A stretch of DNA of 64,000 nt from positions 208,991-272,990 of the forward strand of contig CAWDSG010000002.1 in the NCBI GenBank assembly GCA_963804975.1, written 5' to 3'. The notes beneath the pieces were generated by a model. The model did not search any database, was not told the origin of the DNA, and saw only the letters and a program-made list of their open reading frames with translations. Below are positions 1 to 64,000 of this stretch, piece by piece. Position 1 is the first letter of the stretch; the number at the start of each line of letters is the position of its first letter. Source of the stretch: an uncultured bacterium. Its GTDB lineage: Bacteria; Patescibacteriota; Minisyncoccia; Phycocordibacterales; GWA1-40-21. The position numbers and the translations under genes are program-made.

Positions 1-56
1 TAACTATCATTATTGTTTTTATTAGTTCGTTTATTTTATCTATAACAATCGGTGTA

Positions 57-311
57 ATGGGCGGTTCCTCGCCAATACTTTTGCCGTTTCCTGCGTATAA
101 TGCCGGCTGTAATGAACTAAATTCTGTTTGTGATCCACATTTTATTTTTTCTGGCATTATTCTTTCAGTAATTTTTTGGCTTTTATCTTTTTTCTTGTTG
201 TTAAAATCAAAAGGACTAATATTAAAGATCGTTGCAGCCATTCTTTTAATATTTTTTGCAATTATTATGGTTAATTTATGCAGTTTAAAAGGATTTACTC
301 CATTATATTAA
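57..311 (+). CDS. small hydrophobic membrane protein (hypothetical)
   Basis: 84-aa ORF with two long hydrophobic stretches; no recognisable family. Confidence 0.25.
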   Translation: MGGSSPILLPFPAYNAGCNELNSVCDPHFIFSGIILSVIFWLLSFFLLLKSKGLILKIVAAILLIFFAIIMVNLCSLKGFTPLY

Positions 312-312
312 T

Positions 313-846
313 ATGAAAACTTTCAAAAACCTTGGTTATAGAACCCATAAACCAAAAATATACATCGGCACGGACCATGCAGGTTTTAATATGAAAGAAA
401 AGCTTGTTCCGTTCATAAAAAATCTTGGATATGAAGTTGTGGATTGCGGCGCTTACACGCTTGATCCGAAAGATGATGACCCTATTTACATTGCTCCGGT
501 TGCGAGAGCTGTCGCTTCAAATCCTGAACATATAAAAGGAATAATTCTTGGCGGTTCTGGGCAAGGCGAGGCGATTGTGGCAAATAGATTTCCGAATGTC
601 CGGGCGATAGTTTATTATGGCAAACCGGGAATGTTTTCAAAACTTGATGTCATACGGCTTGGCAGGGAGCACAACGACTCAAATGTTCTTTCGCTTGGCG
701 CAAGATTCTTGGGTTTGCGAAGCGCCAAAAAAGCGATAAAAAAATGGCTTGAAACGCCTTTTTCAAATGCAGCCAGACATATTAGAAGAAATAAAGAAAC
801 AGAAACAGTTTCCCGCGATGTGAGAAATAATATGGAATTCAAATAA
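313..846 (+). CDS. rpiB: ribose-5-phosphate isomerase B (RpiB/LacAB family)
   Basis: KIYIGTDHAGFNMKEKL N-terminus and GIILGGSGQGEAIVANR match RpiB hallmark regions. Confidence 0.85.
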   Translation: MKTFKNLGYRTHKPKIYIGTDHAGFNMKEKLVPFIKNLGYEVVDCGAYTLDPKDDDPIYIAPVARAVASNPEHIKGIILGGSGQGEAIVANRFPNVRAIVYYGKPGMFSKLDVIRLGREHNDSNVLSLGARFLGLRSAKKAIKKWLETPFSNAARHIRRNKETETVSRDVRNNMEFK

Positions 847-847
847 A

Positions 848-958
848 GGCTCGCTCGGCAATGCGATTTTGAGGTACGCATAATTTCCTGCTGGAAATTT
901 GCTCGATACTCGCGCCGCCGCGCTCCGTAGCCCTCAAAATCACATCGCCTCGCTCGCT
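848..958. repeat. hairpin-embedded intergenic repeat, copy A (downstream of rpiB)
   Basis: ~25-bp imperfect inverted arms around a 75-nt core (attttgaggtacgcataatttcctgctggaaatttgctcgatactcgcgccgccgcgctccgtagccctcaaaat). Confidence 0.8.
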
Positions 959-995
959 AACGAAAATGCAAAAATTATTGTGGTATAATTAATTT

Positions 996-1715
996 ATGGC
1001 AGAAGTCATCCCAGCAATAATTCCCGAGTCGTTTGAGGATTTGAGAGAAAAAATGTCTCTTGTGAATGAGCTTGTTCCTGTTGTGCAGGTGGATGTTTGC
1101 GATGGCAAATTTGTCCCGTCAAAGTCCTGGCCTTTTGTAAACGATAAGGGCGATTTTGAGCAGCTCATCAGAGAATCCGAGGGTTTTCCTTTTTGGGAGA
1201 CATTGGATTTTGAAGCGGATTTGATGGTGGCGAATCCTGAAGACGGCATGGCGGAAGATTGGATAAAAGCCGGTGCCAAAAGAATAATTCTGCACGAAGA
1301 ATCATCCGATAAAATCTTGAAATTCGTAAAAAAACTGAGAAAAGAATACGGATATTTCGGCGATTCGGCGATAACGATGGAAATAGGAATCGGAATAAAT
1401 GTTGATACTCCAGATGAAGTTCTTGACGTATATTTGAAAACGGACGAGCTCGGCAGGTCGCTTGCGGATTTTGTGCAATTTATGGGAATCGACAAGATTG
1501 GCTATCAGGGGCAAAGTTTTGATGAAAGAGATTTTGAAAAAATAAGAAATTTGAGGGAAAAATATCCTGAAGCGATTATTTCTGTGGATGGCGGGGTAAA
1601 TCTTGAAAATGCGCCAGATTTGGTAGAAGCCGGAGTAAATCGTCTTGTTTCCGGCTCGGCAATTTATGAAAGCGAGAATATTGAAGAGGCGATAGAGGAG
1701 ATGAAAAATATATAA
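996..1715 (+). CDS. rpe: ribulose-phosphate 3-epimerase-like TIM-barrel protein
   Basis: VQVDVCDGKFVP resembles the Rpe HxDVMDGxFVP metal-binding motif; TATAAT ends about 5 nt before the ATG. Confidence 0.6.
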   Translation: MAEVIPAIIPESFEDLREKMSLVNELVPVVQVDVCDGKFVPSKSWPFVNDKGDFEQLIRESEGFPFWETLDFEADLMVANPEDGMAEDWIKAGAKRIILHEESSDKILKFVKKLRKEYGYFGDSAITMEIGIGINVDTPDEVLDVYLKTDELGRSLADFVQFMGIDKIGYQGQSFDERDFEKIRNLREKYPEAIISVDGGVNLENAPDLVEAGVNRLVSGSAIYESENIEEAIEEMKNI

Positions 1716-1724
1716 AATAAAAAA

Positions 1725-2165
1725 ATGAAAATATACGTTTTGGGAAGCAATAGTTTCGTTAATAAAATGGTTAATTGCAGAGACGAACTTTGCCGTTTGG
1801 GTTATGACGGATGTATTCATCCGGATTATGAAGATCATGTTAAGGGTAAAAAGAGAGCTTTTATTGAAAATTCCTTGCCTGGCGAAAGCGCTGATTTCAA
1901 ACGCGAGCATGATTATATAAGAAGCCATTACAAACATATATTGGAAAGCGACGCTGTTATTATAGTGAATCTGGAAAAGAAAGGCACTAAAAATTATATA
2001 GGTGGAAATTGTTTAATGGAAATGGGAATGGCTTACGTGAATAATAAAAAAATATTTCTTTTGAACGATATACCGGCAGACAGCACATATTTGGATGAAA
2101 TAAAAGCTATGGACCCGATTTGCCTGTATGGAGATCTGAGAAATATAAGCAAATATAAAAATTAA
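1725..2165 (+). CDS. nucleoside 2-deoxyribosyltransferase-like protein
   Basis: 146 aa; flavodoxin-like pattern 'IYVLGS ... GGNCLMEMGMAY' resembles the Nuc_deoxyrib_tr / YtoQ family. Confidence 0.4.
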   Translation: MKIYVLGSNSFVNKMVNCRDELCRLGYDGCIHPDYEDHVKGKKRAFIENSLPGESADFKREHDYIRSHYKHILESDAVIIVNLEKKGTKNYIGGNCLMEMGMAYVNNKKIFLLNDIPADSTYLDEIKAMDPICLYGDLRNISKYKN

Positions 2166-2168
2166 AAA

Positions 2169-2636
2169 ATGGCAAAAATATGCGATCATACAAGCGTCGG
2201 AATGTTTGTCTGGAAAGGAGATAAATTATTATTGATTGAAAGAAAGAAATTTCCTCCGGGGTTTGCCGTTCCAGCAGGCCATGTCGATGAAGATAAAAAT
2301 TTTGAACAAGCGGCAAAGCGCGAATTAAAAGAAGAAGTCGGTCTTGATGCAACAGAGCTGAAATTAATTGCTGAAGGAAGAAAGGAAAATAAATGTCGGC
2401 GTGAGGGCGGCAGTTGGCATTATTGGAAACTTTACAAAAGCGAGACAATAGGCGATATAAAAGGAAATACGGATGAGACAAAACAGGCAGAATGGTATAC
2501 GAAAGAACAAATCAGGAAATTAGCCGAAAAAACCGAGAAATACAGCAAAAAAGAAATTTCTGAGGAAGAATGGACTGAAAATCCAGGGCTTGAACCGGTA
2601 ATGTATGAATGGTTTAAAAAATTAGGTATAATTTAA
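2169..2636 (+). CDS. NUDIX hydrolase
   Basis: Canonical Nudix box AGHVDEDKNFEQAAKRELKEEVGL (Gx5Ex7REUxEExGU). Confidence 0.85.
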   Translation: MAKICDHTSVGMFVWKGDKLLLIERKKFPPGFAVPAGHVDEDKNFEQAAKRELKEEVGLDATELKLIAEGRKENKCRREGGSWHYWKLYKSETIGDIKGNTDETKQAEWYTKEQIRKLAEKTEKYSKKEISEEEWTENPGLEPVMYEWFKKLGII

Positions 2637-2638
2637 AT

Positions 2639-3508
2639 ATGAAAACTCTAAGACAATACATAAAAGAAGCGCAAGATAAAGGGATGGCAGTCGGGCATTT
2701 TAATATTTCAAACCTGGAGATGCTTCACGGCATTTTCAATGCGGCGAAAAAACTGAATCTGCCGGTCATTATCGGCACAGCGGAAGGCGAAAGGGAATTT
2801 ATCGGTGCAAAACAAGCTGTGGCGCTCGTGAAGAGTTTGCGGGAAGAATACAACTATCCGATATACCTAAATGGCGACCATACGCATTCGTTTGAAAGTT
2901 TCAAAAAATGCGTAGATGCCGGATATGATTCAGTCATTATTGACGGTTCTGCTATGCCGTTTGAAGAAAATATAAAAATGACGAAGCAATGCGTGGAATA
3001 CGCCCGAAAAGTCAATCCTGAAATCATCGTGGAAGGCGAAATAGGCTTTATCGGCACGTCGTCAAAAGTATTGGATAAATTGCCGGAAGGAGTGAAAATC
3101 ACCGAAGAATTTTTGACCAAGCCGGAAGAAGCAAAAAGATTTATAAAAGAAACCGGCGTTGATATGCTTGCTCCTGCCGTCGGAAATATCCATGGAATGC
3201 TTGCAAACGGCAAAGAACCGGCGCTTAATATCAAAGTTGTGGGCAATTTGCGAAAAGCAATCGGACAGACCCCGATGGTGCTTCACGGCGCTTCCGGAAA
3301 TACGAAAAAAGATATCCAGGCAGCTATAAAAGCGGGAATGAATATTGTCCATATCTCGACTGAAATCCGCGTGGCTTTCAGGAAAACTCTTGAAGATGAA
3401 TTGAAATCAAAACCGGATGAAGTCGCGCCTTATAAATATATGGACAATGATATCGTCGCAGTGGAAAAGCTCGTGGAAGAAAAAATGAAAATTTTTAATT
3501 TTATGTAA
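2639..3508 (+). CDS. fba: class II fructose-bisphosphate aldolase
   Basis: N-terminus 'AVGHFNISNLEMLHGIFNAA', 'YLNGDHTHSFE' and 'VLHGASG' are class II FBA / tagatose-bisphosphate aldolase signatures. Confidence 0.85.
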   Translation: MKTLRQYIKEAQDKGMAVGHFNISNLEMLHGIFNAAKKLNLPVIIGTAEGEREFIGAKQAVALVKSLREEYNYPIYLNGDHTHSFESFKKCVDAGYDSVIIDGSAMPFEENIKMTKQCVEYARKVNPEIIVEGEIGFIGTSSKVLDKLPEGVKITEEFLTKPEEAKRFIKETGVDMLAPAVGNIHGMLANGKEPALNIKVVGNLRKAIGQTPMVLHGASGNTKKDIQAAIKAGMNIVHISTEIRVAFRKTLEDELKSKPDEVAPYKYMDNDIVAVEKLVEEKMKIFNFM

Positions 3509-3533
3509 AGATTTATTTCTGAATAAAATAAAA

Positions 3534-3568
3534 ATGCTGAGTCGAGAAGCAACTCAGCATTTCGTTTT
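3534..3568. terminator. bidirectional hairpin terminator between fba and the minus-strand membrane gene
   Basis: atgctgagt-cgagaagca-actcagcat followed by a T-rich run. Confidence 0.7.
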
Positions 3569-3575
3569 GGTAACT

Positions 3576-3935
3576 CTAATCTGACATGAATATATCAAGA
3601 CCAGTTTTGTCAGATTTGTTTTTATAGCGGTAGTGATCTATAAGAAGCAATATTATGACTAAAACCAGAAGTAGCCAAATAATAGATATTCCGCAAAAGA
3701 AAGCAGCATTTCCTTGATTTTTGTTAAAATAACTATAGGAGGACCAGAACAAAAAAACAAGAAAAAAATAAATATGAAGAAAAAGTTTTATCCACGCATA
3801 TTTCATACTTTTACTGTATATTCCTTTTGATGGCATCGGAATAAAAAAATTTATCGTAACCAGAATGATGACAGAGAGAGTTATAGTCTGACTTTCTGCA
3901 ATCCATTTTGCGAGTACGAGCATTTTTTCCTCCAA
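3576..3935 (-). CDS. membrane protein (hypothetical)
   Basis: 119 aa, three hydrophobic segments; convergent with fba; shares the terminator hairpin at ~3534-3560. Confidence 0.35.
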   Translation of the reverse strand: MEEKMLVLAKWIAESQTITLSVIILVTINFFIPMPSKGIYSKSMKYAWIKLFLHIYFFLVFLFWSSYSYFNKNQGNAAFFCGISIIWLLLVLVIILLLIDHYRYKNKSDKTGLDIFMSD

Positions 3936-4026
3936 AGAACTAAAATAACGACTTTCTAGATATTATTATAAAAATAGAAATAAGTCAAATTGATTTCTTA
4001 TTGTTTTTATGTATAATAGCAAACCT

Positions 4027-4764
4027 ATGCTTACATTGAATGTAGAAAAAAGAAATCCTAAATCAAGCTTGGGAGAGATCAGAAAAGCGGGCAAAATGCC
4101 GGCGGTTTTTTACGGCAAGAAAGAGAAATCAACTCCTATTTCATTGCCTTTTGCTGCTTTTGAAAAAACACTTGAAGAAGCCGGGGAATCCACAATCCTT
4201 CATCTCAAAGGAGAAGGAATTGATGTTGATGTTCTTATAAACGATGTTGATCTTGATCCGGTTACTGACAAGCCAAGGCATGCGGACTTTTATGCCATTG
4301 AAAAAGACAAGAAATTGGAAGTTAAAATTCCTCTTGAATTTATCGGCGTCGCTCCAGCAGTAAAAGATCTTGGCGGAGTTTTGGTCAAAGTCATGCACGA
4401 AATTGAAATTGAAGCTTTGCCTAAAGATTTACCGCGTTCACTTCTCGTTGATATTTCTACGCTTGCCACTTTTGAAAATGTTGTCAAAGCGGGAGATATA
4501 AAATTGCCGGCTGGCGTCAGTTTGAAAATAAAACCCGAGGATATCGTCGCTTCCGTTTATGAACCTAAAGAAGAAGTCGTGGAAGCTGTTCCGGTTGACC
4601 TTTCGGCTATAGAAGTTGAAAAGAAAGGCAAGGAAGCCAAGGAAGGCGAGGCTGGCGCAGAAACCGCAGCAGCAGGAGAACCGGTCAAAAAAGAGGCAAC
4701 AAAAGAAGCTCCCAAGAAAGAAGAGCCTGTCCGGTCAGGGAAAAAAGAGGAAAAAAAGAAATAA
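4027..4764 (+). CDS. rplY: 50S ribosomal protein L25 / general stress protein Ctc with a long K/E-rich C-terminal tail
   Basis: MLTLNVEKR... and 'AVFYGKK' match L25. The track ORF starts at 4009, but that ATG lies inside the -10 box (TATAAT 4012-4017), so the second ATG (4027) is preferred. The tail contains a 15-nt palindromic element. Confidence 0.8.
   Translation: MLTLNVEKRNPKSSLGEIRKAGKMPAVFYGKKEKSTPISLPFAAFEKTLEEAGESTILHLKGEGIDVDVLINDVDLDPVTDKPRHADFYAIEKDKKLEVKIPLEFIGVAPAVKDLGGVLVKVMHEIEIEALPKDLPRSLLVDISTLATFENVVKAGDIKLPAGVSLKIKPEDIVASVYEPKEEVVEAVPVDLSAIEVEKKGKEAKEGEAGAETAAAGEPVKKEATKEAPKKEEPVRSGKKEEKKK
4726..4740 (+). repeat. 15-nt palindromic variant cctgtccggtcaggg (PVRSGK) in the rplY tail
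   Basis: Matches 37157-37171 at 14 of 15 positions. Confidence 0.6.
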
Positions 4765-4779
4765 CTCGCGAAAGACAGA

Positions 4780-4855
4780 ATTTTCAGAGCACGGATATTT
4801 TTTTGCTAAAAAATTCCTCGTGCTCGCGCCGACGCGCTCGCAAGTCTCTGAAAAT
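4780..4855. repeat. hairpin-embedded intergenic repeat, copy C (downstream of rplY)
   Basis: 10-bp arms attttcagag/ctctgaaaat; the core ...tttgctaaaaaattcctcgtgctcgcgccgacgcgctcgcaag shares ctcgcgccgacgcgctc with copies A and B. Confidence 0.7.
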
Positions 4856-4873
4856 CCTATCTTTCACTCGTTT

Positions 4874-6235
4874 ATGTATATATCTAAAAAAACAATAATT
4901 ATTTTTTCTGCGGTTTTTTTCTTGTTTTCAACGCGTGCTTTTGGGCAGGCATCTGCCAATCCTACAAACCTATCCGGCACTTATCAGGCGGCGCTTCAAG
5001 CAGAGTACAACCAGATAGAATCGGAAATAAAACAGCAGGAAAACATCCTTCAGGATCAACAGTCAAAATCCGATTCGCTTTCAAAAGAAATAGCCACGTT
5101 TGATGCGACAATCAAAGAGTATCAGCTTGAGATCAAGGAAAGGAATATTTCCATACAGGAATTGACAGACCAGATAAACCAGAAGCAAAGCACAATCAAT
5201 GATTTGTCCAGCCAATTTGATGCCGAGAACCAATCACTATCGGCAATTTTGAGAAAAACAAACGAACAGGATTCAAGCACTCTTGCGGAATTTGTCCTTT
5301 CCGGAGAAGATTTGGCTAAATTTTTCAGCGATATCAGCGATTTCAAATCAATAAAATCTGCATTGCAGGATTCTTTCAGCCAGATTACCGACACTAAAGC
5401 GAAAACAGCCGACGAAAAAACGGCGCTTGAAAACCAGAAAGACGACGAAACTTCTCTGCTGAACCTGCAAAAACTCCAGCAGCAAAGAATTCAGGAAGAA
5501 AAAAACCAGGAAAATCAAATTCTGAAAGCATCAAAAGGACTCGAAGCGAATTATGAAGAAATTCTCAAGGAAAAAGCCATGACTGCAACCGAAATACGCA
5601 ATCAGCTTTTCTCGCTTCAAGGTTCAACGGCAATACCTTTTGATAAAGCGGTAGAGTATGCGACTTTTGTCGGGCAAAAAATCGGCATTCGTCCGGCATT
5701 TCTTCTCGGAGTGATTTCGGAAGAATCAAATCTAGGTGAAAATGTCGGCAAAGGCAATTGGCTTATTGATATGAAAGCACCGAGAGATACCGAACCGTTT
5801 TTGGCTATCACGAAAAATCTGGGACTTGATCCCGATCAGCAGCAGGTTTCGAAAAAGGCGTGGTACGGATACGGCGGAGCAATGGGTCCTGCGCAGATTA
5901 TTCCGTCCACATGGGTGATTTACGGTGGATACAGCAAGGATTCAAACGGAGATTGGGTTTATAACGCATCGGATGACCAGATACGGCAGGCGCTCGGTGA
6001 AAATCATTCCTCAAATCCTTGGGACCCGACAGATGCATTCACTGCTTCAGCGATTATTTTGGAAGATGGAGGGGCTGGTCTTCAGACTCCAAAAACAGAA
6101 CGGCTTGCCGCTTTACGCTACTTTGCCGGACGGGCAAATGCAAAAAAAAGAGCATATGCTTTTTATGGCGACGATGTAATGGCGCTTGCGGCGAAATATC
6201 AGGAACAAATCAATATCATTTTGGCAGTAAAATAA
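4874..6235 (+). CDS. secreted coiled-coil protein with C-terminal lytic-transglycosylase-like (SLT) domain
   Basis: Signal peptide (MYISKKTIIIFSAVFFLFSTRAFG), ~250-aa coiled coil, then 'AFLLGVISEESNLG' resembling the SLT catalytic Glu-Ser motif. The track ORF (4616) begins with 86 aa that overlap rplY out of frame and is trimmed. Confidence 0.5.
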   Translation: MYISKKTIIIFSAVFFLFSTRAFGQASANPTNLSGTYQAALQAEYNQIESEIKQQENILQDQQSKSDSLSKEIATFDATIKEYQLEIKERNISIQELTDQINQKQSTINDLSSQFDAENQSLSAILRKTNEQDSSTLAEFVLSGEDLAKFFSDISDFKSIKSALQDSFSQITDTKAKTADEKTALENQKDDETSLLNLQKLQQQRIQEEKNQENQILKASKGLEANYEEILKEKAMTATEIRNQLFSLQGSTAIPFDKAVEYATFVGQKIGIRPAFLLGVISEESNLGENVGKGNWLIDMKAPRDTEPFLAITKNLGLDPDQQQVSKKAWYGYGGAMGPAQIIPSTWVIYGGYSKDSNGDWVYNASDDQIRQALGENHSSNPWDPTDAFTASAIILEDGGAGLQTPKTERLAALRYFAGRANAKKRAYAFYGDDVMALAAKYQEQINIILAVK

Positions 6236-6278
6236 ACAATCTTGCTTTTTCGGCCATTTTTTGCTATTGTTTCTTTCT

Positions 6279-6506
6279 ATGAAAAAAGATATACATCCGA
6301 AGTATTTTAATAAGGCAAAAACGACCTGCGCATGCGGAGCTGCTTATGATTTTGGCTCAACAAAAGATGCAATACACGTGGAAATCTGTGCAAATTGCCA
6401 TCCGGTCTATACCGGCAACGAAAAGGTTCTGGATACTGCGGGAAGAGTTGAAAAGTTCAAAGCAAGAAAAGAAGCGGGAATTAAAAAGGCGAAAAAATCA
6501 AAATAA
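6279..6506 (+). CDS. rpmE: 50S ribosomal protein L31
   Basis: MKKDIHPKY ... CxC ... CANCHPVYTG: L31 with its zinc-ribbon cysteines. Confidence 0.85.
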   Translation: MKKDIHPKYFNKAKTTCACGAAYDFGSTKDAIHVEICANCHPVYTGNEKVLDTAGRVEKFKARKEAGIKKAKKSK

Positions 6507-6514
6507 CAATTTAC

Positions 6515-6611
6515 AAGACCATTCAATTTTGAGGTACGCATAATTTCCTGCTGGAAATTTGCTCGATACTCGCGCCGACGCGCTCCGTAGCCCTCAAAAT
6601 TGAATGGTCTT
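6515..6611. repeat. hairpin-embedded intergenic repeat, copy B (between rpmE and prfA)
   Basis: Perfect 20-bp arms (aagaccattcaattttgagg / cctcaaaattgaatggtctt) around the same 75-nt core as copy A, with 1 mismatch. Confidence 0.85.
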
Positions 6612-6633
6612 GTTTATTTTCAAAAACAATCAT

Positions 6634-7641
6634 ATGCAAGAATTATTAGAAGAATTCAGAAAAAATAAAAAGACGTCATATCTTGCCGAAGAATATTCCC
6701 GGCTTGAGAACGAGGAAGAGTCAATAAAAAAAATGGCTGAAAAAGATCAGGCGATGTTTTCCCTTGCCGAAGAAGAAATAAAAAGCATTTCATCGCAGAA
6801 AGAAAATCTTTTGAAGCAGATGAAAAATATTTTGGCTGGAGGCGAGGAAGAAGAAAAATTTCCGAATGAAGCTGTTATGGAAATTCGCGCCGGAGTTGGC
6901 GGGGAAGAAGCGGCGATTTTTGCCGAGGATTTGGCGAAAATGTACAAAAGATTCTGCGAGCTCAAAGGATGGTCATTTTCAAATGTTTACGAATCAAAAT
7001 CTGCTCTCGGCGGCTACAAGGAAGCGTCATTTGAAATAAAAGGAAAAGAAGTTTACAAAGAATTGAGATTTGAAACCGGAGTTCATAGAGTGCAAAGAGT
7101 TCCAGAGACGGAAAAATCGGGCAGAGTCCATACTTCCACAGCTTCGGTTGCCATATTGCCGATAAGAAAAAAATCAAAAATAGAAATCAAACCCTCGGAT
7201 ATTCAAGTGGAATTTTCACGTTCGGGAGGCGCTGGCGGGCAAAACGTAAACAAAGTTGAGACGGCTGTGAGGATTATTCACATACCTACTGGAATAGACG
7301 TTCGCTCTACCGCCGAAAGAAGCCAATTGAAAAATAAGGAAAAGGCGATGTCTATTTTAAAATCAAAGCTTGAAATGAAACAGGAAGAGGAACATGCCAA
7401 AAAATTTGCTGGCGAGAGAAAAGAGCAGATCGGCACTGCGGACAGGTCCGAAAAAATAAGAACCTACAATGTTTTGCAGGACAGAGTTACGGATCATCGG
7501 GTAAAGCATTCCTGGTACAATATTGAAAATATTTTGGCTGGCGATGGCCTGATTCCGGTTGTTGAATACATCGTAAAAGCGGAGGGAAAACCCCAGGCAG
7601 GTGATTCTGATGAAGATGAAAAAATAATAAAATTACCTTGA
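6634..7641 (+). CDS. prfA: peptide chain release factor 1
   Basis: GGQ motif ([24 protein letters not shown]) and 'RVQRVPETE' (PxT-type tripeptide region). The track start at 6604 lies inside the hairpin of repeat element B, so 6634 is preferred. Confidence 0.8.
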
Positions 7642-7674
7642 TATTTTTAGATATTTTGCTATACTCAAAAACTC

Positions 7675-8385
7675 ATGGCAACCGAAAACAAAACCAAAAA
7701 TAACGAAATTATAGATGCGATGTTCAAAGCAGGTGCTCATTTTGGCTATCAGAAATCCAGAAGAAACGCCTCAATTGCGCCATATATTTTCGGAGCCAAA
7801 AACAAAGTTGAAATAATAGACCTTGAAAAGACGGCTGAACAACTCCAAAAAGCCGAAGATTTCGTCTCAAGTATTGCAAAAATGGGAAAGCAGATCCTTT
7901 TTGTCGGCGGCAAGAATGAAGCAAAAGAATTTATAAAACTTGGTGCGATGTCCACAGACATGCCTTATGTTGCCGGAAGATGGATCGGCGGAGCTCTCAC
8001 GAATGCGCCGGAAATCAAAAAAAGAATCGCAAAATTCGAGGATTTGCAGAAACAGAAAGAAAAAGGCGAACTTGCAAAATATACGAAAAAAGAGCGTCTG
8101 CTTATAGACAGGGAAATTGCCGGCCTTGAAGATATGTTTCTCGGAATCGTCGGAATGAAAGAGCTTCCGAAAGCGGTTTTTGTCATAGATCCTAAAAAAG
8201 AATTCATTGCTGTTGCCGAAGCGAAAAAAATGGGCATACCGGTCATAGCTGTTTTGAATACCGATTGCGATATCAAGGATGTTGATTATCCGATTGTCGC
8301 AAACGATGCCTCCACCGCAAGCATTTTATTTTTTGTTTCCGAAATAGTAAAGGCCTGCAAAGCGGGCAAGGCGGCAAAAGCGTAG
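7675..8385 (+). CDS. rpsB: 30S ribosomal protein S2
   Basis: FKAGAHFGYQKSRRN and 'ILFVGGKNEAKE', 'VFVIDPKKEFIAVAEAKKMGIPVIAV' are S2 hallmarks. Confidence 0.9.
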   Translation: MATENKTKNNEIIDAMFKAGAHFGYQKSRRNASIAPYIFGAKNKVEIIDLEKTAEQLQKAEDFVSSIAKMGKQILFVGGKNEAKEFIKLGAMSTDMPYVAGRWIGGALTNAPEIKKRIAKFEDLQKQKEKGELAKYTKKERLLIDREIAGLEDMFLGIVGMKELPKAVFVIDPKKEFIAVAEAKKMGIPVIAVLNTDCDIKDVDYPIVANDASTASILFFVSEIVKACKAGKAAKA

Positions 8386-8504
8386 AGAAAAAAATTTACT
8401 TGTCCCGTACTAAATTCAGTGCGGAACTGGTATAATTACGTTTGGTAAAGATAAAAAATTCAAAAAATAAAGTCGATTTACAAAATTTAAAATTTAGTAT
8501 TGGG

Positions 8505-9113
8505 ATGGCTATATCAATGGATAAAATCAAAGAATTGCGAGAAAAAACCGGCATTTCCATAATGCAGTGCAGAAAAGCGCTTGAAGATGCCAAAGGGGAT
8601 ATGGATAAAGCCATTGTGCTTTTGCAGAAAAAAGGCGCCGAGGTGGCCGCCAAAAAAGCCGAGAGAACTTTGAAATCCGGAAGAATTGTTTCTTACATCC
8701 ACGGAGGAGGCACCGTAGGCGTACTTCTCGAGCTCTGGAGCGAATCGGATTTTGTTTCCAAGCACGAGGATTTCCAGAAGCTTGCTTATGATATTGCCAT
8801 GCAGATTGCTGCGACAGATCCTAAATATATAAAAAAAGAAGACGTCTCTTTGGAAGAAAGGAATAAAGTGACCGATGCATTTTTGGACGAAGTCAAAGGC
8901 AAGCCGGAAAATATCAGGGGAAAAATCCTTTCAGGGAAGCTCGACGCGTTTTTCAAGGAAAAAATATTGCTTGAACAGGATTTCATAAAAGATCCGAGTA
9001 TTACGGTAAATACCTTGATTCAGAATGCCATCCAGAAATTCGGAGAAAAAATAGAAGTGGGGAGATTTGTCCGGTTCAGTGCGATGAAAAGCGAAATAAA
9101 CGTATGTCAATAA
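8505..9113 (+). CDS. tsf: elongation factor Ts (short form)
   Basis: 'IKELREKTGISIMQCRKALEDAKGDMDKAI' is the EF-Ts UBA-like N-domain; downstream of rpsB as usual; start chosen at an internal ATG. Confidence 0.8.
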   Translation: MAISMDKIKELREKTGISIMQCRKALEDAKGDMDKAIVLLQKKGAEVAAKKAERTLKSGRIVSYIHGGGTVGVLLELWSESDFVSKHEDFQKLAYDIAMQIAATDPKYIKKEDVSLEERNKVTDAFLDEVKGKPENIRGKILSGKLDAFFKEKILLEQDFIKDPSITVNTLIQNAIQKFGEKIEVGRFVRFSAMKSEINVCQ

Positions 9114-9481
9114 TTTTATTTTACATAGCTTTGGTTCTTCTTATCGGCATAATTACAATAAAATATTTCGGCATGCCGATTTTCGGCAATACCGCGCTTT
9201 CCGATATGGTGTCCGAGCATGAGCATAAAATCCATAAAATCGCCAAAGGTGGGAAAAATTTTGCCTCAAAAATCAAATACAAAAACTTTCACAAACTTGT
9301 TGTCATGGTTGCGGATTTTTTAAAAAAAGAATCAATCGCCTTGAAAAGGAGATTTGACAGCCAGCAGCCGAAATTTTTCCTGCAAGTGGAAAAGCCGAGC
9401 GAGAAGCATAAGAATTCGGTGTCTTTCTTCCTGCGAAGCGTGTCGGAACACAAAAAATCTTTGAAAAAAAAAGATTTGTAA
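9104..9481 (+). CDS. membrane-anchored hypothetical protein
   Basis: N-terminal TM helix (ILFYIALVLLIGIITI), basic C-terminus; overlaps the tsf stop by 10 nt. Confidence 0.3.
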   Translation: MSIILFYIALVLLIGIITIKYFGMPIFGNTALSDMVSEHEHKIHKIAKGGKNFASKIKYKNFHKLVVMVADFLKKESIALKRRFDSQQPKFFLQVEKPSEKHKNSVSFFLRSVSEHKKSLKKKDL

Positions 9482-9513
9482 TTTCTATTTTTTTCTGTTA
9501 AATTATCTCTTAA

Positions 9514-9586
9514 GCCACCTTAGCTCAGTTGGTAGAGCAATTGTTTTGTAAACAATAGGTCCCCGGTTCAAGCCCGGGAGGTGGCT
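9514..9586 (+). tRNA. tRNA-Thr (anticodon TGT)
   Basis: Cloverleaf folded by hand: acceptor GCCACCT/AGGTGGC, D-stem GCTC/GAGC, anticodon stem ATTGT/ACAAT, loop TTTGTAA, T-arm CCCGG-TTCAAGC-CCGGG; no encoded CCA. Confidence 0.85.
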
Positions 9587-9635
9587 CAAGTAAAAACATC
9601 TTTGATTTTTGGCCTATTTTCGCTATAATTGGCAA

Positions 9636-10376
9636 ATGCAAGATCAAAATAAAAAAACTATCCACATTCATCCCATAACAAGGGTTATAAACGACATAAA
9701 CAGGATATTTTTTGAAATGGGCTTCACCCTTGCGGATGGTCCCGAACTTGAAACGGAGTACTACAATTTTGACGCACTCAACATTCCAAAAGATCATCCG
9801 GCAAGGGATATGCACGATACTTTTTGGCTGAAAAATAAGCCGGGATTTTTAATGCGCACACATACAAGCTCGATGCAGATTCGCTTTATGGAAAAAAATA
9901 ATCCGCCATTCGGAATTATTTGTCCGGGCAGAGTATTCAGAAACGAGGCGACAGACGCGCGGCATGAAGCGCTTTTTCACCAGGTTGAAGGGCTTTATGT
10001 AGATAAGGATGTTTCTCTTGCGTCTTTAAAATCAGTACTGAACGATTTTTTTGACAGATTTTTTGAAAAAGATGTTGATATAAGATTCAGGCCGAGCTAT
10101 TTTCCTTTTGTCGAGCCCGGAGTCGAAATAGATGTTTCTTGCTTTAAATGCAAAGGGAAAGGAAAGTGCCAGGTTTGCGGAGGTTCCGGATGGCTTGAAG
10201 TCGTGGGTGCCGGCATGGTCCATCCGAAAGTATTGAATGGTGTCGGAATAAACCCGAACGAATGGCGCGGTTTTGCGTTTGGCGTCGGGATAGATCGCCT
10301 TGCCATGCTTAAATACGGCATAGACGATATTCGCCTGTTTTATTCCGGAGATTTGAGATTGGTAAATCAATTTTAA
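9636..10376 (+). CDS. pheS: phenylalanine--tRNA ligase alpha subunit
   Basis: 'HPARDMHDTFWL', 'FRNEATDARHEALFHQVEG', 'GWLEVVGAGMVHP' and 'GFAFGVGIDRLAML' are class II aaRS PheS motifs; contains an extra CxxC...CxxC knuckle; TATAAT 6 nt upstream of the ATG. Confidence 0.9.
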   Translation: MQDQNKKTIHIHPITRVINDINRIFFEMGFTLADGPELETEYYNFDALNIPKDHPARDMHDTFWLKNKPGFLMRTHTSSMQIRFMEKNNPPFGIICPGRVFRNEATDARHEALFHQVEGLYVDKDVSLASLKSVLNDFFDRFFEKDVDIRFRPSYFPFVEPGVEIDVSCFKCKGKGKCQVCGGSGWLEVVGAGMVHPKVLNGVGINPNEWRGFAFGVGIDRLAMLKYGIDDIRLFYSGDLRLVNQF

Positions 10377-10379
10377 TTT

Positions 10380-12308
10380 ATGAAAGTATCTTACAATTGG
10401 CTCAATGAATTTTTAAAAGGAAAGGCGCCCAAACCGGAAAAACTGGCCGATCTTTTGACTATGCATTCAATGGATGTTGAAGGAATAGAAAAAGTCGGCA
10501 GTGATTTTGTCATAGATGCAAAAACCACTCCGAATCTGAATCATTACTGTCTGTGCCATAGAGGAATTGCAAGAGAGATTGCCGCCATAATCAATATTAA
10601 ACCGGAAAAATATTCAAGAATATTCAAGGATTATGAAATATCCGGAACATCAAAAAAACTTTCCGTGGAAATCGCCGATAAGAAACTCTGCAGAAGATAT
10701 ATCGGCAGGGCAGTCGAGAATATAAAAGTTGGCCCATCGCCGGAATGGCTCAGAAAAAAACTTGAGATATTAGGCCAAAGATCAATCAATAATATCGTTG
10801 ACGCCACAAATTTTGTAATGCTTGAAATCGGCCAGCCATTGCATGCTTTTGATGCCGATAAGCTTAGATCAAACAAAATTGTCGTGAAGAATGCTGTTTC
10901 CGGCCAAAAAATAACGACGCTTGATAGGAAAAATGTTGAACTCGATGAAAGTGTCATCCTTATTACCGACGGCCAGAATCCTTTGGCGATTGCCGGCATC
11001 AAAGGCGGAACATATGCCGAACTTGGCGATACGACAACCGATATCGTTCTTGAATCGGCAAATTTTGATCCAATTTTGATAAGAAAAACCGCGCAAAATA
11101 TAAAAATTCAGACGGAAGCATCAAGAAGATATGAAAATGATTTGACGCCGGAACTCTGCTTGGAAGCAATGGATATTCTGACAAAACTTATAGTGGAAAT
11201 CGCCGGCACAAAAGATACGAAAGTCGGTGAAATAGTTGATAATTATCCAAACAAAGCCGAAAAATATAAACTTGGCATCACGGCCGAAGAAGCAAGCGAT
11301 ATTATCGGCGTTAAAATATCCGGCAAAGACATCGAAAAAATTTTTGACAGATTCGGATTTGAATGGAAAAAGGAAGGAGATGAAATTGTCATTGCTGTGC
11401 CCAATGAACGTCTTGATCTTAGGATCAAAGAAGATTTAGCCGAAGAAATAGGAAGGATTTATGGCTATGAAAAAATAAAAGATATTAAAATACCAAAACC
11501 GGAAAAAACTGCCGGAATAGACAAAGGATTTGCATATAAGGAAAAAATCAGAGAAATTTTTTATGATCAAGGTTTTTCGGAAGTGATGAATTATACATTC
11601 AGAGACAGAGGTAATACGGAAATCGCAAATCCTATGTCTCCGGAGAAAAAATTTTTAAGAATGAATCTTACCGACGGCTTGAAAGAGTCGCTAGAATTTA
11701 ATGCCAGATACTCGGAGCTTGTTGATATGCCGCAGATAAGAATTTTTGAATTCGGCCATGTTTTCCCGGAAAGCGGCGAACAGGATAATTTTGCAACCGG
11801 TGTGAAAAATCCTCTCGGTTTGAAAACTCCGAAAGAAAAAGACATTTTGGAGCTGGCAATAAAAGCGCTTTCAGAAAATTTTAGCATTGAATTTCCCAGA
11901 ATAAATAAAGAAGAAAATATCGCCGAATTTGATTTTACAAAAATTCTTGAAAAACTACCCGAACTTAAAGAGTATGATTTATCGGAAATGGGGAATAAAA
12001 ACGCCAAATTCAAGAAGATTTCCCAGTATCCGTATATGATCCGAGATATCGCCGTATTTGTACCGGAAAATATAAAAGCCGAAAAGGTGCTTGAGATAAT
12101 TTTGCAAAATACCGGAGAGCTTATGATAAAAAACCGGCTTTTTGACGTATTCACAAAAAAATTCCCCGATGGTTCCGCAAAAATTTCCTATGCATTTCGT
12201 CTTATATTCCAATCATTTGAAAGAACTTTATCTGATGAAGAAGTCAACGCGATAATGAAAAAAATAGCCGATAAAATGAATAAAAATTCCGGCTGGCAGG
12301 TAAGATAA
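10380..12308 (+). CDS. pheT: phenylalanine--tRNA ligase beta subunit (minimal form)
   Basis: MKVSYNWLNEF N-terminus, B3/B4 and B5 regions; lacks the N-terminal tRNA-binding domain of long PheT (642 aa). Confidence 0.85.
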   Translation: MKVSYNWLNEFLKGKAPKPEKLADLLTMHSMDVEGIEKVGSDFVIDAKTTPNLNHYCLCHRGIAREIAAIINIKPEKYSRIFKDYEISGTSKKLSVEIADKKLCRRYIGRAVENIKVGPSPEWLRKKLEILGQRSINNIVDATNFVMLEIGQPLHAFDADKLRSNKIVVKNAVSGQKITTLDRKNVELDESVILITDGQNPLAIAGIKGGTYAELGDTTTDIVLESANFDPILIRKTAQNIKIQTEASRRYENDLTPELCLEAMDILTKLIVEIAGTKDTKVGEIVDNYPNKAEKYKLGITAEEASDIIGVKISGKDIEKIFDRFGFEWKKEGDEIVIAVPNERLDLRIKEDLAEEIGRIYGYEKIKDIKIPKPEKTAGIDKGFAYKEKIREIFYDQGFSEVMNYTFRDRGNTEIANPMSPEKKFLRMNLTDGLKESLEFNARYSELVDMPQIRIFEFGHVFPESGEQDNFATGVKNPLGLKTPKEKDILELAIKALSENFSIEFPRINKEENIAEFDFTKILEKLPELKEYDLSEMGNKNAKFKKISQYPYMIRDIAVFVPENIKAEKVLEIILQNTGELMIKNRLFDVFTKKFPDGSAKISYAFRLIFQSFERTLSDEEVNAIMKKIADKMNKNSGWQVR

Positions 12309-12314
12309 AAATGT

Positions 12315-12974
12315 ATGGGACAAATTGTAAAAAATCTGCCGAAAAGCGCGTGGAATGAGGTTATTGTTCATGAAAATAATGAGCCAATAATAACTCTGCA
12401 TGAAACAGATAAATTAATTTTTTGGGGAAAATTATCGTCATTTTCTGTAAATGAATATAAGGTAAGAAAAACAATCGCTAATATGCTGTATAAAGTTTCT
12501 GAAATTTTGCCAGAGAAATATAAATTAGTGATTATTGAAGGAGTTCGCTCATTATCAAAACAGAAAAAACAATGGGATGATAAAATTGAAGAATTAAAAA
12601 AATTATATCCTGATTTATCAAAGGAAGAAGTTGAACATAAAGCCGGATTGGAAAACGCGAGGCCAACTCCGCTTGCAAACCATAACTGCGGCGGAGCTGT
12701 TGATGTCGCTTTGGCTTACGTAGACGGTGTGCTTGTTGATATGGGAACATTGCCGCAATCTTCAACGCATGAAAAAGAAAAATTAGAAATGTTTTCTTTG
12801 TTTATAACAGAAAAACAAAAACATAACAGAAAAATTCTTCGCGATGCGATGGTAGAAATCGGCTTTATCTGGTATCCGGGAGAATGGTGGCATTATTGCT
12901 ATGGCGATCGAATGTGGGCCGTGTATTCAGGCAGAACAGAATGCTTTTATGGTCCACTAGAATCTGACAAATAA
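12315..12974 (+). CDS. D-Ala-D-Ala dipeptidase-like M15 metallopeptidase (VanX/DdpX family)
   Basis: Zn-ligand style 'NHNCGGAVDV' (H...D) and the C-terminal 'GEWWHY' motif characteristic of VanX/DdpX. Confidence 0.6.
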   Translation: MGQIVKNLPKSAWNEVIVHENNEPIITLHETDKLIFWGKLSSFSVNEYKVRKTIANMLYKVSEILPEKYKLVIIEGVRSLSKQKKQWDDKIEELKKLYPDLSKEEVEHKAGLENARPTPLANHNCGGAVDVALAYVDGVLVDMGTLPQSSTHEKEKLEMFSLFITEKQKHNRKILRDAMVEIGFIWYPGEWWHYCYGDRMWAVYSGRTECFYGPLESDK

Positions 12975-12982
12975 TAAAAAAA

Positions 12983-13020
12983 TACCAAACCTCTGTAGTG
13001 CATAATGTAGAGGTTTGGTA
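12983..13020. terminator. bidirectional hairpin between the VanX-like gene and the 13042-13254 gene
   Basis: Perfect 12-bp stem taccaaacctct...agaggtttggta. Confidence 0.65.
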
Positions 13021-13041
13021 TATGTTTGGGTATATTGTTTT

Positions 13042-13254
13042 TTAGGAAAGAGCTTGCCAACGACGATGCAACAATTCGCTGATATCTTCCTTTGCGAGCT
13101 CTTTTCCTGCTTTTTGGCTAGCTTCGGTGGTAATCCTCATCAAAGCAATATCTGATATGCCATCTTTGCCTTTTTTGGATTTTTTCGCCCGTTTGATTAA
13201 TCCGTCCAATCTTTCGGTTATAAAACCTTCAACTGTGCCATCCGCTATTGCCAT
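13042..13254 (-). CDS. small helical basic protein (hypothetical)
   Basis: 70 aa, K-rich; convergent with the VanX-like gene and sharing a perfect 12-bp-stem hairpin. Confidence 0.3.
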   Translation of the reverse strand: MAIADGTVEGFITERLDGLIKRAKKSKKGKDGISDIALMRITTEASQKAGKELAKEDISELLHRRWQALS

Positions 13255-13502
13255 ATAATCGGCTCCTTTTTGTCAAAAATTTACCCAGAAAAAAACTGTA
13301 ACATAATATATTTAGCTTTGCAAACATAAAGCAACATTTAATTACACTGGTGCCGTAATGTCTTTTGTTTAGGCCATTTAATCCACATATTAATCGCCAA
13401 TTTTTGTTTCCTTTTATGCTTTAAAAATGCTATAATTCAGGCATAAAAAGCCATCATACCTTCGGTAGATCTGCCATAGGCACGATAAGCTGTTTTAATT
13501 TT

Positions 13503-15593
13503 ATGCCTAAAAACAAGGACAAAGAAGATATAAAGGAATCCGCGGGCGGGCACCATTATGATGCCAGTTCCATTCAGGTTCTTGAGGGCCTGGAGCCGGT
13601 CAGAAAGCGTCCCGGAATGTATATCGGCACCACCGGGCCGGAAGGCCTGCAGCATCTCGTTACGGAGATTTTTGACAATTCGCGCGATGAAGCGATGGGC
13701 GGTTTTTGCGATCATATTGAGATTGCGCTTCTGCCCGGAAATAAAGTGAGAGTGGCCGATAACGGCAGAGGCATTCCGGTTGATATTCATAAACAGACAA
13801 AAGTTTCCGCACTTGAGACGATTATGACTACGCTTCACGCTGGAGGAAAGTTCGGCGGGGAAGAAACGGGATATAAGGTCTCGGGAGGTCTTCACGGCGT
13901 CGGCGCTTCCGTTGTAAACGCTCTTTCCGTTTATATGAAAGCCGTCGTGTATAAGGACGGAGGAATTTATTTTCAGGAATATTCAAAAGGCAAGAAAAAA
14001 GCTACGGTTAAAAAGATCGGGAAAACGGACAAGCACGGCACGATAATCACTTTTGAACCGGATCCGGAAATTTTCAAAGAAGGGATATCTTTTGATTTTG
14101 AGGAAATCATTTCCCATATGAGGCAGCAGGCATATCTTGTTAAGGGTTTGAAAATTTCGATTTTGGACGCAAGGGAATTTTTGGGAAAAATTGATGATGA
14201 AGGAATATTTTATTTTTCGGAGCTTGGGCTTGAAGTTCCTTCCCAATCATTTTGTTTTGAAGGCGGACTTTTGTCGCTTGTAAAATTTTATAATCAATTC
14301 CAAAAGCCGATACACAAGAATATTTTTTATGTCGAGAAGAAAACATTAACCGTAGAGTCCGTGGAAATTTCTTTACAGTATGTTGACGATATTTCATCAA
14401 GAGTTATGGCATTTGCGAACAATATTTACAATCCGGAAGGCGGTATGCATGTCACGGGATTCAAAACGTCGCTTACAAGAAGCCTGAACAACTATGCCAG
14501 AAAAAATAATCTAGTGAAAGAAAACGAAGATAATTTTACCGGCGACGACGCACTTGAGGGTTTGACAGTCGTTATTTCGGTCAAGATCCGCGAACCTCAA
14601 TTTGAAGGGCAGACGAAAGCAAAACTAGGTTCTGTTGAAGCCAGGGGTGCGGTGGAGGAGGTCTTTGGAGAGGCATTTTCGGCCTTTCTTGAAGAAAATC
14701 CGGATGATGCAAGGTCTATAATATCCAAAGTTATTTTGGCCCTGAAAGCCAGAAAAGCGGCAAAGGCGGCAAAGGATTCCATACTCCGAAAGGGCGCTTT
14801 GGAGGGCATGACTTTGCCGGGCAAACTTGCGGATTGCCAGAGCAAAGACGCTTCGGAATCAGAGTTGTTTATCGTGGAGGGAGATTCTGCGGGCGGCACG
14901 GCGAAAATGGGGCGAAACAGAAAAACTCAGGCCATACTTCCGCTCCGGGGAAAAATCTTGAATATTGAAAGGGCGCGGCTTGATAAGATGCTTGATTCGG
15001 AACAGATTAAGAATTTGGTGGTTGCGCTTGGTACGGCAATCGGAGATACATTTGATATTCAGAATTTGAGATACCACAAAATAATAATAGCTACCGATGC
15101 CGATGTTGACGGCGCGCATATCCGCACACTTTTACTGACTTTATTTTACAGATATTTCAGGCCGCTTATCGACGGAGGACACATTTGTATTGCCCAGCCG
15201 CCGCTTTATAAAGTAAAAATCGGAAAAGACACGAATTATTTTTATGATGACAAGGAAAAAGAAGCTTTTTTCAAGAAAGAAAAAATTTCCGATACCGAAG
15301 TTGCTGAAATACCCGAAGAAACTTCCGAAGAAATTTCAACGGGCAAGGAGCCTCTTGAAGCTGGTAAAAAGATTCAAAAAGTTTCCGTACAAAGATATAA
15401 AGGTTTGGGAGAAATGAACGCCGAAGAACTCTGGGAAACGACCATGGATCCTGCGAGAAGAATGATGAAAAGAGTGACTGTGGAAAATGCCGAGAATGCC
15501 GACAAGATTTTTGAAATGCTCATGGGCACTGATGTTCCGGCAAGGAAAGCATTTATTCAATCAAACGCGAAGCTGGCGAATATTGATATTTAA
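13503..15593 (+). CDS. gyrB: DNA gyrase subunit B
   Basis: GHKL ATPase motifs (LHHLVTEIFDNSRDEA, GLHGVGASVVNALS), Toprim 'ELFIVEGDSAGG', 'PLRGKILN'. Confidence 0.95.
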   Translation: MPKNKDKEDIKESAGGHHYDASSIQVLEGLEPVRKRPGMYIGTTGPEGLQHLVTEIFDNSRDEAMGGFCDHIEIALLPGNKVRVADNGRGIPVDIHKQTKVSALETIMTTLHAGGKFGGEETGYKVSGGLHGVGASVVNALSVYMKAVVYKDGGIYFQEYSKGKKKATVKKIGKTDKHGTIITFEPDPEIFKEGISFDFEEIISHMRQQAYLVKGLKISILDAREFLGKIDDEGIFYFSELGLEVPSQSFCFEGGLLSLVKFYNQFQKPIHKNIFYVEKKTLTVESVEISLQYVDDISSRVMAFANNIYNPEGGMHVTGFKTSLTRSLNNYARKNNLVKENEDNFTGDDALEGLTVVISVKIREPQFEGQTKAKLGSVEARGAVEEVFGEAFSAFLEENPDDARSIISKVILALKARKAAKAAKDSILRKGALEGMTLPGKLADCQSKDASESELFIVEGDSAGGTAKMGRNRKTQAILPLRGKILNIERARLDKMLDSEQIKNLVVALGTAIGDTFDIQNLRYHKIIIATDADVDGAHIRTLLLTLFYRYFRPLIDGGHICIAQPPLYKVKIGKDTNYFYDDKEKEAFFKKEKISDTEVAEIPEETSEEISTGKEPLEAGKKIQKVSVQRYKGLGEMNAEELWETTMDPARRMMKRVTVENAENADKIFEMLMGTDVPARKAFIQSNAKLANIDI

Positions 15594-15596
15594 AAA

Positions 15597-15617
15597 CCCC
15601 GAGGTTTAACCTCGGGG
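15597..15617 (+). terminator. intrinsic terminator after gyrB (ccccgaggtttaacctcgggg + T-run)
   Basis: 8-bp GC stem, T-run follows; identical 21-mer at 47259-47279. Confidence 0.8.
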
Positions 15618-15640
15618 TTTTTATCAACAGAGTTTATTTT

Positions 15641-16711
15641 TTAATACACCATAGCGCTACACTGAGTGGTAATCGTTTGTCCGTTTGAAGTGACAGCTAC
15701 ATTTGCGATTTTTTGGCCGGAAATGTAGTAGGTATGGGACACAGTGTTGTTTGTTGAATACAATCCGTCGGTTCCGGTCCAGTTGTAAGAGAAGTATCCA
15801 TTTCCGCCTGTTGCAGAAACAAACCAGTTTATTGTTCCGCCTGGATAAGTTGTCTGCGGATTGGCATAGCAAGTGGCATTGATATTTGTCCACGTATAGA
15901 TTGTGCCGTAGCCAAGCGTTGTTTGGACAGGGTAGACGCTTCCCGAATAATTCACATAGCCGCTGTTTCCGTAATAGCCGTTCGTATAATTCGTGCCTTC
16001 TATATTTATAGGAACTGTCAAAGAATTGTTGAATTTATTTGATTCGGCAACCAAACCCAACGGATCAACGGTTATATAACCTGTATTTATTCCTTGCGCA
16101 ACCGGGCTGTCAAAGCTTCCGGTAAAGACCATTTCATCACCCGGCCTTATTGATTGCTGATACGCCGAATCGTAATTCGGAGTTGTTCTTGAAGGCATGG
16201 TCAATCTGAGCGTCCAAGGGCCTGAAACATTCGTACCGATATTTCTGACTGCGAATTTTATTGCGACAGTATCGTTTGTGCCCGCATAAGGAGTTGCAAC
16301 GAACTGCCCTGAAGAATCAAGAACTCCGGTTCCGATCAAACTGATCGCCAAATCCGGCAAGCCATAATAACTCGGTGTGGCGGGAGCTGCGTATGTGTTG
16401 TATGTGTTATAGGTATTTGATGTTGAAGGCGCGGATGTTTTTGCTCCGCTTGTTGCCGGCTGTTCGGAATTTGCGTTTGTATTTTGTGAATTTGCGGAAG
16501 TTGATGTGGCGGGAATAAGAGTTGACGAAAGCGTGGTGGCTACGAAATTTGATCCGCTTGAAAAAAGAGCCGGAATCAATTTAAACGGTATCCAGATAAA
16601 AAGCGCGATCACGAGAATAATGCCGGCCGCTATGGCTGCCGTTATAAAATGATGTTTTGCAGTCATTGTTGGGACAACGTTGACTGTTTGTGGTGTTGTT
16701 TTGTCAGGCAT
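15641..16711 (-). CDS. membrane-anchored surface protein with CARDB-like and PKD-like domains
   Basis: N-terminal TM helix, S/T/N-rich linker, CARDB-like block (ISLIGTGVLD...NIGTNVSGPWTLRL), C-terminal PKD-like 'FSYNWTGTDG...TVSHTY'. Confidence 0.5.
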   Translation of the reverse strand: MPDKTTPQTVNVVPTMTAKHHFITAAIAAGIILVIALFIWIPFKLIPALFSSGSNFVATTLSSTLIPATSTSANSQNTNANSEQPATSGAKTSAPSTSNTYNTYNTYAAPATPSYYGLPDLAISLIGTGVLDSSGQFVATPYAGTNDTVAIKFAVRNIGTNVSGPWTLRLTMPSRTTPNYDSAYQQSIRPGDEMVFTGSFDSPVAQGINTGYITVDPLGLVAESNKFNNSLTVPINIEGTNYTNGYYGNSGYVNYSGSVYPVQTTLGYGTIYTWTNINATCYANPQTTYPGGTINWFVSATGGNGYFSYNWTGTDGLYSTNNTVSHTYYISGQKIANVAVTSNGQTITTQCSAMVY

Positions 16712-16817
16712 GATAATATTTGATAATAAATTATTAAATTTTTAGACAAAAGCATTATACACTACTTGACTTTTAATGTCAAGCTAGTATTATAAAGTAT
16801 ATAAAAATCGCCAAAAT

Positions 16818-17468
16818 ATGGAGGTAAATAAGGATAAAAACAAAATAGGCGTCAAAGAACTTATCTGGAAACACAAATTCCATTTTTTCCTCGATGTCAT
16901 CGTCATTTTTTTGATTACTTTCGCAATCTTGTACCTTTTTGGCCTGGTACCGAATGAATTCAACAGCACTATCGGCAGATATCCGGATAAAGAATCTGCT
17001 GGCAATCAAATTGGCGAGCTTCCTTTGACTTTGACAGCGCCGGAAGTCGGCATCAATACGGAGGTCTATAATCCGGACAGCACAAGCACGGAAGTTTTGG
17101 ACAGCTATCTTTTGAAAGGGGCGGTGCGATATCCCGGCTCCGGACTCCCGGGCGGAAGCGGAAATATTTTTATTTTCGGGCACAGCACCGGATTTAAAAT
17201 CGTGAATAATCAGGCGTTCAAGACCTTTGTCGGGCTTGATAAATTAAAAACAGGGGATCCGATCTATGTTTTTTCGGCAGGCAATGAATATATGTATAAA
17301 GTGCAATGGGTAAAATTGGAAACTGCCGACCAAGCGCTTGTTGTTTTTAATACGAAAGAAAATCTGCTTACAATTTCAACTTGCGACAGTTTTGGCGCAA
17401 AGGAGGACAGATATGTCGCACAGGCGCAATTTGTAAGCAGAGAACCATTACAGGCAAATACCAAATAA
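16818..17468 (+). CDS. sortase family transpeptidase
   Basis: N-terminal TM anchor, catalytic His 'FIFGHS', and the 'LLTISTCD' TLxTC Cys motif. Confidence 0.7.
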   Translation: MEVNKDKNKIGVKELIWKHKFHFFLDVIVIFLITFAILYLFGLVPNEFNSTIGRYPDKESAGNQIGELPLTLTAPEVGINTEVYNPDSTSTEVLDSYLLKGAVRYPGSGLPGGSGNIFIFGHSTGFKIVNNQAFKTFVGLDKLKTGDPIYVFSAGNEYMYKVQWVKLETADQALVVFNTKENLLTISTCDSFGAKEDRYVAQAQFVSREPLQANTK

Positions 17469-17480
17469 TAATTTTATTTC

Positions 17481-19247
17481 CTATTTCCTATTTTCTTTTT
17501 CTTCTTTTATTTTTTTCAAAAAATCTTCAAGTTTCATCTGGCCGAGCGCTCCGCGGGCGCGCGATTCCACGGAAATCTTTTTCGCCTCAATATCTTTGTC
17601 GCCGATGATGATTGTGTAAGGAATTTTCATATTTTTTGCATCCCTGACTTTTCCGCCCATATTGCCTTCATTCGTATCGCAATCAACTCTGAAGCCGGCA
17701 TTTTTCAATTCCTTTGCAATTTTTTCCGCATGAGAATTGTGATTTTCCCTGACAGGCACAATTTTTATCTGAACGGGCGAAAGCCAAAGAGGAAAGTTGC
17801 CGGCATAGTGTTCTATGAGAAAGCCGACAAATCTTTCATGAGTTCCAAGCGGCGCTCTGTGGATGCAAAGCGGCGTTTCTTCTTTTCCTTCTTTATTTAT
17901 GTAGGTTAAGCCGAATCTTTTCGGCACCGCAAAATCCACCTGGTTTGTAGCGAGCGTGAATTCTCTGCCAATAGCGCTCCAAACCTGAACATCAATTTTC
18001 GGCCCATAAAATGCGGCTTCATTCGGTACTTCTATAAAAGGAATTTTTGAATCAACCAAAACTTTTCTGACCATTTTTTCCGTTTTCTCCCAAAGTTTCG
18101 GCTCGTTTACGAATTTTTCCCCGAGTTTTTTCGGGTTGTGAGTGGAAAATCTCATCACATATTTATCAATGCCGAATATCTTGAAATATTTCAAATACAT
18201 ATCGTTGACCGCTCTGAATTCATCCGCAAATTGTTCCTCAGCGCAATATATGTGAGCATCGTTCATGGAAAGCATCCTGACTCTCATAAGTCCGAAAAGC
18301 TCGCCAGATTTTTCATTCCTATAGCATGTTCCATATTCTGCAAGACGAATAGGCAAATCTTTATAGCTTCTTCTTTCACTGCCAAAAATTTTGTGATGAT
18401 GAGGGCAATTCATTGCCTTCAAGTAGTATTTCACGCCTTCAAGTTCCATTGGCGGATACATACTTTCGGCGTAATATGGCAAATGTCCGCTTGTGATATA
18501 CATTGATTCTTTTGCGATATGAGGAGTTCTGACTCTGACATATCCGCCATCACACTCGGTTTCTTTGGCCAGATTTTCCAGTTCATCAACTATTACCGTG
18601 CCGTTTGGAAGCCAAAGCGGAAGTCCTGGGCCGACATCTTCATCAAACATAAAGATTTTTAATTCTTTGCCAAGTTTTCTGTGGTCTCTTTTTTCCGCTT
18701 CTATCATTTGCTTTTCATAAACATCCAATTCTTCTTTTGTATTAAAAGCCAAACCGTAAATTCTGGTAAGCATTTTATTTTTCTCGTTTCCTTTCCAGTA
18801 TGCGCCGGCGATTCTTTCCAGTTTCCATGCGCTGTTTTTCAAATCGTCGATTTTTTCCACATGAGGTCCGGCGCAAAGATCCGTAAAATTTCCGGAAGTG
18901 TAAATCGTAATGACTTGTCCGTCTTTTGCATATTCTTTTATGAGTTCAAGCTTGTATGGATTTTCGGCAAAAAGTTTTTTTGCATCTTTTTCCGAAATTT
19001 CCGCTTTGTCAAAAGATTTCCACTTTTTCAAAAGTTCCCGCATTTTTTGTCCAATCCTTCCTAGATCCTTGTCGGTGATAGGTGTTGTAAAACCTGCCTG
19101 GCCGGTAGGCAGGTCAAAGTCATAATAAAAGCCGTTGTCTATCGCCGGGCCTGTGGCGATTTTCACGTCCGGATATAATTCCGTAACAGCCGCGCCAAGC
19201 AAATGGGCGAGGGAATGGCGTATTTTGAAAATCTTATTTTCATTCAT
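17481..19247 (-). CDS. thrS: threonine--tRNA ligase (lacks N-terminal TGS domain)
   Basis: 'FKIRHSLAHLLGAAV' zinc/editing-domain start; class II motifs in the catalytic core; C-terminal anticodon-binding domain. The start is ambiguous: TTG at 19274 or ATG at 19247. Carries the in-frame 23-nt element. Confidence 0.9.
   Translation of the reverse strand: MNENKIFKIRHSLAHLLGAAVTELYPDVKIATGPAIDNGFYYDFDLPTGQAGFTTPITDKDLGRIGQKMRELLKKWKSFDKAEISEKDAKKLFAENPYKLELIKEYAKDGQVITIYTSGNFTDLCAGPHVEKIDDLKNSAWKLERIAGAYWKGNEKNKMLTRIYGLAFNTKEELDVYEKQMIEAEKRDHRKLGKELKIFMFDEDVGPGLPLWLPNGTVIVDELENLAKETECDGGYVRVRTPHIAKESMYITSGHLPYYAESMYPPMELEGVKYYLKAMNCPHHHKIFGSERRSYKDLPIRLAEYGTCYRNEKSGELFGLMRVRMLSMNDAHIYCAEEQFADEFRAVNDMYLKYFKIFGIDKYVMRFSTHNPKKLGEKFVNEPKLWEKTEKMVRKVLVDSKIPFIEVPNEAAFYGPKIDVQVWSAIGREFTLATNQVDFAVPKRFGLTYINKEGKEETPLCIHRAPLGTHERFVGFLIEHYAGNFPLWLSPVQIKIVPVRENHNSHAEKIAKELKNAGFRVDCDTNEGNMGGKVRDAKNMKIPYTIIIGDKDIEAKKISVESRARGALGQMKLEDFLKKIKEEKENRK
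19093..19115 (-). repeat. in-frame palindromic 23-nt element (encodes DLPTGQAG) in thrS
   Basis: The plus strand reads cctgcctggccggtaggcaggtc; in gene sense this is gacctgcctaccggccaggcagg. Confidence 0.9.
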
Positions 19248-19379
19248 ATTTTCATTGTAGCAAAAATACGGCAAAAATCTATACCGGCGATTTGACTAAA
19301 ACAGGGAAACTGATAGTATAAAATCTGGATTTCCAAGAGGTCAGAGGCCTCTGAAACTAGTTTTTCAAGGAGTATAGAA

Positions 19380-19607
19380 ATGAAAAGGATAAATAAAAAT
19401 CCGATAGTGCTTTTGGTAACTAATACTGATGTTCTTCGTAAACGCCAAGTCATACGCCGTGTTCTCAATACGCCACCCCATGTTTTAAAAGAGGCAATGC
19501 AACTTAGTTTAACGGTTAAAAATTGCTTCTTTGAGGTGCTGAATGATAAGGTTTTTGCCAAAGAAGAAAAGCTCATAGCTCATATTAAAGCGGCCTTGGA
19601 AGCTTAA
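19380..19607 (+). CDS. hypothetical small protein
   Basis: 75 aa; AAGGAG RBS 8 nt upstream; followed by a bidirectional terminator. Confidence 0.3.
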   Translation: MKRINKNPIVLLVTNTDVLRKRQVIRRVLNTPPHVLKEAMQLSLTVKNCFFEVLNDKVFAKEEKLIAHIKAALEA

Positions 19608-19616
19608 TGATTTTTT

Positions 19617-19650
19617 AAAAACCGCCCAGTTTCAATCGGGCGGTTTTTTA
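19617..19650. terminator. bidirectional terminator between the 19380 ORF and dnaE
   Basis: aaaaaccgcccag-tttcaat-cgggcggtttttt. Confidence 0.75.
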
Positions 19651-22600
19651 CTCCAGCACCTTCAACCTCTCAATAATCAAGCTTGTTTCTCCGTTTCGGT
19701 CGGAAATTTTGCAGACGGCGGCTATGCATTTATCCGTTTCAATCGCACTCCTGAATTGCTCATAGGTTCTCGGAAAAACCACTGCTTCAATCGAGCCGGT
19801 AAAATCGGCAATTTTTATGAAAGCCATCTGCTCGTTGTTTTTTGTCGTTATGACTCTCACATCTTCAATAATTCCGCCGATCGGCTTTCCGTTGTCGATC
19901 TCACTTCTTACATCTTTTGTTTCCTCTTTTATTTTTTTGATATTTATCGGCTGTTTTTCCAAAATCGTCCTGAATTTATCCAAAGGATGTCCGGAAATAT
20001 AAAGTCCGAGCAATTCTTTTTCCCAGGCGAGCCTGTCTTTCATGCTTGCAGCTTCTGCCGGTTCAAGGCGGAAATTTTCATAAACGCCGCCTGCCTGACT
20101 AGTAAGCAGGCCAGAAAAAACTCCGAAAAGCGAATCTTGATTTTGATTTTTATTGCCGACTTCTTTGTTGTATTTGAGCATATTTTCAATATTCGCCAGT
20201 AGCTGGCCTCTTTCTCCAAACCCTGCCTGGCCGGCAGGCAGGTCATCCATCGCGCCGGATTTTATGAGAGCTTCAAGCGAACGTTTATTCAGATTCTTGC
20301 TCACAATCCTTTCAAGGAAATCAGAAAGCGATTTGAATTTGCCCCTGTCCAATCTTTCTCTGATAATCGCTTTGGAAATATCTTCGCCGAAATTCTTGAT
20401 TGTCATAAGGCCGAAGCGGATTTTGTCCCTATTCGGTCCTGTGTCGTGCGGCGAGACCTCGGGAGTTTTTACCACGGTAAAATCGCTGTAGCTTTCGTTT
20501 ACTGACGGAGGCAGGACGGGAATGCCCATCTTTTTGCAGTCCGAAATAAATTCGCCGATTTTTTCCACATCGCCGGAATCGGCGGTGAGGACGGCAGACA
20601 TATAAATGGCAGGGAAATTCGCTTTCATATATGCTGTCTGATATGACACGCGCCCGTAGCTTGCCGCATGAGCTTTGTTGAAACCGTATCCCTGGAAAGG
20701 TTCAAACAAATTCCACAATTCCTCGGCTTTTTTTTGTGTCATCTTTCCGTGTTTTATGCATCCTTCCACGAATTTGATATGCTGCCTGATCATTTCTTCC
20801 GGAATTTTCTTGCCGACGGCTTTTCTGAATTTATCCACTTCGCCCCAAGTGTAGCTGGCAACCTCAATGGCCGTCATAAGCAAATCATCCTGATAAACCA
20901 AGACGCCGAATGTGGTATCCAAATAATCTTTCATTTCTGGATGTAGATATATTGCGGGTTTTTCGCCGTGCTTCCTAGCAATATACTCATAAATGTTGTT
21001 CATCGGGCCCGGACGGTAAAGCGCGACCATTACATTGATATCGTGTATATTTGTCGGCCTCAATTCTTTAAGCGCTTTGGTCATGCCTTGGCCGTTGAGC
21101 TGAAAGACCCCTACGGTTTCTCCGCGTGCAAGCATGGCAAAAGTTTTTTTGTCATCAAGCGGAATTTTTTCTATGTCTATATTTATGTTTTCAATTACTT
21201 TCACGCGATGTACGGCATCGGCAAGGACCGAAAGATTCCTGATCCCCAGAAAATCAAATTTCAAAAGTCCGACGCCGTCTTCTCCGACCGAATCCATATC
21301 GTATTGAGTGATGATTTTATTTCCTTCTTTCTGGTCGTATTGGAGAGGGACATAATTTATAAGCGGTTCCGGAGCTATCACAACTCCGGCGGCATGGACG
21401 CTGATGTGCCTTGCGCACCCTTCGATTTTTTTCGCCATATCCATAATTATTTTTGCATCTTTTTCCTTGTCATATATTTCTTTGAGCTCTGGAACAATTT
21501 CAAGCGCTTTATCTATTGTCATTGGTGAACCTTGAGCCCCAAAAGGTATGAATTTGGCGATTTTGTCGGCAAGCGGCAAAGGATAACCCATAGCGCGAGC
21601 CACATCCCGCACGGCTCCGCGTGCCATCATAGTGCCGAAAGTGCCGATCTGCGCCACATTGTCTTTGCCATATTTTTCCCGCACATAATCAATGACTTCA
21701 TCGCGCCTGTTGTCCGCAAGATCCATGTCGATATCCGGCGCCGAAGGCCTTTCGGGATTCAGAAATCTTTCAAAAGGAAGCTTGTATTCGATCGGGTTGA
21801 CTTTTGTGATGCCGGTAAGATAGGAAACCATGGAGCCGGCTACGGAACCTCTGGTATTTGAAAAAATATTATGCTCAGCCGCATATTTTAAAAGATCGGC
21901 CACAACCAAAAAATATTGAGAATATTTTTTATTCTTGATGACCTCAAGCTCATATTCAAGCCGCTCTATGACTTCTCTCGAATGATGCAGATCTCTTTTG
22001 TCTATTCCTTCGTAAGCGATCCTTTCAAGCTCTTCATCGTAGGAAAGCTCGCTTTCCACGACAAATTTCGGAAAAACCCACGCGGCTTTGCCGAGAACAA
22101 TTTCCAAATTGCACATATCGGCGATTTTTACCGAATTCCCGAGAGCATTCGGTTCATTTTTAAAATATTTTTCCGCCGTCTCTGCCGATATGAATGAAAA
22201 ATTGTCGGTATCCCCGTTTAAATCTCTGTCGGAAAAATCTGAATGCGAATTCACTTGCACAAGCGTATCTCGCGCCGCTTTATCCTCCGGTTTCAGATAA
22301 TAGACATCATGTGCAGCCACAAGCTCAGTATCGGTTTTTTCCGCCAATTTCTTGATTTTTTCTTTGAGCTCAAGCTGGCCTTCTATTTCGGGATGATGCG
22401 TTATTTCCAGAAAAAAATTGTCCTTGCCAAAAACTTTTTTGTACCAATCGACTATTTTTTCCGCTTTTTCACTATCGCCATTTTTTAAAGCAACGGAACT
22501 TTCTCCGGAAAAATGAGGCATAATGCAGACGAGTCCGTCTTTATATTTTTCCATGAGCTCCTTATCGATTCTTGGCTTGTAATAAAAACCTTCAAAAAAT

Positions 22601-22929
22601 GAGAGCGTCACAAGTTTGATGAGATTTTTATAGCCCGCATTATTTTTTGCGAGAAGGATGAGGCGAGTTCTGCGATTATCAATCCCGGTTTGTTTGTCGT
22701 TTCGCGTCCGTGCAGCGATATAAAAGTCCACGCCTATTATCGGCTTGATATCGTTTTTCTTGCAGGCCTGATAAAACTCAATCGTGCCGTACATATTGCC
22801 GGCATCGGTAAGGGCCAAAGCCGGCATTTTAAAATCTTTTGCCGCTTTTACAAGATCGGGAATTTTCGGCAAGGCATTCAAAAGAGAAAAATGGGAATGG
22901 GTGTGCAAATGTACAAATTTGACCGGCAT
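19648..22929 (-). CDS. dnaE: DNA polymerase III alpha subunit
   Basis: PHP domain N-terminus (HLHTHSHFSLLNALPKI), polymerase core and C-terminal OB fold; 1093 aa; carries the in-frame 23-nt element. Confidence 0.95.
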   Translation of the reverse strand: MPVKFVHLHTHSHFSLLNALPKIPDLVKAAKDFKMPALALTDAGNMYGTIEFYQACKKNDIKPIIGVDFYIAARTRNDKQTGIDNRRTRLILLAKNNAGYKNLIKLVTLSFFEGFYYKPRIDKELMEKYKDGLVCIMPHFSGESSVALKNGDSEKAEKIVDWYKKVFGKDNFFLEITHHPEIEGQLELKEKIKKLAEKTDTELVAAHDVYYLKPEDKAARDTLVQVNSHSDFSDRDLNGDTDNFSFISAETAEKYFKNEPNALGNSVKIADMCNLEIVLGKAAWVFPKFVVESELSYDEELERIAYEGIDKRDLHHSREVIERLEYELEVIKNKKYSQYFLVVADLLKYAAEHNIFSNTRGSVAGSMVSYLTGITKVNPIEYKLPFERFLNPERPSAPDIDMDLADNRRDEVIDYVREKYGKDNVAQIGTFGTMMARGAVRDVARAMGYPLPLADKIAKFIPFGAQGSPMTIDKALEIVPELKEIYDKEKDAKIIMDMAKKIEGCARHISVHAAGVVIAPEPLINYVPLQYDQKEGNKIITQYDMDSVGEDGVGLLKFDFLGIRNLSVLADAVHRVKVIENINIDIEKIPLDDKKTFAMLARGETVGVFQLNGQGMTKALKELRPTNIHDINVMVALYRPGPMNNIYEYIARKHGEKPAIYLHPEMKDYLDTTFGVLVYQDDLLMTAIEVASYTWGEVDKFRKAVGKKIPEEMIRQHIKFVEGCIKHGKMTQKKAEELWNLFEPFQGYGFNKAHAASYGRVSYQTAYMKANFPAIYMSAVLTADSGDVEKIGEFISDCKKMGIPVLPPSVNESYSDFTVVKTPEVSPHDTGPNRDKIRFGLMTIKNFGEDISKAIIRERLDRGKFKSLSDFLERIVSKNLNKRSLEALIKSGAMDDLPAGQAGFGERGQLLANIENMLKYNKEVGNKNQNQDSLFGVFSGLLTSQAGGVYENFRLEPAEAASMKDRLAWEKELLGLYISGHPLDKFRTILEKQPINIKKIKEETKDVRSEIDNGKPIGGIIEDVRVITTKNNEQMAFIKIADFTGSIEAVVFPRTYEQFRSAIETDKCIAAVCKISDRNGETSLIIERLKVLE
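20222..20244 (-). repeat. in-frame palindromic 23-nt element (DLPAGQAG) in dnaE
   Basis: The plus strand reads cctgcctggccggcaggcaggtc. Confidence 0.9.
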
Positions 22930-23106
22930 ATTAGTTTAAGTATAACAAAATAAAAAAGAAAAAGTGAATTTTTACAGCTTAAAATAACAACGAAATTATG
23001 AACCTTTTTAATTGACATCAAAATACTAACTGTTTTATAATTATAATAAAAGTCGGCGTTCTTTGAAAAGATACGCTGTTCAATCTGCTGCTTAGAGGAG
23101 CTGAAG

Positions 23107-23568
23107 ATGTTTAATTTTGGATTTGTAATCCAACTCATAGAAAGATTTAATTTTGGCCACAAGGATTTGGAATGGGCACTGAATAGTGTTCTAAATCGCC
23201 ATGCCACCAGAAATGCTTATAGATGCGATGATATGCTTTTATTCGATCATCCCGAGCTTTTAATTATCAATTATGTTAAGAATGGAGGGTTGTTAAATCC
23301 TATTCAAGACAATAAGAAGATAATTTTGGGAGATAACAAGGCAAGTATTGATCTTTTAATTCAAGAAATTATAGCTCTTACTTGTCCTATGAATCGCCAT
23401 GTAACAAAAATTAAATATGATATGTTGAATGAACAAGGCGAAAAATTTTTAGAAGACAACCTGGATTTGTTGATTTGGAATTATTTGGAAACATCCGGGG
23501 CTTCATGGTACAGAGCCGGTGTGGAGGAAGAAGAAAAGAAAAAAGTTTTACGCTTAGAAACGGCGTAG
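23107..23568 (+). CDS. hypothetical protein
   Basis: 153 aa, very AT-rich; no recognisable motif. Confidence 0.3.
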   Translation: MFNFGFVIQLIERFNFGHKDLEWALNSVLNRHATRNAYRCDDMLLFDHPELLIINYVKNGGLLNPIQDNKKIILGDNKASIDLLIQEIIALTCPMNRHVTKIKYDMLNEQGEKFLEDNLDLLIWNYLETSGASWYRAGVEEEEKKKVLRLETA

Positions 23569-23648
23569 GGGAGAAAATAAAGGCGTAAGTGATAACGCGA
23601 TAGTGTTATCGCTTACGCCTATTTTTTTATGATATCATAATCATTAAA

Positions 23649-24281
23649 GTGATTAAAAATAATCCAAAAATTAAATATATCATCGGAATAGATGAGGTTG
23701 GCAGGGGGCCGCTTGCCGGACCGATCGCTTTTTGCGCTTTTAAGATGCCGGTTGATTTCAGCTTCAGGGGATTCGGCAGAATAAAAGATTCTAAAAGATT
23801 AATGCCGGAGAAAAGAAAAGAAATTTTTTGCAAGCTGAAAAAACTGAAAATGAAAAAATTGGTTGATTATGCCGTATGTTTTGAAAGTGCAAAAACCATT
23901 GACCATATAAATATTGCCAAGGCAGGCAGCATTTGCATCAAAAGATCGCTTAAAAAAATAAAAGCGAAACCGTCCGAGTGCATGGTCTTGCTTGACGGCG
24001 GAATAAAAGCGCCGAAAAAATTCAAGAATCAGAAAACGATTATCAGAGGCGATGAGAAAGAGAGGGCGATAGCATTCGCTTCAATCATAGCTAAAGTTTC
24101 AAGGGATGCGCTGATGTGCAGATTGGCAAAAAAATATCCGCAATACCATTTTGAAATCCATAAAGGATACGGCACGAAAATGCACAGGGAATTGATAAAA
24201 AAACACGGCCTTTGCGCCATTCACAGAAGGTCTTTTTGCAAGAATTTTATAATCTTGACAAAAAAGATTAAATGTGTATAA
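23649..24281 (+). CDS. rnhB: ribonuclease HII
   Basis: 'IIGIDEVGRGPLAGPIAF' RNase HII active-site N-terminus. Confidence 0.85.
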   Translation: MIKNNPKIKYIIGIDEVGRGPLAGPIAFCAFKMPVDFSFRGFGRIKDSKRLMPEKRKEIFCKLKKLKMKKLVDYAVCFESAKTIDHINIAKAGSICIKRSLKKIKAKPSECMVLLDGGIKAPKKFKNQKTIIRGDEKERAIAFASIIAKVSRDALMCRLAKKYPQYHFEIHKGYGTKMHRELIKKHGLCAIHRRSFCKNFIILTKKIKCV

Positions 24282-24360
24282 TTAAGAGTAGATGTGTGAA
24301 TCTTCAATAATGATTCATCTAGTTGTTTGATTTTGAAAATCTAATACTGCGAGGACTGGC

Positions 24361-24978
24361 ATGAACCCACTAAAAAATAGCGACGAAAAAAGTCACAATG
24401 TTTTTTTGTTTTTGCCTAAATGGTTTCCTGTTGTCGGCTGGTGTATATTAGCTGTTAAAGAAAAGAGCGAATTTGCACATAAAGCTCCGGGAGGAACAGG
24501 TTTTGATGAACCGCCGTTTGCTACGGCGAGAAGGAAAGGCATCGAAGAAGCAGGTATCTTAATAAAAAAAGCCACAGTATTTTTTAAAGAGGAAATAGAA
24601 GAACACATAAAATATTCTTATTTTATTGAGAGATATAAAATAAGGTCTTCCTTTGTGTATGGTACCGAAATATCGAATGGAAAAGGCATTACGGCTTTCT
24701 GGATGCCGATACGAGAATTTATCGGCAGTGGTTTTCTATGGACACAGAGAGATCCGGTCGATGAATTGATCATTGAGATTTTACCGACAGTAAAAGGTTT
24801 TACCGAAGATTGCGCGGATTTGATTGAAATGATCAAATTAAAACGTATCAGCAGAGAAATCCAACAAGAACCGGAATTGAAAGATAGTTTCAATGCTTTG
24901 TCTTTTCTAACATTTTCTTATCTGAAATGTTTTATCAAAAAGATTTTCAAAAAGTTATATATGGAAATAAGATATTGA
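24361..24978 (+). CDS. hypothetical protein with degenerate NUDIX-like box
   Basis: 'PGGTGFDEPPFATARRKGIEEAGI' fits Gx5Ex7R(K)UxEExGU with the RE-to-RK substitution; TTGACA-17-TATAAT promoter inside the rnhB 3' end. Confidence 0.3.
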   Translation: MNPLKNSDEKSHNVFLFLPKWFPVVGWCILAVKEKSEFAHKAPGGTGFDEPPFATARRKGIEEAGILIKKATVFFKEEIEEHIKYSYFIERYKIRSSFVYGTEISNGKGITAFWMPIREFIGSGFLWTQRDPVDELIIEILPTVKGFTEDCADLIEMIKLKRISREIQQEPELKDSFNALSFLTFSYLKCFIKKIFKKLYMEIRY

Positions 24979-25152
24979 ATTCCGGGGGCTGCACGCGCGG
25001 CTTCCGGATTTTTATTTGTTGAAGGTATACAAACTCTTGACAAATCAAAATAATCATGTAAAATATAAGACAGAAGCATAGTTTTGCATGTAAGAATTTC
25101 TTCCTTGGCACGTCTTTATCAATAGGCGTACTTTGGAAAAGGAGGGTTTGTC

Positions 25153-25653
25153 ATGGATGAAAAAACCAAAAAAACCATTGTATTTGGTATATTACCAAAG
25201 CAATACGCGGACAAGTTGCAAGTGCCAACATGGATTGTTGGAGACGATCTTATGTTTCCACAAGCTTTGCTGAGTTACTATTTGTCCGAGGAACACGATT
25301 CGACCATGCCGAGCGAACTGAGAATCGTCTTTGAAAAACTTGGCTTTGAGATCTCTAAGATTAAAAACGATGTAGTGGTGGTTTATCGCGAAGAAACGGA
25401 AACCTTTGTGTTCATTGGTTACCTTATCAAAGCGGCTCAAGATAAAGAGATTATCGTCAATGGAGAAATGAAAACTGAAGACGGTCTAATCATCAATTAT
25501 TCGTTGCAACCGGTAGACGACCAACTAATGGATAAGTTACCGGAAAATCGTCGGAAGGCGCTTATCAATGCTTTGGAAGAAAGGCGAAAAGAAAACAACG
25601 CTTTTCAGATGCCGGTTTTCAAAAAAATGCGAATTGTAATGGACAAAAAATAA
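25153..25653 (+). CDS. hypothetical protein (possible YceD/DUF177 equivalent by position upstream of rpmF)
   Basis: 166 aa, own TTGACA/TAAAAT promoter and GGAGGG RBS; the assignment is synteny-based only, with no sequence support. Confidence 0.25.
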   Translation: MDEKTKKTIVFGILPKQYADKLQVPTWIVGDDLMFPQALLSYYLSEEHDSTMPSELRIVFEKLGFEISKIKNDVVVVYREETETFVFIGYLIKAAQDKEIIVNGEMKTEDGLIINYSLQPVDDQLMDKLPENRRKALINALEERRKENNAFQMPVFKKMRIVMDKK

Positions 25654-25665
25654 AATTTGCATTTT

Positions 25666-25700
25666 GGGGCCTTGTGTGAAAACACAAGGCCTTTTCTTTT
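25666..25700 (+). terminator. intrinsic terminator upstream of rpmF
   Basis: ggggccttgtgt-gaaaa-cacaaggcc + TTTTCTTTTTT. Confidence 0.8.
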
Positions 25701-25729
25701 TTAAAAAAATAAGCTATACTCTCGGGACT

Positions 25730-25951
25730 ATGGTAAATCGAATGAGGCACAATAGGTCGCAGAGGGGAAGCACGAGATCGCATCATGCGCTTTCGGGAGT
25801 TTCCATTACAAAATGTCCGGATTGCGGGATGCCGGTATCAAGGCACAGAGCTTGCTCAAACTGCGGAAAATACAGAGGAAAAGTAGTTGTAGATTTAGAA
25901 GCAAAAGCAGCAAAGGCAAAAAAGAAAACGGAAAAAAGCAAGAAAAAATAA
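25730..25951 (+). CDS. rpmF: 50S ribosomal protein L32
   Basis: 'RSHHALS...CPDCG...HRACSNCGKYRGK' is the L32 zinc-ribbon; the track ORF (25664) is trimmed to the first ATG after the upstream terminator. Confidence 0.8.
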   Translation: MVNRMRHNRSQRGSTRSHHALSGVSITKCPDCGMPVSRHRACSNCGKYRGKVVVDLEAKAAKAKKKTEKSKKK

Positions 25952-25956
25952 GATTA

Positions 25957-26046
25957 AAAAGGGCGGCATAATAAAAATTTTCTTCTCGGAAAACTCGCTT
26001 CGCTCAGACAGTTCCTCGCAGAAAATTTTTATTATGCCGCCCTTTT
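25957..26046. repeat. hairpin-embedded intergenic element, copy E (downstream of rpmF), a divergent family member
   Basis: Perfect 25-bp arms aaaagggcggcataataaaaatttt/...; GC-rich core cttctcggaaaactcgcttcgctcagacagttcctcgcag. Confidence 0.5.
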
Positions 26047-26113
26047 CTTTTTACGCTTTCTGTTATAGGATACAATCAGCAGTTAAACAAGCCAAAAGTT
26101 ATAATTAAACATT

Positions 26114-27016
26114 ATGTCTAGCAGGCACCTTGCAAGGGGAATAGTTCTACAGACCGCTTTTGAGTGGGATTTTCGAAATCTTAATAGGGACGAAGCTTTG
26201 GAATCCTTAGCCAGAAATATCAAGGAATTCGGCGACGGCGATTCGGAAGAATCTTTTTCGGAAAATCTTCTGAAGGGCGTCATTGATAAGAAAACGGATC
26301 TTGACACTATCATCGTGAAAGCGGCTCCGGACTGGCCGATTGAAAAAATTTCTATTGCGGATAGGAATATTTTGCGCATCGGCCTGTATGAATTACTGTT
26401 TAGTGACAGGAAAGAAGTGCCGGCAAAAGTCGCGATAAACGAAGCCATAGAGCTTGCAAAAGTTTATGGCGGAGAAAAAAGCGGCGGTTTTATTAACGGA
26501 GTTCTCGGTACGATATATAAAGAGCTTGGCGAGCCGGGCAAAGAGGAAACATCGAAAAAGAACAATAGGAATGTTCCATTTGAAAAAATGCCCATCAAAC
26601 GCCTTGCCGGAGCGGTAGTGTACTGTATCAAAGACGATACGATATATTTCGCTTTTGTCCATGATGTTTTTGGACGTTGGACTCTTTCCAAAGATAAAAT
26701 AAAAGAAAATGAAGAATTAAAGGACGGAGCAATAAGAGGGGTAAAAGAAGAAATGGGGATAGACGTTGTAGTTGAAAATGAACTTTCACAAAACGAATAT
26801 GTCGCGAACCATCCGGAAGAGGGCAAGATCAGAAAACAAGTCACTTATTTTCTCGCAAGCGCCGAAATGAAAGATCTGAAACTTGGTGATTCCGGCGGGC
26901 TTGATGACGCGAAATGGTTCAAATTGCAGGATATTCAGAGTCTCAATTTTTATAACGATATTTTGCCTATTATCACAAAGGCAATCACCATAATTTCAGG
27001 CAGGAAGCCAAAATAA
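26114..27016 (+). CDS. nusB: transcription antitermination factor NusB fused to a C-terminal NUDIX hydrolase domain
   Basis: N-terminal NusB helices (ARGIVLQTAFEWDF..., 'ILRIGLYELLF'); the C-terminal half carries the Nudix box 'GAIRGVKEEMGI'. Confidence 0.7.
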   Translation: MSSRHLARGIVLQTAFEWDFRNLNRDEALESLARNIKEFGDGDSEESFSENLLKGVIDKKTDLDTIIVKAAPDWPIEKISIADRNILRIGLYELLFSDRKEVPAKVAINEAIELAKVYGGEKSGGFINGVLGTIYKELGEPGKEETSKKNNRNVPFEKMPIKRLAGAVVYCIKDDTIYFAFVHDVFGRWTLSKDKIKENEELKDGAIRGVKEEMGIDVVVENELSQNEYVANHPEEGKIRKQVTYFLASAEMKDLKLGDSGGLDDAKWFKLQDIQSLNFYNDILPIITKAITIISGRKPK

Positions 27017-27040
27017 AATTTAAAATTATAAAAACAAAGG

Positions 27041-27745
27041 ATGACACAGCCGGATTTCTCAAAATTTGAAAAGACCATAGGAATAAACTTCAAAAACAAA
27101 GATCTTTTGAAGCAGGCATTTACCCATAGATCTTATCTGAATGAGCACAGGGATATTGAGCTTGAACACAACGAAAGATTGGAATTTTTGGGCGATGCCG
27201 TGCTTGAGCTTATCATCACCGAATATCTTTATAATAAATATCCTGACAGCAATGAGGGTGATCTGACTTCATACAGGTCTGCTCTGGTTAATGCAATCAC
27301 CTTATCAGATGCGGCAAGCAAAATAGGCATGAATGATTATCTTTTGCTTTCAAAAGGCGAGGCAAAAGATATGGGCAAAGCCAGGCAGATTATTTTGGCC
27401 AACACCATTGAGGCTCTGATAGGCGCAATATTTCTTGATCAGGGATATGATACGGCGAAATATTTCATTTCAAACAATATTTTTAATCTCATAGAAAAAA
27501 TCATCGCGGAAAAAACATGGCTTGATGCAAAAAGCAAATTTCAAGAGCAGGCGCAGGAACACGAAAGCATCACTCCACTTTATAAAACGCTTAAAGAGGA
27601 AGGGCCGGACCATGACAAAAAGTTTACGGTTGGCGTATATTTGGAAAAGCATAAAGTGGCGGAAGGTGAAGGAAAATCAAAACAAGAGGCCGAGCAAGTT
27701 GCCGCAAGCAATGCGTTAAAAGTCAAAGGATGGCTTGAAGATTAA
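27041..27745 (+). CDS. rnc: ribonuclease III
   Basis: 'ERLEFLGDAVLELIITEYLY' RNase III signature plus C-terminal dsRBD. Confidence 0.9.
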   Translation: MTQPDFSKFEKTIGINFKNKDLLKQAFTHRSYLNEHRDIELEHNERLEFLGDAVLELIITEYLYNKYPDSNEGDLTSYRSALVNAITLSDAASKIGMNDYLLLSKGEAKDMGKARQIILANTIEALIGAIFLDQGYDTAKYFISNNIFNLIEKIIAEKTWLDAKSKFQEQAQEHESITPLYKTLKEEGPDHDKKFTVGVYLEKHKVAEGEGKSKQEAEQVAASNALKVKGWLED

Positions 27746-27756
27746 TTTAAATTATT

Positions 27757-28077
27757 ATGAACCCAGAAAATCCTGATTATGAAAAGATACCGTCATGGTT
27801 AAATACCGAACAAATTGAAATTTTAGAAAAAATAACTAAAATTTTGGATGATTATGCTCAAGATGTGCATGAAAATAAAATACCTCAAGATATTATGATT
27901 GAAAAGTCAAAAAAAGTTGTTGAATTTGGCAACAAATTAAAAAAAGAAGGTTTTTTCCCGAAAAGGTATCTTTTATGGCACAAAGTTAAGCATAGCACAC
28001 CGCACAAAAGTATTAGTGAATTTGACATATCTGATAATAGAATAGAATATTTTATAAGAGATACATTTTCAAAATAA
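27757..28077 (+). CDS. hypothetical protein
   Basis: 106 aa, AT-rich insertion between rnc and the smc-like gene. Confidence 0.3.
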   Translation: MNPENPDYEKIPSWLNTEQIEILEKITKILDDYAQDVHENKIPQDIMIEKSKKVVEFGNKLKKEGFFPKRYLLWHKVKHSTPHKSISEFDISDNRIEYFIRDTFSK

Positions 28078-28110
28078 AATGTGTATAATATATAAATAAA
28101 AACAAATTGT

Positions 28111-28380
28111 ATGGCAAAAATGATGGAAATGGAAAAAGAGAATAGTTTGTCTTTTGAACAGCAAGAAAAGCTCGATAGATTTTTGGAAGAAATAAGACCA
28201 ACTGTTGAAGCTTTCATTTTTGATAGATTAAATGAATCGGATTATTCATACGAAATGGGTCAAATGATAGGGAAATTTAGAGAACAAAATAAGGATATAC
28301 TCATTACACAAATAACCGAACGTAAAAAAGAAATTGAAAATGAAATTGAACAATTGAAGCTGGAGCAATTAAAACTTTAG
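28111..28380 (+). CDS. hypothetical coiled-coil protein
   Basis: 89 aa, heptad-rich, followed by a strong terminator (28423-28458). Confidence 0.3.
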   Translation: MAKMMEMEKENSLSFEQQEKLDRFLEEIRPTVEAFIFDRLNESDYSYEMGQMIGKFREQNKDILITQITERKKEIENEIEQLKLEQLKL

Positions 28381-28422
28381 GATGAAGATGAAAAAATGGC
28401 GTAATCTTTAAAATCAACCGTA

Positions 28423-28462
28423 AAAATGCCGTTTTCCGCTGGCGGAAAACGGCATTTTTTGT
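28423..28462 (+). terminator. intrinsic terminator before the smc-like gene
   Basis: 17-bp stem aaaatgccgttttccgc/gcggaaaacggcatttt. Confidence 0.8.
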
Positions 28463-28491
28463 TAGAATTGTACCTATAAGCGCATAACAGA

Positions 28492-30762
28492 ATGTACCTA
28501 AAAGGCATAGAAATTTCCGGTTTTAAATCATTTGGCAAGAAAAGTTCGCTTGATTTCAGCGCGCCTATTTCTGCGATAGTCGGCCCGAACGGCTCCGGCA
28601 AATCAAATGTAGCCGAAGCTTTTTCTTTTGTGCTTGGCGAGCAGTCCATAAAATCTCTGCGTGGGAAAAAGGCTGAAGATCTTATTTTTAACGGCGGAAA
28701 AGAGGCATCTCGTTCAAACCGCGCTTCCGTAAAGCTCATTCTTAACAATGTCCAAAGAATTCTCAATATAGATTTTGACGAAGTTGCCATTGAGCGCGTG
28801 GTCAATCGCGATTCCACAAGCGAATATATTATAAATGGAAGTCCGGTTCGTCTTAAAGATATCATTGAACTATTATCCGGTGCGCATATCGGAGCTTCAG
28901 GACATCAGATAATTTCCCAGGGCGAGGCGGACAAGGTTCTGAACTCAAATATCCGCGAAAGAAGAGACATGATAGAAGACGCTTTAGGCCTTAAAATTTT
29001 TCAATACAAAAAAGAAGAAAGCGAAAGGAAACTTGAAAAGACGGAAGAAAATATAAAACAAGTTGAATCACTCCGAAGAGAAATCGCTCCGCACATCCGT
29101 TTTCTAAAAAAACAGGTGGAGAAAATAGAGAAAACGTTTGAAATGAAAAACAATTTGACTTCCATGTATCACGAATATTTCAGACGCGAGGAAGAATATA
29201 TAAATTATGAGAAAAAAACGATTGCCGGAGAAAAAGAGCCGCTTTTAAAAACAAAAGAAAAACTCGAAAAAGATTTGGCGGCGGCTAGAGAAACTCTCAA
29301 CAAGTCATCCCTGAAAGACAAAAAAAGCGACGAAGTGATGAAGGTTGAAAGCAAGCTAAAGGATGCGAGATTTTCAAAAGATAATCTGACGAGGAGCATC
29401 GGCCGCATTGAAGGGGAAATTTCCTCGCTTCTTAAAATTCTGAAAAAACAAAACGAGGAAAGCGCAAGTGCCCAGAAAAAAACAGTGGAACTGTCACAGG
29501 TGGAAAATATCGCAAAACAGATAAATCTGGAAATAGACGATGCCTTGGAAAGCTCGGACATTTCAAAAATAAAAGAGATTTTCAAATCCATAAAAAATAT
29601 TTTGAAAGATTTTATTGAAAGGCACAAAGAAAGCGAGAGCAAGGAAGCGGCGAGCGAATTGGAAAATGAGATAAAAACGCTTGAAAGCGAGAAAAAGGGC
29701 TATGAAGTGAAAATAAATGAGGCAAACGAACTTGAAACCAAGCTTTTGGAGGAATATTCCTTTCTTAAAAACGAAATAGAAAAGGAAAAGGATTCCAATA
29801 GAGATGCGGAAAAGACAATGTTTCGGATAGTTGCCGAGCAAAATGATATTCGCGGAAAAATATCTGCACTTGAGAGCAGAGAGGCAAGATTGAGGCACGA
29901 CGAGGAAGAATTTCAGAGAGAACTTCAGGAAGGATCTGTTCTTATCGGCGTTTCGGCCTTGCATTATAAGGATTTCCTGCCTACCGGCCAGGCAGGTTGG
30001 CCTATAGAAGATCGTCAGGTGCAAGAAGACAGAAGGCGAGCGTTGGAAAAAATAAAAATCCGCCTTGAGGACGCGGGAATTTCCGGCAGCGATGAAGTCG
30101 TGAAAGAATACAAGGAAACTACAGAAAGAGACAGTTTTTTGGAGCGCGAGCTTGAAGACCTGATAAAGTCATCGCAATCACTGAAAGATCTGATAACGGA
30201 GCTTGGCGAAAAACTTACGACCGAATTCAAGAACGGCGTTGAAAAAATAAACAAGGAGTTCCAAAGATTTTTCATGGCGATGTTCGGCGGAGGCAACGCT
30301 TCGCTTTCTGTCGTAAAAGAAAAAAAGAAGAAAAAATCCGAAACGGAATTGCCGTCCACTTTAGCTGAAGATGAAAGTGAGGACCTTGAGGAAGAAGAGG
30401 AATTGGAAGAGGGGATTGATATTGAAGTTTCTCTGCCGAGGAAAAAAATAAAAGGGCTGATGATGCTCTCCGGAGGTGAGCGGGCGCTTACATCCATCGC
30501 TCTTCTTTTTGCGATTTCTGCAGTAAATCCGCCTCCGTTTATCGTGCTTGATGAGACGGATGCGGCGCTTGATGAGGCCAACTCAAAAAAATACGGCGAT
30601 ATGATTGCCGAGCTTTCAAAATATTCCCAGCTTATTCTCATTACCCACAACAGGGAAACAATGTCCCGCGCCGGAGTTATCTACGGCGTGACAATGGGTT
30701 CTGATGGCGTTTCGCGGCTCCTTTCAATCCAGTTTGAAGAAGCAGTGCAAGTAGCAAAATAG
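28492..30762 (+). CDS. smc: SMC-like chromosome segregation ATPase (short, reduced hinge)
   Basis: 'MYLKGIEISGFKSFG', Walker A GPNGSGKSN, long coiled coil, C-terminal signature 'LSGGERALTSIALLFA' and D-loop 'FIVLDETDAALD'; 756 aa versus ~1150 typical; the in-frame 23-nt element sits in the mid region. Confidence 0.7.
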   Translation: MYLKGIEISGFKSFGKKSSLDFSAPISAIVGPNGSGKSNVAEAFSFVLGEQSIKSLRGKKAEDLIFNGGKEASRSNRASVKLILNNVQRILNIDFDEVAIERVVNRDSTSEYIINGSPVRLKDIIELLSGAHIGASGHQIISQGEADKVLNSNIRERRDMIEDALGLKIFQYKKEESERKLEKTEENIKQVESLRREIAPHIRFLKKQVEKIEKTFEMKNNLTSMYHEYFRREEEYINYEKKTIAGEKEPLLKTKEKLEKDLAAARETLNKSSLKDKKSDEVMKVESKLKDARFSKDNLTRSIGRIEGEISSLLKILKKQNEESASAQKKTVELSQVENIAKQINLEIDDALESSDISKIKEIFKSIKNILKDFIERHKESESKEAASELENEIKTLESEKKGYEVKINEANELETKLLEEYSFLKNEIEKEKDSNRDAEKTMFRIVAEQNDIRGKISALESREARLRHDEEEFQRELQEGSVLIGVSALHYKDFLPTGQAGWPIEDRQVQEDRRRALEKIKIRLEDAGISGSDEVVKEYKETTERDSFLERELEDLIKSSQSLKDLITELGEKLTTEFKNGVEKINKEFQRFFMAMFGGGNASLSVVKEKKKKKSETELPSTLAEDESEDLEEEEELEEGIDIEVSLPRKKIKGLMMLSGGERALTSIALLFAISAVNPPPFIVLDETDAALDEANSKKYGDMIAELSKYSQLILITHNRETMSRAGVIYGVTMGSDGVSRLLSIQFEEAVQVAK
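29974..29996 (+). repeat. in-frame palindromic element (FLPTGQAG) in the smc-like gene
   Basis: ttcctgcctaccggccaggcagg. Confidence 0.9.
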
Positions 30763-30788
30763 TAATAATTTGTTATAATTATTTTATT

Positions 30789-31451
30789 ATGGAAGGAACG
30801 GAACGACAAAATAATAATGAGCAGATTGTATATGCTGGTTTTTGGATTCGAGCTGGGGCCGCTTTAATTGATGGTTTGATAATTAATATTATAATGGGAA
30901 TTCTAGTTGTTTTATTTACACCTAATGGTTCCCACACATCTATTTTTTACAGCCTCATTCCTCTTTGGATTTATGAAATCGTATTGACATATTATTTTAG
31001 CGCTACATTAGGGAAAATGGCAATGGGTATAAAAGTTGTTTCCAATAATCTTGGCAAAATATCTTTTATCCAAGTTCTTTTAAGAGAAACTATTGGCAAA
31101 TTTCTTTCCAGTGTTCTTTTGATGATTGGTTTTATTATGATTGCGTTTGATGGAAAAAAACAAGGATTGCACGATAAAATTGCTCGATCTTTGGTTATAA
31201 AAGAACCGACGAAAAAAGTTAAAAAATGGATTCTTGTTTTGGCTATTTTGCTAATTTTAGTGCCGTCAATAATAGGTTTTGTTTTAATCGGTGCTGTTAT
31301 GCATGATTTCAATTTAATCAAATCTGGCAGTCAAATATCTTCTTCCACGTCTGCTTTTAGGGTAGTATCAAAAGATAATGGCGAGGTAATTTTTACAACT
31401 AAAATGATGCCATCCTTTTTTGATGAGCTGGCAAAAAAGTTATTAAAATAA
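30789..31451 (+). CDS. RDD family membrane protein
   Basis: 'YAGFWIRAGAALIDGLIINII' RDD-domain N-terminus; three TM segments. Confidence 0.6.
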   Translation: MEGTERQNNNEQIVYAGFWIRAGAALIDGLIINIIMGILVVLFTPNGSHTSIFYSLIPLWIYEIVLTYYFSATLGKMAMGIKVVSNNLGKISFIQVLLRETIGKFLSSVLLMIGFIMIAFDGKKQGLHDKIARSLVIKEPTKKVKKWILVLAILLILVPSIIGFVLIGAVMHDFNLIKSGSQISSSTSAFRVVSKDNGEVIFTTKMMPSFFDELAKKLLK

Positions 31452-31494
31452 AAAAAGCCACGGGATATCATCCAATGGCTTTTGGGAATGTGCT

Positions 31495-31878
31495 TTAAAT
31501 TATAGGAATAAACTTGGCACAATTCTTAGGAAAAACCAAACATCTTCCGTAATGGAAAGCAGCTGGCACGTTTGCTTTCCACCACCCGGCGGCTTTTGAA
31601 TTATTTTTTTGGAGCAACTCCATCGCTCCTTCAGCATTTACTTGATAACCCTTGCCATCCGTGAATTTACCGGAACGAATCTCCCGTGTTGGTAATTTTT
31701 GGTGTTCGAGCACTGGCAATACCAAACCAATCCATGCTTTTCTGACCCACTTCGGGGCTTCACTTGGCGGTGCTGAAATAATTTTAATTCTGCCAATCGG
31801 TTTTTCAGGAATTGGACCGATCTGATGATCCATTGGATCACTTTCCAAATTTCTGTCGCACGAACGACATTTTGCCAT
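31495..31878 (-). CDS. hypothetical protein with N-terminal CxxC pair
   Basis: The internal start MAKCRSCD... has a perfect AGGAGGTGA RBS; the track ORF (to 31941) would overlap the rnr 3' end. Confidence 0.35.
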   Translation of the reverse strand: MAKCRSCDRNLESDPMDHQIGPIPEKPIGRIKIISAPPSEAPKWVRKAWIGLVLPVLEHQKLPTREIRSGKFTDGKGYQVNAEGAMELLQKNNSKAAGWWKANVPAAFHYGRCLVFPKNCAKFIPII

Positions 31879-31933
31879 TTTTCTCACCTCCTTGGAATGA
31901 ACAGCTAAAGTAATCCTAGCAAATAGAAACTTA

Positions 31934-33946
31934 CTATTCAACTACCTCATAATCCATCTGCTTTCTGTCTAGGTCTGCGCTGACAAGCTTGATTTTTACC
32001 TTTTGTCCTAGCGAAAAAGTTCTTTTTGTTTTTTCGCCGACAATGGCGTATTTTTTGGGATTGAAGACATAAAAATCGTCTCCGAGTGAAGAAAGCTTAA
32101 TCATTCCTTCGGCTCTGGTTTGCGTATCTTCCGCATATATGCCCCATTCGGTGACGCCGGTAATAAGTCCGTCAAAAATTTGCCCGACTTTATCCTGCAT
32201 AAATTCCACCTGCTTGTATTTTCTTGCGTCTCGCTCGGCTTCCGAAGCTTTTATTTCTTGGTCGGTGGAATGTTGGCAAGCTTTCTCATAAAAAGCCAGA
32301 TTTTTTTCCTGAACGGAATTTTTTGAAAGAATGTTTCCGAGAATTCTGTGCACCAAAAGGTCCGGATATCTTCTGATAGGCGAGGTGAAGTGCGCGTAAT
32401 ATTCAAACGCAAGTCCGAAATGGCCGATATTTTTTACCGAATAAATCGCTTTGGCCATTGAGCGCACTGCGGCAGTTTTTACCAAAGCTTCCTCCGCCTT
32501 TCCTTCCACTTGAGCGAAAAGCGCCTGCATATCCTTGCCGGTGATGCTTCCGTTTTTGCCGATGATAAGCTCATGCCCCAGTGCTTTTACAAACACCGAA
32601 AGTTCGGTGATCTTTTCTCTGTCCGGAAAATCGTGTATCCTGTACGGAATGGGGAAAAGTTTCCCGGATTTCTTTTCAAATTTATAAACAAACTCGGCGA
32701 CTTCTTTGTTTGCAAGAAGCATAAATTCCTCCACGAGTTTGTGGGTATCAAGCCATTCTTTTTTGTAAATTCTTATCGGTTTGCCGCTCTGGTCAAGCTC
32801 AAAAGCGATCTCTTCCTGCTCAAAATCAATCGCGCCTTTTTGCCATTTTTCTTTTCTCAATATTTTTGCAATTTTGTTTAGAGTATCCAGTTCCTCAAAG
32901 AATCGCCCGGATTTTTGATTGATAATTTCCTGCGCGCTTTCGTATGAAAATCTTTTATCCGATTTGATGACAGTTCTTCCGAACCATTTTGAATGCACTT
33001 TTGCCCACGCATCCATTTCAAATATCGCGGAAAATGTGAGTTTATCTTCATTTTCATTCAAACTGCAGAGATTGTCGGAAAGCTCAAAGGGAAGCATCGG
33101 TATTGTTCTGTCAGGCAAATACACCGAACATCCTCGATTGTAGGCCTCCTTATCAAGTTCACTTCTTTCTTTTACATAATAAGATACATCGGCAATATGA
33201 ATACCGATTTCAAAATTTCCATTTTGAAGTTTTTTGAAAGATATGGCGTCGTCAAAATCTTTTGCGTTTTTCGGGTCAATGGTAAAAGTGAGTGTGTTTC
33301 GCAAATCTTTTCTATTTGCAATTTCTTCTTTTGGAATATTTCTATTTTGTTCAAAAATTACTTTTGATTCTCTGGAAGCACTCTCGGGAAATTCAATATT
33401 AAAACCTTTATCAATGGCAATAGAATTCATTTCCGTGGAGTTTTCGCCCTTTTTTCCAAGAACGGCTATGATTTCTCCTTCGGCAAAATTTTGCATTGGA
33501 ACCCACTTCGTAATTTTTATTTTTACTTTATCTTCGTCTTTTGCACTGCCTATTTTTTCACGTGGAATTTTTACGGACATCTTTAATTTCTTGTCATCTG
33601 GCGCAAAAGCAATTCCTTTTCCTGCCTGGCCGGCAGGCAGGTCTGAAATTAAAACAGTGCCGACAAAATAACTTTTTGCTCTCTCTATAACTCTCACAAC
33701 TTCTCCGCCCGATAATCCGGATTTGCTTTTTCCGTAGATTTTTACTTCAACTTTGTCTCCGGACATCGCGGAGTTCAAATCTCTCGCGGATATTTCAGCC
33801 TCAACATCTCCTTTTTCAGCCAAAAAATAGGCGATATTGCCTCGTATGGATTTTATCGTGCCGATAAATATTTTACTTTTTCCATTTTGTCCGGATTTTT
33901 CGTGGAGATTTTTTCTATCTCTTCTGAATCTTTTATAGTTTTTCAT
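31934..33946 (-). CDS. rnr: ribonuclease R (RNB family 3'-5' exoribonuclease)
   Basis: N-terminal cold-shock/OB, RNB domain ('HIADVSYYV', 'YLPDRTIPMLP'), C-terminal S1; carries the in-frame 23-nt element near the N-terminus. Confidence 0.85.
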   Translation of the reverse strand: MKNYKRFRRDRKNLHEKSGQNGKSKIFIGTIKSIRGNIAYFLAEKGDVEAEISARDLNSAMSGDKVEVKIYGKSKSGLSGGEVVRVIERAKSYFVGTVLISDLPAGQAGKGIAFAPDDKKLKMSVKIPREKIGSAKDEDKVKIKITKWVPMQNFAEGEIIAVLGKKGENSTEMNSIAIDKGFNIEFPESASRESKVIFEQNRNIPKEEIANRKDLRNTLTFTIDPKNAKDFDDAISFKKLQNGNFEIGIHIADVSYYVKERSELDKEAYNRGCSVYLPDRTIPMLPFELSDNLCSLNENEDKLTFSAIFEMDAWAKVHSKWFGRTVIKSDKRFSYESAQEIINQKSGRFFEELDTLNKIAKILRKEKWQKGAIDFEQEEIAFELDQSGKPIRIYKKEWLDTHKLVEEFMLLANKEVAEFVYKFEKKSGKLFPIPYRIHDFPDREKITELSVFVKALGHELIIGKNGSITGKDMQALFAQVEGKAEEALVKTAAVRSMAKAIYSVKNIGHFGLAFEYYAHFTSPIRRYPDLLVHRILGNILSKNSVQEKNLAFYEKACQHSTDQEIKASEAERDARKYKQVEFMQDKVGQIFDGLITGVTEWGIYAEDTQTRAEGMIKLSSLGDDFYVFNPKKYAIVGEKTKRTFSLGQKVKIKLVSADLDRKQMDYEVVE
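33621..33643 (-). repeat. in-frame palindromic 23-nt element (DLPAGQAG) in rnr
   Basis: The plus strand reads cctgcctggccggcaggcaggtc. Confidence 0.9.
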
Positions 33947-34027
33947 TATAAATAAAGTTTAGCACAAAATTATTATATTGGCATTAATCTTGCATATTTG
34001 CGGTTTTTTGCTAGTATGTACGCTACA

Positions 34028-34477
34028 ATGTTAATAATAAGATTACAAAGAAAAGGCAGAGTGCACGAACCGACTTTTCGCATAGTTGTCACCGATTCAA
34101 AATTCGGGGTAAAATCCGGCAAACCTGTCGAGGTTATCGGCTCTTATGATCCAAGAAAAGGAAAAGGCAATAACAGCGTAGATGGAGAAAGAGTGAAATA
34201 CTGGATATCAAAAGGAGCACAAGTTTCCGATACGGTATATAATTTTATGATAGACCAGAAAGTTCTTACAGGGAAAAAGATAAATGTACTTCCCAAGAAT
34301 AAAATAATAAACGCAAAGAAAGCCAAAGACCTGCCTACCGGCCAGGCAGGAGCGGAAGCGGCGGCAAAAGCTTCAAAACCGGATTTGACAAGCTCACCGC
34401 AAGAAAAGCCGGCAAAAGAAATGCCAGCTGCAGAAGCAAAAGTAGAACCGGCTCCAGAACCGGCCGTTGTTCAATAA
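34028..34477 (+). CDS. rpsP: 30S ribosomal protein S16 with C-terminal extension
   Basis: 'MLIIRLQRKGRVHEPTFRIVVTDSK' S16 N-terminus; A/K/E-rich tail hosting the in-frame 23-nt element. Confidence 0.85.
   Translation: MLIIRLQRKGRVHEPTFRIVVTDSKFGVKSGKPVEVIGSYDPRKGKGNNSVDGERVKYWISKGAQVSDTVYNFMIDQKVLTGKKINVLPKNKIINAKKAKDLPTGQAGAEAAAKASKPDLTSSPQEKPAKEMPAAEAKVEPAPEPAVVQ
34328..34350 (+). repeat. in-frame palindromic 23-nt element (DLPTGQAG) in the rpsP tail
   Basis: gacctgcctaccggccaggcagg. Confidence 0.9.
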
Positions 34478-34498
34478 ACCGGCTCACTCGGCAAATGT

Positions 34499-34590
34499 TT
34501 TGAAATGCACGAAAATTTAATGCTTTAAATTTTCTCTGTCCGTCGCCGTCGCTCCTCCCAAGGCATTTAAAAACATCCGCTTCGCTCGCC
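34499..34590. repeat. intergenic GC-rich element, copy F (downstream of rpsP), a divergent family member
   Basis: Arms tttgaaatgc/gcatttaaaa (1 mismatch); the core tctctgtccgtcgccgtcgctcc shares gccgtcgctc with copy D, and the following ccgcttcgctcgcc resembles copy E. Confidence 0.4.
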
Positions 34591-34601
34591 AATTTTCTTA
34601 T

Positions 34602-34629
34602 TTGCCAACTTTTTTCTTTGTGATATTAT
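34602..34629 (+). promoter_or_regulatory. TTGCCA-16-TATTAT promoter upstream of the KH-protein/trmD genes
   Basis: The same -35 flavour outside the island, so this is probably the organism's general housekeeping promoter type. Confidence 0.4.
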
Positions 34630-34705
34630 TCAAAATAGGCAGTATTTTATAAATTATATACCGGTCGAATTACTGCAGATACTAAATCAGAATCATATTA
34701 AAAAA

Positions 34706-35032
34706 ATGTCAGAAAACGATGCAAAATTCCTGGAATTCGTTATAAAGGCTTTGGTTGACAGTCCGGATAAGGTAAAAATCAAGAGGACTGTGGACGAAAT
34801 GGGCGTGTTGCTGACTCTCGTCGTGGATAATGCCGATATGGGCAAAGTCATCGGAAGATCAGGTAATACCGCAAAAGCCATCAGAACGCTTTTGAGAGTT
34901 GTCGGGATGAAGAACAATTCAAGAGTGAATTTGAAAATCGAAGAACCGGAGGGTAGCACAAGAATGGTGCCTGTTTCGAAAGAGCAAGGTTCAAAGACAG
35001 TGGACGAAGCAATGGCAGATTTGAATCTCTAA
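34706..35032 (+). CDS. KH-domain RNA-binding protein (YlqC/UPF0109 family)
   Basis: 'VIGRSGNTAKAIRTLL' GXXG KH loop; canonical position between rpsP and trmD. Confidence 0.75.
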   Translation: MSENDAKFLEFVIKALVDSPDKVKIKRTVDEMGVLLTLVVDNADMGKVIGRSGNTAKAIRTLLRVVGMKNNSRVNLKIEEPEGSTRMVPVSKEQGSKTVDEAMADLNL

Positions 35033-35123
35033 ATAGAAAATTGGTTTTAAAAAAGGCGCTCCGACCAAAAGTCGGAGTGCCTTTTGATTTGTATTTTTAA
35101 GTTTTTTGTTTTAATCTAACCAT

Positions 35124-35792
35124 ATGAATTTTCATATTATCACATTATTTCCGGAATCTTTCAGTTCGTATTTAAACGAGTCAATTTTGGCGAGGGCGAT
35201 AAGAGAGAAAAAAATCAAAGTAAATTTTTACAATCCTCGTGATTTTGCAAAAATTACAAAAGTTCAAAAAGCCAAAAGCAAGCCGTATAAAAGAGTGGAT
35301 GATATTCCGTATGGCGGCGGCCCAGGTATGGTGATGCAGGCTGAGCCGGTAGTGAAAGCCATTGAAAAAGCGGTTAAAAAAAGCAAAAAAGCAAAGACGA
35401 AAATAATCTTTTTATCGCCAGCTGGCAAGCAGTTTGATACTGCCTATGCGAAGTCGGTTGCGAATAAATATACCGACATAATTATTATTTCCGGAAGATA
35501 TGAGGGGATAGACGAGCGAGTAAATAAAATTTTTAAAACAGAAAAAATTACTGTCGGACCGTTTGTACTTACCGGCGGTGAACTTCCAGCTATGATCATA
35601 ATGGATTGTATTTCGCGCCAAGTAAAAGGAGTCCTAGGTAATAAAAGCTCGCTTGAAGAAGAGCGGATTTCAAGCAGTGAAGTTTACACTCGCCCGGAAG
35701 TTCTCATATATAAAAGCAAAAAATATAGCGTGCCGAAAGTCCTGCTTTCCGGAAATCATAAATTGATTGATGTATGGAGAAAAGATAAATAG
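35124..35792 (+). CDS. trmD: tRNA (guanine37-N1)-methyltransferase
   Basis: 'FHIITLFPESF', 'YGGGPGMVMQAEPV', 'GRYEGIDERV' are TrmD SPOUT motifs. Confidence 0.9.
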   Translation: MNFHIITLFPESFSSYLNESILARAIREKKIKVNFYNPRDFAKITKVQKAKSKPYKRVDDIPYGGGPGMVMQAEPVVKAIEKAVKKSKKAKTKIIFLSPAGKQFDTAYAKSVANKYTDIIIISGRYEGIDERVNKIFKTEKITVGPFVLTGGELPAMIIMDCISRQVKGVLGNKSSLEEERISSSEVYTRPEVLIYKSKKYSVPKVLLSGNHKLIDVWRKDK

Positions 35793-35812
35793 AAAATGCT
35801 ACAATCATTTCC

Positions 35813-37501
35813 ATGACCCAAAAGGAAGCGATGGAAATTTTAAAGATGGGATACAACTGCTACGTTACCGGCGCGGCAGGTTCAGGCAAAACGCATCTTT
35901 TGAATGAGTATGTGAAATTTTTAAAAAACAAAGGTGTTGAAGTTGGTGTTACGGCTTCCACCGGCATTGCAGCTACTCACATGGGAGGAATGACAATTCA
36001 TTCGTGGTCTGGACTTGGAATTGCCGATACTCTTACGGAATACGATTTGGAAGAATTGGAAACGAAAAAATATTTGCAGGACAGATTGAAAAGTACCCAA
36101 GTGCTCATTATTGATGAAATTTCAATGCTTCATCATTATCGCTTTGATCTTGTGGAAAGAATCGCAAGACACTTGAAAAGAAATAGCTTGCCGTTTGGCG
36201 GAATGCAGATTATTCTTTGCGGCGATTTTTTCCAGCTTCCGCCGGTTTCTCGTGCGGGCGATTTGGAATCGTTTTTCTCATACAAATCCGAGACATGGAA
36301 AAAACTTAATCTAAAAATTTGTTATTTGGAAGAGCAGTACAGGCACAAAGACGACAAAATTTTGAAAGTCCTGAACGAAATCAGAAAAAACTGTGTGAGC
36401 GAAGAATCTCTATTTCATTTAAAATCGTGTTTTGACAGGAATTTAACTGACGAAATTTATCCGACAAAACTTCATACGCATAATATTGACGTTGATTCAA
36501 TAAACGATGCTGAATTGAATAAATTGCCTGGGCAAATATATGTTTTTAATATGGAAAGCAAAGGCAGGAGGCCTCTCGTGGACGCGCTCAAAAAAAGCTG
36601 TCTTGCACCGGACATGCTTCGCTTGAAAAAAGGAGCAAGAGTGATGTTTGTGAAAAATAATTTTGATGAAGGATATGCAAATGGCACTCTTGGCAAAGTA
36701 ATTGAATGTTCATCAATGGGGCCGAAAATTATGCTTGCTTCCGGAAAAATAATCGTGCCGGAAAAAGTTTCCTGGGTGGTGGAAGAAGAGGGAAAAAGAA
36801 AAGCGATGATAGAACAATATCCGCTCCGGCTTGCTTGGGCTATTACAGTGCATAAAAGCCAAGGGATGAGCTTGGAAGCCGCGGAAATTGATTTATCAAA
36901 ATCTTTTGAAAAAGGAATGGGCTATGTGGCGCTTTCCCGTGTCCGCGAGCTTTCAGGACTCCGGCTTCTTGGTTTGAACAAAAATGCTCTTGAAGTCAGA
37001 GGCGATATTTTGGAATTTGATGAGGATTTGAGGGAAATGTCGGCGGAAGATAAAAAGTGGCTTTATTCTCTTGATGATAAAGAAGTGAAAGATAAGCAGG
37101 AGAAATTTTTGAAAAAAATTTCGCCTATTGATGGTACACCTGCAAAGAAAAATAAACCTGCCCGGTCAGGGAAGAACCGAATTTCTCTGGTGGAGCAGAC
37201 AAAAAATATGTTAAAAGAGGGAATGGGGCTGAAAGAAATTTTAAATATCAGGGGTGTGACTATCGGTACGATACTTGATCACATAGAAAAAATTTTGGAA
37301 AAAGAGCCGAATTTTGACATCAATCATTTGAAAAAGGAAGTGCCGCCGGGAAAATTCAAAAAAGCTTACATGGCTTTCAGAGAACTTTACGGAGTAAACC
37401 GAGATTTTCTTCTGGCTCCCGTGAAAAACAAGCTCGGCGACGGAATTTCTTACGAAGAACTTCGTATTGTCAGATTGTTCGTGAAAAACGCCATTTCATA
37501 A
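35813..37501 (+). CDS. Pif1/RecD-family ATP-dependent DNA helicase
   Basis: Walker A 'VTGAAGSGKTHLL', 'LIIDEISML', 'GDFFQLPPV' and 'AITVHKSQGMSLE' are Pif1 motifs; the C-terminal linker contains the 15-nt element. Confidence 0.75.
   Translation: MTQKEAMEILKMGYNCYVTGAAGSGKTHLLNEYVKFLKNKGVEVGVTASTGIAATHMGGMTIHSWSGLGIADTLTEYDLEELETKKYLQDRLKSTQVLIIDEISMLHHYRFDLVERIARHLKRNSLPFGGMQIILCGDFFQLPPVSRAGDLESFFSYKSETWKKLNLKICYLEEQYRHKDDKILKVLNEIRKNCVSEESLFHLKSCFDRNLTDEIYPTKLHTHNIDVDSINDAELNKLPGQIYVFNMESKGRRPLVDALKKSCLAPDMLRLKKGARVMFVKNNFDEGYANGTLGKVIECSSMGPKIMLASGKIIVPEKVSWVVEEEGKRKAMIEQYPLRLAWAITVHKSQGMSLEAAEIDLSKSFEKGMGYVALSRVRELSGLRLLGLNKNALEVRGDILEFDEDLREMSAEDKKWLYSLDDKEVKDKQEKFLKKISPIDGTPAKKNKPARSGKNRISLVEQTKNMLKEGMGLKEILNIRGVTIGTILDHIEKILEKEPNFDINHLKKEVPPGKFKKAYMAFRELYGVNRDFLLAPVKNKLGDGISYEELRIVRLFVKNAIS
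37157..37171 (+). repeat. 15-nt palindromic variant cctgcccggtcaggg (PARSGK) in the Pif1 helicase linker
   Basis: Matches 4726-4740 at 14 of 15 positions. Confidence 0.6.
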
Positions 37502-37634
37502 ATGTATTTGACAATTTCTTTCTTTCGTGTATACTTGCTCTAATTAAGAAGTATCTTGGTTATGTTAGAGATTAGTCGTCTTTTCGTTTCAAAAGGGTCT
37601 TAAGGTTTATTAAGTGCGGGTAATTATTTTTAGG

Positions 37635-37901
37635 ATGAAGAAATTATACGTTGGTGGTGTTTCTTACAACACTACAGAGGATGGTTTAAGAGTTGCTTTT
37701 TCAAAAGCAGGAGAGGTCGCGTCAGTAGCTATTATCACGGATAAAATGACCGGGAGATCAAAAGGATTCGGTTTCGTCGAAATGGCTTCGGAAGCAGACG
37801 CAAAGGCCGCCATAGAAATGTGGAATGGCAAAGAGCTTGACGGCAGAAAATTGACCGTCAACGAAGCAAGACCAAAAGAAGAGAGACCTTCAAGATACTA
37901 A
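37635..37901 (+). CDS. RRM-type RNA-binding protein
   Basis: RNP-2 'LYVGGV' and RNP-1 'KGFGFVEM'; GC-clamp hairpin terminator downstream. Confidence 0.8.
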   Translation: MKKLYVGGVSYNTTEDGLRVAFSKAGEVASVAIITDKMTGRSKGFGFVEMASEADAKAAIEMWNGKELDGRKLTVNEARPKEERPSRY

Positions 37902-37926
37902 TTTAATTTTTAAATTAAATCTGAAA

Positions 37927-37958
37927 AAAGAGGCGCGCCCGGAGGGCGCGCCTCTTTC
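37927..37958 (+). terminator. GC-clamp hairpin after the RRM gene
   Basis: aaagaggcgcgccc-ggag-gggcgcgcctcttt. Confidence 0.8.
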
Positions 37959-37961
37959 ATT

Positions 37962-38732
37962 GTGTGGTATAATCTTTTTGTGAAAAACAAACTGATTTTT
38001 TTGGATACCGAAACGACCGGCAATGAAATCGGCAAAGACCGCCTTTGTCAAATTTGTTTTGAAACGGAAAAAGGGATAGAGACGTGCTATTTCAAACCGC
38101 CATTGCCGGTATCAGTAAAATCCACAAGCATTACTCATATCACAAATAAGATGCTTGCCGATAAAGAAAAGTTTTTAAACAGCAAGATGGCGAAAGAATT
38201 AAAAACTATTTTGAAAAACGGAATACTGGTTGCCCATAATGCAAAATTTGATATTGCCATGCTCGAAGCAGAGGGACTTTCCGTTCCAAAATTCATTTGT
38301 ACCTTGCGTGTCGCGAGATTTTTGGATAAGGAAAATAAAATTCCGGAATATGGCTTGCAGTATTTGCGGTATTACCTTGATCTTGATGTGGAAGCTCACG
38401 CACATAATGCCGAGGATGATGTAAAGGTATTACATGCGCTTTTCGAACGGCTTTTGGCGAAAATAAAAGACCCCAGTGAAGTAAAAAATTCAAAACTTCA
38501 CGGGGCAGGAGAAACTGGAAATGAAGATAAAGCTATTGAAAAAATGATTGAAATTTCTAAAAATCCTTCTTTGTTTGTAAAATTTAATTTTGGCAAATAC
38601 AAAGATCAGGTAATTGAAGATGTTTTAAAATCAGACAGAAGATACCTTGAATGGCTTCTTGGCGAGAAGCTTAAAAATGATGCTAACGATGAGGACTGGA
38701 TTTACACTCTGCAATATTATCTGGATAAATAA
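37962..38732 (+). CDS. DEDDh 3'-5' exonuclease (DnaQ / Pol III epsilon-like) with extra C-terminal domain
   Basis: Exo I 'LIFLDTETTG', Exo II 'VAHNAKFDIAML', Exo III 'HNAEDDV'. Confidence 0.75.
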   Translation: MWYNLFVKNKLIFLDTETTGNEIGKDRLCQICFETEKGIETCYFKPPLPVSVKSTSITHITNKMLADKEKFLNSKMAKELKTILKNGILVAHNAKFDIAMLEAEGLSVPKFICTLRVARFLDKENKIPEYGLQYLRYYLDLDVEAHAHNAEDDVKVLHALFERLLAKIKDPSEVKNSKLHGAGETGNEDKAIEKMIEISKNPSLFVKFNFGKYKDQVIEDVLKSDRRYLEWLLGEKLKNDANDEDWIYTLQYYLDK

Positions 38733-38739
38733 TCATAAA

Positions 38740-39216
38740 ATGGAACCGATTGTTATAAAAGAAAAAAGCATATTCAAGATTTTCAGGATAGGAATTTTCC
38801 TGAAAGGCATCAGTACGATAGTAGAAATATCCGGCGGACTCATAATCCTTTTGGTCAGCAAGGTATATCTGATAACTTTTGTCCTCAATCTCCTGCAATC
38901 TGAACTTTCGGACGACCCGAAAGATTTTGTGGCGAATTTTATCGTCAATTCTGCCGCGGCATATTACGTAAGTTCGCAATATTTTTTCGGATTTTATCTT
39001 CTGGTCCACGGCCTCATTAAAATCGTCCTGATTATTGCGCTTTTGAAAAATAAATTATGGGCGTATCCAGCCGCAATAACGGTTTTTTCCCTGTTCATAT
39101 TATACGAATTATATCGATTTTATTTCACCCATTCTCCATGGATTTTAGCCATTATTATTTTTGATGTTATTGTTATTCTGCTTGCTATTCATGAATACCG
39201 CGTAAGAAAAAAATGA
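38740..39216 (+). CDS. integral membrane protein (hypothetical)
   Basis: 4 TM helices; the track ORF (38647) overlaps the exonuclease out of frame, so it is trimmed to the in-frame ATG at 38740. Confidence 0.35.
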   Translation: MEPIVIKEKSIFKIFRIGIFLKGISTIVEISGGLIILLVSKVYLITFVLNLLQSELSDDPKDFVANFIVNSAAAYYVSSQYFFGFYLLVHGLIKIVLIIALLKNKLWAYPAAITVFSLFILYELYRFYFTHSPWILAIIIFDVIVILLAIHEYRVRKK

Positions 39217-39265
39217 TATAATATAAACCAAAGAAAGGTCGTTTATATAATACAATTTTATTATA

Positions 39266-39481
39266 ATGATAAAACTAAATTGGTTGGATTGGCTCGCTCT
39301 TATTCTCGTTATTATTGGAGGCTTGAATTGGGGTTTGGTGGCTTTGAATTTCAATCTTGTTGATGCGGTTTTTGGAACAGGTTCAGCCCTTTCGACGATC
39401 ATCTACGGCTTGGTGGGATTATCGGCTATATATGTCATTTTCTTGGTGAAAAAAATGACAAAATCGGCTCCAGCGATGTAA
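39266..39481 (+). CDS. DUF378-family small membrane protein
   Basis: 'LIIGGLNWGLV...IYGLVGLSAIY' two-helix DUF378 pattern. Confidence 0.55.
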   Translation: MIKLNWLDWLALILVIIGGLNWGLVALNFNLVDAVFGTGSALSTIIYGLVGLSAIYVIFLVKKMTKSAPAM

Positions 39482-39503
39482 AATTTTCACTTCCGTTGAA
39501 ATA

Positions 39504-39538
39504 AAAGCCGCTCGGCGAAAGTTGAGCGGCTTTTATTA
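39504..39538 (+). terminator. intrinsic terminator after the DUF378 gene
   Basis: aaaagccgctc...gagcggctttt + T-run. Confidence 0.75.
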
Positions 39539-39559
39539 AAATTGTGTATAATAATGGAA

Positions 39560-41431
39560 ATGAAAAAATTCTCCAAATTTAAATATTCGGATATAATATT
39601 GCTTATCTTATTGCTGATCGCTTTACCTGCCAGTTATCTCAATTATCCGATTGAAAAGTTTTTTCTGATTGCTTTATCAATCGTAGCAACATTGCCGGTT
39701 GTTGTGAGCGCATTCAAATCGATACTGAATAAAAAATTATCAATAGATCTTCTCGCAAGTGTTGCTTTGATTTTTTCTATTTTGGCGCATCAGTGGATAT
39801 CCGCAGTATTTATCAACCTTATGCTTACGTTTTCCAGAATATTCCTTTCATACAACGAAGCAAGGGCGAGAAAAAATATAGAAAAACTGCTTAAATTCAA
39901 GCCGAAAAAAATCAAAATAAAAAAAACTGACGGAAGCGTTGTTGAAATAAATCCAAAGGATGTAAAAGTCGGGGATCTTGTGGTCGTTGATTTGGGAGAA
40001 AGAGTTCCTGTTGATGGTTTTGTCATATCCGGACAAGCTTCATTGGACGAATCGTCTATAACCGGGGAATCAATCCCTGTTTCAAAAGCGAAAAGCGATA
40101 AAGTTTTTAGTTCCACACTTATTTCAAGCGGAAATCTTTTGGTAAAAGCGGAAAAAATCGGCAGCGAAACAACGCTTGAAAAAATTATCAAGCTTGTGGA
40201 AGAAGCTCAGATAGACAAGCCGGATATTCATACCACGGCGGAAAAATTCACAATGTGGTATCTCATAATTATTTTTTTCGGCTCAATAATCGCTCTTTTA
40301 ATCAGTAAAGATATTGCATTCGTACTCGCTATCATGCTTGTCGTTTGCGCCGATGACGTAGCTGTGGCAGTGCCGCTGACATTCCTTTCGGCAATCAGCT
40401 ACTCGGCCAAAATCGGCGTTATCGTAAAAGGCGCAAGTTTTTTGGAAGCAATCAAGGATGTCAAAGTTATTTTTGTGGATAAAACAGGCACGCTTACCAA
40501 AGGCAAATTGAAGGTTGAAAATTTTGTATGCGAATCGCTGGATAAGGCAAAAATATTGAAATACAGCGGAATACTGGCTGCTTTATCCGATCATCCGATA
40601 TCAAAAGCAATAGCGTATTATGTCGGATGCAATAAAGGAAAAGGAATCTGTACGGAAACTCCGGATCATTTTCAGGAATTAAGCGGGAAGGGAATTACGG
40701 GAAATTTTTCCAAGGACACATTTACTTTCGGCAAACTCTCGTATCTTATTGAGCTTGGATTGAAAATCAAACCGGAAACGCAAAATGAAATTTTAGCCGA
40801 GCAGAATCGCGGCTATAATACGACCGTTGTATCTCTCAACAATGAATTCAAAGGATATTTTGTGGTTGCCGATGAAATTAAAATTGATATCAAAGACGAT
40901 GTGGCGGGACTTAAAGAACTTGGGGTCAAAAGGATTATTATGCTGACCGGAGACAACGAAAATGTTGCAAAAAGAATCGCGAAAATGCTCGGGCTTACGG
41001 AATATCATTCCGGACTGCTTCCGGATCAAAAACTGGCTTTCATCAAAAAAACGCTCAGCGATAAATATAAAACGATGATGGTCGGCGACGGCATAAACGA
41101 TGCGGCGGCGCTTTCTTTAGCGGACGTCGGTGTGGCGATGGGCGCTATCGGCTACGATGTGACGATAGAATCTGCGGATGTCATACTGATGAAAGATGAT
41201 TTTTCCAAGATTCCCGACTTAATCCGGCTTTCGCAGTACGTCATGAGGATTTCGCGGGAGGATTTTTTCATCTGGGGCGCGACGAATATCGTCGGTTTGT
41301 TCCTTGTATTCGCCAATATCCTAAAACCAACAGGAGCTGCGGCGTATAATTTCCTGACGGATTTTGTACCGCTTTTCAATTCCACAAGAATTTTCAAGAT
41401 GTACTTCAGGAGAACCTACTCTAAAAAATAA
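39560..41431 (+). CDS. P-type cation-transporting ATPase
   Basis: Phosphorylation motif 'DKTGTLTKG', 'TGDN', hinge 'MVGDGINDAAAL'; TM6 has 'CADD' rather than a CPC/CPH metal motif; start chosen after the TGn-TATAAT box. Confidence 0.8.
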   Translation: MKKFSKFKYSDIILLILLLIALPASYLNYPIEKFFLIALSIVATLPVVVSAFKSILNKKLSIDLLASVALIFSILAHQWISAVFINLMLTFSRIFLSYNEARARKNIEKLLKFKPKKIKIKKTDGSVVEINPKDVKVGDLVVVDLGERVPVDGFVISGQASLDESSITGESIPVSKAKSDKVFSSTLISSGNLLVKAEKIGSETTLEKIIKLVEEAQIDKPDIHTTAEKFTMWYLIIIFFGSIIALLISKDIAFVLAIMLVVCADDVAVAVPLTFLSAISYSAKIGVIVKGASFLEAIKDVKVIFVDKTGTLTKGKLKVENFVCESLDKAKILKYSGILAALSDHPISKAIAYYVGCNKGKGICTETPDHFQELSGKGITGNFSKDTFTFGKLSYLIELGLKIKPETQNEILAEQNRGYNTTVVSLNNEFKGYFVVADEIKIDIKDDVAGLKELGVKRIIMLTGDNENVAKRIAKMLGLTEYHSGLLPDQKLAFIKKTLSDKYKTMMVGDGINDAAALSLADVGVAMGAIGYDVTIESADVILMKDDFSKIPDLIRLSQYVMRISREDFFIWGATNIVGLFLVFANILKPTGAAAYNFLTDFVPLFNSTRIFKMYFRRTYSKK

Positions 41432-41504
41432 AATAAAAAATTTTCGTAATCTTACTTCACATTTTTATCTGGCGTTTGTCAAATATTTGTGATATAATTC
41501 CAGT

Positions 41505-42611
41505 ATGAAATTACCGGCGAAAAACAAAATCAAAATATCCGTTTTATTGCTTGCGTTATTGCCGATTTTCCTATTTTTTAATATTTCTGTCGCTAAAGCC
41601 GATGTATTTTCGGAAATGACTTCCGGAGTTGCGACTTTTGTGCATTTTGTTGTTCAAGCTTTTTCCGAATTGAAAAATAAACAGACAGTATCTACGGGAC
41701 AGGCAATATCGTCAAACTTGGGTATTTTTTCCATTTTCTCCATTCCCGGTTTCCTTATGCCGAATTTCAATAATCTGAATATCGCATCAGGCACATCATA
41801 CGATTTTTCCGTCAATTTTTCTTCAAATAATAATTCTTCCGTTTTTACCACAAACACCACGACTGCGATAAATACCCCTGTGGCAATGACAACAGAAACA
41901 CAGACAACGATTCTTCCAGGCGGACTTTCGGGAAGCACTGCTCCAAACGGCGTTAGTTTGAATGACAGCCAGATTATGTATTGGACAAATATTGAAAGAA
42001 ATGACAACGGCGGGCTTTCGGCACTAAGCGAAAATAATATTTTGGATAAAATTGCCGCTATCCGCGTGGAAGATATGTTCGCAAAACAATATTTTGATCA
42101 CTACTCTCCGAGTGGCGACAATGTCTCGAAAGAAGCCGATGCGAACGGCTATTCATACATCACAATCGGCGAAAATATCGCGGAAGGCAATTTTGGCAGT
42201 TCGCGGGATCTTGTAACGGCATGGATGAATAGTCCCGGACACAGGGCGAATATTTTAAACACCAGCTATACGGAAATCGGCGTGGCGGCAGAGCAGGGAA
42301 TGTATCAGGGAAACGAGGTCTGGATATCCTCGGAAGTATTCGGCAAACCGCTTTCAAATTGTCCAGGCCCGGACGTTTCAATCAAACAGCAAATATCGGC
42401 TGATCAGGCCAAAGCGACAAATTTAAACACGGAGCTTGCGTCCGCAAAAGCAAAGCTTACAGAAGATAGCTCTGATTCAAGCGCATATAATGCGGAAGCG
42501 ACGATTTATAACAATTTGGCCAACCAATACAACAATCTTGTCGCTGAAATGAAAACTCTGGCGAGCCAGTATAATCAGCAAGTTGCGGCGTTTAATGCTT
42601 GTATTAAATAA
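41505..42611 (+). CDS. secreted CAP/SCP/PR-1-like domain protein with C-terminal coiled coil
   Basis: Signal peptide; 'AWMNSPGHRANIL...YTEIGVA' CAP signature. Confidence 0.6.
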   Translation: MKLPAKNKIKISVLLLALLPIFLFFNISVAKADVFSEMTSGVATFVHFVVQAFSELKNKQTVSTGQAISSNLGIFSIFSIPGFLMPNFNNLNIASGTSYDFSVNFSSNNNSSVFTTNTTTAINTPVAMTTETQTTILPGGLSGSTAPNGVSLNDSQIMYWTNIERNDNGGLSALSENNILDKIAAIRVEDMFAKQYFDHYSPSGDNVSKEADANGYSYITIGENIAEGNFGSSRDLVTAWMNSPGHRANILNTSYTEIGVAAEQGMYQGNEVWISSEVFGKPLSNCPGPDVSIKQQISADQAKATNLNTELASAKAKLTEDSSDSSAYNAEATIYNNLANQYNNLVAEMKTLASQYNQQVAAFNACIK

Positions 42612-42619
42612 AATTTTTT

Positions 42620-43153
42620 ATGACGCTCACTACTCACGCCATTGTCGGTGCAGCTATTACAAATCTCGTGCCGGCAAATCCGGAGCTTGGCTTTGCTTTG
42701 GCTTTTGCCAGCCATTATTTGTCGGATATAATACCTCACGCCGAACTTGTGCCGGAAGATTCAATAATTGAAAAATCAGAGGCCGGCAATTCGTTTGATA
42801 AAAATAATCTTAAATCGGTATTTCATGATGCAAAATCTTCATTCGGCTTTTTGCTTATCGGGCTTGATTTTATCATAGCGGTAATTTTATGCATGATTAT
42901 TTTTGCAAGAGACGAAAAAACTCTTTTTTTGACAATTCTCGGCATAATCGGCGGGTTATTGCCGGATTTCCTGCAATTTTTGTATTACAAAATCAGAAAA
43001 GGGCCGTTTATATTTTTCCAAAAGATCCATCATTTTTTCCATTCTTTGGGAGAACCTGTCCAGTCAGGAAATATGAAAGAAACTGCTTTTGCATATTTAT
43101 CGCCGATAATTCTGCCGGTATTATTTATTGCGATCTATTTTTTGGTTAAATAG
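42620..43153 (+). CDS. membrane-bound metal-dependent hydrolase-like protein (DUF457/YdjM-like)
   Basis: 'MTLTTHAIVGAAI' N-terminus typical of DUF457; several TM helices. Confidence 0.35.
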   Translation: MTLTTHAIVGAAITNLVPANPELGFALAFASHYLSDIIPHAELVPEDSIIEKSEAGNSFDKNNLKSVFHDAKSSFGFLLIGLDFIIAVILCMIIFARDEKTLFLTILGIIGGLLPDFLQFLYYKIRKGPFIFFQKIHHFFHSLGEPVQSGNMKETAFAYLSPIILPVLFIAIYFLVK

Positions 43154-43862
43154 ATAAAGATTCCAAAAAAGTTTTCAATTCTTCGCCTTCTATTTTTCTG
43201 AATTGCCCGGGTTTCAGATTGCCAAGGTGAATATTCATAACACGGATTCTTTTAAGCGATTCTATCGGCAGGGAAAAAGCATCGCACATTCTTCTTATCT
43301 GGTGTTTTTTGCCTTCGGAAAGAGTAATTGTAAAAACGCGTTCGTTTATATATTTTGTCTTGCAGGGTTTGGTGGAAATATCTCCTTCAAGATTCATTCC
43401 GCGTTCCATTACCCGAAGCTGATGCTGTTTTATCGACGTGCGGGTTTTCACCATGTATTCTTTGTCGTGGTCATATTCAGGATTTAAAAGTTTATCGGTA
43501 ATTCTTCCGTTGTTTGTGAGTAATATCAAACCTTCTGAATCTTTATCCAATCTGCCGATAGGGAACACGCCTTTGATATTGACCGCATCGGCGACATCTT
43601 TTTCGCCAATTTTCTGCTTGTTTGTTATCAGGCCTCTCGGCTTATAGTAAGCATAATAGGAAAAATCTTTCTTGATTTTATCTTTTACTTCCACTTTATC
43701 TTCTGCTTTGACTTTATCTCCAAGAACAGCTTTTCTACCACTAATAAAAACTTTGCCAGATTCAATCACTTTGTCGGCATTTCTTCTTGATAAGCTGTAC
43801 TTGTCGGCTAAATATTTATTTATTCTGATTTGCCCGTCTTTCATATCTGATGAATATACCAT
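43146..43862 (-). CDS. RsuA/RluB-family pseudouridine synthase
   Basis: S4 domain (RINKYLADKYSLSRRNADKVI) and catalytic 'IGRLDKDSEGLILLTNNG'. Confidence 0.8.
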   Translation of the reverse strand: MVYSSDMKDGQIRINKYLADKYSLSRRNADKVIESGKVFISGRKAVLGDKVKAEDKVEVKDKIKKDFSYYAYYKPRGLITNKQKIGEKDVADAVNIKGVFPIGRLDKDSEGLILLTNNGRITDKLLNPEYDHDKEYMVKTRTSIKQHQLRVMERGMNLEGDISTKPCKTKYINERVFTITLSEGKKHQIRRMCDAFSLPIESLKRIRVMNIHLGNLKPGQFRKIEGEELKTFLESLSI

Positions 43863-43891
43863 TAATGATAATAATTTAAAATTATGCTAAT

Positions 43892-44518
43892 ATGTTTCTC
43901 GTTATGCATGAAGTGTACGTCATCAATTCAATCGAGCAATTTTCCTACGTAGCCATATTTGCTTTTGCGCTTTTTGCCGGTTATCTTATTCCTGTTCCGG
44001 AAGAAATCATCCTGCTTATCAGCGGCTATATGGCCAGCGAATATTTCATACGGCTTACACCGGCTATTTTTATCGTAATCATCGCTTTTATAATCGGAGA
44101 CAACATTCTTTATCGCCTGACGCTTAAAAACAACAAACATGTGACAAAACTGATCCATGAGGTGCTATCTATGAAAATCATAACCAAAAACGAAGCGCTT
44201 CTTGAAAAACATATAAATACTACGATTTTTCTCACCAGATTTGTGCCGTTTTTGAGGTTCGTAGGCCCTGTTTTTGCCGGATATACGAAGACAAAAGAAA
44301 AGACATTTATGCTTTTTAATACGCTGGCAATCGTCATTTACGCGCCTTTTGTCATGTGGCTGGGATATTTTTTCCATAACGATTTTACTCTGATTGTAAA
44401 TGATATAGGCAGAGTGAGACACACCGCAGTTATTTTTGTCTGGATTATTATCGGCCTTATTATCACCAGAATTGTGGATTATTTATTTAAGAAAGATGAG
44501 GAAGCAAATGGGAAGTAG
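43892..44518 (+). CDS. DedA/VTT-family membrane protein
   Basis: 'LIPVPEEIILLISGY' DedA signature. Confidence 0.7.
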   Translation: MFLVMHEVYVINSIEQFSYVAIFAFALFAGYLIPVPEEIILLISGYMASEYFIRLTPAIFIVIIAFIIGDNILYRLTLKNNKHVTKLIHEVLSMKIITKNEALLEKHINTTIFLTRFVPFLRFVGPVFAGYTKTKEKTFMLFNTLAIVIYAPFVMWLGYFFHNDFTLIVNDIGRVRHTAVIFVWIIIGLIITRIVDYLFKKDEEANGK

Positions 44519-44524
44519 CGGTAC

Positions 44525-44638
44525 GCAAATGGCGAGGCGCTTCACCGAAAAAGCACGGATATTTTTCTGCTGAAAAATTCCTCGAGCTTGCGCCGTCGCT
44601 CTCGCTAGGCTTTTTCAATGAAGCGCCTCGCCATTTGC
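44525..44638. repeat. hairpin-embedded intergenic repeat, copy D (between convergent dedA and LOG genes)
   Basis: Perfect 20-bp arms gcaaatggcgaggcgcttca/tgaagcgcctcgccatttgc; the core gcacggatatttttctgctgaaaaattcctcgagcttgcgccgtcgctc is ~85% identical to the core of copy C. Confidence 0.75.
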
Positions 44639-44645
44639 TTTTATT

Positions 44646-45353
44646 TTATTCCTGCCTGTACGGGGCTTTTCTGATGATATCAATGATTTCATCCTCGGAA
44701 TCCACTATTTTATAGATGCTCATGTCTTCTTCGCCAATCGTGCTGTTTTCCATGAAAAGTTTTTGTTTTATCACTTTCATAAACGGCATCCAGAATTCGC
44801 TGCCCACGAGTATGACGGGAGTTCTCTGTATTTTTTTTGTCTGGATTGAAGTGACAAGCGAAAACAGTTCATCAAAAGTGCCGAACCCGCCCGGGTAATA
44901 AACGTACGCTTCGGCGGAAAAAAACATGATTGTCTGCCTGTCAAAAAAATATTGGAAATTTGCCATTTCGGTCAGATATGAATTTATAATCTGCTCTTTT
45001 GGAAGCTTGATTGTAAATCCTATGGATACGCCTTTTGCTTCATACGCGCCTTTATTCGCTGCTTCCATGATTCCCGGGCCGCCTCCGGTAACTACCGCAT
45101 ATTTGAGTTCTTTGACAATTTTTCCTGCCAGAGATTCTGCATGTTTGTAATAAACGCTTCCTGGTTTAAAACGGGCAGAGCCGAGAATGCTTACGGATCT
45201 CGGATATTTTTTTATCAAGGAGTAGCCCTTATCAAGCTCCGCAAGGGCGATTTTTTCCCTATTTTTGATTACGCGCTCCATCTGCTTTACGGTAATAGGC
45301 CCGGCCTCAATATGGTTATCGGTGATGATTTCTTGATCTTTTTTTGACTTCAT
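44646..45353 (-). CDS. LOG-family protein (TIGR00730 Rossmann fold)
   Basis: 'VVTGGGPGIMEAANKGA' and 'YYPGGFGTFDELF' (PGGxGTxxE) motifs. Confidence 0.8.
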   Translation of the reverse strand: MKSKKDQEIITDNHIEAGPITVKQMERVIKNREKIALAELDKGYSLIKKYPRSVSILGSARFKPGSVYYKHAESLAGKIVKELKYAVVTGGGPGIMEAANKGAYEAKGVSIGFTIKLPKEQIINSYLTEMANFQYFFDRQTIMFFSAEAYVYYPGGFGTFDELFSLVTSIQTKKIQRTPVILVGSEFWMPFMKVIKQKLFMENSTIGEEDMSIYKIVDSEDEIIDIIRKAPYRQE

Positions 45354-45465
45354 AAATTTAGTAAATAAATTTTAACATACTTTGCCTGCAAAAAACAGGT
45401 ATTGGCATTATTTTGATATCTGGTATAATTTGTATATATTATAAGTTTAAGAATTTAACAAATAT

Positions 45466-45957
45466 ATGGATAAAAAAACAACAATAGCTGTCGTGGCCGG
45501 AATCGTGATCGTACTCATTTTGTTTGGCGGTCAGAGTTTGATCAGCGGTTTGTTTACCAGTTCAAATGCGAATAATACAAATACTCAAGCCGCAAACAAC
45601 GGTACGAGTACTCAAAATGCAAACATGCAAAATCCAACGCAATTACAAATACAGGATGTCACTGTCGGCACGGGGACCGAAGCTGTTGCCGGAAAACAAA
45701 TAACGGTGAATTATACCGGCACCCTCCAGGACGGAACAAAATTTGACAGTTCATATGATGCAGGAAAGCCGTTCACTTTTACGCTTGGAGCAGGACAGGT
45801 TATTAAAGGATGGGATACTGGCGTAGTGGGAATGAAAGTCGGAGGAAAAAGAATCCTTGTAATTCCTGCAGAACTTGCATACGGAAATCAAGCAGTTGGT
45901 TCAATTCCGGCAAATTCAACTTTGATTTTCCAGATAGAATTACTGAGTGTAAAATAA
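45466..45957 (+). CDS. membrane-anchored FKBP-type peptidyl-prolyl isomerase
   Basis: 'YTGTLQDGTKFDSS', 'GAGQVIKGWDTGVVGMKVGGKR...IPAELAYG' FKBP core. Confidence 0.85.
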   Translation: MDKKTTIAVVAGIVIVLILFGGQSLISGLFTSSNANNTNTQAANNGTSTQNANMQNPTQLQIQDVTVGTGTEAVAGKQITVNYTGTLQDGTKFDSSYDAGKPFTFTLGAGQVIKGWDTGVVGMKVGGKRILVIPAELAYGNQAVGSIPANSTLIFQIELLSVK

Positions 45958-45978
45958 AAGTTCGCTCGTTTAAATAAC

Positions 45979-46006
45979 AAAACCGCCAAATGGCGGTTTT
46001 GTTTTT
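45979..46006 (+). terminator. intrinsic terminator after the FKBP gene
   Basis: aaaaccgcca-aa-tggcggtttt + gtttttg. Confidence 0.8.
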
Positions 46007-46021
46007 GTATGCTATATTATT

Positions 46022-47245
46022 TTGGTGAATTCAATCAATTTTAAAATAGAAAAAAAGCTGGAAGGAAAGCTCGGCAGGGCGGGGATTTTGGAAACACCGC
46101 ACGGCTCTATTGAGACGCCGGCTTTTGTCGTAGTTGGCACAAAAGCTACCGTTAAATCGCTAAATCCGGAGCAGGTGAGAGACGCAGGTGTCCAAGCCAT
46201 TCTTGCAAACACATATCACTTGTATCTTCAGCCAGGCGATGAATCGGTCAAAAAAATGGGTGGGCTTCACAAAATGATGAATTGGAATGGACCTATAATG
46301 ACCGACTCCGGAGGTTTTCAGGTTTTTTCTCTTGGCGCCGCTTATGGAAAAGGAATTTCAAAAATTCTGCAAATTACCAATCCGTCGCTTTTGATTCCGG
46401 AGAGGTTTGACGATTCTGATGCACCACGGCTTGCAAAAATAGGGCAGGATGGCGTTTCTTTCACGTCCCATCTTGACGGTTCGGTTCATTATATTACTCC
46501 GGAAAAATCCATAGAGATTCAGCACAATCTGGGTGCGGATATTATTTTTGCTTTTGATGAATGCACTTCACCGTCGGAAGATTTAAAATATCAGGAAGAA
46601 GCACTTGAAAGAACCCACAGTTGGGCAAAAAGATCTCTTATGGAGCATAATAAACTGAATAAAAAAAATAAAGTTGCCTTATTCGGAATAGTGCAAGGAG
46701 GCAGGAAAGAAAAGCTTAGGAAAAAATCTGCAAAAATCATTTCCGAAATGGAGGTGGATGGAAAAAAGTTTGACGGATTCGGCATCGGCGGTTCGTTTGC
46801 AAAAGAAGATATGTCCACGGCGGTAAAATGGGTAAATGGAGTTTTGCCGCCCGATAAGCCGAGGCATCTTCTCGGTATCGGCGAGCCGGAAGATTTGTTT
46901 ATGGGAATTGAAAACGGAATAGACCTTTTTGACTGCGTCCTGCCCACACGGCTTGGCAGAAATGGAACTTTATATACAAAAAATGGCAAAATTCACATAA
47001 TGAATTCGGAATACAGAGGAGATTTAGCGCCAGTTGAAAAAGATTGCGAATGCTATACCTGCGAGAATTATTCAAAAGCTTATCTGGCGCATCTTTTCCA
47101 CGGAAAAGAAATGCTCGGTGGTACGCTTGCATCAATTCACAATATTTATTTTATTGTGAATCTGGTAAAAAAAATCCGCCAGTCCATTTTTGACGGCAAT
47201 TTTGATGAATTTAAAAAAGAGTTTTTGAAAAATTATAAGAAATAA
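46022..47245 (+). CDS. tgt: queuine tRNA-ribosyltransferase
   Basis: 'ILANTYHLYL', 'TDSGGFQVFSL', zinc site 'CECYTCENYSKAYLAHL'. Confidence 0.9.
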   Translation: MVNSINFKIEKKLEGKLGRAGILETPHGSIETPAFVVVGTKATVKSLNPEQVRDAGVQAILANTYHLYLQPGDESVKKMGGLHKMMNWNGPIMTDSGGFQVFSLGAAYGKGISKILQITNPSLLIPERFDDSDAPRLAKIGQDGVSFTSHLDGSVHYITPEKSIEIQHNLGADIIFAFDECTSPSEDLKYQEEALERTHSWAKRSLMEHNKLNKKNKVALFGIVQGGRKEKLRKKSAKIISEMEVDGKKFDGFGIGGSFAKEDMSTAVKWVNGVLPPDKPRHLLGIGEPEDLFMGIENGIDLFDCVLPTRLGRNGTLYTKNGKIHIMNSEYRGDLAPVEKDCECYTCENYSKAYLAHLFHGKEMLGGTLASIHNIYFIVNLVKKIRQSIFDGNFDEFKKEFLKNYKK

Positions 47246-47258
47246 ACCTCAAAACAAA

Positions 47259-47279
47259 CCCCGAGGTTTAACCTCGGGG
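47259..47279 (+). terminator. intrinsic terminator after tgt, identical hairpin to 15597-15617
   Basis: ccccgaggtttaacctcgggg. Confidence 0.75.
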
Positions 47280-47355
47280 GAATTGTCAACAATTAAAAAT
47301 AAAAAAACCGGCTTGCAAATGGCGCAGGCCGGTAATTACATAAAAGACGAAAGTT

Positions 47356-47484
47356 TTAATCGTTGCGGAATACTTTTTCTCCAGCTTTTCCGATTTTAAC
47401 TGCACTGGATTCTTCAAAACGATTTGCTTTTTTTCGCTTCTTACTGATCAACAATTTCATTTTTTTGGTTTTTCCTTTTTTCAT
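47356..47484 (-). CDS. 42-aa lysine-rich peptide, translationally coupled (TGATG) to the upstream ORF
   Basis: Not in the ORF track (<60 aa): MKKGKTKKMKLLISKKRKKANRFEESSAVKIGKAGEKVFRND; its ATG overlaps the stop of the 47484-47696 ORF. Confidence 0.2.
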   Translation of the reverse strand: MKKGKTKKMKLLISKKRKKANRFEESSAVKIGKAGEKVFRND

Positions 47485-47696
47485 CACTTTCTCCTTTTCT
47501 TTTTTGGCTTTCGTCTTTCTAAAATAATCTTTACCTCAGCCAAACGTTTTCTCGCAGCTTCAAAAATACTTGGTTTGTTGTTAAGAAGTTGCTGAAGTGT
47601 TGATGTGAACATAAACGAACTCTGACTTATTCTCATCTGGTTATTACCATGGCAAAAATTTTTGGCCAATTTTAGCATTTCCAAATTCATTGACAT
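47484..47696 (-). CDS. hypothetical small protein
   Basis: 70 aa; AAAGGAG RBS; TTGACT-17-TAATCT promoter shared with the next module. Confidence 0.3.
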   Translation of the reverse strand: MSMNLEMLKLAKNFCHGNNQMRISQSSFMFTSTLQQLLNNKPSIFEAARKRLAEVKIILERRKPKKKRRK

Positions 47697-47818
47697 GAAT
47701 TTTTCTCCTTTTCTAAGAACTTGTTTCTATTGAAAGATTACATAAAAAAGCAAGTAAAGTCAATAAAAAAACCACAATTCTAAAATACAAATTGTGGTTT
47801 TAGGAAACGAAAAAACGA

Positions 47819-48136
47819 TTATTTTTTTTGTCTGATTGCAAGTAAATAATTTACGTAAACTCTGAAGACTCTTGTAACAGAGTTTCCACGGAGAATACAG
47901 ATAACCAGTTTAATCTTCGCCATGTCTTCCTTTGGCGGAAGAAGATTTCTTTTTTGAAGATCAAGCAAAACCTTAATATCAACTTTCGTTAGTGTGTCCG
48001 GAACATCCGACGGCTCAAATATTTCTTGAAGACGACCCAAGTCAGTATTGGTAAACCCATAATCACTCCCATATTTTTTCAGGATCTGATTTTGAGTTTT
48101 TTCCTCTGTCTTCCCCCCATCTCTTCTTTTTGCCAT
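47819..48136 (-). CDS. hypothetical small protein
   Basis: 105 aa; GGGAGG RBS; TTGACT-17-TAGTAT promoter (minus strand, 48180-48210); palindromic terminator at ~47763-47795. Confidence 0.3.
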   Translation of the reverse strand: MAKRRDGGKTEEKTQNQILKKYGSDYGFTNTDLGRLQEIFEPSDVPDTLTKVDIKVLLDLQKRNLLPPKEDMAKIKLVICILRGNSVTRVFRVYVNYLLAIRQKK

Positions 48137-48216
48137 ACATCCTCCCTTTTCAATTTTTCAACTCAACTTGATTTCCGAGGTAGAATACTACATAATAAAG
48201 CAAATAAAGTCAAGAT

Positions 48217-50265
48217 ATGAGCAAATTCAAGATAAAAGCAGAATATAAGCCGGCGGGAGATCAGCCACAGGCCATAAACGAGCTTGTGGATGGCATAGAA
48301 GCGGGTCTGAATAAGCAGACCCTTTTTGGCGTTACCGGAAGCGGGAAAACTTTCACCATCGCAAATGTCATAGAAAAAACTCAAAAGCCGACGCTTGTCA
48401 TTGCTCACAACAAAACTCTCGCTGCCCAGCTCGCCCAAGAATACAAAGAATTTTTCCCCGACAACGCCGTGCATTATTTCGTTTCGTATTACGACTACTA
48501 TCAGCCGGAGGCCTATATGCCGATCACGGACACTTATATTGAAAAAGAAGCGATGATAAATGAGGAGATCGACCGCCTTCGCCACGCTTCCACGCAGGCA
48601 TTGCTGACAAGAAAGGATGTGATCATTGTTGCCTCGGTTTCCTGCATTTACGGCTTGGGTTCTCCGGAAGATTATGAAAAGGTAAATATCAAACTCAATA
48701 TCGGCGACAAAACCACACGGCAGGATTTGATTAAAAAACTTATAAATGTTCATTTTAAAAGGACAAACTCGGACATTACCGCTGGCTCGTTCCGCGCAAT
48801 CGGCAATGCTATTGAAGTGATGCCGGTAAATGAAAAAATTCTCATTAGAATTGACCTCGCGGATGACCAGATAAAAAATATCTCGCGGATTGATTCGGTT
48901 TCAAGAAAGCTCGTGAAAGACAGTTTGAAATCAGTTTTCATTTTTCCGGCAAAACATTTTATTACGGATAAGGACCAGCAAAAGCGGGCGATAGCGAGCA
49001 TAAAAATTGAGCTTGAAGAGCAATTGAAAAAGCTGAAAAAGGAAGGCAGGCTTCTTGAAGCGGAAAGATTGCGAAGAAGAACCGCGCACGACTTGTCGCT
49101 CATAAGAGAAGTTGGTTATTGCAACGGCATTGAAAATTATTCAAGGCATTTTTCGGGGAAAGTTGCAGGAGAACCGCCGGATACCTTGCTTTCATATTTT
49201 CCAAAAGATTTTCTGACAGTAATAGACGAATCGCATGTCACGGTTTCGCAGATAAGAGGAATGTATGCCGGCGATGCTTCCAGAAAAAAGACACTTATTG
49301 ATTATGGTTTCAGATTGCCGTCTGCAAAAGACAACAGACCGCTCAAGTTTGAAGAATTTGAAAAGAAAGTCGGACAGACGATTTACACTTCCGCTACGCC
49401 GGGAGATTATGAAAGAGAAAATTCCAAGAAGATTGTGGAACAGATTATCAGGCCGACGGGTTTGATAGACCCGGTTATGGATATAAAACCGATTACCGAG
49501 GTAAAAGGTCGTAATAAATCGCAGGTTTATGATTTTATTGATGAAGCGCTGAAAGTTATAAAAAATGGGGGAAGAGTGATAGCAACAACGCTTACAAAAA
49601 AGATGGCGGAAGATTTGAGCGAATATCTGAAAGACCTGCCTACCGGCCAGGCAGGGAAAGGTAAAATCAAAGCGGAATATTTGCACAGCGAAATAAAAAC
49701 GATAGACAGAATAGATATTTTGACGAATTTCCGCAAAGGCAAATTTGATTGTATTGTCGGCGTGAACCTTTTGAGAGAGGGTTTGGATTTGCCGGAAGTG
49801 GAGTTTATCGGAATTCTTGATGCGGACAAGGAAGGATTTTTGCGTTCAGACACTTCGCTGATACAGACCATCGGCAGAGCTGCGAGAAATATTGCAGGCC
49901 GAGTGGTGCTTTATGCAGACCGAATTACCGGCTCAATTGAAAGGGCAGTGGATGAGACAAATAGACGAAGGGAAAAACAGATTGCTTACAACACAAAGCA
50001 TGGCATTACTCCAAAAACGATCGTCAAAAAGATCCACGATATTACCGAGCATATGCGAAGCGACCACGACAGAGCTGTTGCCGAACTTGTCAAAATTGAC
50101 GAGCAAATGGCAGAAAAAAGTCCCGCAAAATTGATTAAGCAAAAAGAAATTCAAATGAACGCCGCTGTGAAAATCCTGGATTTCGAATCCGCCGCGATTT
50201 TAAGGGATGAAATAGCAATATTAAAGAAACGACCAGAAACCAAACCTACAAAAGTAACAATCTAA
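48217..50265 (+). CDS. uvrB: excinuclease ABC subunit B
   Basis: 'GDQPQAINELVDG', Walker A 'GVTGSGKTFT', beta-hairpin, C-terminal UVR domain 'AAILRDEIAILKK'; in-frame 23-nt element at 49633-49655. Confidence 0.95.
   Translation: MSKFKIKAEYKPAGDQPQAINELVDGIEAGLNKQTLFGVTGSGKTFTIANVIEKTQKPTLVIAHNKTLAAQLAQEYKEFFPDNAVHYFVSYYDYYQPEAYMPITDTYIEKEAMINEEIDRLRHASTQALLTRKDVIIVASVSCIYGLGSPEDYEKVNIKLNIGDKTTRQDLIKKLINVHFKRTNSDITAGSFRAIGNAIEVMPVNEKILIRIDLADDQIKNISRIDSVSRKLVKDSLKSVFIFPAKHFITDKDQQKRAIASIKIELEEQLKKLKKEGRLLEAERLRRRTAHDLSLIREVGYCNGIENYSRHFSGKVAGEPPDTLLSYFPKDFLTVIDESHVTVSQIRGMYAGDASRKKTLIDYGFRLPSAKDNRPLKFEEFEKKVGQTIYTSATPGDYERENSKKIVEQIIRPTGLIDPVMDIKPITEVKGRNKSQVYDFIDEALKVIKNGGRVIATTLTKKMAEDLSEYLKDLPTGQAGKGKIKAEYLHSEIKTIDRIDILTNFRKGKFDCIVGVNLLREGLDLPEVEFIGILDADKEGFLRSDTSLIQTIGRAARNIAGRVVLYADRITGSIERAVDETNRRREKQIAYNTKHGITPKTIVKKIHDITEHMRSDHDRAVAELVKIDEQMAEKSPAKLIKQKEIQMNAAVKILDFESAAILRDEIAILKKRPETKPTKVTI
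49633..49655 (+). repeat. in-frame palindromic 23-nt element (DLPTGQAG) in uvrB
   Basis: gacctgcctaccggccaggcagg. Confidence 0.9.
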
Positions 50266-50344
50266 TTGAAGTTGTTTGTACTGTGGATAACTAAGTGTTG
50301 CAAAAAAGGGTATAATAGGCACGTAAAAGGATCTGAATTTTTTC

Positions 50345-50373
50345 TTGCTAATTAAAAATATTTGTGTTATAAT
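50345..50373 (+). promoter_or_regulatory. sigma70-type promoter TTGCTA-17-TATAAT abutting the Panacea gene ATG (leaderless-type)
   Basis: The -10 box ends 6 nt before the ATG at 50380; no SD. Confidence 0.55.
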
Positions 50374-50379
50374 CAAGGC

Positions 50380-50922
50380 ATGAAAATACCCATCACAAAA
50401 CTTAAGGCAATATTGTTGTATTTTTATACTTATACAGATTCACGACTTCTTGGAAAAGTGAAGTTAATGAAACTGTTTTATTTTCTTGATTTTACTCACA
50501 TAAAAAAATATGGTGTTCCTGTAACATTTGATACTTATGTAAAATTGGAACACGGACCAATACCTTCCACAATAAAAAACCTTATCGATACTGCAGATGA
50601 TGATATTGATAACTCATTCTTATCAGATACAATTTCTATTGAAATGTCTGAAGAAAATAAAATGCACCGTATTGTTGGATCAAGAAAATTCAATGACAAA
50701 GATAGCAAATTATTCTCTGAAAATGAATTAAAAATTCTTCAGGAAGTATGTTTACGATTTGGAGATAAAAATACAGGATATATTGAAAAAGCTTCTCATG
50801 AAGAAGCTCCTTGGAAATTATCAAACATGTTTGATAATATTTCTTATTCTTTGGCGGCAAAAGATACTGATAGTTTGATTTCAGAAGAACAAATAAAATT
50901 TTTTGAAGAAATAACAAAATAA
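50380..50922 (+). CDS. Panacea-domain (DUF4065, SocA-like) antitoxin-type protein
   Basis: 'KLMKLFYFLDFTHIKKYGVPVTFDTYVKLEHGPIPSTI' matches the DUF4065/Panacea core. The track uses TTG at 50362; the first ATG is 50380, directly after TTGCTA-17-TATAAT. Confidence 0.65.
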   Translation: MKIPITKLKAILLYFYTYTDSRLLGKVKLMKLFYFLDFTHIKKYGVPVTFDTYVKLEHGPIPSTIKNLIDTADDDIDNSFLSDTISIEMSEENKMHRIVGSRKFNDKDSKLFSENELKILQEVCLRFGDKNTGYIEKASHEEAPWKLSNMFDNISYSLAAKDTDSLISEEQIKFFEEITK

Positions 50923-50926
50923 TTCA

Positions 50927-51316
50927 ATGGATGGAACTCTTGTAACATTTGGAGACGTTTTTAGATACAACGAAGAATTTTATGTTTATTTAGCATTAAA
51001 CGCAGATGCGGGTATATTATATGCTGCAAGAATATTAAATGAAGGTCAAACCAAGGCGTTTGATAAGATGAGTATTAAAAGTAAGATTGACGATGAAAAA
51101 AACTTGACCTTTTGTTATGTTATGCTCAAAACGGAAAATTTTAAAAATAGAGCGGCTCATTTTTATCAAAATGAACATGAAAGTTCAAATATCTATATAG
51201 AAAAATTTTGTTCACTTGATAAAGAAGATTTAATAAAGATAAAAGCCCAGGTAATGGATAGTAAGGCAATATCTCAAAACTTGAAAGATGCAGTCAAAGA
51301 TATTACTCTGTCATAA
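50927..51316 (+). CDS. hypothetical protein, candidate toxin partner of the Panacea gene
   Basis: 129 aa, starts 4 nt after the Panacea stop, no recognisable domain. Confidence 0.35.
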   Translation: MDGTLVTFGDVFRYNEEFYVYLALNADAGILYAARILNEGQTKAFDKMSIKSKIDDEKNLTFCYVMLKTENFKNRAAHFYQNEHESSNIYIEKFCSLDKEDLIKIKAQVMDSKAISQNLKDAVKDITLS

Positions 51317-51365
51317 CTATAAATGGTAAGGTTGAACTTTGCCATTTATAATAATTTTGATTTAT

Positions 51366-51397
51366 TTGCCAAACTTTAAAACTAAGAATAGTATAAT
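51366..51397 (+). promoter_or_regulatory. TTGCCA-17-TAGTAT(AAT) promoter of module 51405
   Basis: Conserved 'atttgccaaa' -35 context. Confidence 0.5.
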
Positions 51398-51404
51398 TTA
51401 ACAT

Positions 51405-51956
51405 ATGTATATATCAACTTGGATCATTATAATTATAGTTATTGTTGGAATATATTTTTACCGTAAATCCAAAAAGCAAAATAAGAGTATATCAGAAAAT
51501 CAATTGCTAACCGCTGATGAAATGTGGGTACGAGCAGAAGTATATATGGAAAGAGTAATGAGAAAAAGTCCTAATATAGAAAAATATCTGCAAGATGAAA
51601 GAGATATGGTAAAAGCTATGGAAAGAGACATGGTACGCCTTCGGGAACGTTTTAAACATGATCCAAAAAAACAACTTGAGATTGCACAAGGTTGGATGGA
51701 TTATTCTCATGCAGTAGAAAGGATAAAATTTTCTAGAGAGTTATTAGATGTTGATATGGAACATAATGCTTATGATTCGCATGATGAACGAACTAAGGAA
51801 GCGTGGATTACTATACCAGAAATTGCAAAACGAGTTGAAAATATACTTGGAAAAGATTCGAGTTCTAAGTTAGTGCATGACAGGCTTTATAGAAATGCAG
51901 AAGCTACAGGAGAGGTTGTTACTGATTTTGTTCTTAAAAATAAAAATAAATCTTAA
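51405..51956 (+). CDS. membrane-anchored hypothetical protein
   Basis: N-terminal TM (WIIIIIVIVGIYFY), charged helical remainder; own TTGCCA-17-TAGTAT promoter abutting the ATG. Confidence 0.3.
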   Translation: MYISTWIIIIIVIVGIYFYRKSKKQNKSISENQLLTADEMWVRAEVYMERVMRKSPNIEKYLQDERDMVKAMERDMVRLRERFKHDPKKQLEIAQGWMDYSHAVERIKFSRELLDVDMEHNAYDSHDERTKEAWITIPEIAKRVENILGKDSSSKLVHDRLYRNAEATGEVVTDFVLKNKNKS

Positions 51957-52006
51957 GAAATTTTGATATCATTGTTGATTTCAGCAATTTTAATTAATTT
52001 CCCAAT

Positions 52007-52042
52007 CTCCAAAACCAAAATAAAAGAAAATCCCACGAAAAC
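52007..52042 (+). repeat. 36-nt direct repeat, left copy (ctccaaaaccaaaataaaagaaaatcccacgaaaac)
   Basis: About 33 of 36 identical to 52674-52709; flanks the two-gene module 52133-52614. Confidence 0.75.
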
Positions 52043-52058
52043 CGTGCGGTTTTTTTAT

Positions 52059-52087
52059 TTGCCAAAAATACAAACTCGGCGTAGTAT
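52059..52087 (+). promoter_or_regulatory. TTGCCA-17-TAGTAT promoter of module 52133
   Basis: tttatttgccaaaaatacaaactcggcgtagtat. Confidence 0.5.
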
Positions 52088-52132
52088 TTAAGATAGAAGT
52101 AAATTGACTAAATCCGATTCAAGGAGATAGCG

Positions 52133-52381
52133 ATGAAAAAAACATTTAAGAGATTATGGTTGCATGTTTTATTAATCGGCAAGACGTTGAACACTAGTGG
52201 AATCATTTGTTTCTTCAGGCTAAGACACAAGTTTGATCCGATTGAAGTTGAAGCTCATTATTTGCATGCCAAATGTTATCTATGCAAAAAAAAGCTTTAT
52301 TACGCCAAATCTTCCAACGAGTATAAAAACTTGTTGGAAGAAAATTCGCGATTCTTGAAAACGAAAGGAATGGAATCATGA
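52133..52381 (+). CDS. hypothetical small protein (module gene 1)
   Basis: 82 aa; AAGGAG RBS; its stop overlaps the next gene's start (ATGA). Confidence 0.3.
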   Translation: MKKTFKRLWLHVLLIGKTLNTSGIICFFRLRHKFDPIEVEAHYLHAKCYLCKKKLYYAKSSNEYKNLLEENSRFLKTKGMES

Positions 52382-52614
52382 AAAAAGTTGAATTGACATT
52401 TATGGTCGTCCCCGAGTTTTTGAAAAGCCATTGTTTCATCAAAGATCCGGTCAAGATCAAGATCATTGATCCAGGAGCCATTTTTCTTACAGGCATTCTC
52501 GGCGAAAGCGGAAGAAAAATGGTGAAGGCGGGCATTCCATTTTATTTCAAACGGAAGCTTGCCGAACATTTGATCAATAAAGGAATCGCGGTACGAATAC
52601 CAAGCAGGAAATAA
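52378..52614 (+). CDS. hypothetical small protein (module gene 2)
   Basis: 78 aa, translationally coupled to the upstream gene. Confidence 0.3.
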   Translation: MKKVELTFMVVPEFLKSHCFIKDPVKIKIIDPGAIFLTGILGESGRKMVKAGIPFYFKRKLAEHLINKGIAVRIPSRK

Positions 52615-52673
52615 TATCGCATTTCCAACAAAAGCACACGACCTTCTGGTACGGTGCTTTTTTATTTGCTAAC

Positions 52674-52709
52674 CTCCAAAACCAAAATAAACGAAAACCC
52701 CACAAAAAC
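52674..52709 (+). repeat. 36-nt direct repeat, right copy (ctccaaaaccaaaataaacgaaaaccccacaaaaac)
   Basis: See the left copy. Confidence 0.75.
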
Positions 52710-52710
52710 T

Positions 52711-52932
52711 CTAAGGTCTTCGTGGGGATTTTTTTCTTCTTGGCTTGGTTCCCAAACAGCACAAACCAGTCCTTATCTTTTTTGAATGAATCGGATGTTC
52801 TGTTTCAAATCCGCATTCAGGACACGGATGGCCGCGATAAGGTTTGAATGTTCGCGCCTTTACAGATGCGGCATGACCAGTAGACCCATTTAAATTAAAA
52901 AGCAATTCTTCTTTTATAGTTTTAAGTTTCAT
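52711..52932 (-). CDS. hypothetical small protein with zinc-ribbon-like CPECG motif
   Basis: 73 aa; AAAGGAG RBS on the minus strand; 'HPCPECGFETEHPIH...CC'. Confidence 0.25.
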   Translation of the reverse strand: MKLKTIKEELLFNLNGSTGHAASVKARTFKPYRGHPCPECGFETEHPIHSKKIRTGLCCLGTKPRRKKSPRRP

Positions 52933-53000
52933 GGCAAACTCCTTTCGTTTTCAATCTATTTTCAGTATAAACAAATAATAATATTTGTCTAGATTTAAAT

Positions 53001-53028
53001 TTGCCAAAATCCAAAATAGGTGTAATAT
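53001..53028 (+). promoter_or_regulatory. TTGCCA-16-TAATAT promoter of module 53109
   Basis: aaatttgccaaaatccaaaataggtgtaatat. Confidence 0.45.
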
Positions 53029-53108
53029 CCAATCAGAAGCAAAAATCGATAAACCGGAGAAGTTGAGTCATCAGCGCAATCTAAAATTCTTTTGAAAAGG
53101 AGAAAACA

Positions 53109-53771
53109 GTGAAAAAATTGTTCGCCGTCGTCGTTTTGTTTTTAGTCGTTGTTTCAAATGTTTCGGCAGGAAGCAGTGAATTTAAAGTAGGAATCGGACC
53201 GGAAATAAACTGGACGAACGTTCCTATCACCTCTGATCCGACAATTGGAAACGTGGTTTTGGGAAATCCTGCGATAGGGGAGAATATTTTTTTACAGTAC
53301 AGGCCGAAATATCTTTTCGGAACAATCGCCGTGAAAGCCGAAGCGAGCATGTTCGGAAAACAGGACTTTGCCTCGGAGAACCTGAGCGTGTCGGGAAGCG
53401 AAACGACAAGCTCATGTGGCTTTATTTTGAAAGTTTATCCTCCGGTCAAAGGACATATTGAACCGTATGGCGGAATCGGCGCCGATTATGTCAGCGTTAT
53501 AGGCGGATATTCTCGCCCGACAACCCAGACGATAAATATTTACGGCCAATCGGTTGATATTCCGACGATGACCACGACAGCGGTTTGTCTCGGATCATGG
53601 ATACCCAAAGCAGAGGTTGGCGCGGATATATCCATTATCGATGATCATTTCTCAATATATATAGAAGGATTTGATATGTTTTTAAATGAAATGAAAGGCG
53701 GCGAAGCCGATAATCTTGCAAAGAAAGCCAGCAGTATCGGATTATCGGTAGGAGGAGCCATATCGTTTTAA
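53109..53771 (+). CDS. secreted beta-rich protein resembling an 8-strand outer-membrane beta-barrel (OmpW/OMP_b-brl-like)
   Basis: GTG start after AGGAG; signal peptide ...VSA/GS; alternating hydrophobic dyads; C-terminal '...GLSVGGAISF' ending in Phe, as in OMP beta-signal. Confidence 0.4.
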   Translation: MKKLFAVVVLFLVVVSNVSAGSSEFKVGIGPEINWTNVPITSDPTIGNVVLGNPAIGENIFLQYRPKYLFGTIAVKAEASMFGKQDFASENLSVSGSETTSSCGFILKVYPPVKGHIEPYGGIGADYVSVIGGYSRPTTQTINIYGQSVDIPTMTTTAVCLGSWIPKAEVGADISIIDDHFSIYIEGFDMFLNEMKGGEADNLAKKASSIGLSVGGAISF

Positions 53772-53837
53772 TTAAAAAGATATATTAAAATTAAAAACCC
53801 GTTTCAAAGAAAAGAAACGGGTTTTTTATTGCAAAAT

Positions 53838-53886
53838 TTGCCAAAACTCTTATTTTCTTGACTTTACTAAATATTAATGATACTAT
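53838..53886 (+). promoter_or_regulatory. promoter region of module 53925 (TTGCCA context; TTGACT-17-TACTAT)
   Basis: aaatttgccaaaactcttattttcttgactttactaaatattaatgatactat. Confidence 0.4.
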
Positions 53887-53924
53887 TGCTTTAGAGTAAA
53901 ACATCCGCCACGAGGGAGGATCAC

Positions 53925-54371
53925 ATGTTATCTGATAAATCAAATAAGATTGATTTGTCTGAGGAAATTATGTGTGCATTGATATTTGCAAGAAGCATAA
54001 TACGGAAATTTTTTGGCCGAAACATTGTCTTTAAACAAGCGACTATTTATCAAGAAAACAAAGAGGTTGATAGGTATGAAGTCGAAATCAAAACGGTAAT
54101 AAAAACTGAAGATAGCTGCAACCCATTTCTCTTTGGAGTTGTATTTGGTTTTACGCTTGCCGGCACGAATGGCTTTTCGCCTGAACCAAATGGCGAAGTA
54201 GCAATGCGGTTGGTGTACGGTATGGGGAAAAAGGATGAAGACCTTTCTTTCGTTTATAATCAAGGAGGGTTTAATTTCTCCGACAACACACGAAAACTTT
54301 TGAATGAACTACGCGCAAAGATAGGTTTACCAGAAATAGATTTGCCGGAATTCATTCAAAACCCATCTTGA
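53925..54371 (+). CDS. hypothetical protein
   Basis: 148 aa; GGGAGG RBS; own promoter and terminator. Confidence 0.3.
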   Translation: MLSDKSNKIDLSEEIMCALIFARSIIRKFFGRNIVFKQATIYQENKEVDRYEVEIKTVIKTEDSCNPFLFGVVFGFTLAGTNGFSPEPNGEVAMRLVYGMGKKDEDLSFVYNQGGFNFSDNTRKLLNELRAKIGLPEIDLPEFIQNPS

Positions 54372-54434
54372 TAAATATCGACAACGCCCACGAAAAGCCC
54401 AGTGCTTCTCGCGGGCTTTTTGTTTGTAAAATAT

Positions 54435-54463
54435 TTGCCAAATTTATAAACTAAGAGTAATAT
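54435..54463 (+). promoter_or_regulatory. TTGCCA-17-TAATAT promoter of uvrA
   Basis: atatttgccaaatttataaactaagagtaatat. Confidence 0.5.
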
Positions 54464-54513
54464 GCTCGTACATAACCCTATGGGGCAAACCCGAGGGTAA
54501 TTTGGCTTTATAT

Positions 54514-57204
54514 ATGAAAACAACATTTAACGAAAAGTCACCAAAAATCATTGTAAAAGGGGCGAGAACTCACAATCTTAAGAATATTACTGTTGAGATG
54601 CCTCGCAATAAGATGATCGCCATTACAGGGATTTCCGGCTCAGGGAAGTCGTCTTTTGCATTTGACACTATTTTTGCCGAAGGCCAGAGGCGATATGTTG
54701 AATCGCTTTCTTCTTATGCAAGGCAATTTTTGCATCAGATGCAGAAGCCGGATGTGGACGAAATAGTCGGGCTTTCGCCTGCAATTTCAATAGACCAAAA
54801 ATCCCGTTCAAACAATCCTCGTTCAACCGTGGCGACTATCACGGAAATTTACGATTATTTGAGAATTTTATATGCAAGAATCGGCAAACCGCACTGCCTT
54901 GTCTGCGGACGCGAAATTAAAAAACTTTCAAAAGAGGAAATTTTGGAAACAATTATTCATACTGTTACGCATATCAAATCTCCGCAGAAATCCAAAGAAG
55001 TGCTCGGGGTGAAAGTAACAAGCGACCCCGGTGAAGTAAAAAACGCACTACTTCACGGGGCAAGCAAGATCAGAATTTTTTCTCCGGTTGTTGTCGGCAG
55101 AAAAGGGGAGTACTACCAGCTTCTTTACGATTTGATAGAAAAGGGCTATGAATACGTAAAAATAGACGGCGAGCTTAAAAAGCTCCGCAACCAGATAATT
55201 CTCGCCAAAAACAAAAAGCACGATATTGATGTGCTTGTTGATGAATTTTACATAAGCGAGTTTATTTTGACAAAAACTGGCACAAGCAAGGCAGTTGAAG
55301 CGGATAGGCAAAGATTTGAAAATGTAAAAACCCGACTTTCAGACGCGGTGGAAAAAGCCATTGAGGAATCAAAAGGGCTTTTGAAAATTGAAACGCCTGA
55401 AGACCTGCCTACCGGCCAGGCAGGAACCAAAATGATCTCCGTTAAATTTATGTGCCCTTACGATGGCTATTCATATCCAGAAATAGAACCGCGGCTTTTT
55501 TCATTCAATTCGCCATATGGCGCATGTCTAACTTGCCACGGCCTCGGCACAAAAGATTTTTGGACTGACGAACCTTGCGAAACGTGTCATGGCAAGAGAT
55601 TGCGAGAAGAAGCGCTGCATGTACTTATTGGAGATATAAATATCGTGGAATATACCGCTAAATCAATCGGAGATGCGAAAAATTTTATGGAAAATCTGAA
55701 ATTGACCGAGCTTGAACAGGAAATTTCCCGGGTAATTCTGAAAGAAATTGACTCACGGCTCCAATTTATGATGGATGTCGGCATTGAATATCTTTCGCTT
55801 GATAGACGGGCAAATACTCTTTCAAACGGCGAAGCGCAAAGAATCCGCCTTGCTTCGCAGCTCGGCTCCGGCCTTGTCGGCGCTCTTTATGTGCTGGATG
55901 AACCGACAATCGGCTTGCATCAGAGAGACAACGACAAGCTTATAAAAACATTGATAAATCTGCGCGATCTGGGAAATACGATTCTTGTGGTTGAACACGA
56001 CGAAGATACGATGTTTGCTTCGGATTATATCGTTGATATCGGTCCCGGTGCCGGAGTGCACGGAGGAAAAGTCGTTGTTTCCGGATATATGGACGAGCTT
56101 TTGACCGCGAAAGAAAATAAATCCGGTTCAATCACGCTTGATTATCTTCGCGGTGATATGAAAATTGAAATGCCGAAAAAAAGACGCGATCAAGACAAGG
56201 GAAAAATAAAAGTGCGAGGCGGAAAAATTTTCAATATAAAAAATATGAATGTTGAAGTGCCGCTTGGAAAATTTGTGACTATCACGGGAGTGTCCGGCTC
56301 GGGAAAGTCATCTCTGGTATATGAGATTTTGCACAAAAACCTGCGGGCACGGCTTGAAAGAAAATTTCGCAACGCAAATACTTACAATTGCGAGTCATTT
56401 GCCGGCTCGGAATATGTTTCAAGGACGATTATGATAGACCAGTCGCCGATAGGAAGGACTCCTCGTTCAAATCCGGCAACTTATATCGGTGCGTGGACTT
56501 TTATCCGCGATATGTTTGCTATGACGGCGATGGCGCGAGAAAGAGGCTGGGGAGCAAACAGATTTTCATTTAACGTAAAAGGCGGAAGATGCGAAGCATG
56601 CCAAGGAAACGGAACGATTGAAGTGGAAATGCACTTTTTGCCGACGATTTATGTGCCGTGCGACATTTGCCATGGAAAAAGATTTACCAAGGAGACATTG
56701 GAAGTGAAATACAAAGGGAAAAATGTCCATCAAGTGCTTGAAATGACTGCAGAGGAAGCTTTGGAATTTTTTGCCGATTTGCCGGCGGTTTACGACAGGT
56801 TGAAATGCGTGAATGAAGTCGGACTTGGATATTTGAAACTCGGGCAATCTGCCACGACGCTTTCCGGCGGAGAAGCGCAGAGAGTGAAAATCGCTTCGGA
56901 ACTTTACAGGCCGGATTTGCACAAGACAATTTATTTTTTGGACGAGCCGACAATCGGGCTTCATTACGAAGATGTAAAAAAACTTATTGAAATTTTACAG
57001 AAGCTTGTTGATAACGGAAATACTGTCGTAGTTATTGAGCACAATATGGATCTGATAAAAAATTCCGATTATGTGATAGATATCGGGCCGGAAGGCGGAG
57101 ACAGGGGCGGGGAAATTGTCGCCAAAGGGACGCCGGAGAGTGTAGCGGAAAATGAAAAGAGTTATACTGGTAAATATTTGAAGAGAATTTTGAAGAGAAA
57201 ATAG
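54514..57204 (+). CDS. uvrA: excinuclease ABC subunit A
   Basis: '[14 protein letters not shown]', two ABC modules (GISGSGKSS..., GVSGSGKSS...), zinc fingers; the track start TTG at 54502, and the ATG at 54514 aligns with the canonical UvrA N-terminus; in-frame 23-nt element at 55402-55424. Confidence 0.95.
55402..55424 (+). repeat. in-frame palindromic 23-nt element (DLPTGQAG) in uvrA
   Basis: gacctgcctaccggccaggcagg. Confidence 0.9.
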
Positions 57205-57208
57205 GAAA

Positions 57209-58426
57209 ATGAACAGTCAATATCTGAAAAAAATAAAATTGCCTAACAGTCCGGGAATATACATCTTTAAAAAAGATAGGCGAATTCTTTATATTGGAAA
57301 AGCGACATTGCTTAAAGACAGAGTGAGAAGCTATTTTGCTAATGATTTGATTACGACTCGCGGACCTGTAATCGTTGACATGGTTTTTAAGGCAAACAAA
57401 ATTGATTTTATAAAAACCGATTCCGTGCTTGAAGCCCTGATACTTGAGAGCAATCTGATAAAAAAGTATCAGCCAAAATACAATACAATTGATAAGGATG
57501 ATAGAAGCTATAACTATGCGGTGATTACAAAAGAAGATTTTCCGAGAGTTTTAGTTATCCGCGGAAAAGAATCGTTTGGCGGGAAAAGGTTCAACCTTGA
57601 GGAGCCAAAACTTTCAAAAATTTTCGGGCCTTTTGTTAACGGAACACAGCTCAAAGAAGCATTAAAAATTATCCGCAAAATTTTCCCATTTATTGATAAT
57701 TATTCGGAAAAGAAAACCGGATACAAATTTTACAGGGAAATCGGACTTGCGCCGGAAGTCGGCAGTGCCGAAGCGAAAAAAGATTATGAAAAAACGATCA
57801 GGAATATAAAACTGTTTTTTGAAGGTAAAAAAACAAGCATTATTAAAAACCTGAAAGGAGAAATGAAAGGCCTTGCCAAAAATCAGGAATTTGAAAAAGC
57901 CGATAAGGCGAAAAGAACCATTTTTGCTTTAAATCATATCCAAGATATTGCATTACTTAAAGACGAAAGTAAAAAGTTTGATATTGAAAACGGATTTCGC
58001 ATTGAAGCGTATGATGTGGCGCATACGAGCGGGACAAATACGGTTGGAGTTATGACGGTGATTGAAAACAGGAAAATAAACAAGAATGAATACAGAAAGT
58101 TCAAGATAAACAACAGCATTCGGAATGATATTGCCGCTCTTGAAGAAATATTAGAAAGACGGCTTAAACACACGGAATGGAAATTCCCGGATATAATCGT
58201 AGTTGACGGGGGAATCGCGCAGAAAAATATCGCTGAAAAAATCATAAGAAAATCCGGTCTGAAAATTGATGTGATAGCTGTCATAAAAAACGAAGCACAT
58301 AAACCAAAAAATATTCAGGGGAAATCAGATATTTTGGATAAATACAAAAACGAAATTATTCTTGCAAACAGCGAAGCGCACAGGTTCGCGATAAGTTATC
58401 ACAGAAATATCAGGGATAAATTTTAG
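57209..58426 (+). CDS. uvrC: excinuclease ABC subunit C lacking the C-terminal (HhH)2 domain
   Basis: GIY-YIG ('PGIYIFKK...ILYIGKA'), UVR motif, RNase-H-like endonuclease region ('AYDVAHTSGTN', 'IVVDGGIAQ'); ends before the helix-hairpin-helix pair. Confidence 0.75.
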   Translation: MNSQYLKKIKLPNSPGIYIFKKDRRILYIGKATLLKDRVRSYFANDLITTRGPVIVDMVFKANKIDFIKTDSVLEALILESNLIKKYQPKYNTIDKDDRSYNYAVITKEDFPRVLVIRGKESFGGKRFNLEEPKLSKIFGPFVNGTQLKEALKIIRKIFPFIDNYSEKKTGYKFYREIGLAPEVGSAEAKKDYEKTIRNIKLFFEGKKTSIIKNLKGEMKGLAKNQEFEKADKAKRTIFALNHIQDIALLKDESKKFDIENGFRIEAYDVAHTSGTNTVGVMTVIENRKINKNEYRKFKINNSIRNDIAALEEILERRLKHTEWKFPDIIVVDGGIAQKNIAEKIIRKSGLKIDVIAVIKNEAHKPKNIQGKSDILDKYKNEIILANSEAHRFAISYHRNIRDKF

Positions 58427-58491
58427 ATATTGACAAATTTTCATATTTTTGATATAAAGATAATAGAATTAAAAAACCACGGAGGTGGAAA

Positions 58492-58713
58492 ATGAAAATA
58501 TATGTTTTAAACGGGATAGTCACAATCGCAATCGGATTGGGTGAAAAAAATCGTTTGATCATGGACCATTTTTGTTTCATCCATTTGTCTGCCCATAAAG
58601 AACCACCAAAAGAATGTGTTGTTGTCTGTGCTGAGGGAAATTTTTCAATGAAAGTCCGCTTGGTAGGTTTGGTTCGGGGCAGTACCTCAACATGGAAATA
58701 TGCACCTTGTTGA
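58492..58713 (+). CDS. hypothetical small protein
   Basis: 73 aa; GGAGGTGG RBS; TTGACA-17-TATAAA promoter; terminator at ~58720-58760. Confidence 0.3.
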   Translation: MKIYVLNGIVTIAIGLGEKNRLIMDHFCFIHLSAHKEPPKECVVVCAEGNFSMKVRLVGLVRGSTSTWKYAPC

Positions 58714-58887
58714 GATTGATTCAGCGGTACCCGCCGGGCGAAAATGTCCGGCGGTTTTTTTATCATTTATTCTTACTGATAAAGAAGCAATTAAATCAGT
58801 TTGACAAAAAAATATTTTAACGTATTATAAAATAAATTGTTGTTTTAATTTTTTCTTTTGTCATAATCTCTGCGGAAAGGGGGAGGC

Positions 58888-59187
58888 ATGATCTGTTCAG
58901 ATTCAGATTGCAAATTCGAAGAGGGTTTGGACAAATGCGCCAAATGCGTTGAGTACGAATTGTTTTTAATGATTCATTCCATACCGGAGAGCGAGTTTCA
59001 GATATTATTTAACGCCAGTGATCATAGCAATTCAAACAGCGATGATATATATACGGCCATAACAAAGATACTTATTGATGGAGCAAAGCGTATGAAAAAA
59101 TCTCTTCCTGAAACAATAAGGAGAATTAAATCAGAAGGAACCCTGGGTTCTATTTTGGAAAATGAACTTAAAAAGAATCGGAGGTGA
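58888..59187 (+). CDS. hypothetical small cysteine-containing protein
   Basis: 99 aa; GGGGGAGG RBS; 'CSDSDCKFEEGLDKCAKC' N-terminus. Confidence 0.3.
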   Translation: MICSDSDCKFEEGLDKCAKCVEYELFLMIHSIPESEFQILFNASDHSNSNSDDIYTAITKILIDGAKRMKKSLPETIRRIKSEGTLGSILENELKKNRR

Positions 59188-59251
59188 AAACGCCGTCAGA
59201 ATCATGGCGGCTTTTACTTTTTTATATTTTTATAAATGATATAATTTAGGA

Positions 59252-60220
59252 ATGCACAGAATCAAAGTTGCGGTGCTGCGGGGCGGACCAAGCTCAGAAA
59301 GCGAAATTTCCTGGAAGACAGGGAAGAATGTTTTGAATAATCTGCCGGACAAATATATTCCGACGGATGTTTTTATTTCAAAAAAAGGAGAATGGCTGGT
59401 GGAAGGCGCCAAGGTTTCTCCGCAGAAGATTTTTCAAAGCAATGATGTTGTTTTCAACGCGCTTCACGGAGAATATGGCGAGGACGGCAAACTTCAGCAA
59501 TTGCTTGACTATTCTCAAATTAAATACACTGGTTCAGGCGCACTTGCCTCGGCGCTTGCTATGAACAAGCTGATGGCAAAAGAGATTTTCAAGACCGCCG
59601 AAATGAAAACACCGGTCTTCAATGTCCTTAAAAAAGGAGAAATCACCCGCGACATAGCGCATAAACTTTTTAAAACTTTTCCCATGCCGGCCATAATAAA
59701 ACCGAACGGAAGCGGTTCGTCTTTCGGAGTATCGCTTGTGAAAACTTTGAAAGATATAATTCCGGCGATAGATAAAGCATTTAAATATGCTGATGTTGCA
59801 CTGATAGAAGAATTTATTCCGGGAAAAGAAGCGACCTGCGGAGTGGTGGAAAAATTCAAAGGAAAGAAATTATATCCTTTGCTGCCGATTGAGATTGTTG
59901 CGCAGAAAGGAAACGATTTTTTTGATTTTGGCGCGAAATATTCCGGCAAATCGAAAGAAATCTGTCCGGGAAATTTTTCCAAAAAAGAAAGCGAGATGAT
60001 ACAAAATATGGCAATAAAGGCGCACGAAGTGCTTGGTTTGAGGCATTATTCAAGATCTGATTTTATCGTCAATTCAAAAAGGGGAGTGTATATCCTTGAA
60101 ACGAATACTTTACCTGGACTGACAAATGAATCTCTGCTGCCGAAATCTTTGGAAGCCATCGGATGCACATTGCCGCAATTTCTGGATCATATTCTGACGC
60201 TGGCGCTTGAGAAGAAATAA
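59252..60220 (+). CDS. ddl: D-alanine--D-alanine ligase
   Basis: 'KVAVLRGGPSSESEIS', ATP-grasp core 'IIKPNGSGSSFGV', 'EICPG'. Confidence 0.9.
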   Translation: MHRIKVAVLRGGPSSESEISWKTGKNVLNNLPDKYIPTDVFISKKGEWLVEGAKVSPQKIFQSNDVVFNALHGEYGEDGKLQQLLDYSQIKYTGSGALASALAMNKLMAKEIFKTAEMKTPVFNVLKKGEITRDIAHKLFKTFPMPAIIKPNGSGSSFGVSLVKTLKDIIPAIDKAFKYADVALIEEFIPGKEATCGVVEKFKGKKLYPLLPIEIVAQKGNDFFDFGAKYSGKSKEICPGNFSKKESEMIQNMAIKAHEVLGLRHYSRSDFIVNSKRGVYILETNTLPGLTNESLLPKSLEAIGCTLPQFLDHILTLALEKK

Positions 60221-60260
60221 TTTGGAAAAACCTAGATAATATGTTATTCTGCCTCCTCAA

Positions 60261-60334
60261 GGGCCCGTAGTTCATCTGGCTAGAACGCCTCATTTGCAAT
60301 GAGGAGGTAAGCGGTTCAAGTCCGCTCGGGTCCA
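60261..60334 (+). tRNA. tRNA-Ala (anticodon TGC)
   Basis: Cloverleaf folded by hand: acceptor GGGCCCG/CGGGTCC with the G3:U70 AlaRS identity pair, anticodon loop TTTGCAA, T-arm AGCGG-TTCAAGT-CCGCT; the D-arm is atypical. Confidence 0.6.
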
Positions 60335-60451
60335 CTACGACTTTACAATAAATAGATTTTATTCTAATATGAAAAACAGATCGGTTTCAGTCAAATACTG
60401 GGCCGGTTCTTTGTTAAATAAGCTTTAAAATTCAAAAAAGGGCGGTGCCTA

Positions 60452-62434
60452 ATGGGAAAGACAGCTTTTCAAAAAATTATCGACTCGCATCTCTTGAGGA
60501 CACTGCCTGATGGCAGGATGGTTCTAAGGTTGGATTGGGTCTGGGGTCATGAGATTACGACTCCGAACGCAATTCTTGATGTGAAAGAGCGTGGTTGTGA
60601 TGTGGTTTTCAATCCGAACAGGGTGAAGACCATGATTGATCATGTAAACCCAGCAAAAGATAAACTTTCAGCGGTCCAGGGCAAATTACTTCGTGATTGG
60701 AGCAGGGAACACAACATTGAATTTCTCGAAGTCGGAAGAAACGGCGTCTGTCATGCCATCATTCCTGAAAAGGGATGGATTCTTCCGGGCCAGATCGGAA
60801 TCATGGGCGATAGCCATACTTGTACGCACGGCGCTTTCTGCGCCTTCACGGCAGGTGTCGGAACGACTGAACAAGAGATCGGCGTCATAACCGGCCTCTG
60901 GGTCTGTCCTCCGCAAAAGGTTATCCGAGTGAACTTTACTGGCAATTTGCCGCCAAATGTTTTCTCGAAAGATCTTATCCTCTATCTCATCAACAAGATC
61001 GGAGTCAATGGCGCGACGAACGCAGTGCTCGAATTCGGCGGTCCAGTCATCGAGAAGATGAGCATTCAAGCTCGTATGACCATGACCAACATGGCTGTCG
61101 AAGCCGGTGCAACCTCGGGAATGATGATGGTGGACGAAAGGACCATCACTTTTCCGGCGTATCGGGCTCTTTGCGACGAATATCGCAAGAAAGAAAAGTA
61201 CTACAACCACAAAGATTTGAGTGATCTTGTTGCCGCCCAATGGAATAGCGATTCTGACGCGGTCTATGACCAAGTCATCGACATCGATGTTTCTAATATG
61301 ATTCCGGTTGTGACCGACGGCTATTCTCCCGGTGATGTGAAGAAGGTATCAGAACTTACCGGAAAAAAAGTCAACCAGGTCTATATCGGTTCCTGCACGA
61401 ACGGCAGAATCGAGGATTTGCAGATTGTTGCCGAGATTTTCTCAAGGATGAAACGAAAAGTGGCGGACAGTGTCCGTTGCATCATCGTTCCCGCTACGCG
61501 ACATATATTCGAGATGGCACTCAAGGAAGGCCTCATTGCGGAGTTTGTCCAGGCCGGCTGTTATGTAAGCGGTCCAACTTGCGGAGCATGCCTCGGCATG
61601 AGTTGCGGGGTAATTGCTCCGGGAGAAGTTTGCGTTTCGACGACGAATCGCAATTTTCCCGGACGCATGGGCAAAGATGGGATGGTGCATCTGGTATCTC
61701 CAGCAACCGCGGCAATGACTGCGATTGAAGGATGTATTACGGAAGCAACGCCTGTTTTTTGCGGGGAAATTCTTGGGGATTATTCCGTACCATCCTTTGA
61801 TACCAATGAAACCGATGATAGGACGACTGATTGGAAGGATGTTTCATTTACTCCGCCAGTCTATAAGGACCTGCTCGAAAAGATCAGCGCCGGTAAGAAA
61901 AAAGATTTTTCCGGCGCAACAACCTTTTTGCCGGTGTCCAACGTAGACACCGACCAGATCATTCCAGCCAGGCACTTAACCGAAACCGACAAGGTTGAAC
62001 TCGGGAAACATTGTCTCGAGGACGTTCCAACCATTTCGGCTGAGGAAAGATCGAACCTCGGTTCGATTTTAGTGGCCGGAGAAAACTTTGGTTGCGGTTC
62101 GTCTCGTGAACACGCCCCTTGGGCGCTTGAAGCTGCTGGTATTCGGTGCGTCATTGCCCCGAGTTTCGCCCGCATCTTCGAGAACAATATGTTCGTGAAC
62201 GGATTGTTGTGCATCACTCTTCCGAAGGAGATCGTGCAGAAAATCTTCGATTCGAAAACGGGTCACATTGAGATCAACTGGGAGGAAGGTCTCGTCAAAT
62301 GGGGCAGTTCGGAGAATGAAGAAGCTAAGTTCATTCTTTCCGACTACCAGAAGGACTTGATCCGCGCCGGTGGAAGCTTGGGCGTAAGTTTGAAGTTTGC
62401 CGCCGAACTTCAAGAAGAAGGAAAACTGCAATAA
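60452..62434 (+). CDS. aconitase-superfamily hydro-lyase, fused large (LeuC-like) and small (LeuD-like) subunits
   Basis: Fe-S ligand motifs 'GSCTNGRIEDL' and 'CGACLGM', C-terminal swivel domain 'GENFGCGSSREHAPWAL'; the coding region is visibly GC-richer than the rest of the window. Confidence 0.8.
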   Translation: MGKTAFQKIIDSHLLRTLPDGRMVLRLDWVWGHEITTPNAILDVKERGCDVVFNPNRVKTMIDHVNPAKDKLSAVQGKLLRDWSREHNIEFLEVGRNGVCHAIIPEKGWILPGQIGIMGDSHTCTHGAFCAFTAGVGTTEQEIGVITGLWVCPPQKVIRVNFTGNLPPNVFSKDLILYLINKIGVNGATNAVLEFGGPVIEKMSIQARMTMTNMAVEAGATSGMMMVDERTITFPAYRALCDEYRKKEKYYNHKDLSDLVAAQWNSDSDAVYDQVIDIDVSNMIPVVTDGYSPGDVKKVSELTGKKVNQVYIGSCTNGRIEDLQIVAEIFSRMKRKVADSVRCIIVPATRHIFEMALKEGLIAEFVQAGCYVSGPTCGACLGMSCGVIAPGEVCVSTTNRNFPGRMGKDGMVHLVSPATAAMTAIEGCITEATPVFCGEILGDYSVPSFDTNETDDRTTDWKDVSFTPPVYKDLLEKISAGKKKDFSGATTFLPVSNVDTDQIIPARHLTETDKVELGKHCLEDVPTISAEERSNLGSILVAGENFGCGSSREHAPWALEAAGIRCVIAPSFARIFENNMFVNGLLCITLPKEIVQKIFDSKTGHIEINWEEGLVKWGSSENEEAKFILSDYQKDLIRAGGSLGVSLKFAAELQEEGKLQ

Positions 62435-62452
62435 AGCTTTTTAATCAGTACA

Positions 62453-62528
62453 GCGCCGCCCCTTAAAAAAGGACGGCGTTTTTTTATTAATAAAAAAACG
62501 CCGTCTCCGTTTCCGAAGGCGGCGTTTA
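62453..62528. terminator. pair of GC hairpins forming convergent terminators between the LeuCD-like and LeuB-like genes
   Basis: cgccgcccc..ggacggcg+T7 and A7+cgccgtctccgtttccgaaggcggcg. Confidence 0.65.
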
Positions 62529-62537
62529 TCCTCAACT

Positions 62538-63695
62538 TCACATAAAGGAACGGATTTTCTTTCCCATCTCGACAGTTCCGAGAAGCTTGTTCGCCTCAAA
62601 TTTGCCGGCGACCAAATCCGCAGTCCGGAAACCTTCCTCAAGAGTTGTCGAGACAGCTTGCTCAATCGCGTTCGCACCCTTGACCGCGCCAATATGCCGG
62701 AGCATCATCGCGCCAGTTAAAATGCGCCCGATCGGATTGGCTTTATCCAAACCTTTTAGGGTCGGGGCAGTGCCGGCGCCGCTTTCAAACATAGCGTCTC
62801 CAGTATCAGGATTGACGGCAGAACTGCACATCAGACCCATACTGCCGAAAATCTGGGCTGCTCCGTCCGAAACGATATCGCCGTGTTCGTTTCCGCATAT
62901 GATGACTCCATGGAGCAATTCCGGTTTGCACAAAAGCGCATTCGCGGAATCAACATACTGATGCCCAATGAATTTCACCTGCGGAAATTCTTCTTTTGCG
63001 ATTCGCGTAACGATTTTCCTCCAGAATTCGTAACGCGCCATCACATTGGCCTTGTCCACGGAAATTACCGGTAGTTCCGCCGTAACAGCATATTTAAATG
63101 CCGCTCTGACATACTTCTCGATCGTTGCCTTGCGGTAGTAGGCGATGTCCGAGACGATCTCTTCATTTCCCGTGACATCTTTCTTCATCATCATACCGAT
63201 TATCTTGCGAGTTTCCTCCGGAACATCATGAAAAAGATCGGCATTTCCGTAGTAGCTGTCCTCAAGCAAAAAACGAAGCCAGATTTGTCGGATGATCTTG
63301 TCCGGGATCAGTTCCGGTTTCAGCGCTGAGAGATGCTTGAGCTCAGGATACCAAATCAAGGGACGGAAGTTTTGCAACAATCCCATTCCTTTCCTGATCC
63401 TAAGCAAACTGCGAGGTTCCGGTTTCATTTCCGGTTCAATCTCGCCGATAGTATCGTCATATTTTGGATCTCCTACGCCGCCCGAGTAAAGTATCCCAAG
63501 CTCGGCGGCTTTTTCGTACGACTCGTCAGGGCAAGTATCGCTATACTTTTGGTAAGCGTTCCAACCCATCGGCGTATCCACGAATTCGACGTAGATGCCG
63601 TCCATTTCTGCCGCCTCAATTACAAGAGGACAAGCGACATCCATCATTTCCGGACCGGCACCATCTCCTCTTGCCAAAGCAATAAACTTTTTCAT
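62538..63695 (-). CDS. isopropylmalate/isocitrate/homoisocitrate dehydrogenase family protein
   Basis: 'IALARGDGAGPEMM' N-terminus and the beta-decarboxylating dehydrogenase fold motifs ('NEHGDIVSDGAAQIFGSMGL'); GGA-rich RBS; GC-rich. Confidence 0.8.
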   Translation of the reverse strand: MKKFIALARGDGAGPEMMDVACPLVIEAAEMDGIYVEFVDTPMGWNAYQKYSDTCPDESYEKAAELGILYSGGVGDPKYDDTIGEIEPEMKPEPRSLLRIRKGMGLLQNFRPLIWYPELKHLSALKPELIPDKIIRQIWLRFLLEDSYYGNADLFHDVPEETRKIIGMMMKKDVTGNEEIVSDIAYYRKATIEKYVRAAFKYAVTAELPVISVDKANVMARYEFWRKIVTRIAKEEFPQVKFIGHQYVDSANALLCKPELLHGVIICGNEHGDIVSDGAAQIFGSMGLMCSSAVNPDTGDAMFESGAGTAPTLKGLDKANPIGRILTGAMMLRHIGAVKGANAIEQAVSTTLEEGFRTADLVAGKFEANKLLGTVEMGKKIRSFM

Positions 63696-63819
63696 TTCCT
63701 TTTCCTTTCATTCATTTTTAATGAGCTAAAATTTCTTTACTTTTAAACTTTGTTCTAGGATTAAACTACAAAATAATAAGTAAATTGTCAATCCGCAACA
63801 GTGCGGATTTTAATGCTTG

Positions 63820-63892
63820 TGGACCGCACCGGGATCGAACCGGTCGCCTCATCCATGCCATGGATGCGCTCTACCAAATGAGCTAGCGGCCC
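63820..63892 (-). tRNA. tRNA-Ala (anticodon GGC)
   Basis: Reverse complement folds as acceptor GGGCCGC/GCGGTCC (G3:U70), D-arm TAGCTCATTTGGTAGAGC, anticodon loop ATGGCAT, T-arm ACCGG-TTCGATC-CCGGT. Confidence 0.8.
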
Positions 63893-64000
63893 CTTAATAA
63901 CCCGCCAAGTATATTATAAAAATAATTAAAAATCAAAAAAATAGAATTAAAACTTTTTTTGTGTTATAAATTATATGTTGAAGGCGGGGCGATTAGCTCA

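Follow-up and report, generated by a model that had tools for sequence, protein, structure and literature searches.

The nucleotide excision repair genes uvrB (48217-50265) and uvrA (54514-57204, or from an alternative TTG start at 54502), both on the plus strand, lie 4.2 kb apart in the window, the 64,000-nucleotide stretch of DNA analysed here. The same distance had been given in the original prediction. What occupies this interval, and how did it come to be there? Positions 50266-54501 contain eight credible small ORFs of 180, 129, 183, 82, 78, 73 (minus strand), 220 and 148 aa. The same eight-ORF set, with the 82-aa ORF truncated by a contig end, appears in the gene calls that accompany window-identical Logan contigs of run ERR10755942; nine or more ORFs had been counted at first. 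The proposed promoter-ORF-terminator architecture was recovered by promoter and terminator scans and by folding, in the form of six units, each ending in a hairpin and a T-run. The GC content is 27-32% in the left part of the islet and 33-48% in the right part, with flanks of approximately 42%. Seven housekeeping genes, among them uvrB (49635-49655) and uvrA (55404-55424), carry an in-frame insertion of a 21-nt palindrome.

We read the interval, with a probability of roughly 60%, as a lineage-specific variable islet at a loose uvrB-uvrA synteny junction in the genome of an uncultured member of the Patescibacteria. It would comprise six insulated transcription units, namely a PanA toxin-antitoxin (TA) pair and orphan genes behind diverged copies of the uvrA promoter (P_uvrA), assembled with no dedicated integrase. 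The islet is real, but as variable regions go it is fairly ordinary, and it is not a specialised gene-capture system. Its TA system is of a known kind, and the multiplied promoter is its unusual part.

Variability of the uvrB-uvrA junction

Among 57-61 Patescibacteria loci in which uvrB is followed by uvrA, the gap between the two genes ranges from approximately 0 to 7.2 kb. No islet ORF is encoded (tblastn, E<=1e-4) in any of 160 loci retrieved with UvrB, and this includes the closest relative found, L081 (82% UvrB identity), whose 2.3-kb gap carries a histidine kinase and a response regulator. The boundaries are thus conserved and the content variable, as had been anticipated for related genomes. 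The special hotspot that was suggested is nevertheless not supported: variation is also seen at the adjacent junctions, where the median gap is 348 bp (tgt-uvrB) and 451 bp (uvrA-uvrC) versus 827 bp at uvrB-uvrA, and this looks like a general looseness of synteny in these genomes. In its conserved flanks (tgt-uvrB ... uvrA-uvrC), lineage-specific content, partly deviant composition and TA module, the islet resembles genomic islets at synteny breakpoints. It differs from them in having no tRNA, integrase or element-flanking direct repeats, and in that the relatives' insertions at this junction are mostly ordinary housekeeping and signalling genes (response regulators, histidine kinases, FIST, DUF218, YdjC, MurB, Ogt, GPI, glutamate dehydrogenase and BipA). 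Since only the PanA unit is of a defence or TA type, the description of the interval as a landing zone for small defence genes is not supported.

The repeated promoter segment

The motif TTTGCCAAA occurs at seven sites in the 64 kb (both strands). Five of these are on the plus strand in 51365-54442, within 3.1 kb, where approximately 0.09 would be expected (calculated; the shuffle mean is 3.5 per window). At 51366, 52059, 53001 and 54435 a TAGTAT or TAATAT hexamer follows 16-17 nt downstream, so that four of the five promoters originally listed have a spaced -10; the site at 53837 does not. The site at 54435 belongs to uvrA's own promoter (TTTGCCAAA-N17-TAATAT at 54434-54463, within a promoter and leader region of 54430-54513, plus strand), which is conserved in L081 at 13897-13965 and approximately 81% identical there (own count on the alignment).

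Copy 1 (51361-51394, plus strand; TTTGCCAAA-N17-TAGTAT), ahead of the 183-aa ORF, aligns with the uvrA promoter over 33 nt (approximately 90% identity, two gaps of 1 nt), a score far above 300 shuffles. Copy 2 lies at 52054-52087 (plus strand). Copy 3 (52999-53028) is near-palindromic (TTTGcCAAA) and can supply a -35 in either direction: TTGCCA would serve the 220-aa ORF, and TTGGCA-N18-TATTAT the 73-aa ORF. Copy 4 of the motif (53837-53845) shares the region 53836-53886 (plus strand) with a better candidate promoter for the 148-aa ORF, TTGACT-N17-TGaTACTAT at 53858-53886. Altogether, a segment of 33-43 nt that includes the spacer and -10 is repeated in 4-5 copies, which are 76-90% identical to the promoter of uvrA. 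Elsewhere in the window, promoter-like sites ahead of genes have TTGACA or TTGACT.

Because the P_uvrA type is conserved in the closest relative and the usual -35 here is TTGACA, the islet promoters, which like the terminators are consensus-level predictions, are best read as diverged copies of native P_uvrA with the form TTTGCCAAA-N16/17-TAnTAT. That similar promoters open the modules had been noticed before, and the repeat is real; its likely origin from the resident uvrA promoter had been missed. Four of the five units 2-6 would have such a copy as their candidate promoter, with TTTGCCAAA as -35 and TAnTAT as -10. The 148-aa unit has the motif and probably a different promoter, and the last promoter copy would have been kept by uvrA. 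As in paralogous promoters, which arise by duplication of a regulatory region, the segment is repeated within one locus, but the copies here would drive unrelated rather than duplicated genes. To our knowledge, no case of a uvrA promoter multiplied like this has been described.

A different explanation is that TTTGCCAAA is an operator or an alternative-sigma signature controlling uvrA and that the islet genes share their regulation with nucleotide excision repair, responding for instance to DNA damage or stress. The motif upstream of uvrA is exactly conserved in L081, is palindromic (TTTG-c-CAAA, a near-palindrome overlapping the -35) and is rare elsewhere in the window, where TTGACA is normal, and the site at 53837 without its -10 is operator-like. 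However, neither uvrB nor uvrC has the motif upstream, 24 of 26 more distant genome-collection relatives do not have it in the uvrB-uvrA gap, and no regulator was identified. In addition, the spacer (AAACTAAGA) and the -10 take part in the similarity, and this speaks for a copied segment and against convergence on 9 nt. A shared regulon therefore seems unlikely.

Orphan genes, predicted terminators and probable growth of the array

Units 2-6 are predicted to consist of small orphan genes. The 183-aa ORF (51405-51956, plus strand; GC3 0.20) would encode a protein anchored in the membrane by an N-terminal transmembrane segment and ending in a charged helical tail. The ORF begins 10 nt past the -10 hexamer, so its mRNA would be nearly leaderless, and neither viral contigs nor the fetched loci yielded a relative. 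Its foreign composition behind a host-type promoter calls for either two independent acquisitions or a promoter duplication at a later time. The 82-aa (52133-52381) and 78-aa (52378-52614) ORFs form a plus-strand pair with Shine-Dalgarno sequences, predicted to be translationally coupled through an ATGA overlap; an antisense 106-aa ORF at this place has a poorer codon score. The 73-aa ORF (52711-52932, minus strand) has a Shine-Dalgarno sequence and one CPEC motif and matched no family. The 220-aa ORF (53109-53771, plus strand), of host-like GC, probably encodes a secreted beta-rich protein with a signal-peptide-like N-terminus and the C-terminal end ...AISF. It has no match in Pfam or PDB, and its single-sequence AF2 model is unusable (pLDDT 35). 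The 148-aa ORF (53925-54371, plus strand) is preceded by a Shine-Dalgarno sequence. Other than the PanA pair, no islet ORF had a match in the searches run, which were limited in sensitivity.

It could be argued that the right-hand ORFs (82, 78, 73, 220 and 148 aa) are nonfunctional, either decaying or arising de novo in a fast-evolving spacer, and that the modules are duplicated promoter and terminator debris. The 220-aa ORF matched only itself in a word-limited search of 5.8 billion proteins, none of the five has a family match, and the codon-score margins are weak in the short ORFs. On the other hand, in-frame codon scores exceed those of both shifted frames for every ORF and those of antisense ORFs, Shine-Dalgarno sequences stand at proper spacing in 5/5, the signal peptide of the 220-aa ORF is canonical, and the automatic gene caller finds the same set. 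The failed homology search is itself demonstrably insensitive: relatives of the 129-aa protein at 30-40% identity escaped it, and the five orphan ORFs may therefore belong to real families. We regard their being nonfunctional as quite improbable.

Folding confirmed that each module is closed by its own hairpin and T-run, with energies of -10.9 to -19.4 kcal/mol at six sites. An AU-rich 15-bp hairpin 3' of panT (51318-51350, plus strand; -15.9 kcal/mol) is a weak predicted terminator. The others on the plus strand follow the 183-aa ORF (52024-52056), the 82/78-aa pair (52630-52662; -15.1 kcal/mol, then UUUUUUAUUU), the 220-aa ORF (53793-53826; -18.1 kcal/mol) and the 148-aa ORF (54386-54425; -19.4 kcal/mol), and a putative bidirectional hairpin lies at 52698-52727. 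The first of these four lies in a spacer repeat region (51994-52056, plus strand) whose copy A (51994-52053) is 80% identical over 60 nt to copy B (52661-52720). Copy B lies with a degenerate promoter motif, ATTTGCTAA, in 52661-52727. This pair, like that of copy 1 and the uvrA promoter, is far above 300 shuffles, so the duplicated spacer segments reported earlier are real. Spacers S1-S6 show such similarity above shuffles; S0, which holds the TA-unit promoter, resembles no other islet spacer.

Growth of the array, we infer, most likely took place where a terminator meets a promoter directly upstream of uvrA, through duplication or recombination. Unequal crossing-over and Campbell-type homologous integration of incoming DNA are candidate routes, and no dedicated integrase would have taken part. 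The first proposal was instead a dedicated integron-like capture of cassettes by site-specific recombination at a repeated palindromic core. It would account for the palindromic-core direct repeats at every unit boundary, for a content wholly different from that of the nearest relative and for the many contexts of the PanA pair. Integron cassette arrays likewise have small, mostly unknown genes, mainly in one orientation, with boundary repeats and a TA pair. However, there is no IntI here, and a scan of the islet ORFs and ten flanking ORFs, to approximately 8 kb on each side, gave no match to Pfam integrase or transposase families, in agreement with the earlier remark that no integrase was seen. 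The boundaries are terminator-promoter joints and not attC sites, the hairpins with T-runs read as terminators, and, in contrast to integron cassettes, each unit comes with a promoter of its own. Unit 1, the clearest acquisition, has no motif at its left side (S0). The relatives' gaps examined (three searched for direct repeats, one scanned for promoters and terminators) have neither repeated joints nor a repeated promoter family, and the adjoining junctions vary too. Cassette capture is thus very doubtful.

The proposed PanA toxin-antitoxin pair

The predicted promoter of unit 1, TTGCTA-N17-TGtTATAAT (50345-50373, plus strand), is not of the TTTGCCAAA type and stops 6 nt ahead of the ATG, which makes a leaderless mRNA probable. 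The first gene, panA (50380-50922, plus strand), encodes a 180-aa Panacea-domain antitoxin that matches Pfam PF13274 (E 1.8e-20, 74 bits; cut-off 25.7), which bears out the original naming of a Panacea pair. It has 635 homologues, those with a named source being Patescibacteria, with top identities of 60-67%. The second gene, the panT candidate (50927-51316, plus strand), encodes a 129-aa protein whose predicted MazF/Kid/CcdB-like fold is what makes it a toxin candidate. Its family has 234 representatives, and the three members examined genomically are from Patescibacteria or uncultured-community contigs; it has no match among Pfam (PemK included), NCBIfam or PDB sequence profiles. The order of the two genes is kept in other Patescibacteria in differing neighbourhoods (ArgRS and Mur ligase; Vut_1 and NYN; hypothetical and aldolase). 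GC3 is 0.18 in panA and 0.18-0.23 in the left part of the islet versus 0.43 in core genes, suggesting that the left part is of foreign origin. It is hardly credible that the islet is what remains of a prophage or of some other integrated mobile element, since, despite the low GC of the left 1.7 kb, the matches of PanA to PHROG families and the JGI label 'phage-associated' on some homologues, phage structural, replication and integrase genes are absent from the islet, three islet ORFs have no match in IMG/VR, and PanA homologues stand among housekeeping genes in other Patescibacteria.

Unit 1 would thus be a type II TA pair gained by horizontal transfer, with PanA encoded upstream of the toxin candidate on a probably leaderless bicistronic mRNA that starts from an extended -10 promoter belonging to the unit. 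If the pair behaves as the validated PanA-PanT pairs do, the toxin candidate would be bound and neutralised by PanA. PemK/MazF-like toxins occur as partners of PanA, and the antitoxin gene more often comes first (PMC8832971). From the described PanA-PanT systems (Kurata et al. 2022, PMC8832971; Ernits et al. 2023, PMC10440598) the pair differs in the missing profile match of its partner family and in its probably leaderless mRNA. It shares with them a Panacea protein of approximately 180 aa without an extra Pfam domain, a small partner directly downstream that is predicted to fold like MazF/PemK (such a pairing has been reported before for the PanT of Pseudomonas moraviensis and Bifidobacterium ruminantium), and a patchy, context-independent distribution.

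Structure of the uvrB-uvrA islet

The source genome is a Paceibacteria-like member of the Patescibacteria. Among 185,579 species-representative genomes, the best matches of its UvrB are ~70% identical and come from MAGs of Parcubacteria, Zambryskibacteria or Taylorbacteria; the top metagenome match is 82-83% identical and belongs to the closest relative's locus (L081, contig Ga0265593_1000015). An exact-protein look-up of UvrB returned no record. The islet (50266-54501) is bounded by uvrB (48217-50265) on the left and uvrA (54502/54514-57204) on the right, with tgt (46022-47245) to the left of uvrB and uvrC (57209-58426) after uvrA. The NCBI contig record includes the island proteins, and positions 48636-52216 and 52219-55226 are present as exact copies in two Logan contigs of run ERR10755942. 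The break between these contigs (52217-52218) might have hinted at strain heterogeneity, but with identical sequences on either side of a 2-nt gap it is uninformative. The original prediction counted at least nine small ORFs in five to six modules. Small ORFs are indeed present, in six units, but only eight are credible: 180, 129, 183, 82, 78, 73 (minus strand), 220 and 148 aa. The Logan contigs' gene calls agree on these eight, the 82-aa ORF being truncated where its contig ends.

With a probability of roughly 0.6, we take the islet to be six insulated units, an imported toxin-antitoxin (TA) module plus lineage-specific genes mostly behind copies of the uvrA promoter (P_uvrA, 54434-54463), that probably grew at the joint of terminator and promoter just before uvrA. 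The motif TTTGCCAAA occurs seven times in the window (both strands), and five of the occurrences are on the plus strand between 51365 and 54442. A similar promoter had been proposed for each module. At four of the five sites TAGTAT or TAATAT does lie 16-17 nt downstream, but the site at 53837 has no properly spaced -10 of either form, and the last copy is uvrA's own promoter. The 148-aa ORF is more plausibly served by TTGACT-N17-TACTAT (53858-53886). The site near 53000 is near-palindromic and carries a -35 on both strands, serving the divergent 73-aa and 220-aa ORFs.

Each unit is followed by a terminator-like hairpin and T-run (folding at -10.9 to -19.4 kcal/mol), as had been proposed, and the hairpin at 52698-52727, between the convergent 78-aa and 73-aa ORFs, is bidirectional. 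The proposed duplication of spacer segments is also borne out: spacers S1-S6 resemble one another far above shuffled controls (S2/S3 score 63 against a shuffle maximum of 27; S1/S6 42 against 23). In the same comparison the uvrB-panA spacer, S0, shows no resemblance to them.

In L081 the region upstream of uvrA reads GTTTGCCAAAT-N-GAGTAATATG, and the leader after it aligns to window 54433-54505; because both promoter and leader match, the repeated promoter corresponds to the promoter that uvrA had ancestrally. Promoter-like sites ahead of genes in the rest of the window are TTGACA or TTGACT, and a TTGCCA-type site precedes only one gene outside the island, at 34706. The promoter of the 183-aa ORF is ~90% identical to P_uvrA of its own genome across 33 nt that take in the spacer block AAACTAAGA; the orthologous L081 promoter reaches ~81% by our count on the alignment. 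L081 has no extra copies of P_uvrA, and TTTGCCAAA is missing from the uvrB-uvrA gap in 24 of 26 more distant relatives in the genome collection, with no enrichment in such gaps. Given the different promoters elsewhere, the closer match of this copy than of the L081 orthologue and the ancestral state there, the island promoters are best explained, from their sequences, as diverged copies of P_uvrA made within the lineage rather than as instances of a general consensus. It is unusual, a curiosity, for a housekeeping promoter to be multiplied ahead of unrelated genes. The repeated motif could also mark a shared regulon or operator, which we consider unlikely.

The first ~45 nt of the uvrA leader (54464-54513; L081 13929-13980) are conserved in both genomes. 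The conserved part could form a small hairpin, CCCT...AGGG in one and CCCC...GGGG in the other, to which two sequences lend no covariation support. L081 has ~350 extra nt (13966-14319) between the conserved leader and the ATG of uvrA. A LexA/SOS box in the leader, suspected by eye, was dropped as it matched no known box. At gathering thresholds, Rfam detected only tRNAs in the window and L081, and no known RNA family in the island or the uvrA leader.

Genes of the islet

The Panacea pair that had been proposed at the left end is confirmed. The 180-aa product of panA (50380-50922) matches Panacea/DUF4065 (PF13274, E = 1.8e-20, 74.4 bits against a cut-off of 25.7) over profile positions 1-113 of 113, and its search returned 635 homologues, the best 60-67% identical and all those with a named source from Patescibacteria. 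Three other loci (L162, L163 and L165) retain the two-gene arrangement, a 178-aa PanA homologue with, 4-5 nt downstream or overlapping it by 4 nt, a protein of 130-137 aa that is 30-34% identical to the 129-aa product of the panT candidate (50927-51316). Their neighbourhoods are unrelated: ArgRS/Mur ligase, Vut_1/NYN and hypothetical/aldolase. The 129-aa protein found only itself in a word-indexed homology search and had no profile match in Pfam (E<=0.1) or NCBIfam (E<=0.01) and only noise at E = 1 in a PDB profile search. An exhaustive HMMER search uncovered a family of 234 related cluster representatives. Structure prediction gives the 129-aa protein an SH3-like barrel fold of the MazF/CcdB kind, at 5-14% sequence identity to its structural matches. 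PanA antitoxins paired with MazF/PemK-like toxins, antitoxin upstream, are on record (PMC8832971). The TA module joins a known family, Panacea, and the Panacea network in Patescibacteria gains a partner family that is populous, unannotated and predicted to fold like MazF.

GC3 is 0.18-0.23 in panA, the panT candidate and the 183-aa ORF compared with 0.43 in core genes, which marks all three as recent imports. The predicted -10 elements of panA and the 183-aa ORF lie 6 nt (50368-50382) and 10 nt (51389-51407) from the start codon. Neither start has a Shine-Dalgarno sequence; the host-like ORFs of the right half all have AGGAG-type sites. The short distance and the missing Shine-Dalgarno suggest that both mRNAs are leaderless.

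The remaining six ORFs (183, 82, 78, 73, 220 and 148 aa) have no match in Pfam, NCBIfam or PADLOC and at most marginal ones in PHROGs; over all island ORFs, PADLOC, NCBIfam and PHROGs returned only marginal hits beyond PanA. By tblastn none of the six was found in 160 UvrB-derived loci, scans of IMG/VR gave no relatives of the 183-, 148- and 220-aa ORFs, and the 220-aa ORF matched only itself in the word-indexed search. Their orphan status is a weak label, because the same word-indexed search also missed the 129-aa family with its 234 representatives. The 220-aa protein had been called OMP-like. The support for this consists solely of a signal-peptide-like N-terminus and a C-terminal ...AISF (the ...ISF ending), both read from the sequence; Pfam, NCBIfam and PDB sequence searches gave no match, and a single-sequence AF2 model reached pLDDT 35. 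With the window's core genes as reference, all eight ORFs score higher in frame than in both shifted frames, and two long antisense ORFs score below them. That the right-half ORFs are non-functional is rather improbable.

Proposed growth of the array and variability of the junction

In the preferred reading, one unit would be a PanA/MazF-like TA module that was imported and has a promoter of its own, and the others small lineage-specific genes, most behind copies of P_uvrA and each with its own terminator. Recombination or duplication at the joint of terminator and promoter ahead of uvrA probably enlarged the array. Since each unit is closed by its own terminator, expression of uvrA from the last promoter copy would be unaffected. 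It is quite doubtful that the joint (hairpin, T-run and TTTGCCAAA promoter) goes further and acts as a portable homology patch for integrase-free capture. Incoming or excised DNA with one copy of the joint would then recombine homologously, in the Campbell manner, into the site directly ahead of uvrA, duplicating the joint at each event and automatically giving the new gene a promoter and an insulating terminator. A cassette array could thus be built without an integrase in a naturally competent, recombinase-poor Patescibacteria genome; in a variant, the joint would bring all captured genes into the uvrA regulon.

A dedicated cassette-capture system is very unlikely. An integron has an IntI tyrosine recombinase beside its array, promoterless cassettes split by attC, and attC at its boundaries, whereas the islet's units each have a predicted sigma-70-like promoter and are bounded by hairpins followed by T-runs. 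As originally noted, no integrase was seen: the island ORFs and ten flanking ORFs (42.6-62.4 kb, ~8 kb on each side) contain no integrase, recombinase or transposase Pfam family. A mobile-element remnant is hardly credible. Unlike a classical genomic island, with its integrase, tRNA or att flank, end direct repeats and deviant composition, the islet has no integrase-family match, its nearest tRNAs are at 9.5 kb and 60.3 kb, no direct repeats were found at its termini, and only its left 1.7 kb deviates (GC3 0.18-0.23 against 0.43), the right part being host-like.

Across 61 Patescibacteria-like loci with uvrB followed by uvrA, a conserved boundary encloses variable content, as had been anticipated. 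The gap is <150 bp in 20 loci, 150-999 bp in 13, 1-3 kb in 17 and at least 3 kb in 11, with a maximum of ~7.2 kb. The 94 ORFs in the relatives' gaps are mostly ordinary, among them response regulators (8), histidine-kinase domains (5-6; HATPase_c 6, HisKA 5), FIST (3), and DUF218, YdjC, MurB, Ogt, GPI, glutamate dehydrogenase, BipA and adenylate kinase. The gap has a median of 348 bp at tgt/uvrB, 827 bp at uvrB/uvrA and 451 bp at uvrA/uvrC, and L081 differs in gene content at all three junctions. Because gap genes are ordinary and the flanking junctions vary too, the variability reflects generally loose synteny, somewhat stronger at uvrB/uvrA, and not the suggested landing pad for defence genes. 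As a variable region, the islet is of an ordinary kind. Repeated promoter joints were absent from the three relatives' gaps examined. Current understanding is not overturned by the islet, the TA family or the promoter multiplication; the islet is a small, clean case of a streamlined Patescibacteria genome admitting foreign or orphan genes with its essential neighbours undisturbed, given that each unit would be insulated at the level of transcription and that uvrA retains a promoter of its own.

Genes for two-component signalling turn up repeatedly in uvrB-uvrA gaps (L081, L082-L097 and others); within part of the clade they may be older residents of this junction. The tgt-uvrB gap (47246-48216) holds two more promoter-ORF-terminator units on the minus strand, with ORFs of 70 aa (47484-47696) and 105 aa (47819-48136). 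Their promoters are alike (TTGACTTTAyTTGCTTT..TTATGTA), share the start TTGACTTTAC with that of the 148-aa ORF, and a separate hairpin with T-run belongs to each unit (47768-47801 and 47259-47279). In L081 this gap is occupied instead by genes for a GNAT-like protein and for a large membrane protein.

Palindromic and other repeats

A 21-nt palindrome with a 7-bp stem, CCTGCCT[A/G]CCGGCCAGGCAGG, has seven copies in the window where none is expected, and it may be of greater interest than the island. The copies lie at 19093-19113 (-), 20222-20242 (-), 29976-29996 (+), 33621-33641 (-), 34330-34350 (+), 49635-49655 (+) and 55404-55424 (+), within the housekeeping genes for ThrRS, DnaE, an SMC-like protein, RNase R, ribosomal protein S16, UvrB and UvrA; the window has no intergenic copy. 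Orientation relative to the coding strand is constant (7/7), insertion is always after codon position 2 (7/7), and GA precedes six of the seven copies. Each adds LP[T/A]GQAG in frame, and deleting it leaves the reading frame open in all seven genes. Deletion from uvrA restores the L081 sequence at the junction; deletion from uvrB also gives the L081 sequence there, with a near-match just downstream. The palindrome was not found in 168 related loci; an independent assembly of run ERR10755942 contains it as well. The RPEs of Rickettsia are in-frame palindromic elements too, but the element here is far smaller.

UvrA of L081 carries a different in-frame insertion, ...VIPVKAGIHTDAKLDSRLHGNDK... 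(~15020-15160, residues ~235-280), in a variable protein region upstream of the 21-nt insert site of the window. It is presumably similar to the peptide that a widespread palindromic repeat encodes. The L081 region immediately after uvrB, 12130-12440, is GC-rich and structured-looking; the 79-aa ORF called there looks spurious, and the region, which has no Rfam match at gathering thresholds, may be a non-coding RNA. A ~75-nt intergenic element occurs twice in the window (~866-945 and 6526-6603), upstream of the genes at 996 and 6604. The copies are identical over at least 50 nt (867-916 and 6527-6576), and with its inverted ends, ATTTTGAGG...CCCTCAAAAT, the element looks like a MITE.

Follow-up and report, generated by a model that had tools for sequence, protein, structure and literature searches.

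A Panacea gene and a downstream partner of predicted MazF/CcdB-type fold between uvrB and uvrA: a putative PanAT-like toxin-antitoxin module centred on Patescibacteria

Between uvrB (962 bits) and uvrA (1222 bits), the window, i.e., the whole stretch of 64,000 nt analysed here, encodes two adjacent small genes, which we refer to as A and B. Their coordinates are collected in Table 1 together with those of the surrounding features. The GC content is 0.27-0.28 over positions 50500-51500, compared to 0.42-0.44 in uvrB and uvrA. With both flanking genes identified, this agrees with the original prediction of an AT-rich gene pair between uvrB and uvrA. Insertion at a tRNA was also considered, and no tRNA was found near the pair in the window.

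Table 1. Coordinates of genes, signals, and repeats in and around the uvrB-uvrA interval and of further repeat copies in the window.
Feature	Position	Strand	Remarks
uvrB	48217-50265		
Sigma-70-like promoter pattern	50345-50373	+	TTGCTA-17-TATAAT, 10/12 match, TG extension
Gene A	50380-50922	+	180 aa, ATG start
A/B junction	50923-50926	+	TTCA, 4 nt between A stop and B ATG, no Shine-Dalgarno sequence
Gene B	50927-51316	+	129 aa, ATG start
Terminator-like hairpin	51313-51355	+	directly 3' of the B stop, closes the two-gene unit
Stem-loop of the hairpin	51318-51350		15 pairs, weak T tail
Inverted repeat I3, arms	51313-51333, 51335-51355		hairpin 3' of B
Promoter-like motif of the next gene	51366-51394		
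Gene after the pair	51405-51956		183 aa, N-terminal membrane helix
Direct repeat, family D2	51994-52053, 52661-52720		60 nt, 80% identity, 667 nt apart
Small ORFs	52133-52381, 52378-52614		no family match
Gene	53109-53771		220 aa, signal-peptide-like start
Gene	53925-54371		148 aa
TATTTGCCAAA motif copies	51361-51394, 52054-52087, 52999-53016, 53835-53845, 54430-54474		
uvrA	54502-57204		
uvrC-like gene	57209-58426		405 aa
CCTGCCTACCGGCCAGGCAGG copies	19093-19113, 20222-20242, 33621-33641	-	
CCTGCCTACCGGCCAGGCAGG copies	29976-29996, 34330-34350, 49635-49655, 55404-55424	+	49635-49655 in uvrB, 55404-55424 in uvrA

The start of B immediately behind the A stop codon is as had been predicted. At homologous loci, the two genes range from a 4-nt overlap to a distance of a few nucleotides. 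Together with the missing Shine-Dalgarno sequence, the narrow junction suggests that B may be translationally coupled to A. The spacing also lies well within the 100 nt that Kurata et al. 2022 allow between the genes of a PanAT pair. An own promoter of the pair had been predicted as well. The corresponding pattern is present, with 6 nt between its end and the ATG of gene A, but 12 promoter-like sites in the AT-rich stretch stand against 9.0 +/- 2.8 in shuffled sequences. Because such sites are thus not more frequent than in the shuffles, we treat the putative promoter of gene A as a pattern match. An mRNA transcribed from it would have little or no leader and no space for a Shine-Dalgarno sequence. 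At four homologous loci, a -10-like element is located 9-22 nt upstream of the ATG of A, likewise without a Shine-Dalgarno sequence.

Since the hairpin follows B directly and the next gene has a promoter-like motif of its own, the unit comprises the two genes and not the whole uvrB-uvrA stretch of 4.2 kb. The three larger genes in the remainder of the interval gave no significant match in Pfam, NCBIfam, PADLOC, or PHROGs. Their GC content climbs gradually from 0.33 to 0.43, so that only the Panacea pair appears clearly foreign. A motif of the form TATTTGCCAAA...(A/G)TA(G/A)TAT is repeated upstream of successive genes of the stretch, including uvrA, and one of its copies scores as a promoter, TTGCCA-17-TAGTAT. 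The motif, which differs from the TTGCTA/TATAAT pattern before the Panacea gene, probably represents the promoter consensus native to this genome, its -35 element being extended. The D2 direct repeat brackets the two small ORFs.

Two further observations were made in the window. A GC-rich palindrome of 21 nt, CCTGCCTACCGGCCAGGCAGG, with a 7-bp stem and a 7-nt loop, occurs in seven copies within 3 mismatches in the window (0 expected by chance). The five exact copies all lie in ORFs, in sense orientation and in the same frame, and encode LPTGQAG. The UvrB segment with this motif appears to exceed its E. coli counterpart by about 8 residues. The exact 21-mer was found in at least 120 metagenome contigs, whose GC contents range from 28% to 69%. 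There it takes up every frame and orientation, it frequently lies outside long ORFs, and the LPTGQAG frame is no more than enriched (40 of 120). The element appears to be a widespread miniature palindromic repeat whose in-frame presence in housekeeping genes is tolerated. UvrC models have about 570-700 positions, of which the uvrC-like gene behind uvrA matches only the first 230-250 or so (259 bits against a cut-off of 285 bits); the gene may encode a shortened UvrC.

The product of gene A is matched by the Pfam model SocA_Panacea (PF13274) with 74.4 bits (E 1.8e-20, gathering cut-off 25.7) over model positions 1-113 of 113, corresponding to residues 29-146, which confirms the original assignment of this ORF to the Panacea proteins. 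It lacks an extra N-terminal domain and is a stand-alone, PanA-like Panacea protein. Its 635 homologs, the best at 60-67% identity, originate almost exclusively from metagenome-assembled genomes (MAGs) of Patescibacteria. As the homologs are 178-182 aa long and M1 is nearly invariant, the assigned start codon is supported. Beyond the Pfam model, A continues for about 34 aa at its C-terminus; this extension is conserved and acidic, and the last 35 aa of the homologs have a median net charge of -4. An alignment of 35 sequences contains 43 invariant columns, some of them in this extension. A is predicted to be the antitoxin of the pair. The NCBIfam equivalog of the type VI antitoxin SocA (NF047745) scores A with 15.8 bits, below its cut-off of 190.

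For B, no family match was found in Pfam or NCBIfam, in accordance with the earlier description of a 129-aa ORF without recognisable domain. A word-indexed search with B returned B itself only, on a 606-kb contig. An exhaustive HMMER search over 1.84 billion cluster representatives revealed 234 relatives at E <= 0.001, 71 of them at E <= 1e-10. Among the best 150 of these 234, nearly all are 120-140 aa long and almost all were matched near full length. In an alignment of 135 sequences, the conserved positions are mostly hydrophobic, and the conserved polar residues are D101 (100%), T69 (95%), D10 (82%), K106 (78%), R75 (77%), and H78 (72%). Two apparent hits of B from the window, to PDC-M08A of PADLOC (E 0.002) and to phrog_19084 (E 6e-5), were rejected as chance matches, as each model matches only one of the 135 family members. 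No consistent match to a PADLOC defence system was obtained for either A or B.

The two genes are conserved as a unit, as had been anticipated. Four A homologs on long contigs are each followed by a gene for a protein of 128-134 aa without Pfam match, in four unrelated neighbourhoods, and these proteins share 24-39% identity with B. A locus scan with one genome per species yielded 57 loci, 53 of which contain close A homologs at 47-72% identity. An HMM built from the B alignment places B directly 3' of A in 49 of these 53 loci. Three of the remaining four stop at a contig edge, and in the fourth (L045), B breaks off after 22 codons beside a tRNA gene. Thus, B or a B remnant follows A in all 50 testable loci, while the flanking genes differ between loci. 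The reverse look-up, which addresses the reciprocity asked for in the PanAT criteria of Kurata et al. 2022, gave the same picture in a small sample: the distant B members P0270, P0256, P0240, and P0197 (E about 1e-7 to 1e-10) are all directly preceded by a Panacea gene of about 177-180 aa. With 234 representatives of the B family and an adjacency that recurs in every testable homologous locus, the association of A and B is not a chance arrangement.

The 53 close loci are distributed over Saccharibacteria, Parcubacteria, Microgenomates, Roizman-, Woese-, Uhr-, Falkow-, Doudna-, and Giovannonibacteria, and others. A few of the bins are labelled Gammaproteobacteria, Bacteroidales, or Flavobacterium; one locus belongs to a Nanoarchaeia MAG and one to an isolate, Parasediminibacterium sp. 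JCM 36343 (L028). One MAG carries two copies of the pair (L048 and L071). No close relatives of the Panacea gene were found on IMG/VR viral contigs, and B had no match in the phage and plasmid collections. The patchy spread in unrelated contexts, the foreign base composition, the two copies in one MAG, and a recurrent decay of B (see below) make the pair look mobile or selfish, and in the present genome it looks horizontally acquired.

Four distant Panacea homologs (31-39% identity) have partners other than B, which fits the partner swapping described for Panacea. The Nitrospirota-type loci L062 (2034-2453) and L064 (3580-3993) encode partners of 137-139 aa that appear MazF-like by eye, and the archaeal loci L063 (3478-3825) and L065 (3480-3824) encode partners of 114-115 aa with a RelE/ParE-like GKSKGYRV motif; none has a Pfam match. 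L062 to L065 represent partner swapping around one Panacea clade.

A comparison of B with toxin folds by structure prediction had been proposed together with the original prediction. From the single sequence, AlphaFold gave an unusable model (pLDDT 45); with the 135-sequence alignment, pLDDT was 85.7 and pTM 0.79, all five models lying between 83 and 86. Searched against the PDB with Foldseek, the model retrieved MazF and CcdB chains almost exclusively, with a weak best E-value (0.066), probabilities up to 0.98, and TM scores of 0.5-0.6. In a viral structure library, PemK-like proteins were among the top matches. The predicted model shows the SH3-like barrel and C-terminal helix of the MazF/Kid type and, in addition, an extra C-terminal helix at residues 117-124. 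B is therefore predicted from its model to have a MazF/Kid/CcdB-type fold.

Sequence and profile comparisons gave no corresponding signal. None of the 135 family members matches the Pfam models of PemK (PF02452) or CcdB (PF01845) at E<1, and a PDB profile search with B found nothing. With hhalign, the probability was below 1% against CcdB as well as against two thin MazF profiles, one of four MazF/Kid sequences and one of 124 sequences that is shallow and covers the Bacillus NdoA subfamily only. The comparison with the MazF-looking partners in the outgroup loci L062 and L064 was likewise non-significant. In E. coli MazF, the catalytic residues are Arg29 in the beta1-beta2 loop and Thr52, the Arg being part of a G-x-E...R-P loop. 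The sole local alignment, itself non-significant, sets T69 of B on Thr52. In the family alignment, B has no conserved Arg before strand 3 and none that matches the MazF catalytic Arg; R75 and H78 are nearby candidates, with a conservation that is low for catalytic residues. CcdB acts on GyrA through its C-terminal Trp-Gly-Ile. Neither a PF01845 sequence match nor the C-terminal gyrase-binding residues of CcdB were found in B.

Six loci combine a full-length A with a broken B: a nonsense codon interrupts B in L010 (TAA), L025 (TGA), and L052 (TAA), two frameshifts in L028, an internal deletion in L035, and a truncation in L045. Recoding of the stop codons was considered and rejected, because the in-frame codons are the same as those ending A and B at these loci and are hence plain nonsense mutations. 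The only cultured organism in the locus set, the Bacteroidota isolate Parasediminibacterium sp. JCM 36343, carries an intact Panacea gene next to the twice frameshifted B (L028:3531-3940), which shows that the module has reached Bacteroidota and that the toxin candidate is decaying there. All loci were found by searching with A, so that this asymmetry is biased towards intact A genes. While the loss of a toxin is harmless, the loss of an antitoxin is not. To our knowledge, the MazF/Kid/CcdB fold has so far been found only in toxins. Among Panacea pairs, the toxin is more commonly encoded downstream (943 vs 325; Kurata et al. 2022, PMC8832971). B is thus predicted to be the toxin (PanT-like) from its modelled fold, from the commoner downstream position of the toxin, and from its decay next to an intact A.

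When 46 intact, non-duplicate pairs were compared with each other, identity averaged 55.8% for A and 30.6% for B, and A is more conserved than B in 99.9% of the 1,035 comparisons. Pairs with more similar A proteins also tend to have more similar B proteins (Spearman 0.46), in line with joint inheritance of the two partners. As a rule, an antitoxin evolves faster than its toxin. The reversal of this trend suggests that A is constrained by something besides B, and this would fit the view of Ernits et al. 2023 (PMC10440598), who propose sensing as the main role of Panacea.

With a probability of roughly 65%, we regard the pair as a bicistronic type II module of the PanAT kind, horizontally acquired, whose toxin is a sequence-divergent protein of MazF/CcdB fold. 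After its insertion between uvrB and uvrA, A would be made first from a shared mRNA and B by translational coupling to A. B would be a small growth-inhibiting effector of the MazF/Kid/CcdB fold, acting most likely by sequence-specific RNA cleavage as in MazF, possibly via a cluster of T69, R75, and H78. A would neutralise it most likely by direct binding, either with the Panacea core or with the conserved acidic C-terminal tail, or with both. When A is lost, degraded, or triggered, e.g., by phage infection, free B would arrest growth. Several findings speak against this reading: B lacks detectable sequence or profile similarity to MazF/PemK and CcdB, no conserved Arg occupies the MazF catalytic position, and the conservation of R75 and H78 reaches only 77% and 72%. 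The higher conservation of A, opposite to the usual trend, suggests that A does more than bind B, and the decay asymmetry was seen in loci collected with A as the query. Moreover, the MazF-like PanT of F. xanthum (cluster T8) was not toxic in E. coli (Kurata et al. 2022, PMC8832971). This last result, together with the unrecognisable canonical catalytic motifs of B, would also suit a conserved two-gene operon with a non-toxic function in which the toxin fold of B has been re-used. We consider such an operon very improbable, since the patchy, mobile spread in unrelated contexts, the foreign base composition, the two copies in one MAG, and the repeated decay of B beside a persisting A are hallmarks of a selfish toxin-antitoxin system and not of a housekeeping function. 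An exchange of roles, which had been raised as a reversed order of toxin and antitoxin, would make the Panacea protein the harmful component and B its antidote. It would suit the faster evolution of B, which is typical of antitoxins, but is hardly credible: with A as the toxin, cells could not survive a broken B next to a full-length A, as in the six loci, B has the predicted toxin fold, the gene order is antitoxin-first, and those Panacea proteins that have been tested act as antitoxins (Kurata et al. 2022, PMC8832971).

Within a module of the preferred kind, B might instead be a CcdB-like, non-enzymatic poison that traps DNA gyrase or another protein target. While RNA cleavage is the most likely activity of B and such poisoning its main alternative, the latter is unlikely, given the non-significant hhalign comparison to CcdB, the extra helix at the end of B in place of the Trp-Gly-Ile C-terminus, and the 95% conserved T69 that was aligned, non-significantly, to Thr52 of MazF. 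A different emphasis falls on A if it serves as a sensor or adaptor, be it a proteolytic adaptor like SocA (type VI logic) or the trigger-sensing subunit of an abortive-infection system, whose conserved surface would bind a conserved cellular or phage factor. The 43 invariant columns among 35 sequences, the identity of 56% vs 31% for B, the first characterisation of Panacea in SocA, and the sensor proposal of Ernits et al. 2023 (PMC10440598) speak for this possibility. Nevertheless, we rate it as rather improbable: A remains far below the SocA equivalog cut-off (15.8 vs 190 bits), neither protein has a consistent PADLOC defence match, close relatives were absent from the viral contigs and the phage and plasmid collections searched, and validated stand-alone PanAs associate stably with their toxins (Kurata et al. 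2022, PMC8832971). A more far-reaching combination of ideas, which we put forward as a speculation unlikely to hold in full, is that the active site of B, lacking the canonical Arg loop, was rebuilt around T69, R75, and H78 for a new target or chemistry and that, at the same time, the unusually conserved Panacea protein senses a conserved trigger in candidate-phyla bacteria. If so, B would have a target or chemistry absent from MazF and CcdB, the trigger might be, e.g., a factor from a phage or from the host cells of these episymbionts, and the module, instead of serving plain addiction, would act throughout the lineage as a switch for abortive infection or dormancy.

Patescibacteria have tiny genomes with few recognised defence or stress modules. 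The pair recurs in many of their lineages, among them Saccharibacteria, Parcubacteria, and groups of Microgenomates, and standard annotation names only half of it. With B as a family of predicted MazF/CcdB fold, several hundred hypothetical proteins become annotatable as probable toxins, and the MazF/CcdB superfamily would gain a sequence-divergent branch. Furthermore, the pair is a natural test case for how a stand-alone Panacea protein would neutralise a toxin of MazF fold and for whether Panacea has a second, conserved function as a sensor, as the far stronger conservation of the antitoxin candidate suggests.

Compared with known systems, the pair resembles classical two-component modules in part only. 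In type III systems (ToxIN/CptIN), a tandem-repeat RNA antitoxin lies upstream of the toxin gene. This possibility was rejected, as positions 50000-51316 contain no tandem repeat and a Panacea protein gene abuts B. MazEF, Kis-Kid, and PemIK differ from the pair by an AbrB- or RHH-type MazE antitoxin in place of a Panacea protein; B, in turn, fails the PF02452 model, and its sequence has no counterpart of the MazF G-x-E...R-P loop. CcdAB, the gyrase poison system of the F plasmid, is set apart by its other antitoxin type, by the missing PF01845 match, and by the extra helix at the C-terminus of B. SocA is the founding Panacea protein and acts as a ClpXP adaptor, while SocB is an inhibitor of the replication clamp. 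The pair shares with the type VI system SocAB an antitoxin with a Panacea domain, but A scores far below the SocA cut-off, and SocB is a different toxin.

The closest likeness is found among the PanAT loci defined by Kurata et al. 2022 (PMC8832971), who described 88 partner clusters, 41 of them without recognisable domain. In the part of their Dataset S1 considered here, clusters T5, T6, and T8 are EndoA/PemK/MazF-like by HHpred (>99% for representatives), with a Panacea protein without N-terminal domain, antitoxin-first order, and gaps mostly between -8 and +3 nt. The P. moraviensis T6 pair is given there as a validated toxin-antitoxin system and the C. bovis T5 toxin as toxic. Like these clusters, the pair has a stand-alone Panacea gene first, followed within a few nucleotides or with an overlap by a toxin gene for about 110-140 aa, a MazF/CcdB toxin fold (predicted for B), and a mobile, patchy spread. 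As judged from the descriptions of the three clusters in that part of the dataset, B differs by the absence of any Pfam or profile signal, by the extra C-terminal helix of its model, and by a distribution concentrated in Patescibacteria. The name Patescibacteria is absent from the same part of Dataset S1, and the Saccharibacteria entries therein belong to another cluster, T14, with an HTH-PanA (PMC8832971). In the literature library searched, no paper was found for Patescibacteria together with DUF4065, and only a CRISPR survey of 2016 for Candidate Phyla Radiation with toxin-antitoxin and MazF. With MazF-like PanT clusters already catalogued and a predicted MazF/Kid/CcdB fold, B does not qualify as the new toxin type that had been suggested; it may be a far-diverged branch of T5, T6, or T8. 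In NetFlax, MazF/PemK is among the commonest toxin folds, and sequence-diverse toxins often share a fold. The general picture of PanAT systems is therefore unchanged and the architecture of the pair already known; what is new is a predicted toxin family that gives no signal with the sequence tools applied here, has an additional helix in its model, lacks the canonical Arg loop, and is centred on Patescibacteria.

Follow-up and report, generated by a model that had tools for sequence, protein, structure and literature searches.

Phage morons are reportedly stand-alone extra genes inserted between phage genes, and a classical moron brings its own promoter. Bidirectional intrinsic terminators are said to occur at the ends of convergent genes, for which one shared terminator is the usual arrangement. 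A related preprint is 10.1101/2022.10.23.513370. Intervals between conserved core genes have been described as hot spots of horizontal gene transfer (HGT) (Oliveira et al., 2017, PMC5635113). We compare here with these systems, and with type II toxin-antitoxin pairs and the direct repeats of mobile elements, a 4.2-kb interval between uvrB and uvrA, located in a 64-kb stretch of DNA from a Patescibacteria (Parcubacteria-type) genome; the whole of this stretch is called the window. The interval is the home of two small genes, ORF A and ORF B, and its genes are as follows.

48217-50265: uvrB, the left core gene of the interval.
Next to uvrB: an antitoxin gene whose product has a Panacea/SocA domain (Pfam E 2e-20), and its partner of 129 aa.
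51405-51956, plus strand: D183, encoding a 183-aa membrane-anchored protein.
52133-52381, plus strand: ORF A, 82 aa, overlapping the start of ORF B.
52378-52614, plus strand: ORF B, 78 aa, of a family of ~75 aa with the motif DPEAIFLTGILGESGRKMVKAGIPFYF.
52711-52932, minus strand: gene C, 73 aa, with a CPxC motif, a strong Shine-Dalgarno (SD) sequence and a promoter-like site at 52991-52964.
After gene C, plus strand: G220, encoding a 220-aa protein with a signal peptide.
After G220, plus strand: the gene for a 148-aa protein, the last island gene before uvrA.
54502-57204: uvrA, the right core gene of the interval.

The uvrB-uvrA gap is a gene-turnover hot spot in this genome. In three genomes, namely that of the window and those of two relatives (L100 and L102), conserved core flanks enclose differing gene content; the island is ~4.2 kb long in the window and 2.7 kb in each of L100 and L102, and gene A is the sole island gene common to all three. 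As in HGT hot spots, two core genes, uvrB and uvrA, border a short stretch in which relatives differ completely in content save for one anchor gene, some of the cargo has a foreign composition, and a pair of toxin-antitoxin type is included. Unlike those hot spots, the island contains, in the three genomes compared, a conserved gene, A, that has cargo to its left and right, it has no integrase or tRNA, and promoter and terminator spacers have been duplicated inside it. D183 and C are AT-rich at third codon positions (GC3 of 0.20 and 0.28, respectively) and compositionally foreign, and A and B (0.41 and 0.47) look native, the core genes having a GC3 of 0.425 +/- 0.047. When C and D183 were looked up as exact proteins, the only contigs returned were from the source sample. 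The best relatives of UvrB among GTDB representative genomes belong to Parcubacteria/Patescibacteria with identities of 70% or less, and none of these carries any of the island proteins. No recombinase or transposase gene or domain was detected in 50200-54600.

ORF A has three relatives, at 45-54% identity, in an exhaustive phmmer search. A profile search starting from the resulting four-member family gave no further members, a word-indexed search returned the self match alone, no relative was present in the viral contigs of IMG/VR, and searches against Pfam, NCBIfam, PADLOC, PHROGs and PDB sequences gave no significant match. Five residues, C26, H32, H42, C48 and C51, are invariant in the four members and a hydrophobic N-terminal helix lies ahead of the Cys/His residues; judging from this pattern, ORF A is probably a small zinc-binding protein. 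Both relatives with readable surroundings (P0048 in L100; P0049 in L102 and L103) are located between uvrB and uvrA, in genomes whose UvrB and UvrA are ~80-92% identical to those of the window. This location is the decisive evidence on which ORF A appears to be a resident gene of the uvrB-uvrA gap, conserved in this lineage. At the DNA level, 52046-52269 of the window aligns with 3916-4140 of L100 at 70% identity, a range covering the promoter, the leader and the first 137 nt of A, and the homology of A to its relatives stops around residue 70 (~52342). A dN/dS of 0.10 between L100 and L102, obtained with saturated synonymous sites, points to purifying selection on the gene; its codon-usage score is weak or ambiguous. 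An orphan or spurious ORF was also considered for A, and was ruled out by the three phmmer relatives, the conserved Cys/His residues and the conserved synteny. What follows A differs among the relatives: in L100 an 85-aa basic ORF, and in L102 a terminator of its own, beyond which lies a 104-aa gene.

ORF B is a member of a far more widely found family, with 46 homologue clusters at 56-85% identity in which the motif DPEAIFLTGILGESGRKMVKAGIPFYF is strongly conserved. Its AlphaFold model is a confident small alpha/beta domain (pLDDT 89.8), for which no significant structural relative was found. No significant match to B was obtained in Pfam, NCBIfam, PADLOC or PDB sequences, and its sole PHROGs match is a marginal one, to the function-unknown family phrog_2616 (E 0.0012); the initial annotation, which recognised no domain in either protein, was right in this respect. 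The surroundings of B are diverse. In one Patescibacteria genome it has a 4-nt overlap with a VTT/DedA gene upstream and pilM downstream, in a genome related to that of the window it lies downstream of an ABC-F ATPase gene, in phage-like contigs it is found among small ORFs with N6_N4 methylase, radical SAM, Thg1, SufBD or cREC genes, and on two short contigs it stands alone; 4-nt overlaps with unrelated neighbors are thus formed elsewhere too. Eight viral contigs of IMG/VR (17-365 kb) carry B and none of them carries a relative of A; annotated GenBank phages gave no match. Between the window and these other loci, DNA homology is limited to 52374-52601, i.e., the coding sequence of B, with unrelated flanks, and no direct repeats surround B in 10 other loci. 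B resembles phage morons in that it is short and self-contained, occurs in phage-like or viral contigs as well as in hosts, shares only its coding sequence with homologous loci and has its own terminator; unlike them, it lacks a promoter of its own and would use that of a resident gene. On these comparisons B appears to be an independent, phage-associated cargo gene that has been captured behind A.

The junction of the two genes is an ATGA overlap of 4 nt, and both reading frames, of 82 and 78 aa, are confirmed as the initial annotation gave them. The homology of A ends at ~52342 and that of B starts at 52374, which argues that A existed first and that B became attached at its variable 3' end. 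No promoter- or terminator-like site was found on the plus strand between A and B. Because B has no promoter of its own, A and B would be co-transcribed from the promoter of A, and their translation may be coupled through ATGA. Relatives of A occur without B, and B occurs among unrelated neighbors; A-B is therefore not a conserved pair, and its two members have probably come together by accident, not by evolution as a two-component system.

The noncoding features that surround these genes, with promoters and terminators as predicted from sequence, are as follows.

51994-52059, no strand assigned: U1, the left terminator unit, with a degenerate -35-like box ATTTCCCAAT, an A-rich tract, a hairpin and T7.
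52032-52037 and 52043-52049: arms of the U1 hairpin, CCCACG and CGTGCGG, followed by T7 at 52050-52056.
52057-52132, plus strand: P_A, promoter and leader of ORF A, with box ATTTGCCAAA (52057-52066), -35 TTGCCA (52059-52064), -10 TAGTAT (52082-52087) at a spacing of 17, and SD AAGGAG (52121-52126).
52355-52369, plus strand: 15-nt leader and ribosome-binding segment of B, TTGAAAACGAAAGGA.
52630-52663, plus strand: B's own intrinsic terminator, AAAAGCAC...GTGCTTTT and then a T-run.
52661-52738, no strand assigned: U2, the right terminator unit, with box ATTTGCTAAC, an A-rich tract, a hairpin and T7.
52698-52703 and 52722-52727: arms of the U2 hairpin, CCCCAC and GTGGGG, extended to 12 pairs, with T7 at 52729-52735.
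52940-52954, minus strand: 15-nt leader of C, an inverted copy of the leader of B.
52999-53117, plus strand: P_G220, with box ATTTGCCAAA (52999-53008), -10 TAATAT, leader, SD and the first G220 codons.

The module formed by A and B lies between two copies of a 36-mer, CTCCAAAACCAAAATAAAAGAAAATCCCACGAAAAC, which occupies 52007-52042 and recurs with 3 mismatches (33/36) at 52674-52709, exactly where the initial annotation had placed it. The true repeat is longer. A gapped alignment extends it to 51994-52059 versus 52661-52738, i.e., to units of 66 and 78 nt with ~57/66 identical positions (~86%), and takes in the A-tract, both hairpin arms and T7; the first 24 nt of the 36-mer are the A-rich tract, and the loop of U2 carries an 11-nt insertion relative to U1. 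The two U copies are 667 nt apart. They are the only two in the whole 64-kb window, in which no further copy was found with up to 11/36 mismatches and none was expected from 100 shuffles. GTDB representatives and IMG/VR gave no match to the 36-mer, and its two matches in JGI metagenomes are one unrelated membrane-protein coding sequence, hit by chance. By these searches the 36-mer is not a generic motif, the counter-possibility that the initial annotation had named being a generic spacer sequence; the comparison of related genomes with and without the module that it had proposed finds no true match to the 36-mer in any of these collections, the nearest UvrB among the GTDB representatives being at 70%. 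As for other identities of the 36-mer, an RNA gene was rejected, no Rfam match being close to threshold, and so was a coding repeat SKTKI[K/N]ENPTKT in two ~42-aa ORFs, which have poor codon scores; two of the three differences would be synonymous in that reading, three differences being too few for a test.

Both hairpins were selected by a terminator scan. U1 (-11.9 kcal/mol, z -3.0 versus shuffled sequence) lies 75 nt past the stop codon of D183 and abuts P_A, and it is likely the terminator of D183. For U2, folding on the minus strand gives -28.8 kcal/mol with z -4.2, its z-scores ranging from -4.2 to -4.5. U2 follows B's own terminator (-15.1 kcal/mol, z -4.1) and overlaps the end of C: the stop codon of C (52711-52713) is inside the hairpin loop of U2, and its last 7 codons plus stop are encoded by the T-run, a hairpin arm and the loop of U2. 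Extension of the homology past the hairpin into gene C was tried and is not significant. On the minus strand U2 may terminate C, and on the plus strand it may serve as a backup to the terminator of B. With a GC-rich hairpin, a T-run, an upstream A-tract and a location at gene ends, as judged from sequence and folding, U1 and U2 look like two paralogous copies of a predicted bidirectional intrinsic terminator. Similarly to described bidirectional terminators, U2 lies between convergent genes, B and C, and its GC hairpin stands between an A-tract and a T-tract; unlike them, the terminator exists here in two complete copies that form a diverged direct repeat, and its activity is a prediction. At the position of U1, L100 has another hairpin and L102 has no hairpin.

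Both copies were said in the initial annotation to share the same 'tttatttgcY' plus T-run context. The context is present at both, and this part stands; it lies, however, on opposite sides, following copy 1 on its downstream side (52050-52066) but preceding copy 2 (52658-52672), and is a generic junction in which a terminator T-run is followed by the promoter -35 box ATTTGCCAAA. Five exact copies of the box lie on the plus strand within 51364-54442, ahead of D183, A, G220, the 148-aa gene and uvrA, i.e., each plus-strand gene from 51405 to uvrA, and the other 60 kb hold a single one; four of the five boxes have a TA[G/A]TAT -10 element at 16-17 nt. The junction of a T-run with TTTGCCAA is found also in the islands of L100 and L102, including the orthologous A and uvrA promoters, and the A homologues of these two relatives have a promoter and leader orthologous to P_A.

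A second copy of this promoter is located on the other side of gene C, which sits between U2 and P_G220. Judged by sequence, P_G220 is a paralogue of P_A, and it stands to U2 in the same colinear order as P_A to U1: 51994-52143 is colinear with 52661-52734 plus 52999-53117, with 120/144 identical positions and a score of 104 versus 29 +/- 6.5 for shuffled sequences, and this alignment passes over 264 nt that hold gene C. The U part and the P part do not differ in mismatch rate (Fisher p 0.16), and a three-way alignment also supports the promoter part of the duplication. In blastn, 53006-53044 matches P_A of L100 (3935-3973) at 85% with E 1.6e-6, and P_G220 is about as similar to P_A of L100 and L102 as to the window's own P_A; a relative, rather than a local duplication, could for this reason be the source of the promoter copy.

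The explanation that we consider best, and hold to be probable though with real reservation, is a mosaic operon in which resident A and captured cargo B are co-transcribed and are insulated by paralogous terminators stemming from a local duplication of the spacer. According to this explanation, A with its conserved promoter and ribosome-binding site would have resided between uvrB and uvrA, and B, a phage-associated stand-alone gene, would have been captured directly behind it so as to overlap the stop codon of A. B would then be read from P_A, its translation being coupled via ATGA. U1 would end the D183 transcript ahead of P_A, and U2 would end that of convergent C and back up the terminator of B, leaving the A-B transcript insulated. 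Most likely, a local duplication copied a unit of ~150 nt that runs from U through P_A and the leader into the start of A; the second copy would now drive G220, with gene C lying between its two parts, U and P. The fallback of the initial annotation, that the spacer was recently duplicated, is favored by the gapped repeat alignment and the colinear promoter copy, and it alone survives of the readings given there. We infer the order and direction of these rearrangements, because no genome is close enough to show the state before duplication (the nearest UvrB in GTDB is at 70%).

The module was proposed in the initial annotation to be a discrete two-gene unit delimited by the repeats and acquired by insertion. 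In a specific form of this proposal, a unit of P_A, A, B and terminator would have been inserted whole into a single bidirectional terminator of convergent D183 and C, duplicating a target of ~70 nt in an att-like or homology-mediated manner. The repeats do abut such a unit exactly, the T-run of U1 running into the -35 box of P_A and U2 starting at the T-run of B's terminator; convergent genes usually share one terminator; and D183 and C are compositionally foreign and A and B native-looking, so that AT-rich D183 and C beside native-looking A and B also fit an insertion of A-B into one shared terminator. Against it, two relatives with neither the repeat nor B have A, promoter included, at the corresponding place between uvrB and uvrA, and orthology with L100 already starts at 52046, within the 3' arm and T-run of U1. 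Given this orthology of A and its promoter in relatives, acquired DNA does not begin at the left repeat. The unit of 600 bp has no recombinase, transposase or terminal inverted repeats, B has no flanking repeats in the 10 other loci, and the colinear run of the repeat past C into a second promoter copy is not predicted by simple target duplication. Like att sites or IS target-site duplications, the repeats are direct and flank a short segment. Unlike them, they are 66-78 nt long at ~86% identity with no recombinase and no terminal inverted repeats at the ends of the unit, they do not lie at the borders between acquired and resident DNA, the left copy being outside ancestral, not acquired, DNA, and their homology continues into the second promoter copy. 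Whole-unit insertion, the main rival to the duplication model, is unlikely on this balance, and the 36-mers are most likely neither attachment sites nor target duplications from an insertion of A-B.

Also rather unlikely is that U is a small dispersed terminator element of REP/MITE type, with more copies outside the 64-kb window, two of which flank A-B by chance. Other families of short intergenic repeats in the window, with 86-99% identity, and a 21-nt palindrome in 7 copies indicate that small repeats spread in this genome. However, U is present in two copies in 64 kb even when 11/36 mismatches are allowed (64 kb of the 606-kb contig having been read), has no terminal inverted repeats, was not found in the collections searched, and is colinear with the promoter duplication, which points to a segmental event.

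One feature is left unexplained by the duplication model. The 15-nt TTGAAAACGAAAGGA forms a perfect inverted repeat whose two occurrences in the window each stand just upstream of a start codon, those of B and C. Gene C, the minus-strand 73-aa ORF that the initial annotation had noted after the right repeat, is present with its CPxC motif; searches including Pfam, PADLOC, PHROGs, NCBIfam and PDB sequences gave no homologue of it, and neither IMG/VR nor annotated GenBank phages gave a match. It can be supposed from the 15-mers that the acquired unit was the convergent pair of B and C (52355-52954), moved as one block or as an invertible segment bounded by these inverted repeats, and that U2 came along. 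The exactness of the 15-mer and its position immediately before each start codon are in favor of this, as are the facts that the leader of B is shared with no B homologue locus and that the B-C block is missing from L100 and L102. We regard it nevertheless as very unlikely: the ends of the block have neither a target duplication nor a nearby recombinase, relatives of C adjoin B nowhere, the GC3 values are unequal (0.47 for B versus 0.28 for C), and 15 A-rich bases containing a Shine-Dalgarno sequence are weak evidence for such a block.

A type II toxin-antitoxin system or other obligate two-component pair, as the initial annotation read the two genes, is extremely improbable: A and B are small, co-directional and joined by a 4-nt ATGA overlap under one promoter, the island also holds the Panacea-domain antitoxin pair and is hence a place where such systems land, and three different small genes after A in three genomes loosely recall a conserved partner with swappable effectors, but unlike toxin-antitoxin genes the two show no conserved pairing, each being found without the other and A-B adjacency at no other examined place (B stands alone or overlaps unrelated genes, and relatives of A have unrelated genes downstream, in L102 beyond a terminator), which is the very observation named in that annotation as speaking against its reading; furthermore, A and B match no toxin, antitoxin or defence family, and neither a toxin domain or fold nor an antitoxin with a DNA-binding or neutralising domain was seen for them.

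Other repeated sequences were observed in the window outside the A-B locus. An intergenic repeat of ~77 nt is present at 866-942 and 6526-6602, another of 60 nt at 4788-4847 and 44552-44611, and a terminator hairpin is repeated at 15594 and 47256. The 21-nt palindrome CCTGCCT[A/G]CCGGCCAGGCAGG is inserted in 7 of the window's long ORFs, uvrB and uvrA among them, always in a constant phase and in the sense orientation, in which it reads LP[T/A]GQAG; the orthologues in L102 lack exactly these 7 residues. This in-frame palindrome is the most unusual feature that we have seen, and it lies outside the A-B locus.

The architecture of the A-B locus is an ordinary by-product of gene turnover and overturns nothing in current understanding. 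For annotation, it gives the lesson that a pair of small genes with an ATGA junction and flanking direct repeats should be taken in this case for neither a toxin-antitoxin system nor a self-contained mobile cassette. A bolder idea, which we consider a long shot, is that A with its ATTTGCCAAA promoter is a fixed 'landing pad' behind which small foreign genes are repeatedly captured, or that A is a promiscuous partner, regulator- or antitoxin-like, for swappable effectors, possibly linked to the DNA-damage response. If the landing pad were true, the captures would be B in the window, the 85-aa basic protein in L100 and the 104-aa protein in L102, and they would have occurred by recombination at reiterated promoter/terminator spacers, integrase-free and in a manner analogous to integrons. 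For the Patescibacteria lineage, the present analysis shows a hot spot between uvrB and uvrA that is built from reiterated terminator and promoter spacers, and documents in this gap a conserved, uncharacterised Cys/His mini-protein, A, together with a widespread phage-associated family of ~75 aa, that of B, which is likewise uncharacterised and has a confident, unmatched predicted fold. These two protein families and the 21-nt palindromic insertion could be the parts worth more work.

Every plus-strand gene from position 51405 to uvrA, within the island of gene turnover between uvrB and uvrA, is preceded by a box, ATTTGCCAAA, whose core TTTGNCAAA is an odd palindrome. In its usual setting a terminator T-run lies 5' of the box and TA[G/A]TAT follows 16–17 nt 3' of it. 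The box is also found in the islands of two related Patescibacteria contigs, L100 and L102, and it is nearly missing from the remaining 60 kb of the window; it could be the strong promoter of the lineage or a shared operator.

Positions of the box
Window 51364, plus strand, exact box
Window 52057, plus strand, exact box
Window 52999, plus strand, exact box
Window 53836, plus strand, exact box
Window 54433, plus strand, exact box
L100 2678, box in relative
L100 3928, box in relative
L100 4630, box in relative
L102 5928, box in relative
L102 6732, box in relative
L102 7145, box in relative

The leaders of the island genes show further likenesses. The signal peptide of the 220-aa gene that follows the second promoter copy, MKKLFAVVVLFLVVVSNVSAGSS (window 53109-53180), is similar to the N-terminus of the L100 homologue of ORF A, MKKLFIAFLLYVVTPISVFSNRSG (L100 4001-4070). 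Because the promoter and leader of the 220-aa gene are paralogous to those of ORF A, this gene may have captured the 5' end of ORF A, and the N-terminal likeness could alternatively reflect ordinary signal-peptide composition. We also observed a perfect 15-nt inverted repeat, TTGAAAACGAAAGGA, at 52355-52369 (plus strand) and 52940-52954 (minus strand), whose copies form the ribosome-binding leaders of ORF B, which overlaps the end of ORF A, and of the convergent gene C; no third copy is present anywhere in the window, and none of the models of the locus accounts for this repeat.

The island's real toxin-antitoxin candidate is another pair, in which the second gene begins 4 nt after the first.

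50362-50922, Panacea/SocA-domain antitoxin gene (Pfam E 2e-20)
50927-51316, 129-aa ORF (weak PADLOC PDC-M08A match)

With a GC3 of 0.18-0.23, where core genes have 0.425, this pair is strongly AT-rich and hence probably a recent acquisition.

A 21-nt GC-rich palindrome with 7-bp arms, CCTGCCT[A/G]CCGGCCAGGCAGG, was observed seven times in the window against an expectation of 0.

19093-19113, minus strand, palindrome copy
20222-20242, minus strand, palindrome copy
29976-29996, plus strand, palindrome copy
33621-33641, minus strand, palindrome copy
34330-34350, plus strand, palindrome copy
49635-49655, plus strand, palindrome copy in uvrB
55404-55424, plus strand, palindrome copy in uvrA

Each of the seven copies is situated within a long ORF of 173-1095 codons. 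All have the sense orientation and an identical codon phase and encode the peptide LP[T/A]GQAG, and 'GA' directly precedes six of them, so that a Glu or Asp codon is split. UvrB and UvrA of L102 lack exactly the seven palindrome-encoded residues while the surrounding sequence is conserved, and the palindrome was not found in L100 or L102. It looks like an in-frame insertion element that has spread recently; the palindromic elements of Rickettsia are a loose parallel, though far longer. There are exact matches in 10 IMG/VR contigs as well, where the contexts are mostly GC-rich and may be unrelated.

The window has other families of short intergenic repeats, and none of the three below had an Rfam match.

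866-942 and 6526-6602, ~77-nt intergenic repeat, 76/77 identical, with inverted termini ATTTTGAGG/CCCTCAAAAT
4788-4847 and 44552-44611, 60-nt intergenic repeat, 87% identical, sharing the core CTCGCGCCGNCGCGCTC with the ~77-nt repeat
15594-15629 and 47256-47291, repeated terminator hairpin, 89% identical

Concerning sequence integrity, two Logan contigs from the source sample ERR10755942 match the window without a difference and abut within ORF A, L099 reaching as far as 52216 and L001 beginning at 52219. This junction is probably an assembly break; it could also be a sign of strain variation at the locus. The ORF B homologue of the related contig L014 (5001-5228) contains an in-frame stop (GES*RKM), which reflects either decay of this copy or an error in the long-read assembly; uvrB and uvrA are frameshifted in L100, a contig of the same study.

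The ORF A family has four members among 1.8 billion representatives, in which C26, H32, H42, C48 and C51 are invariant.

Window 52133-52381, ORF A
L100 4001-4330, ORF A homologue
L102 6001-6225, ORF A homologue

ORF A is the sole gene that three related Patescibacteria genomes have in common between uvrB and uvrA, with variable cargo on either side of it, and the family may be tied to nucleotide excision repair or its regulation.
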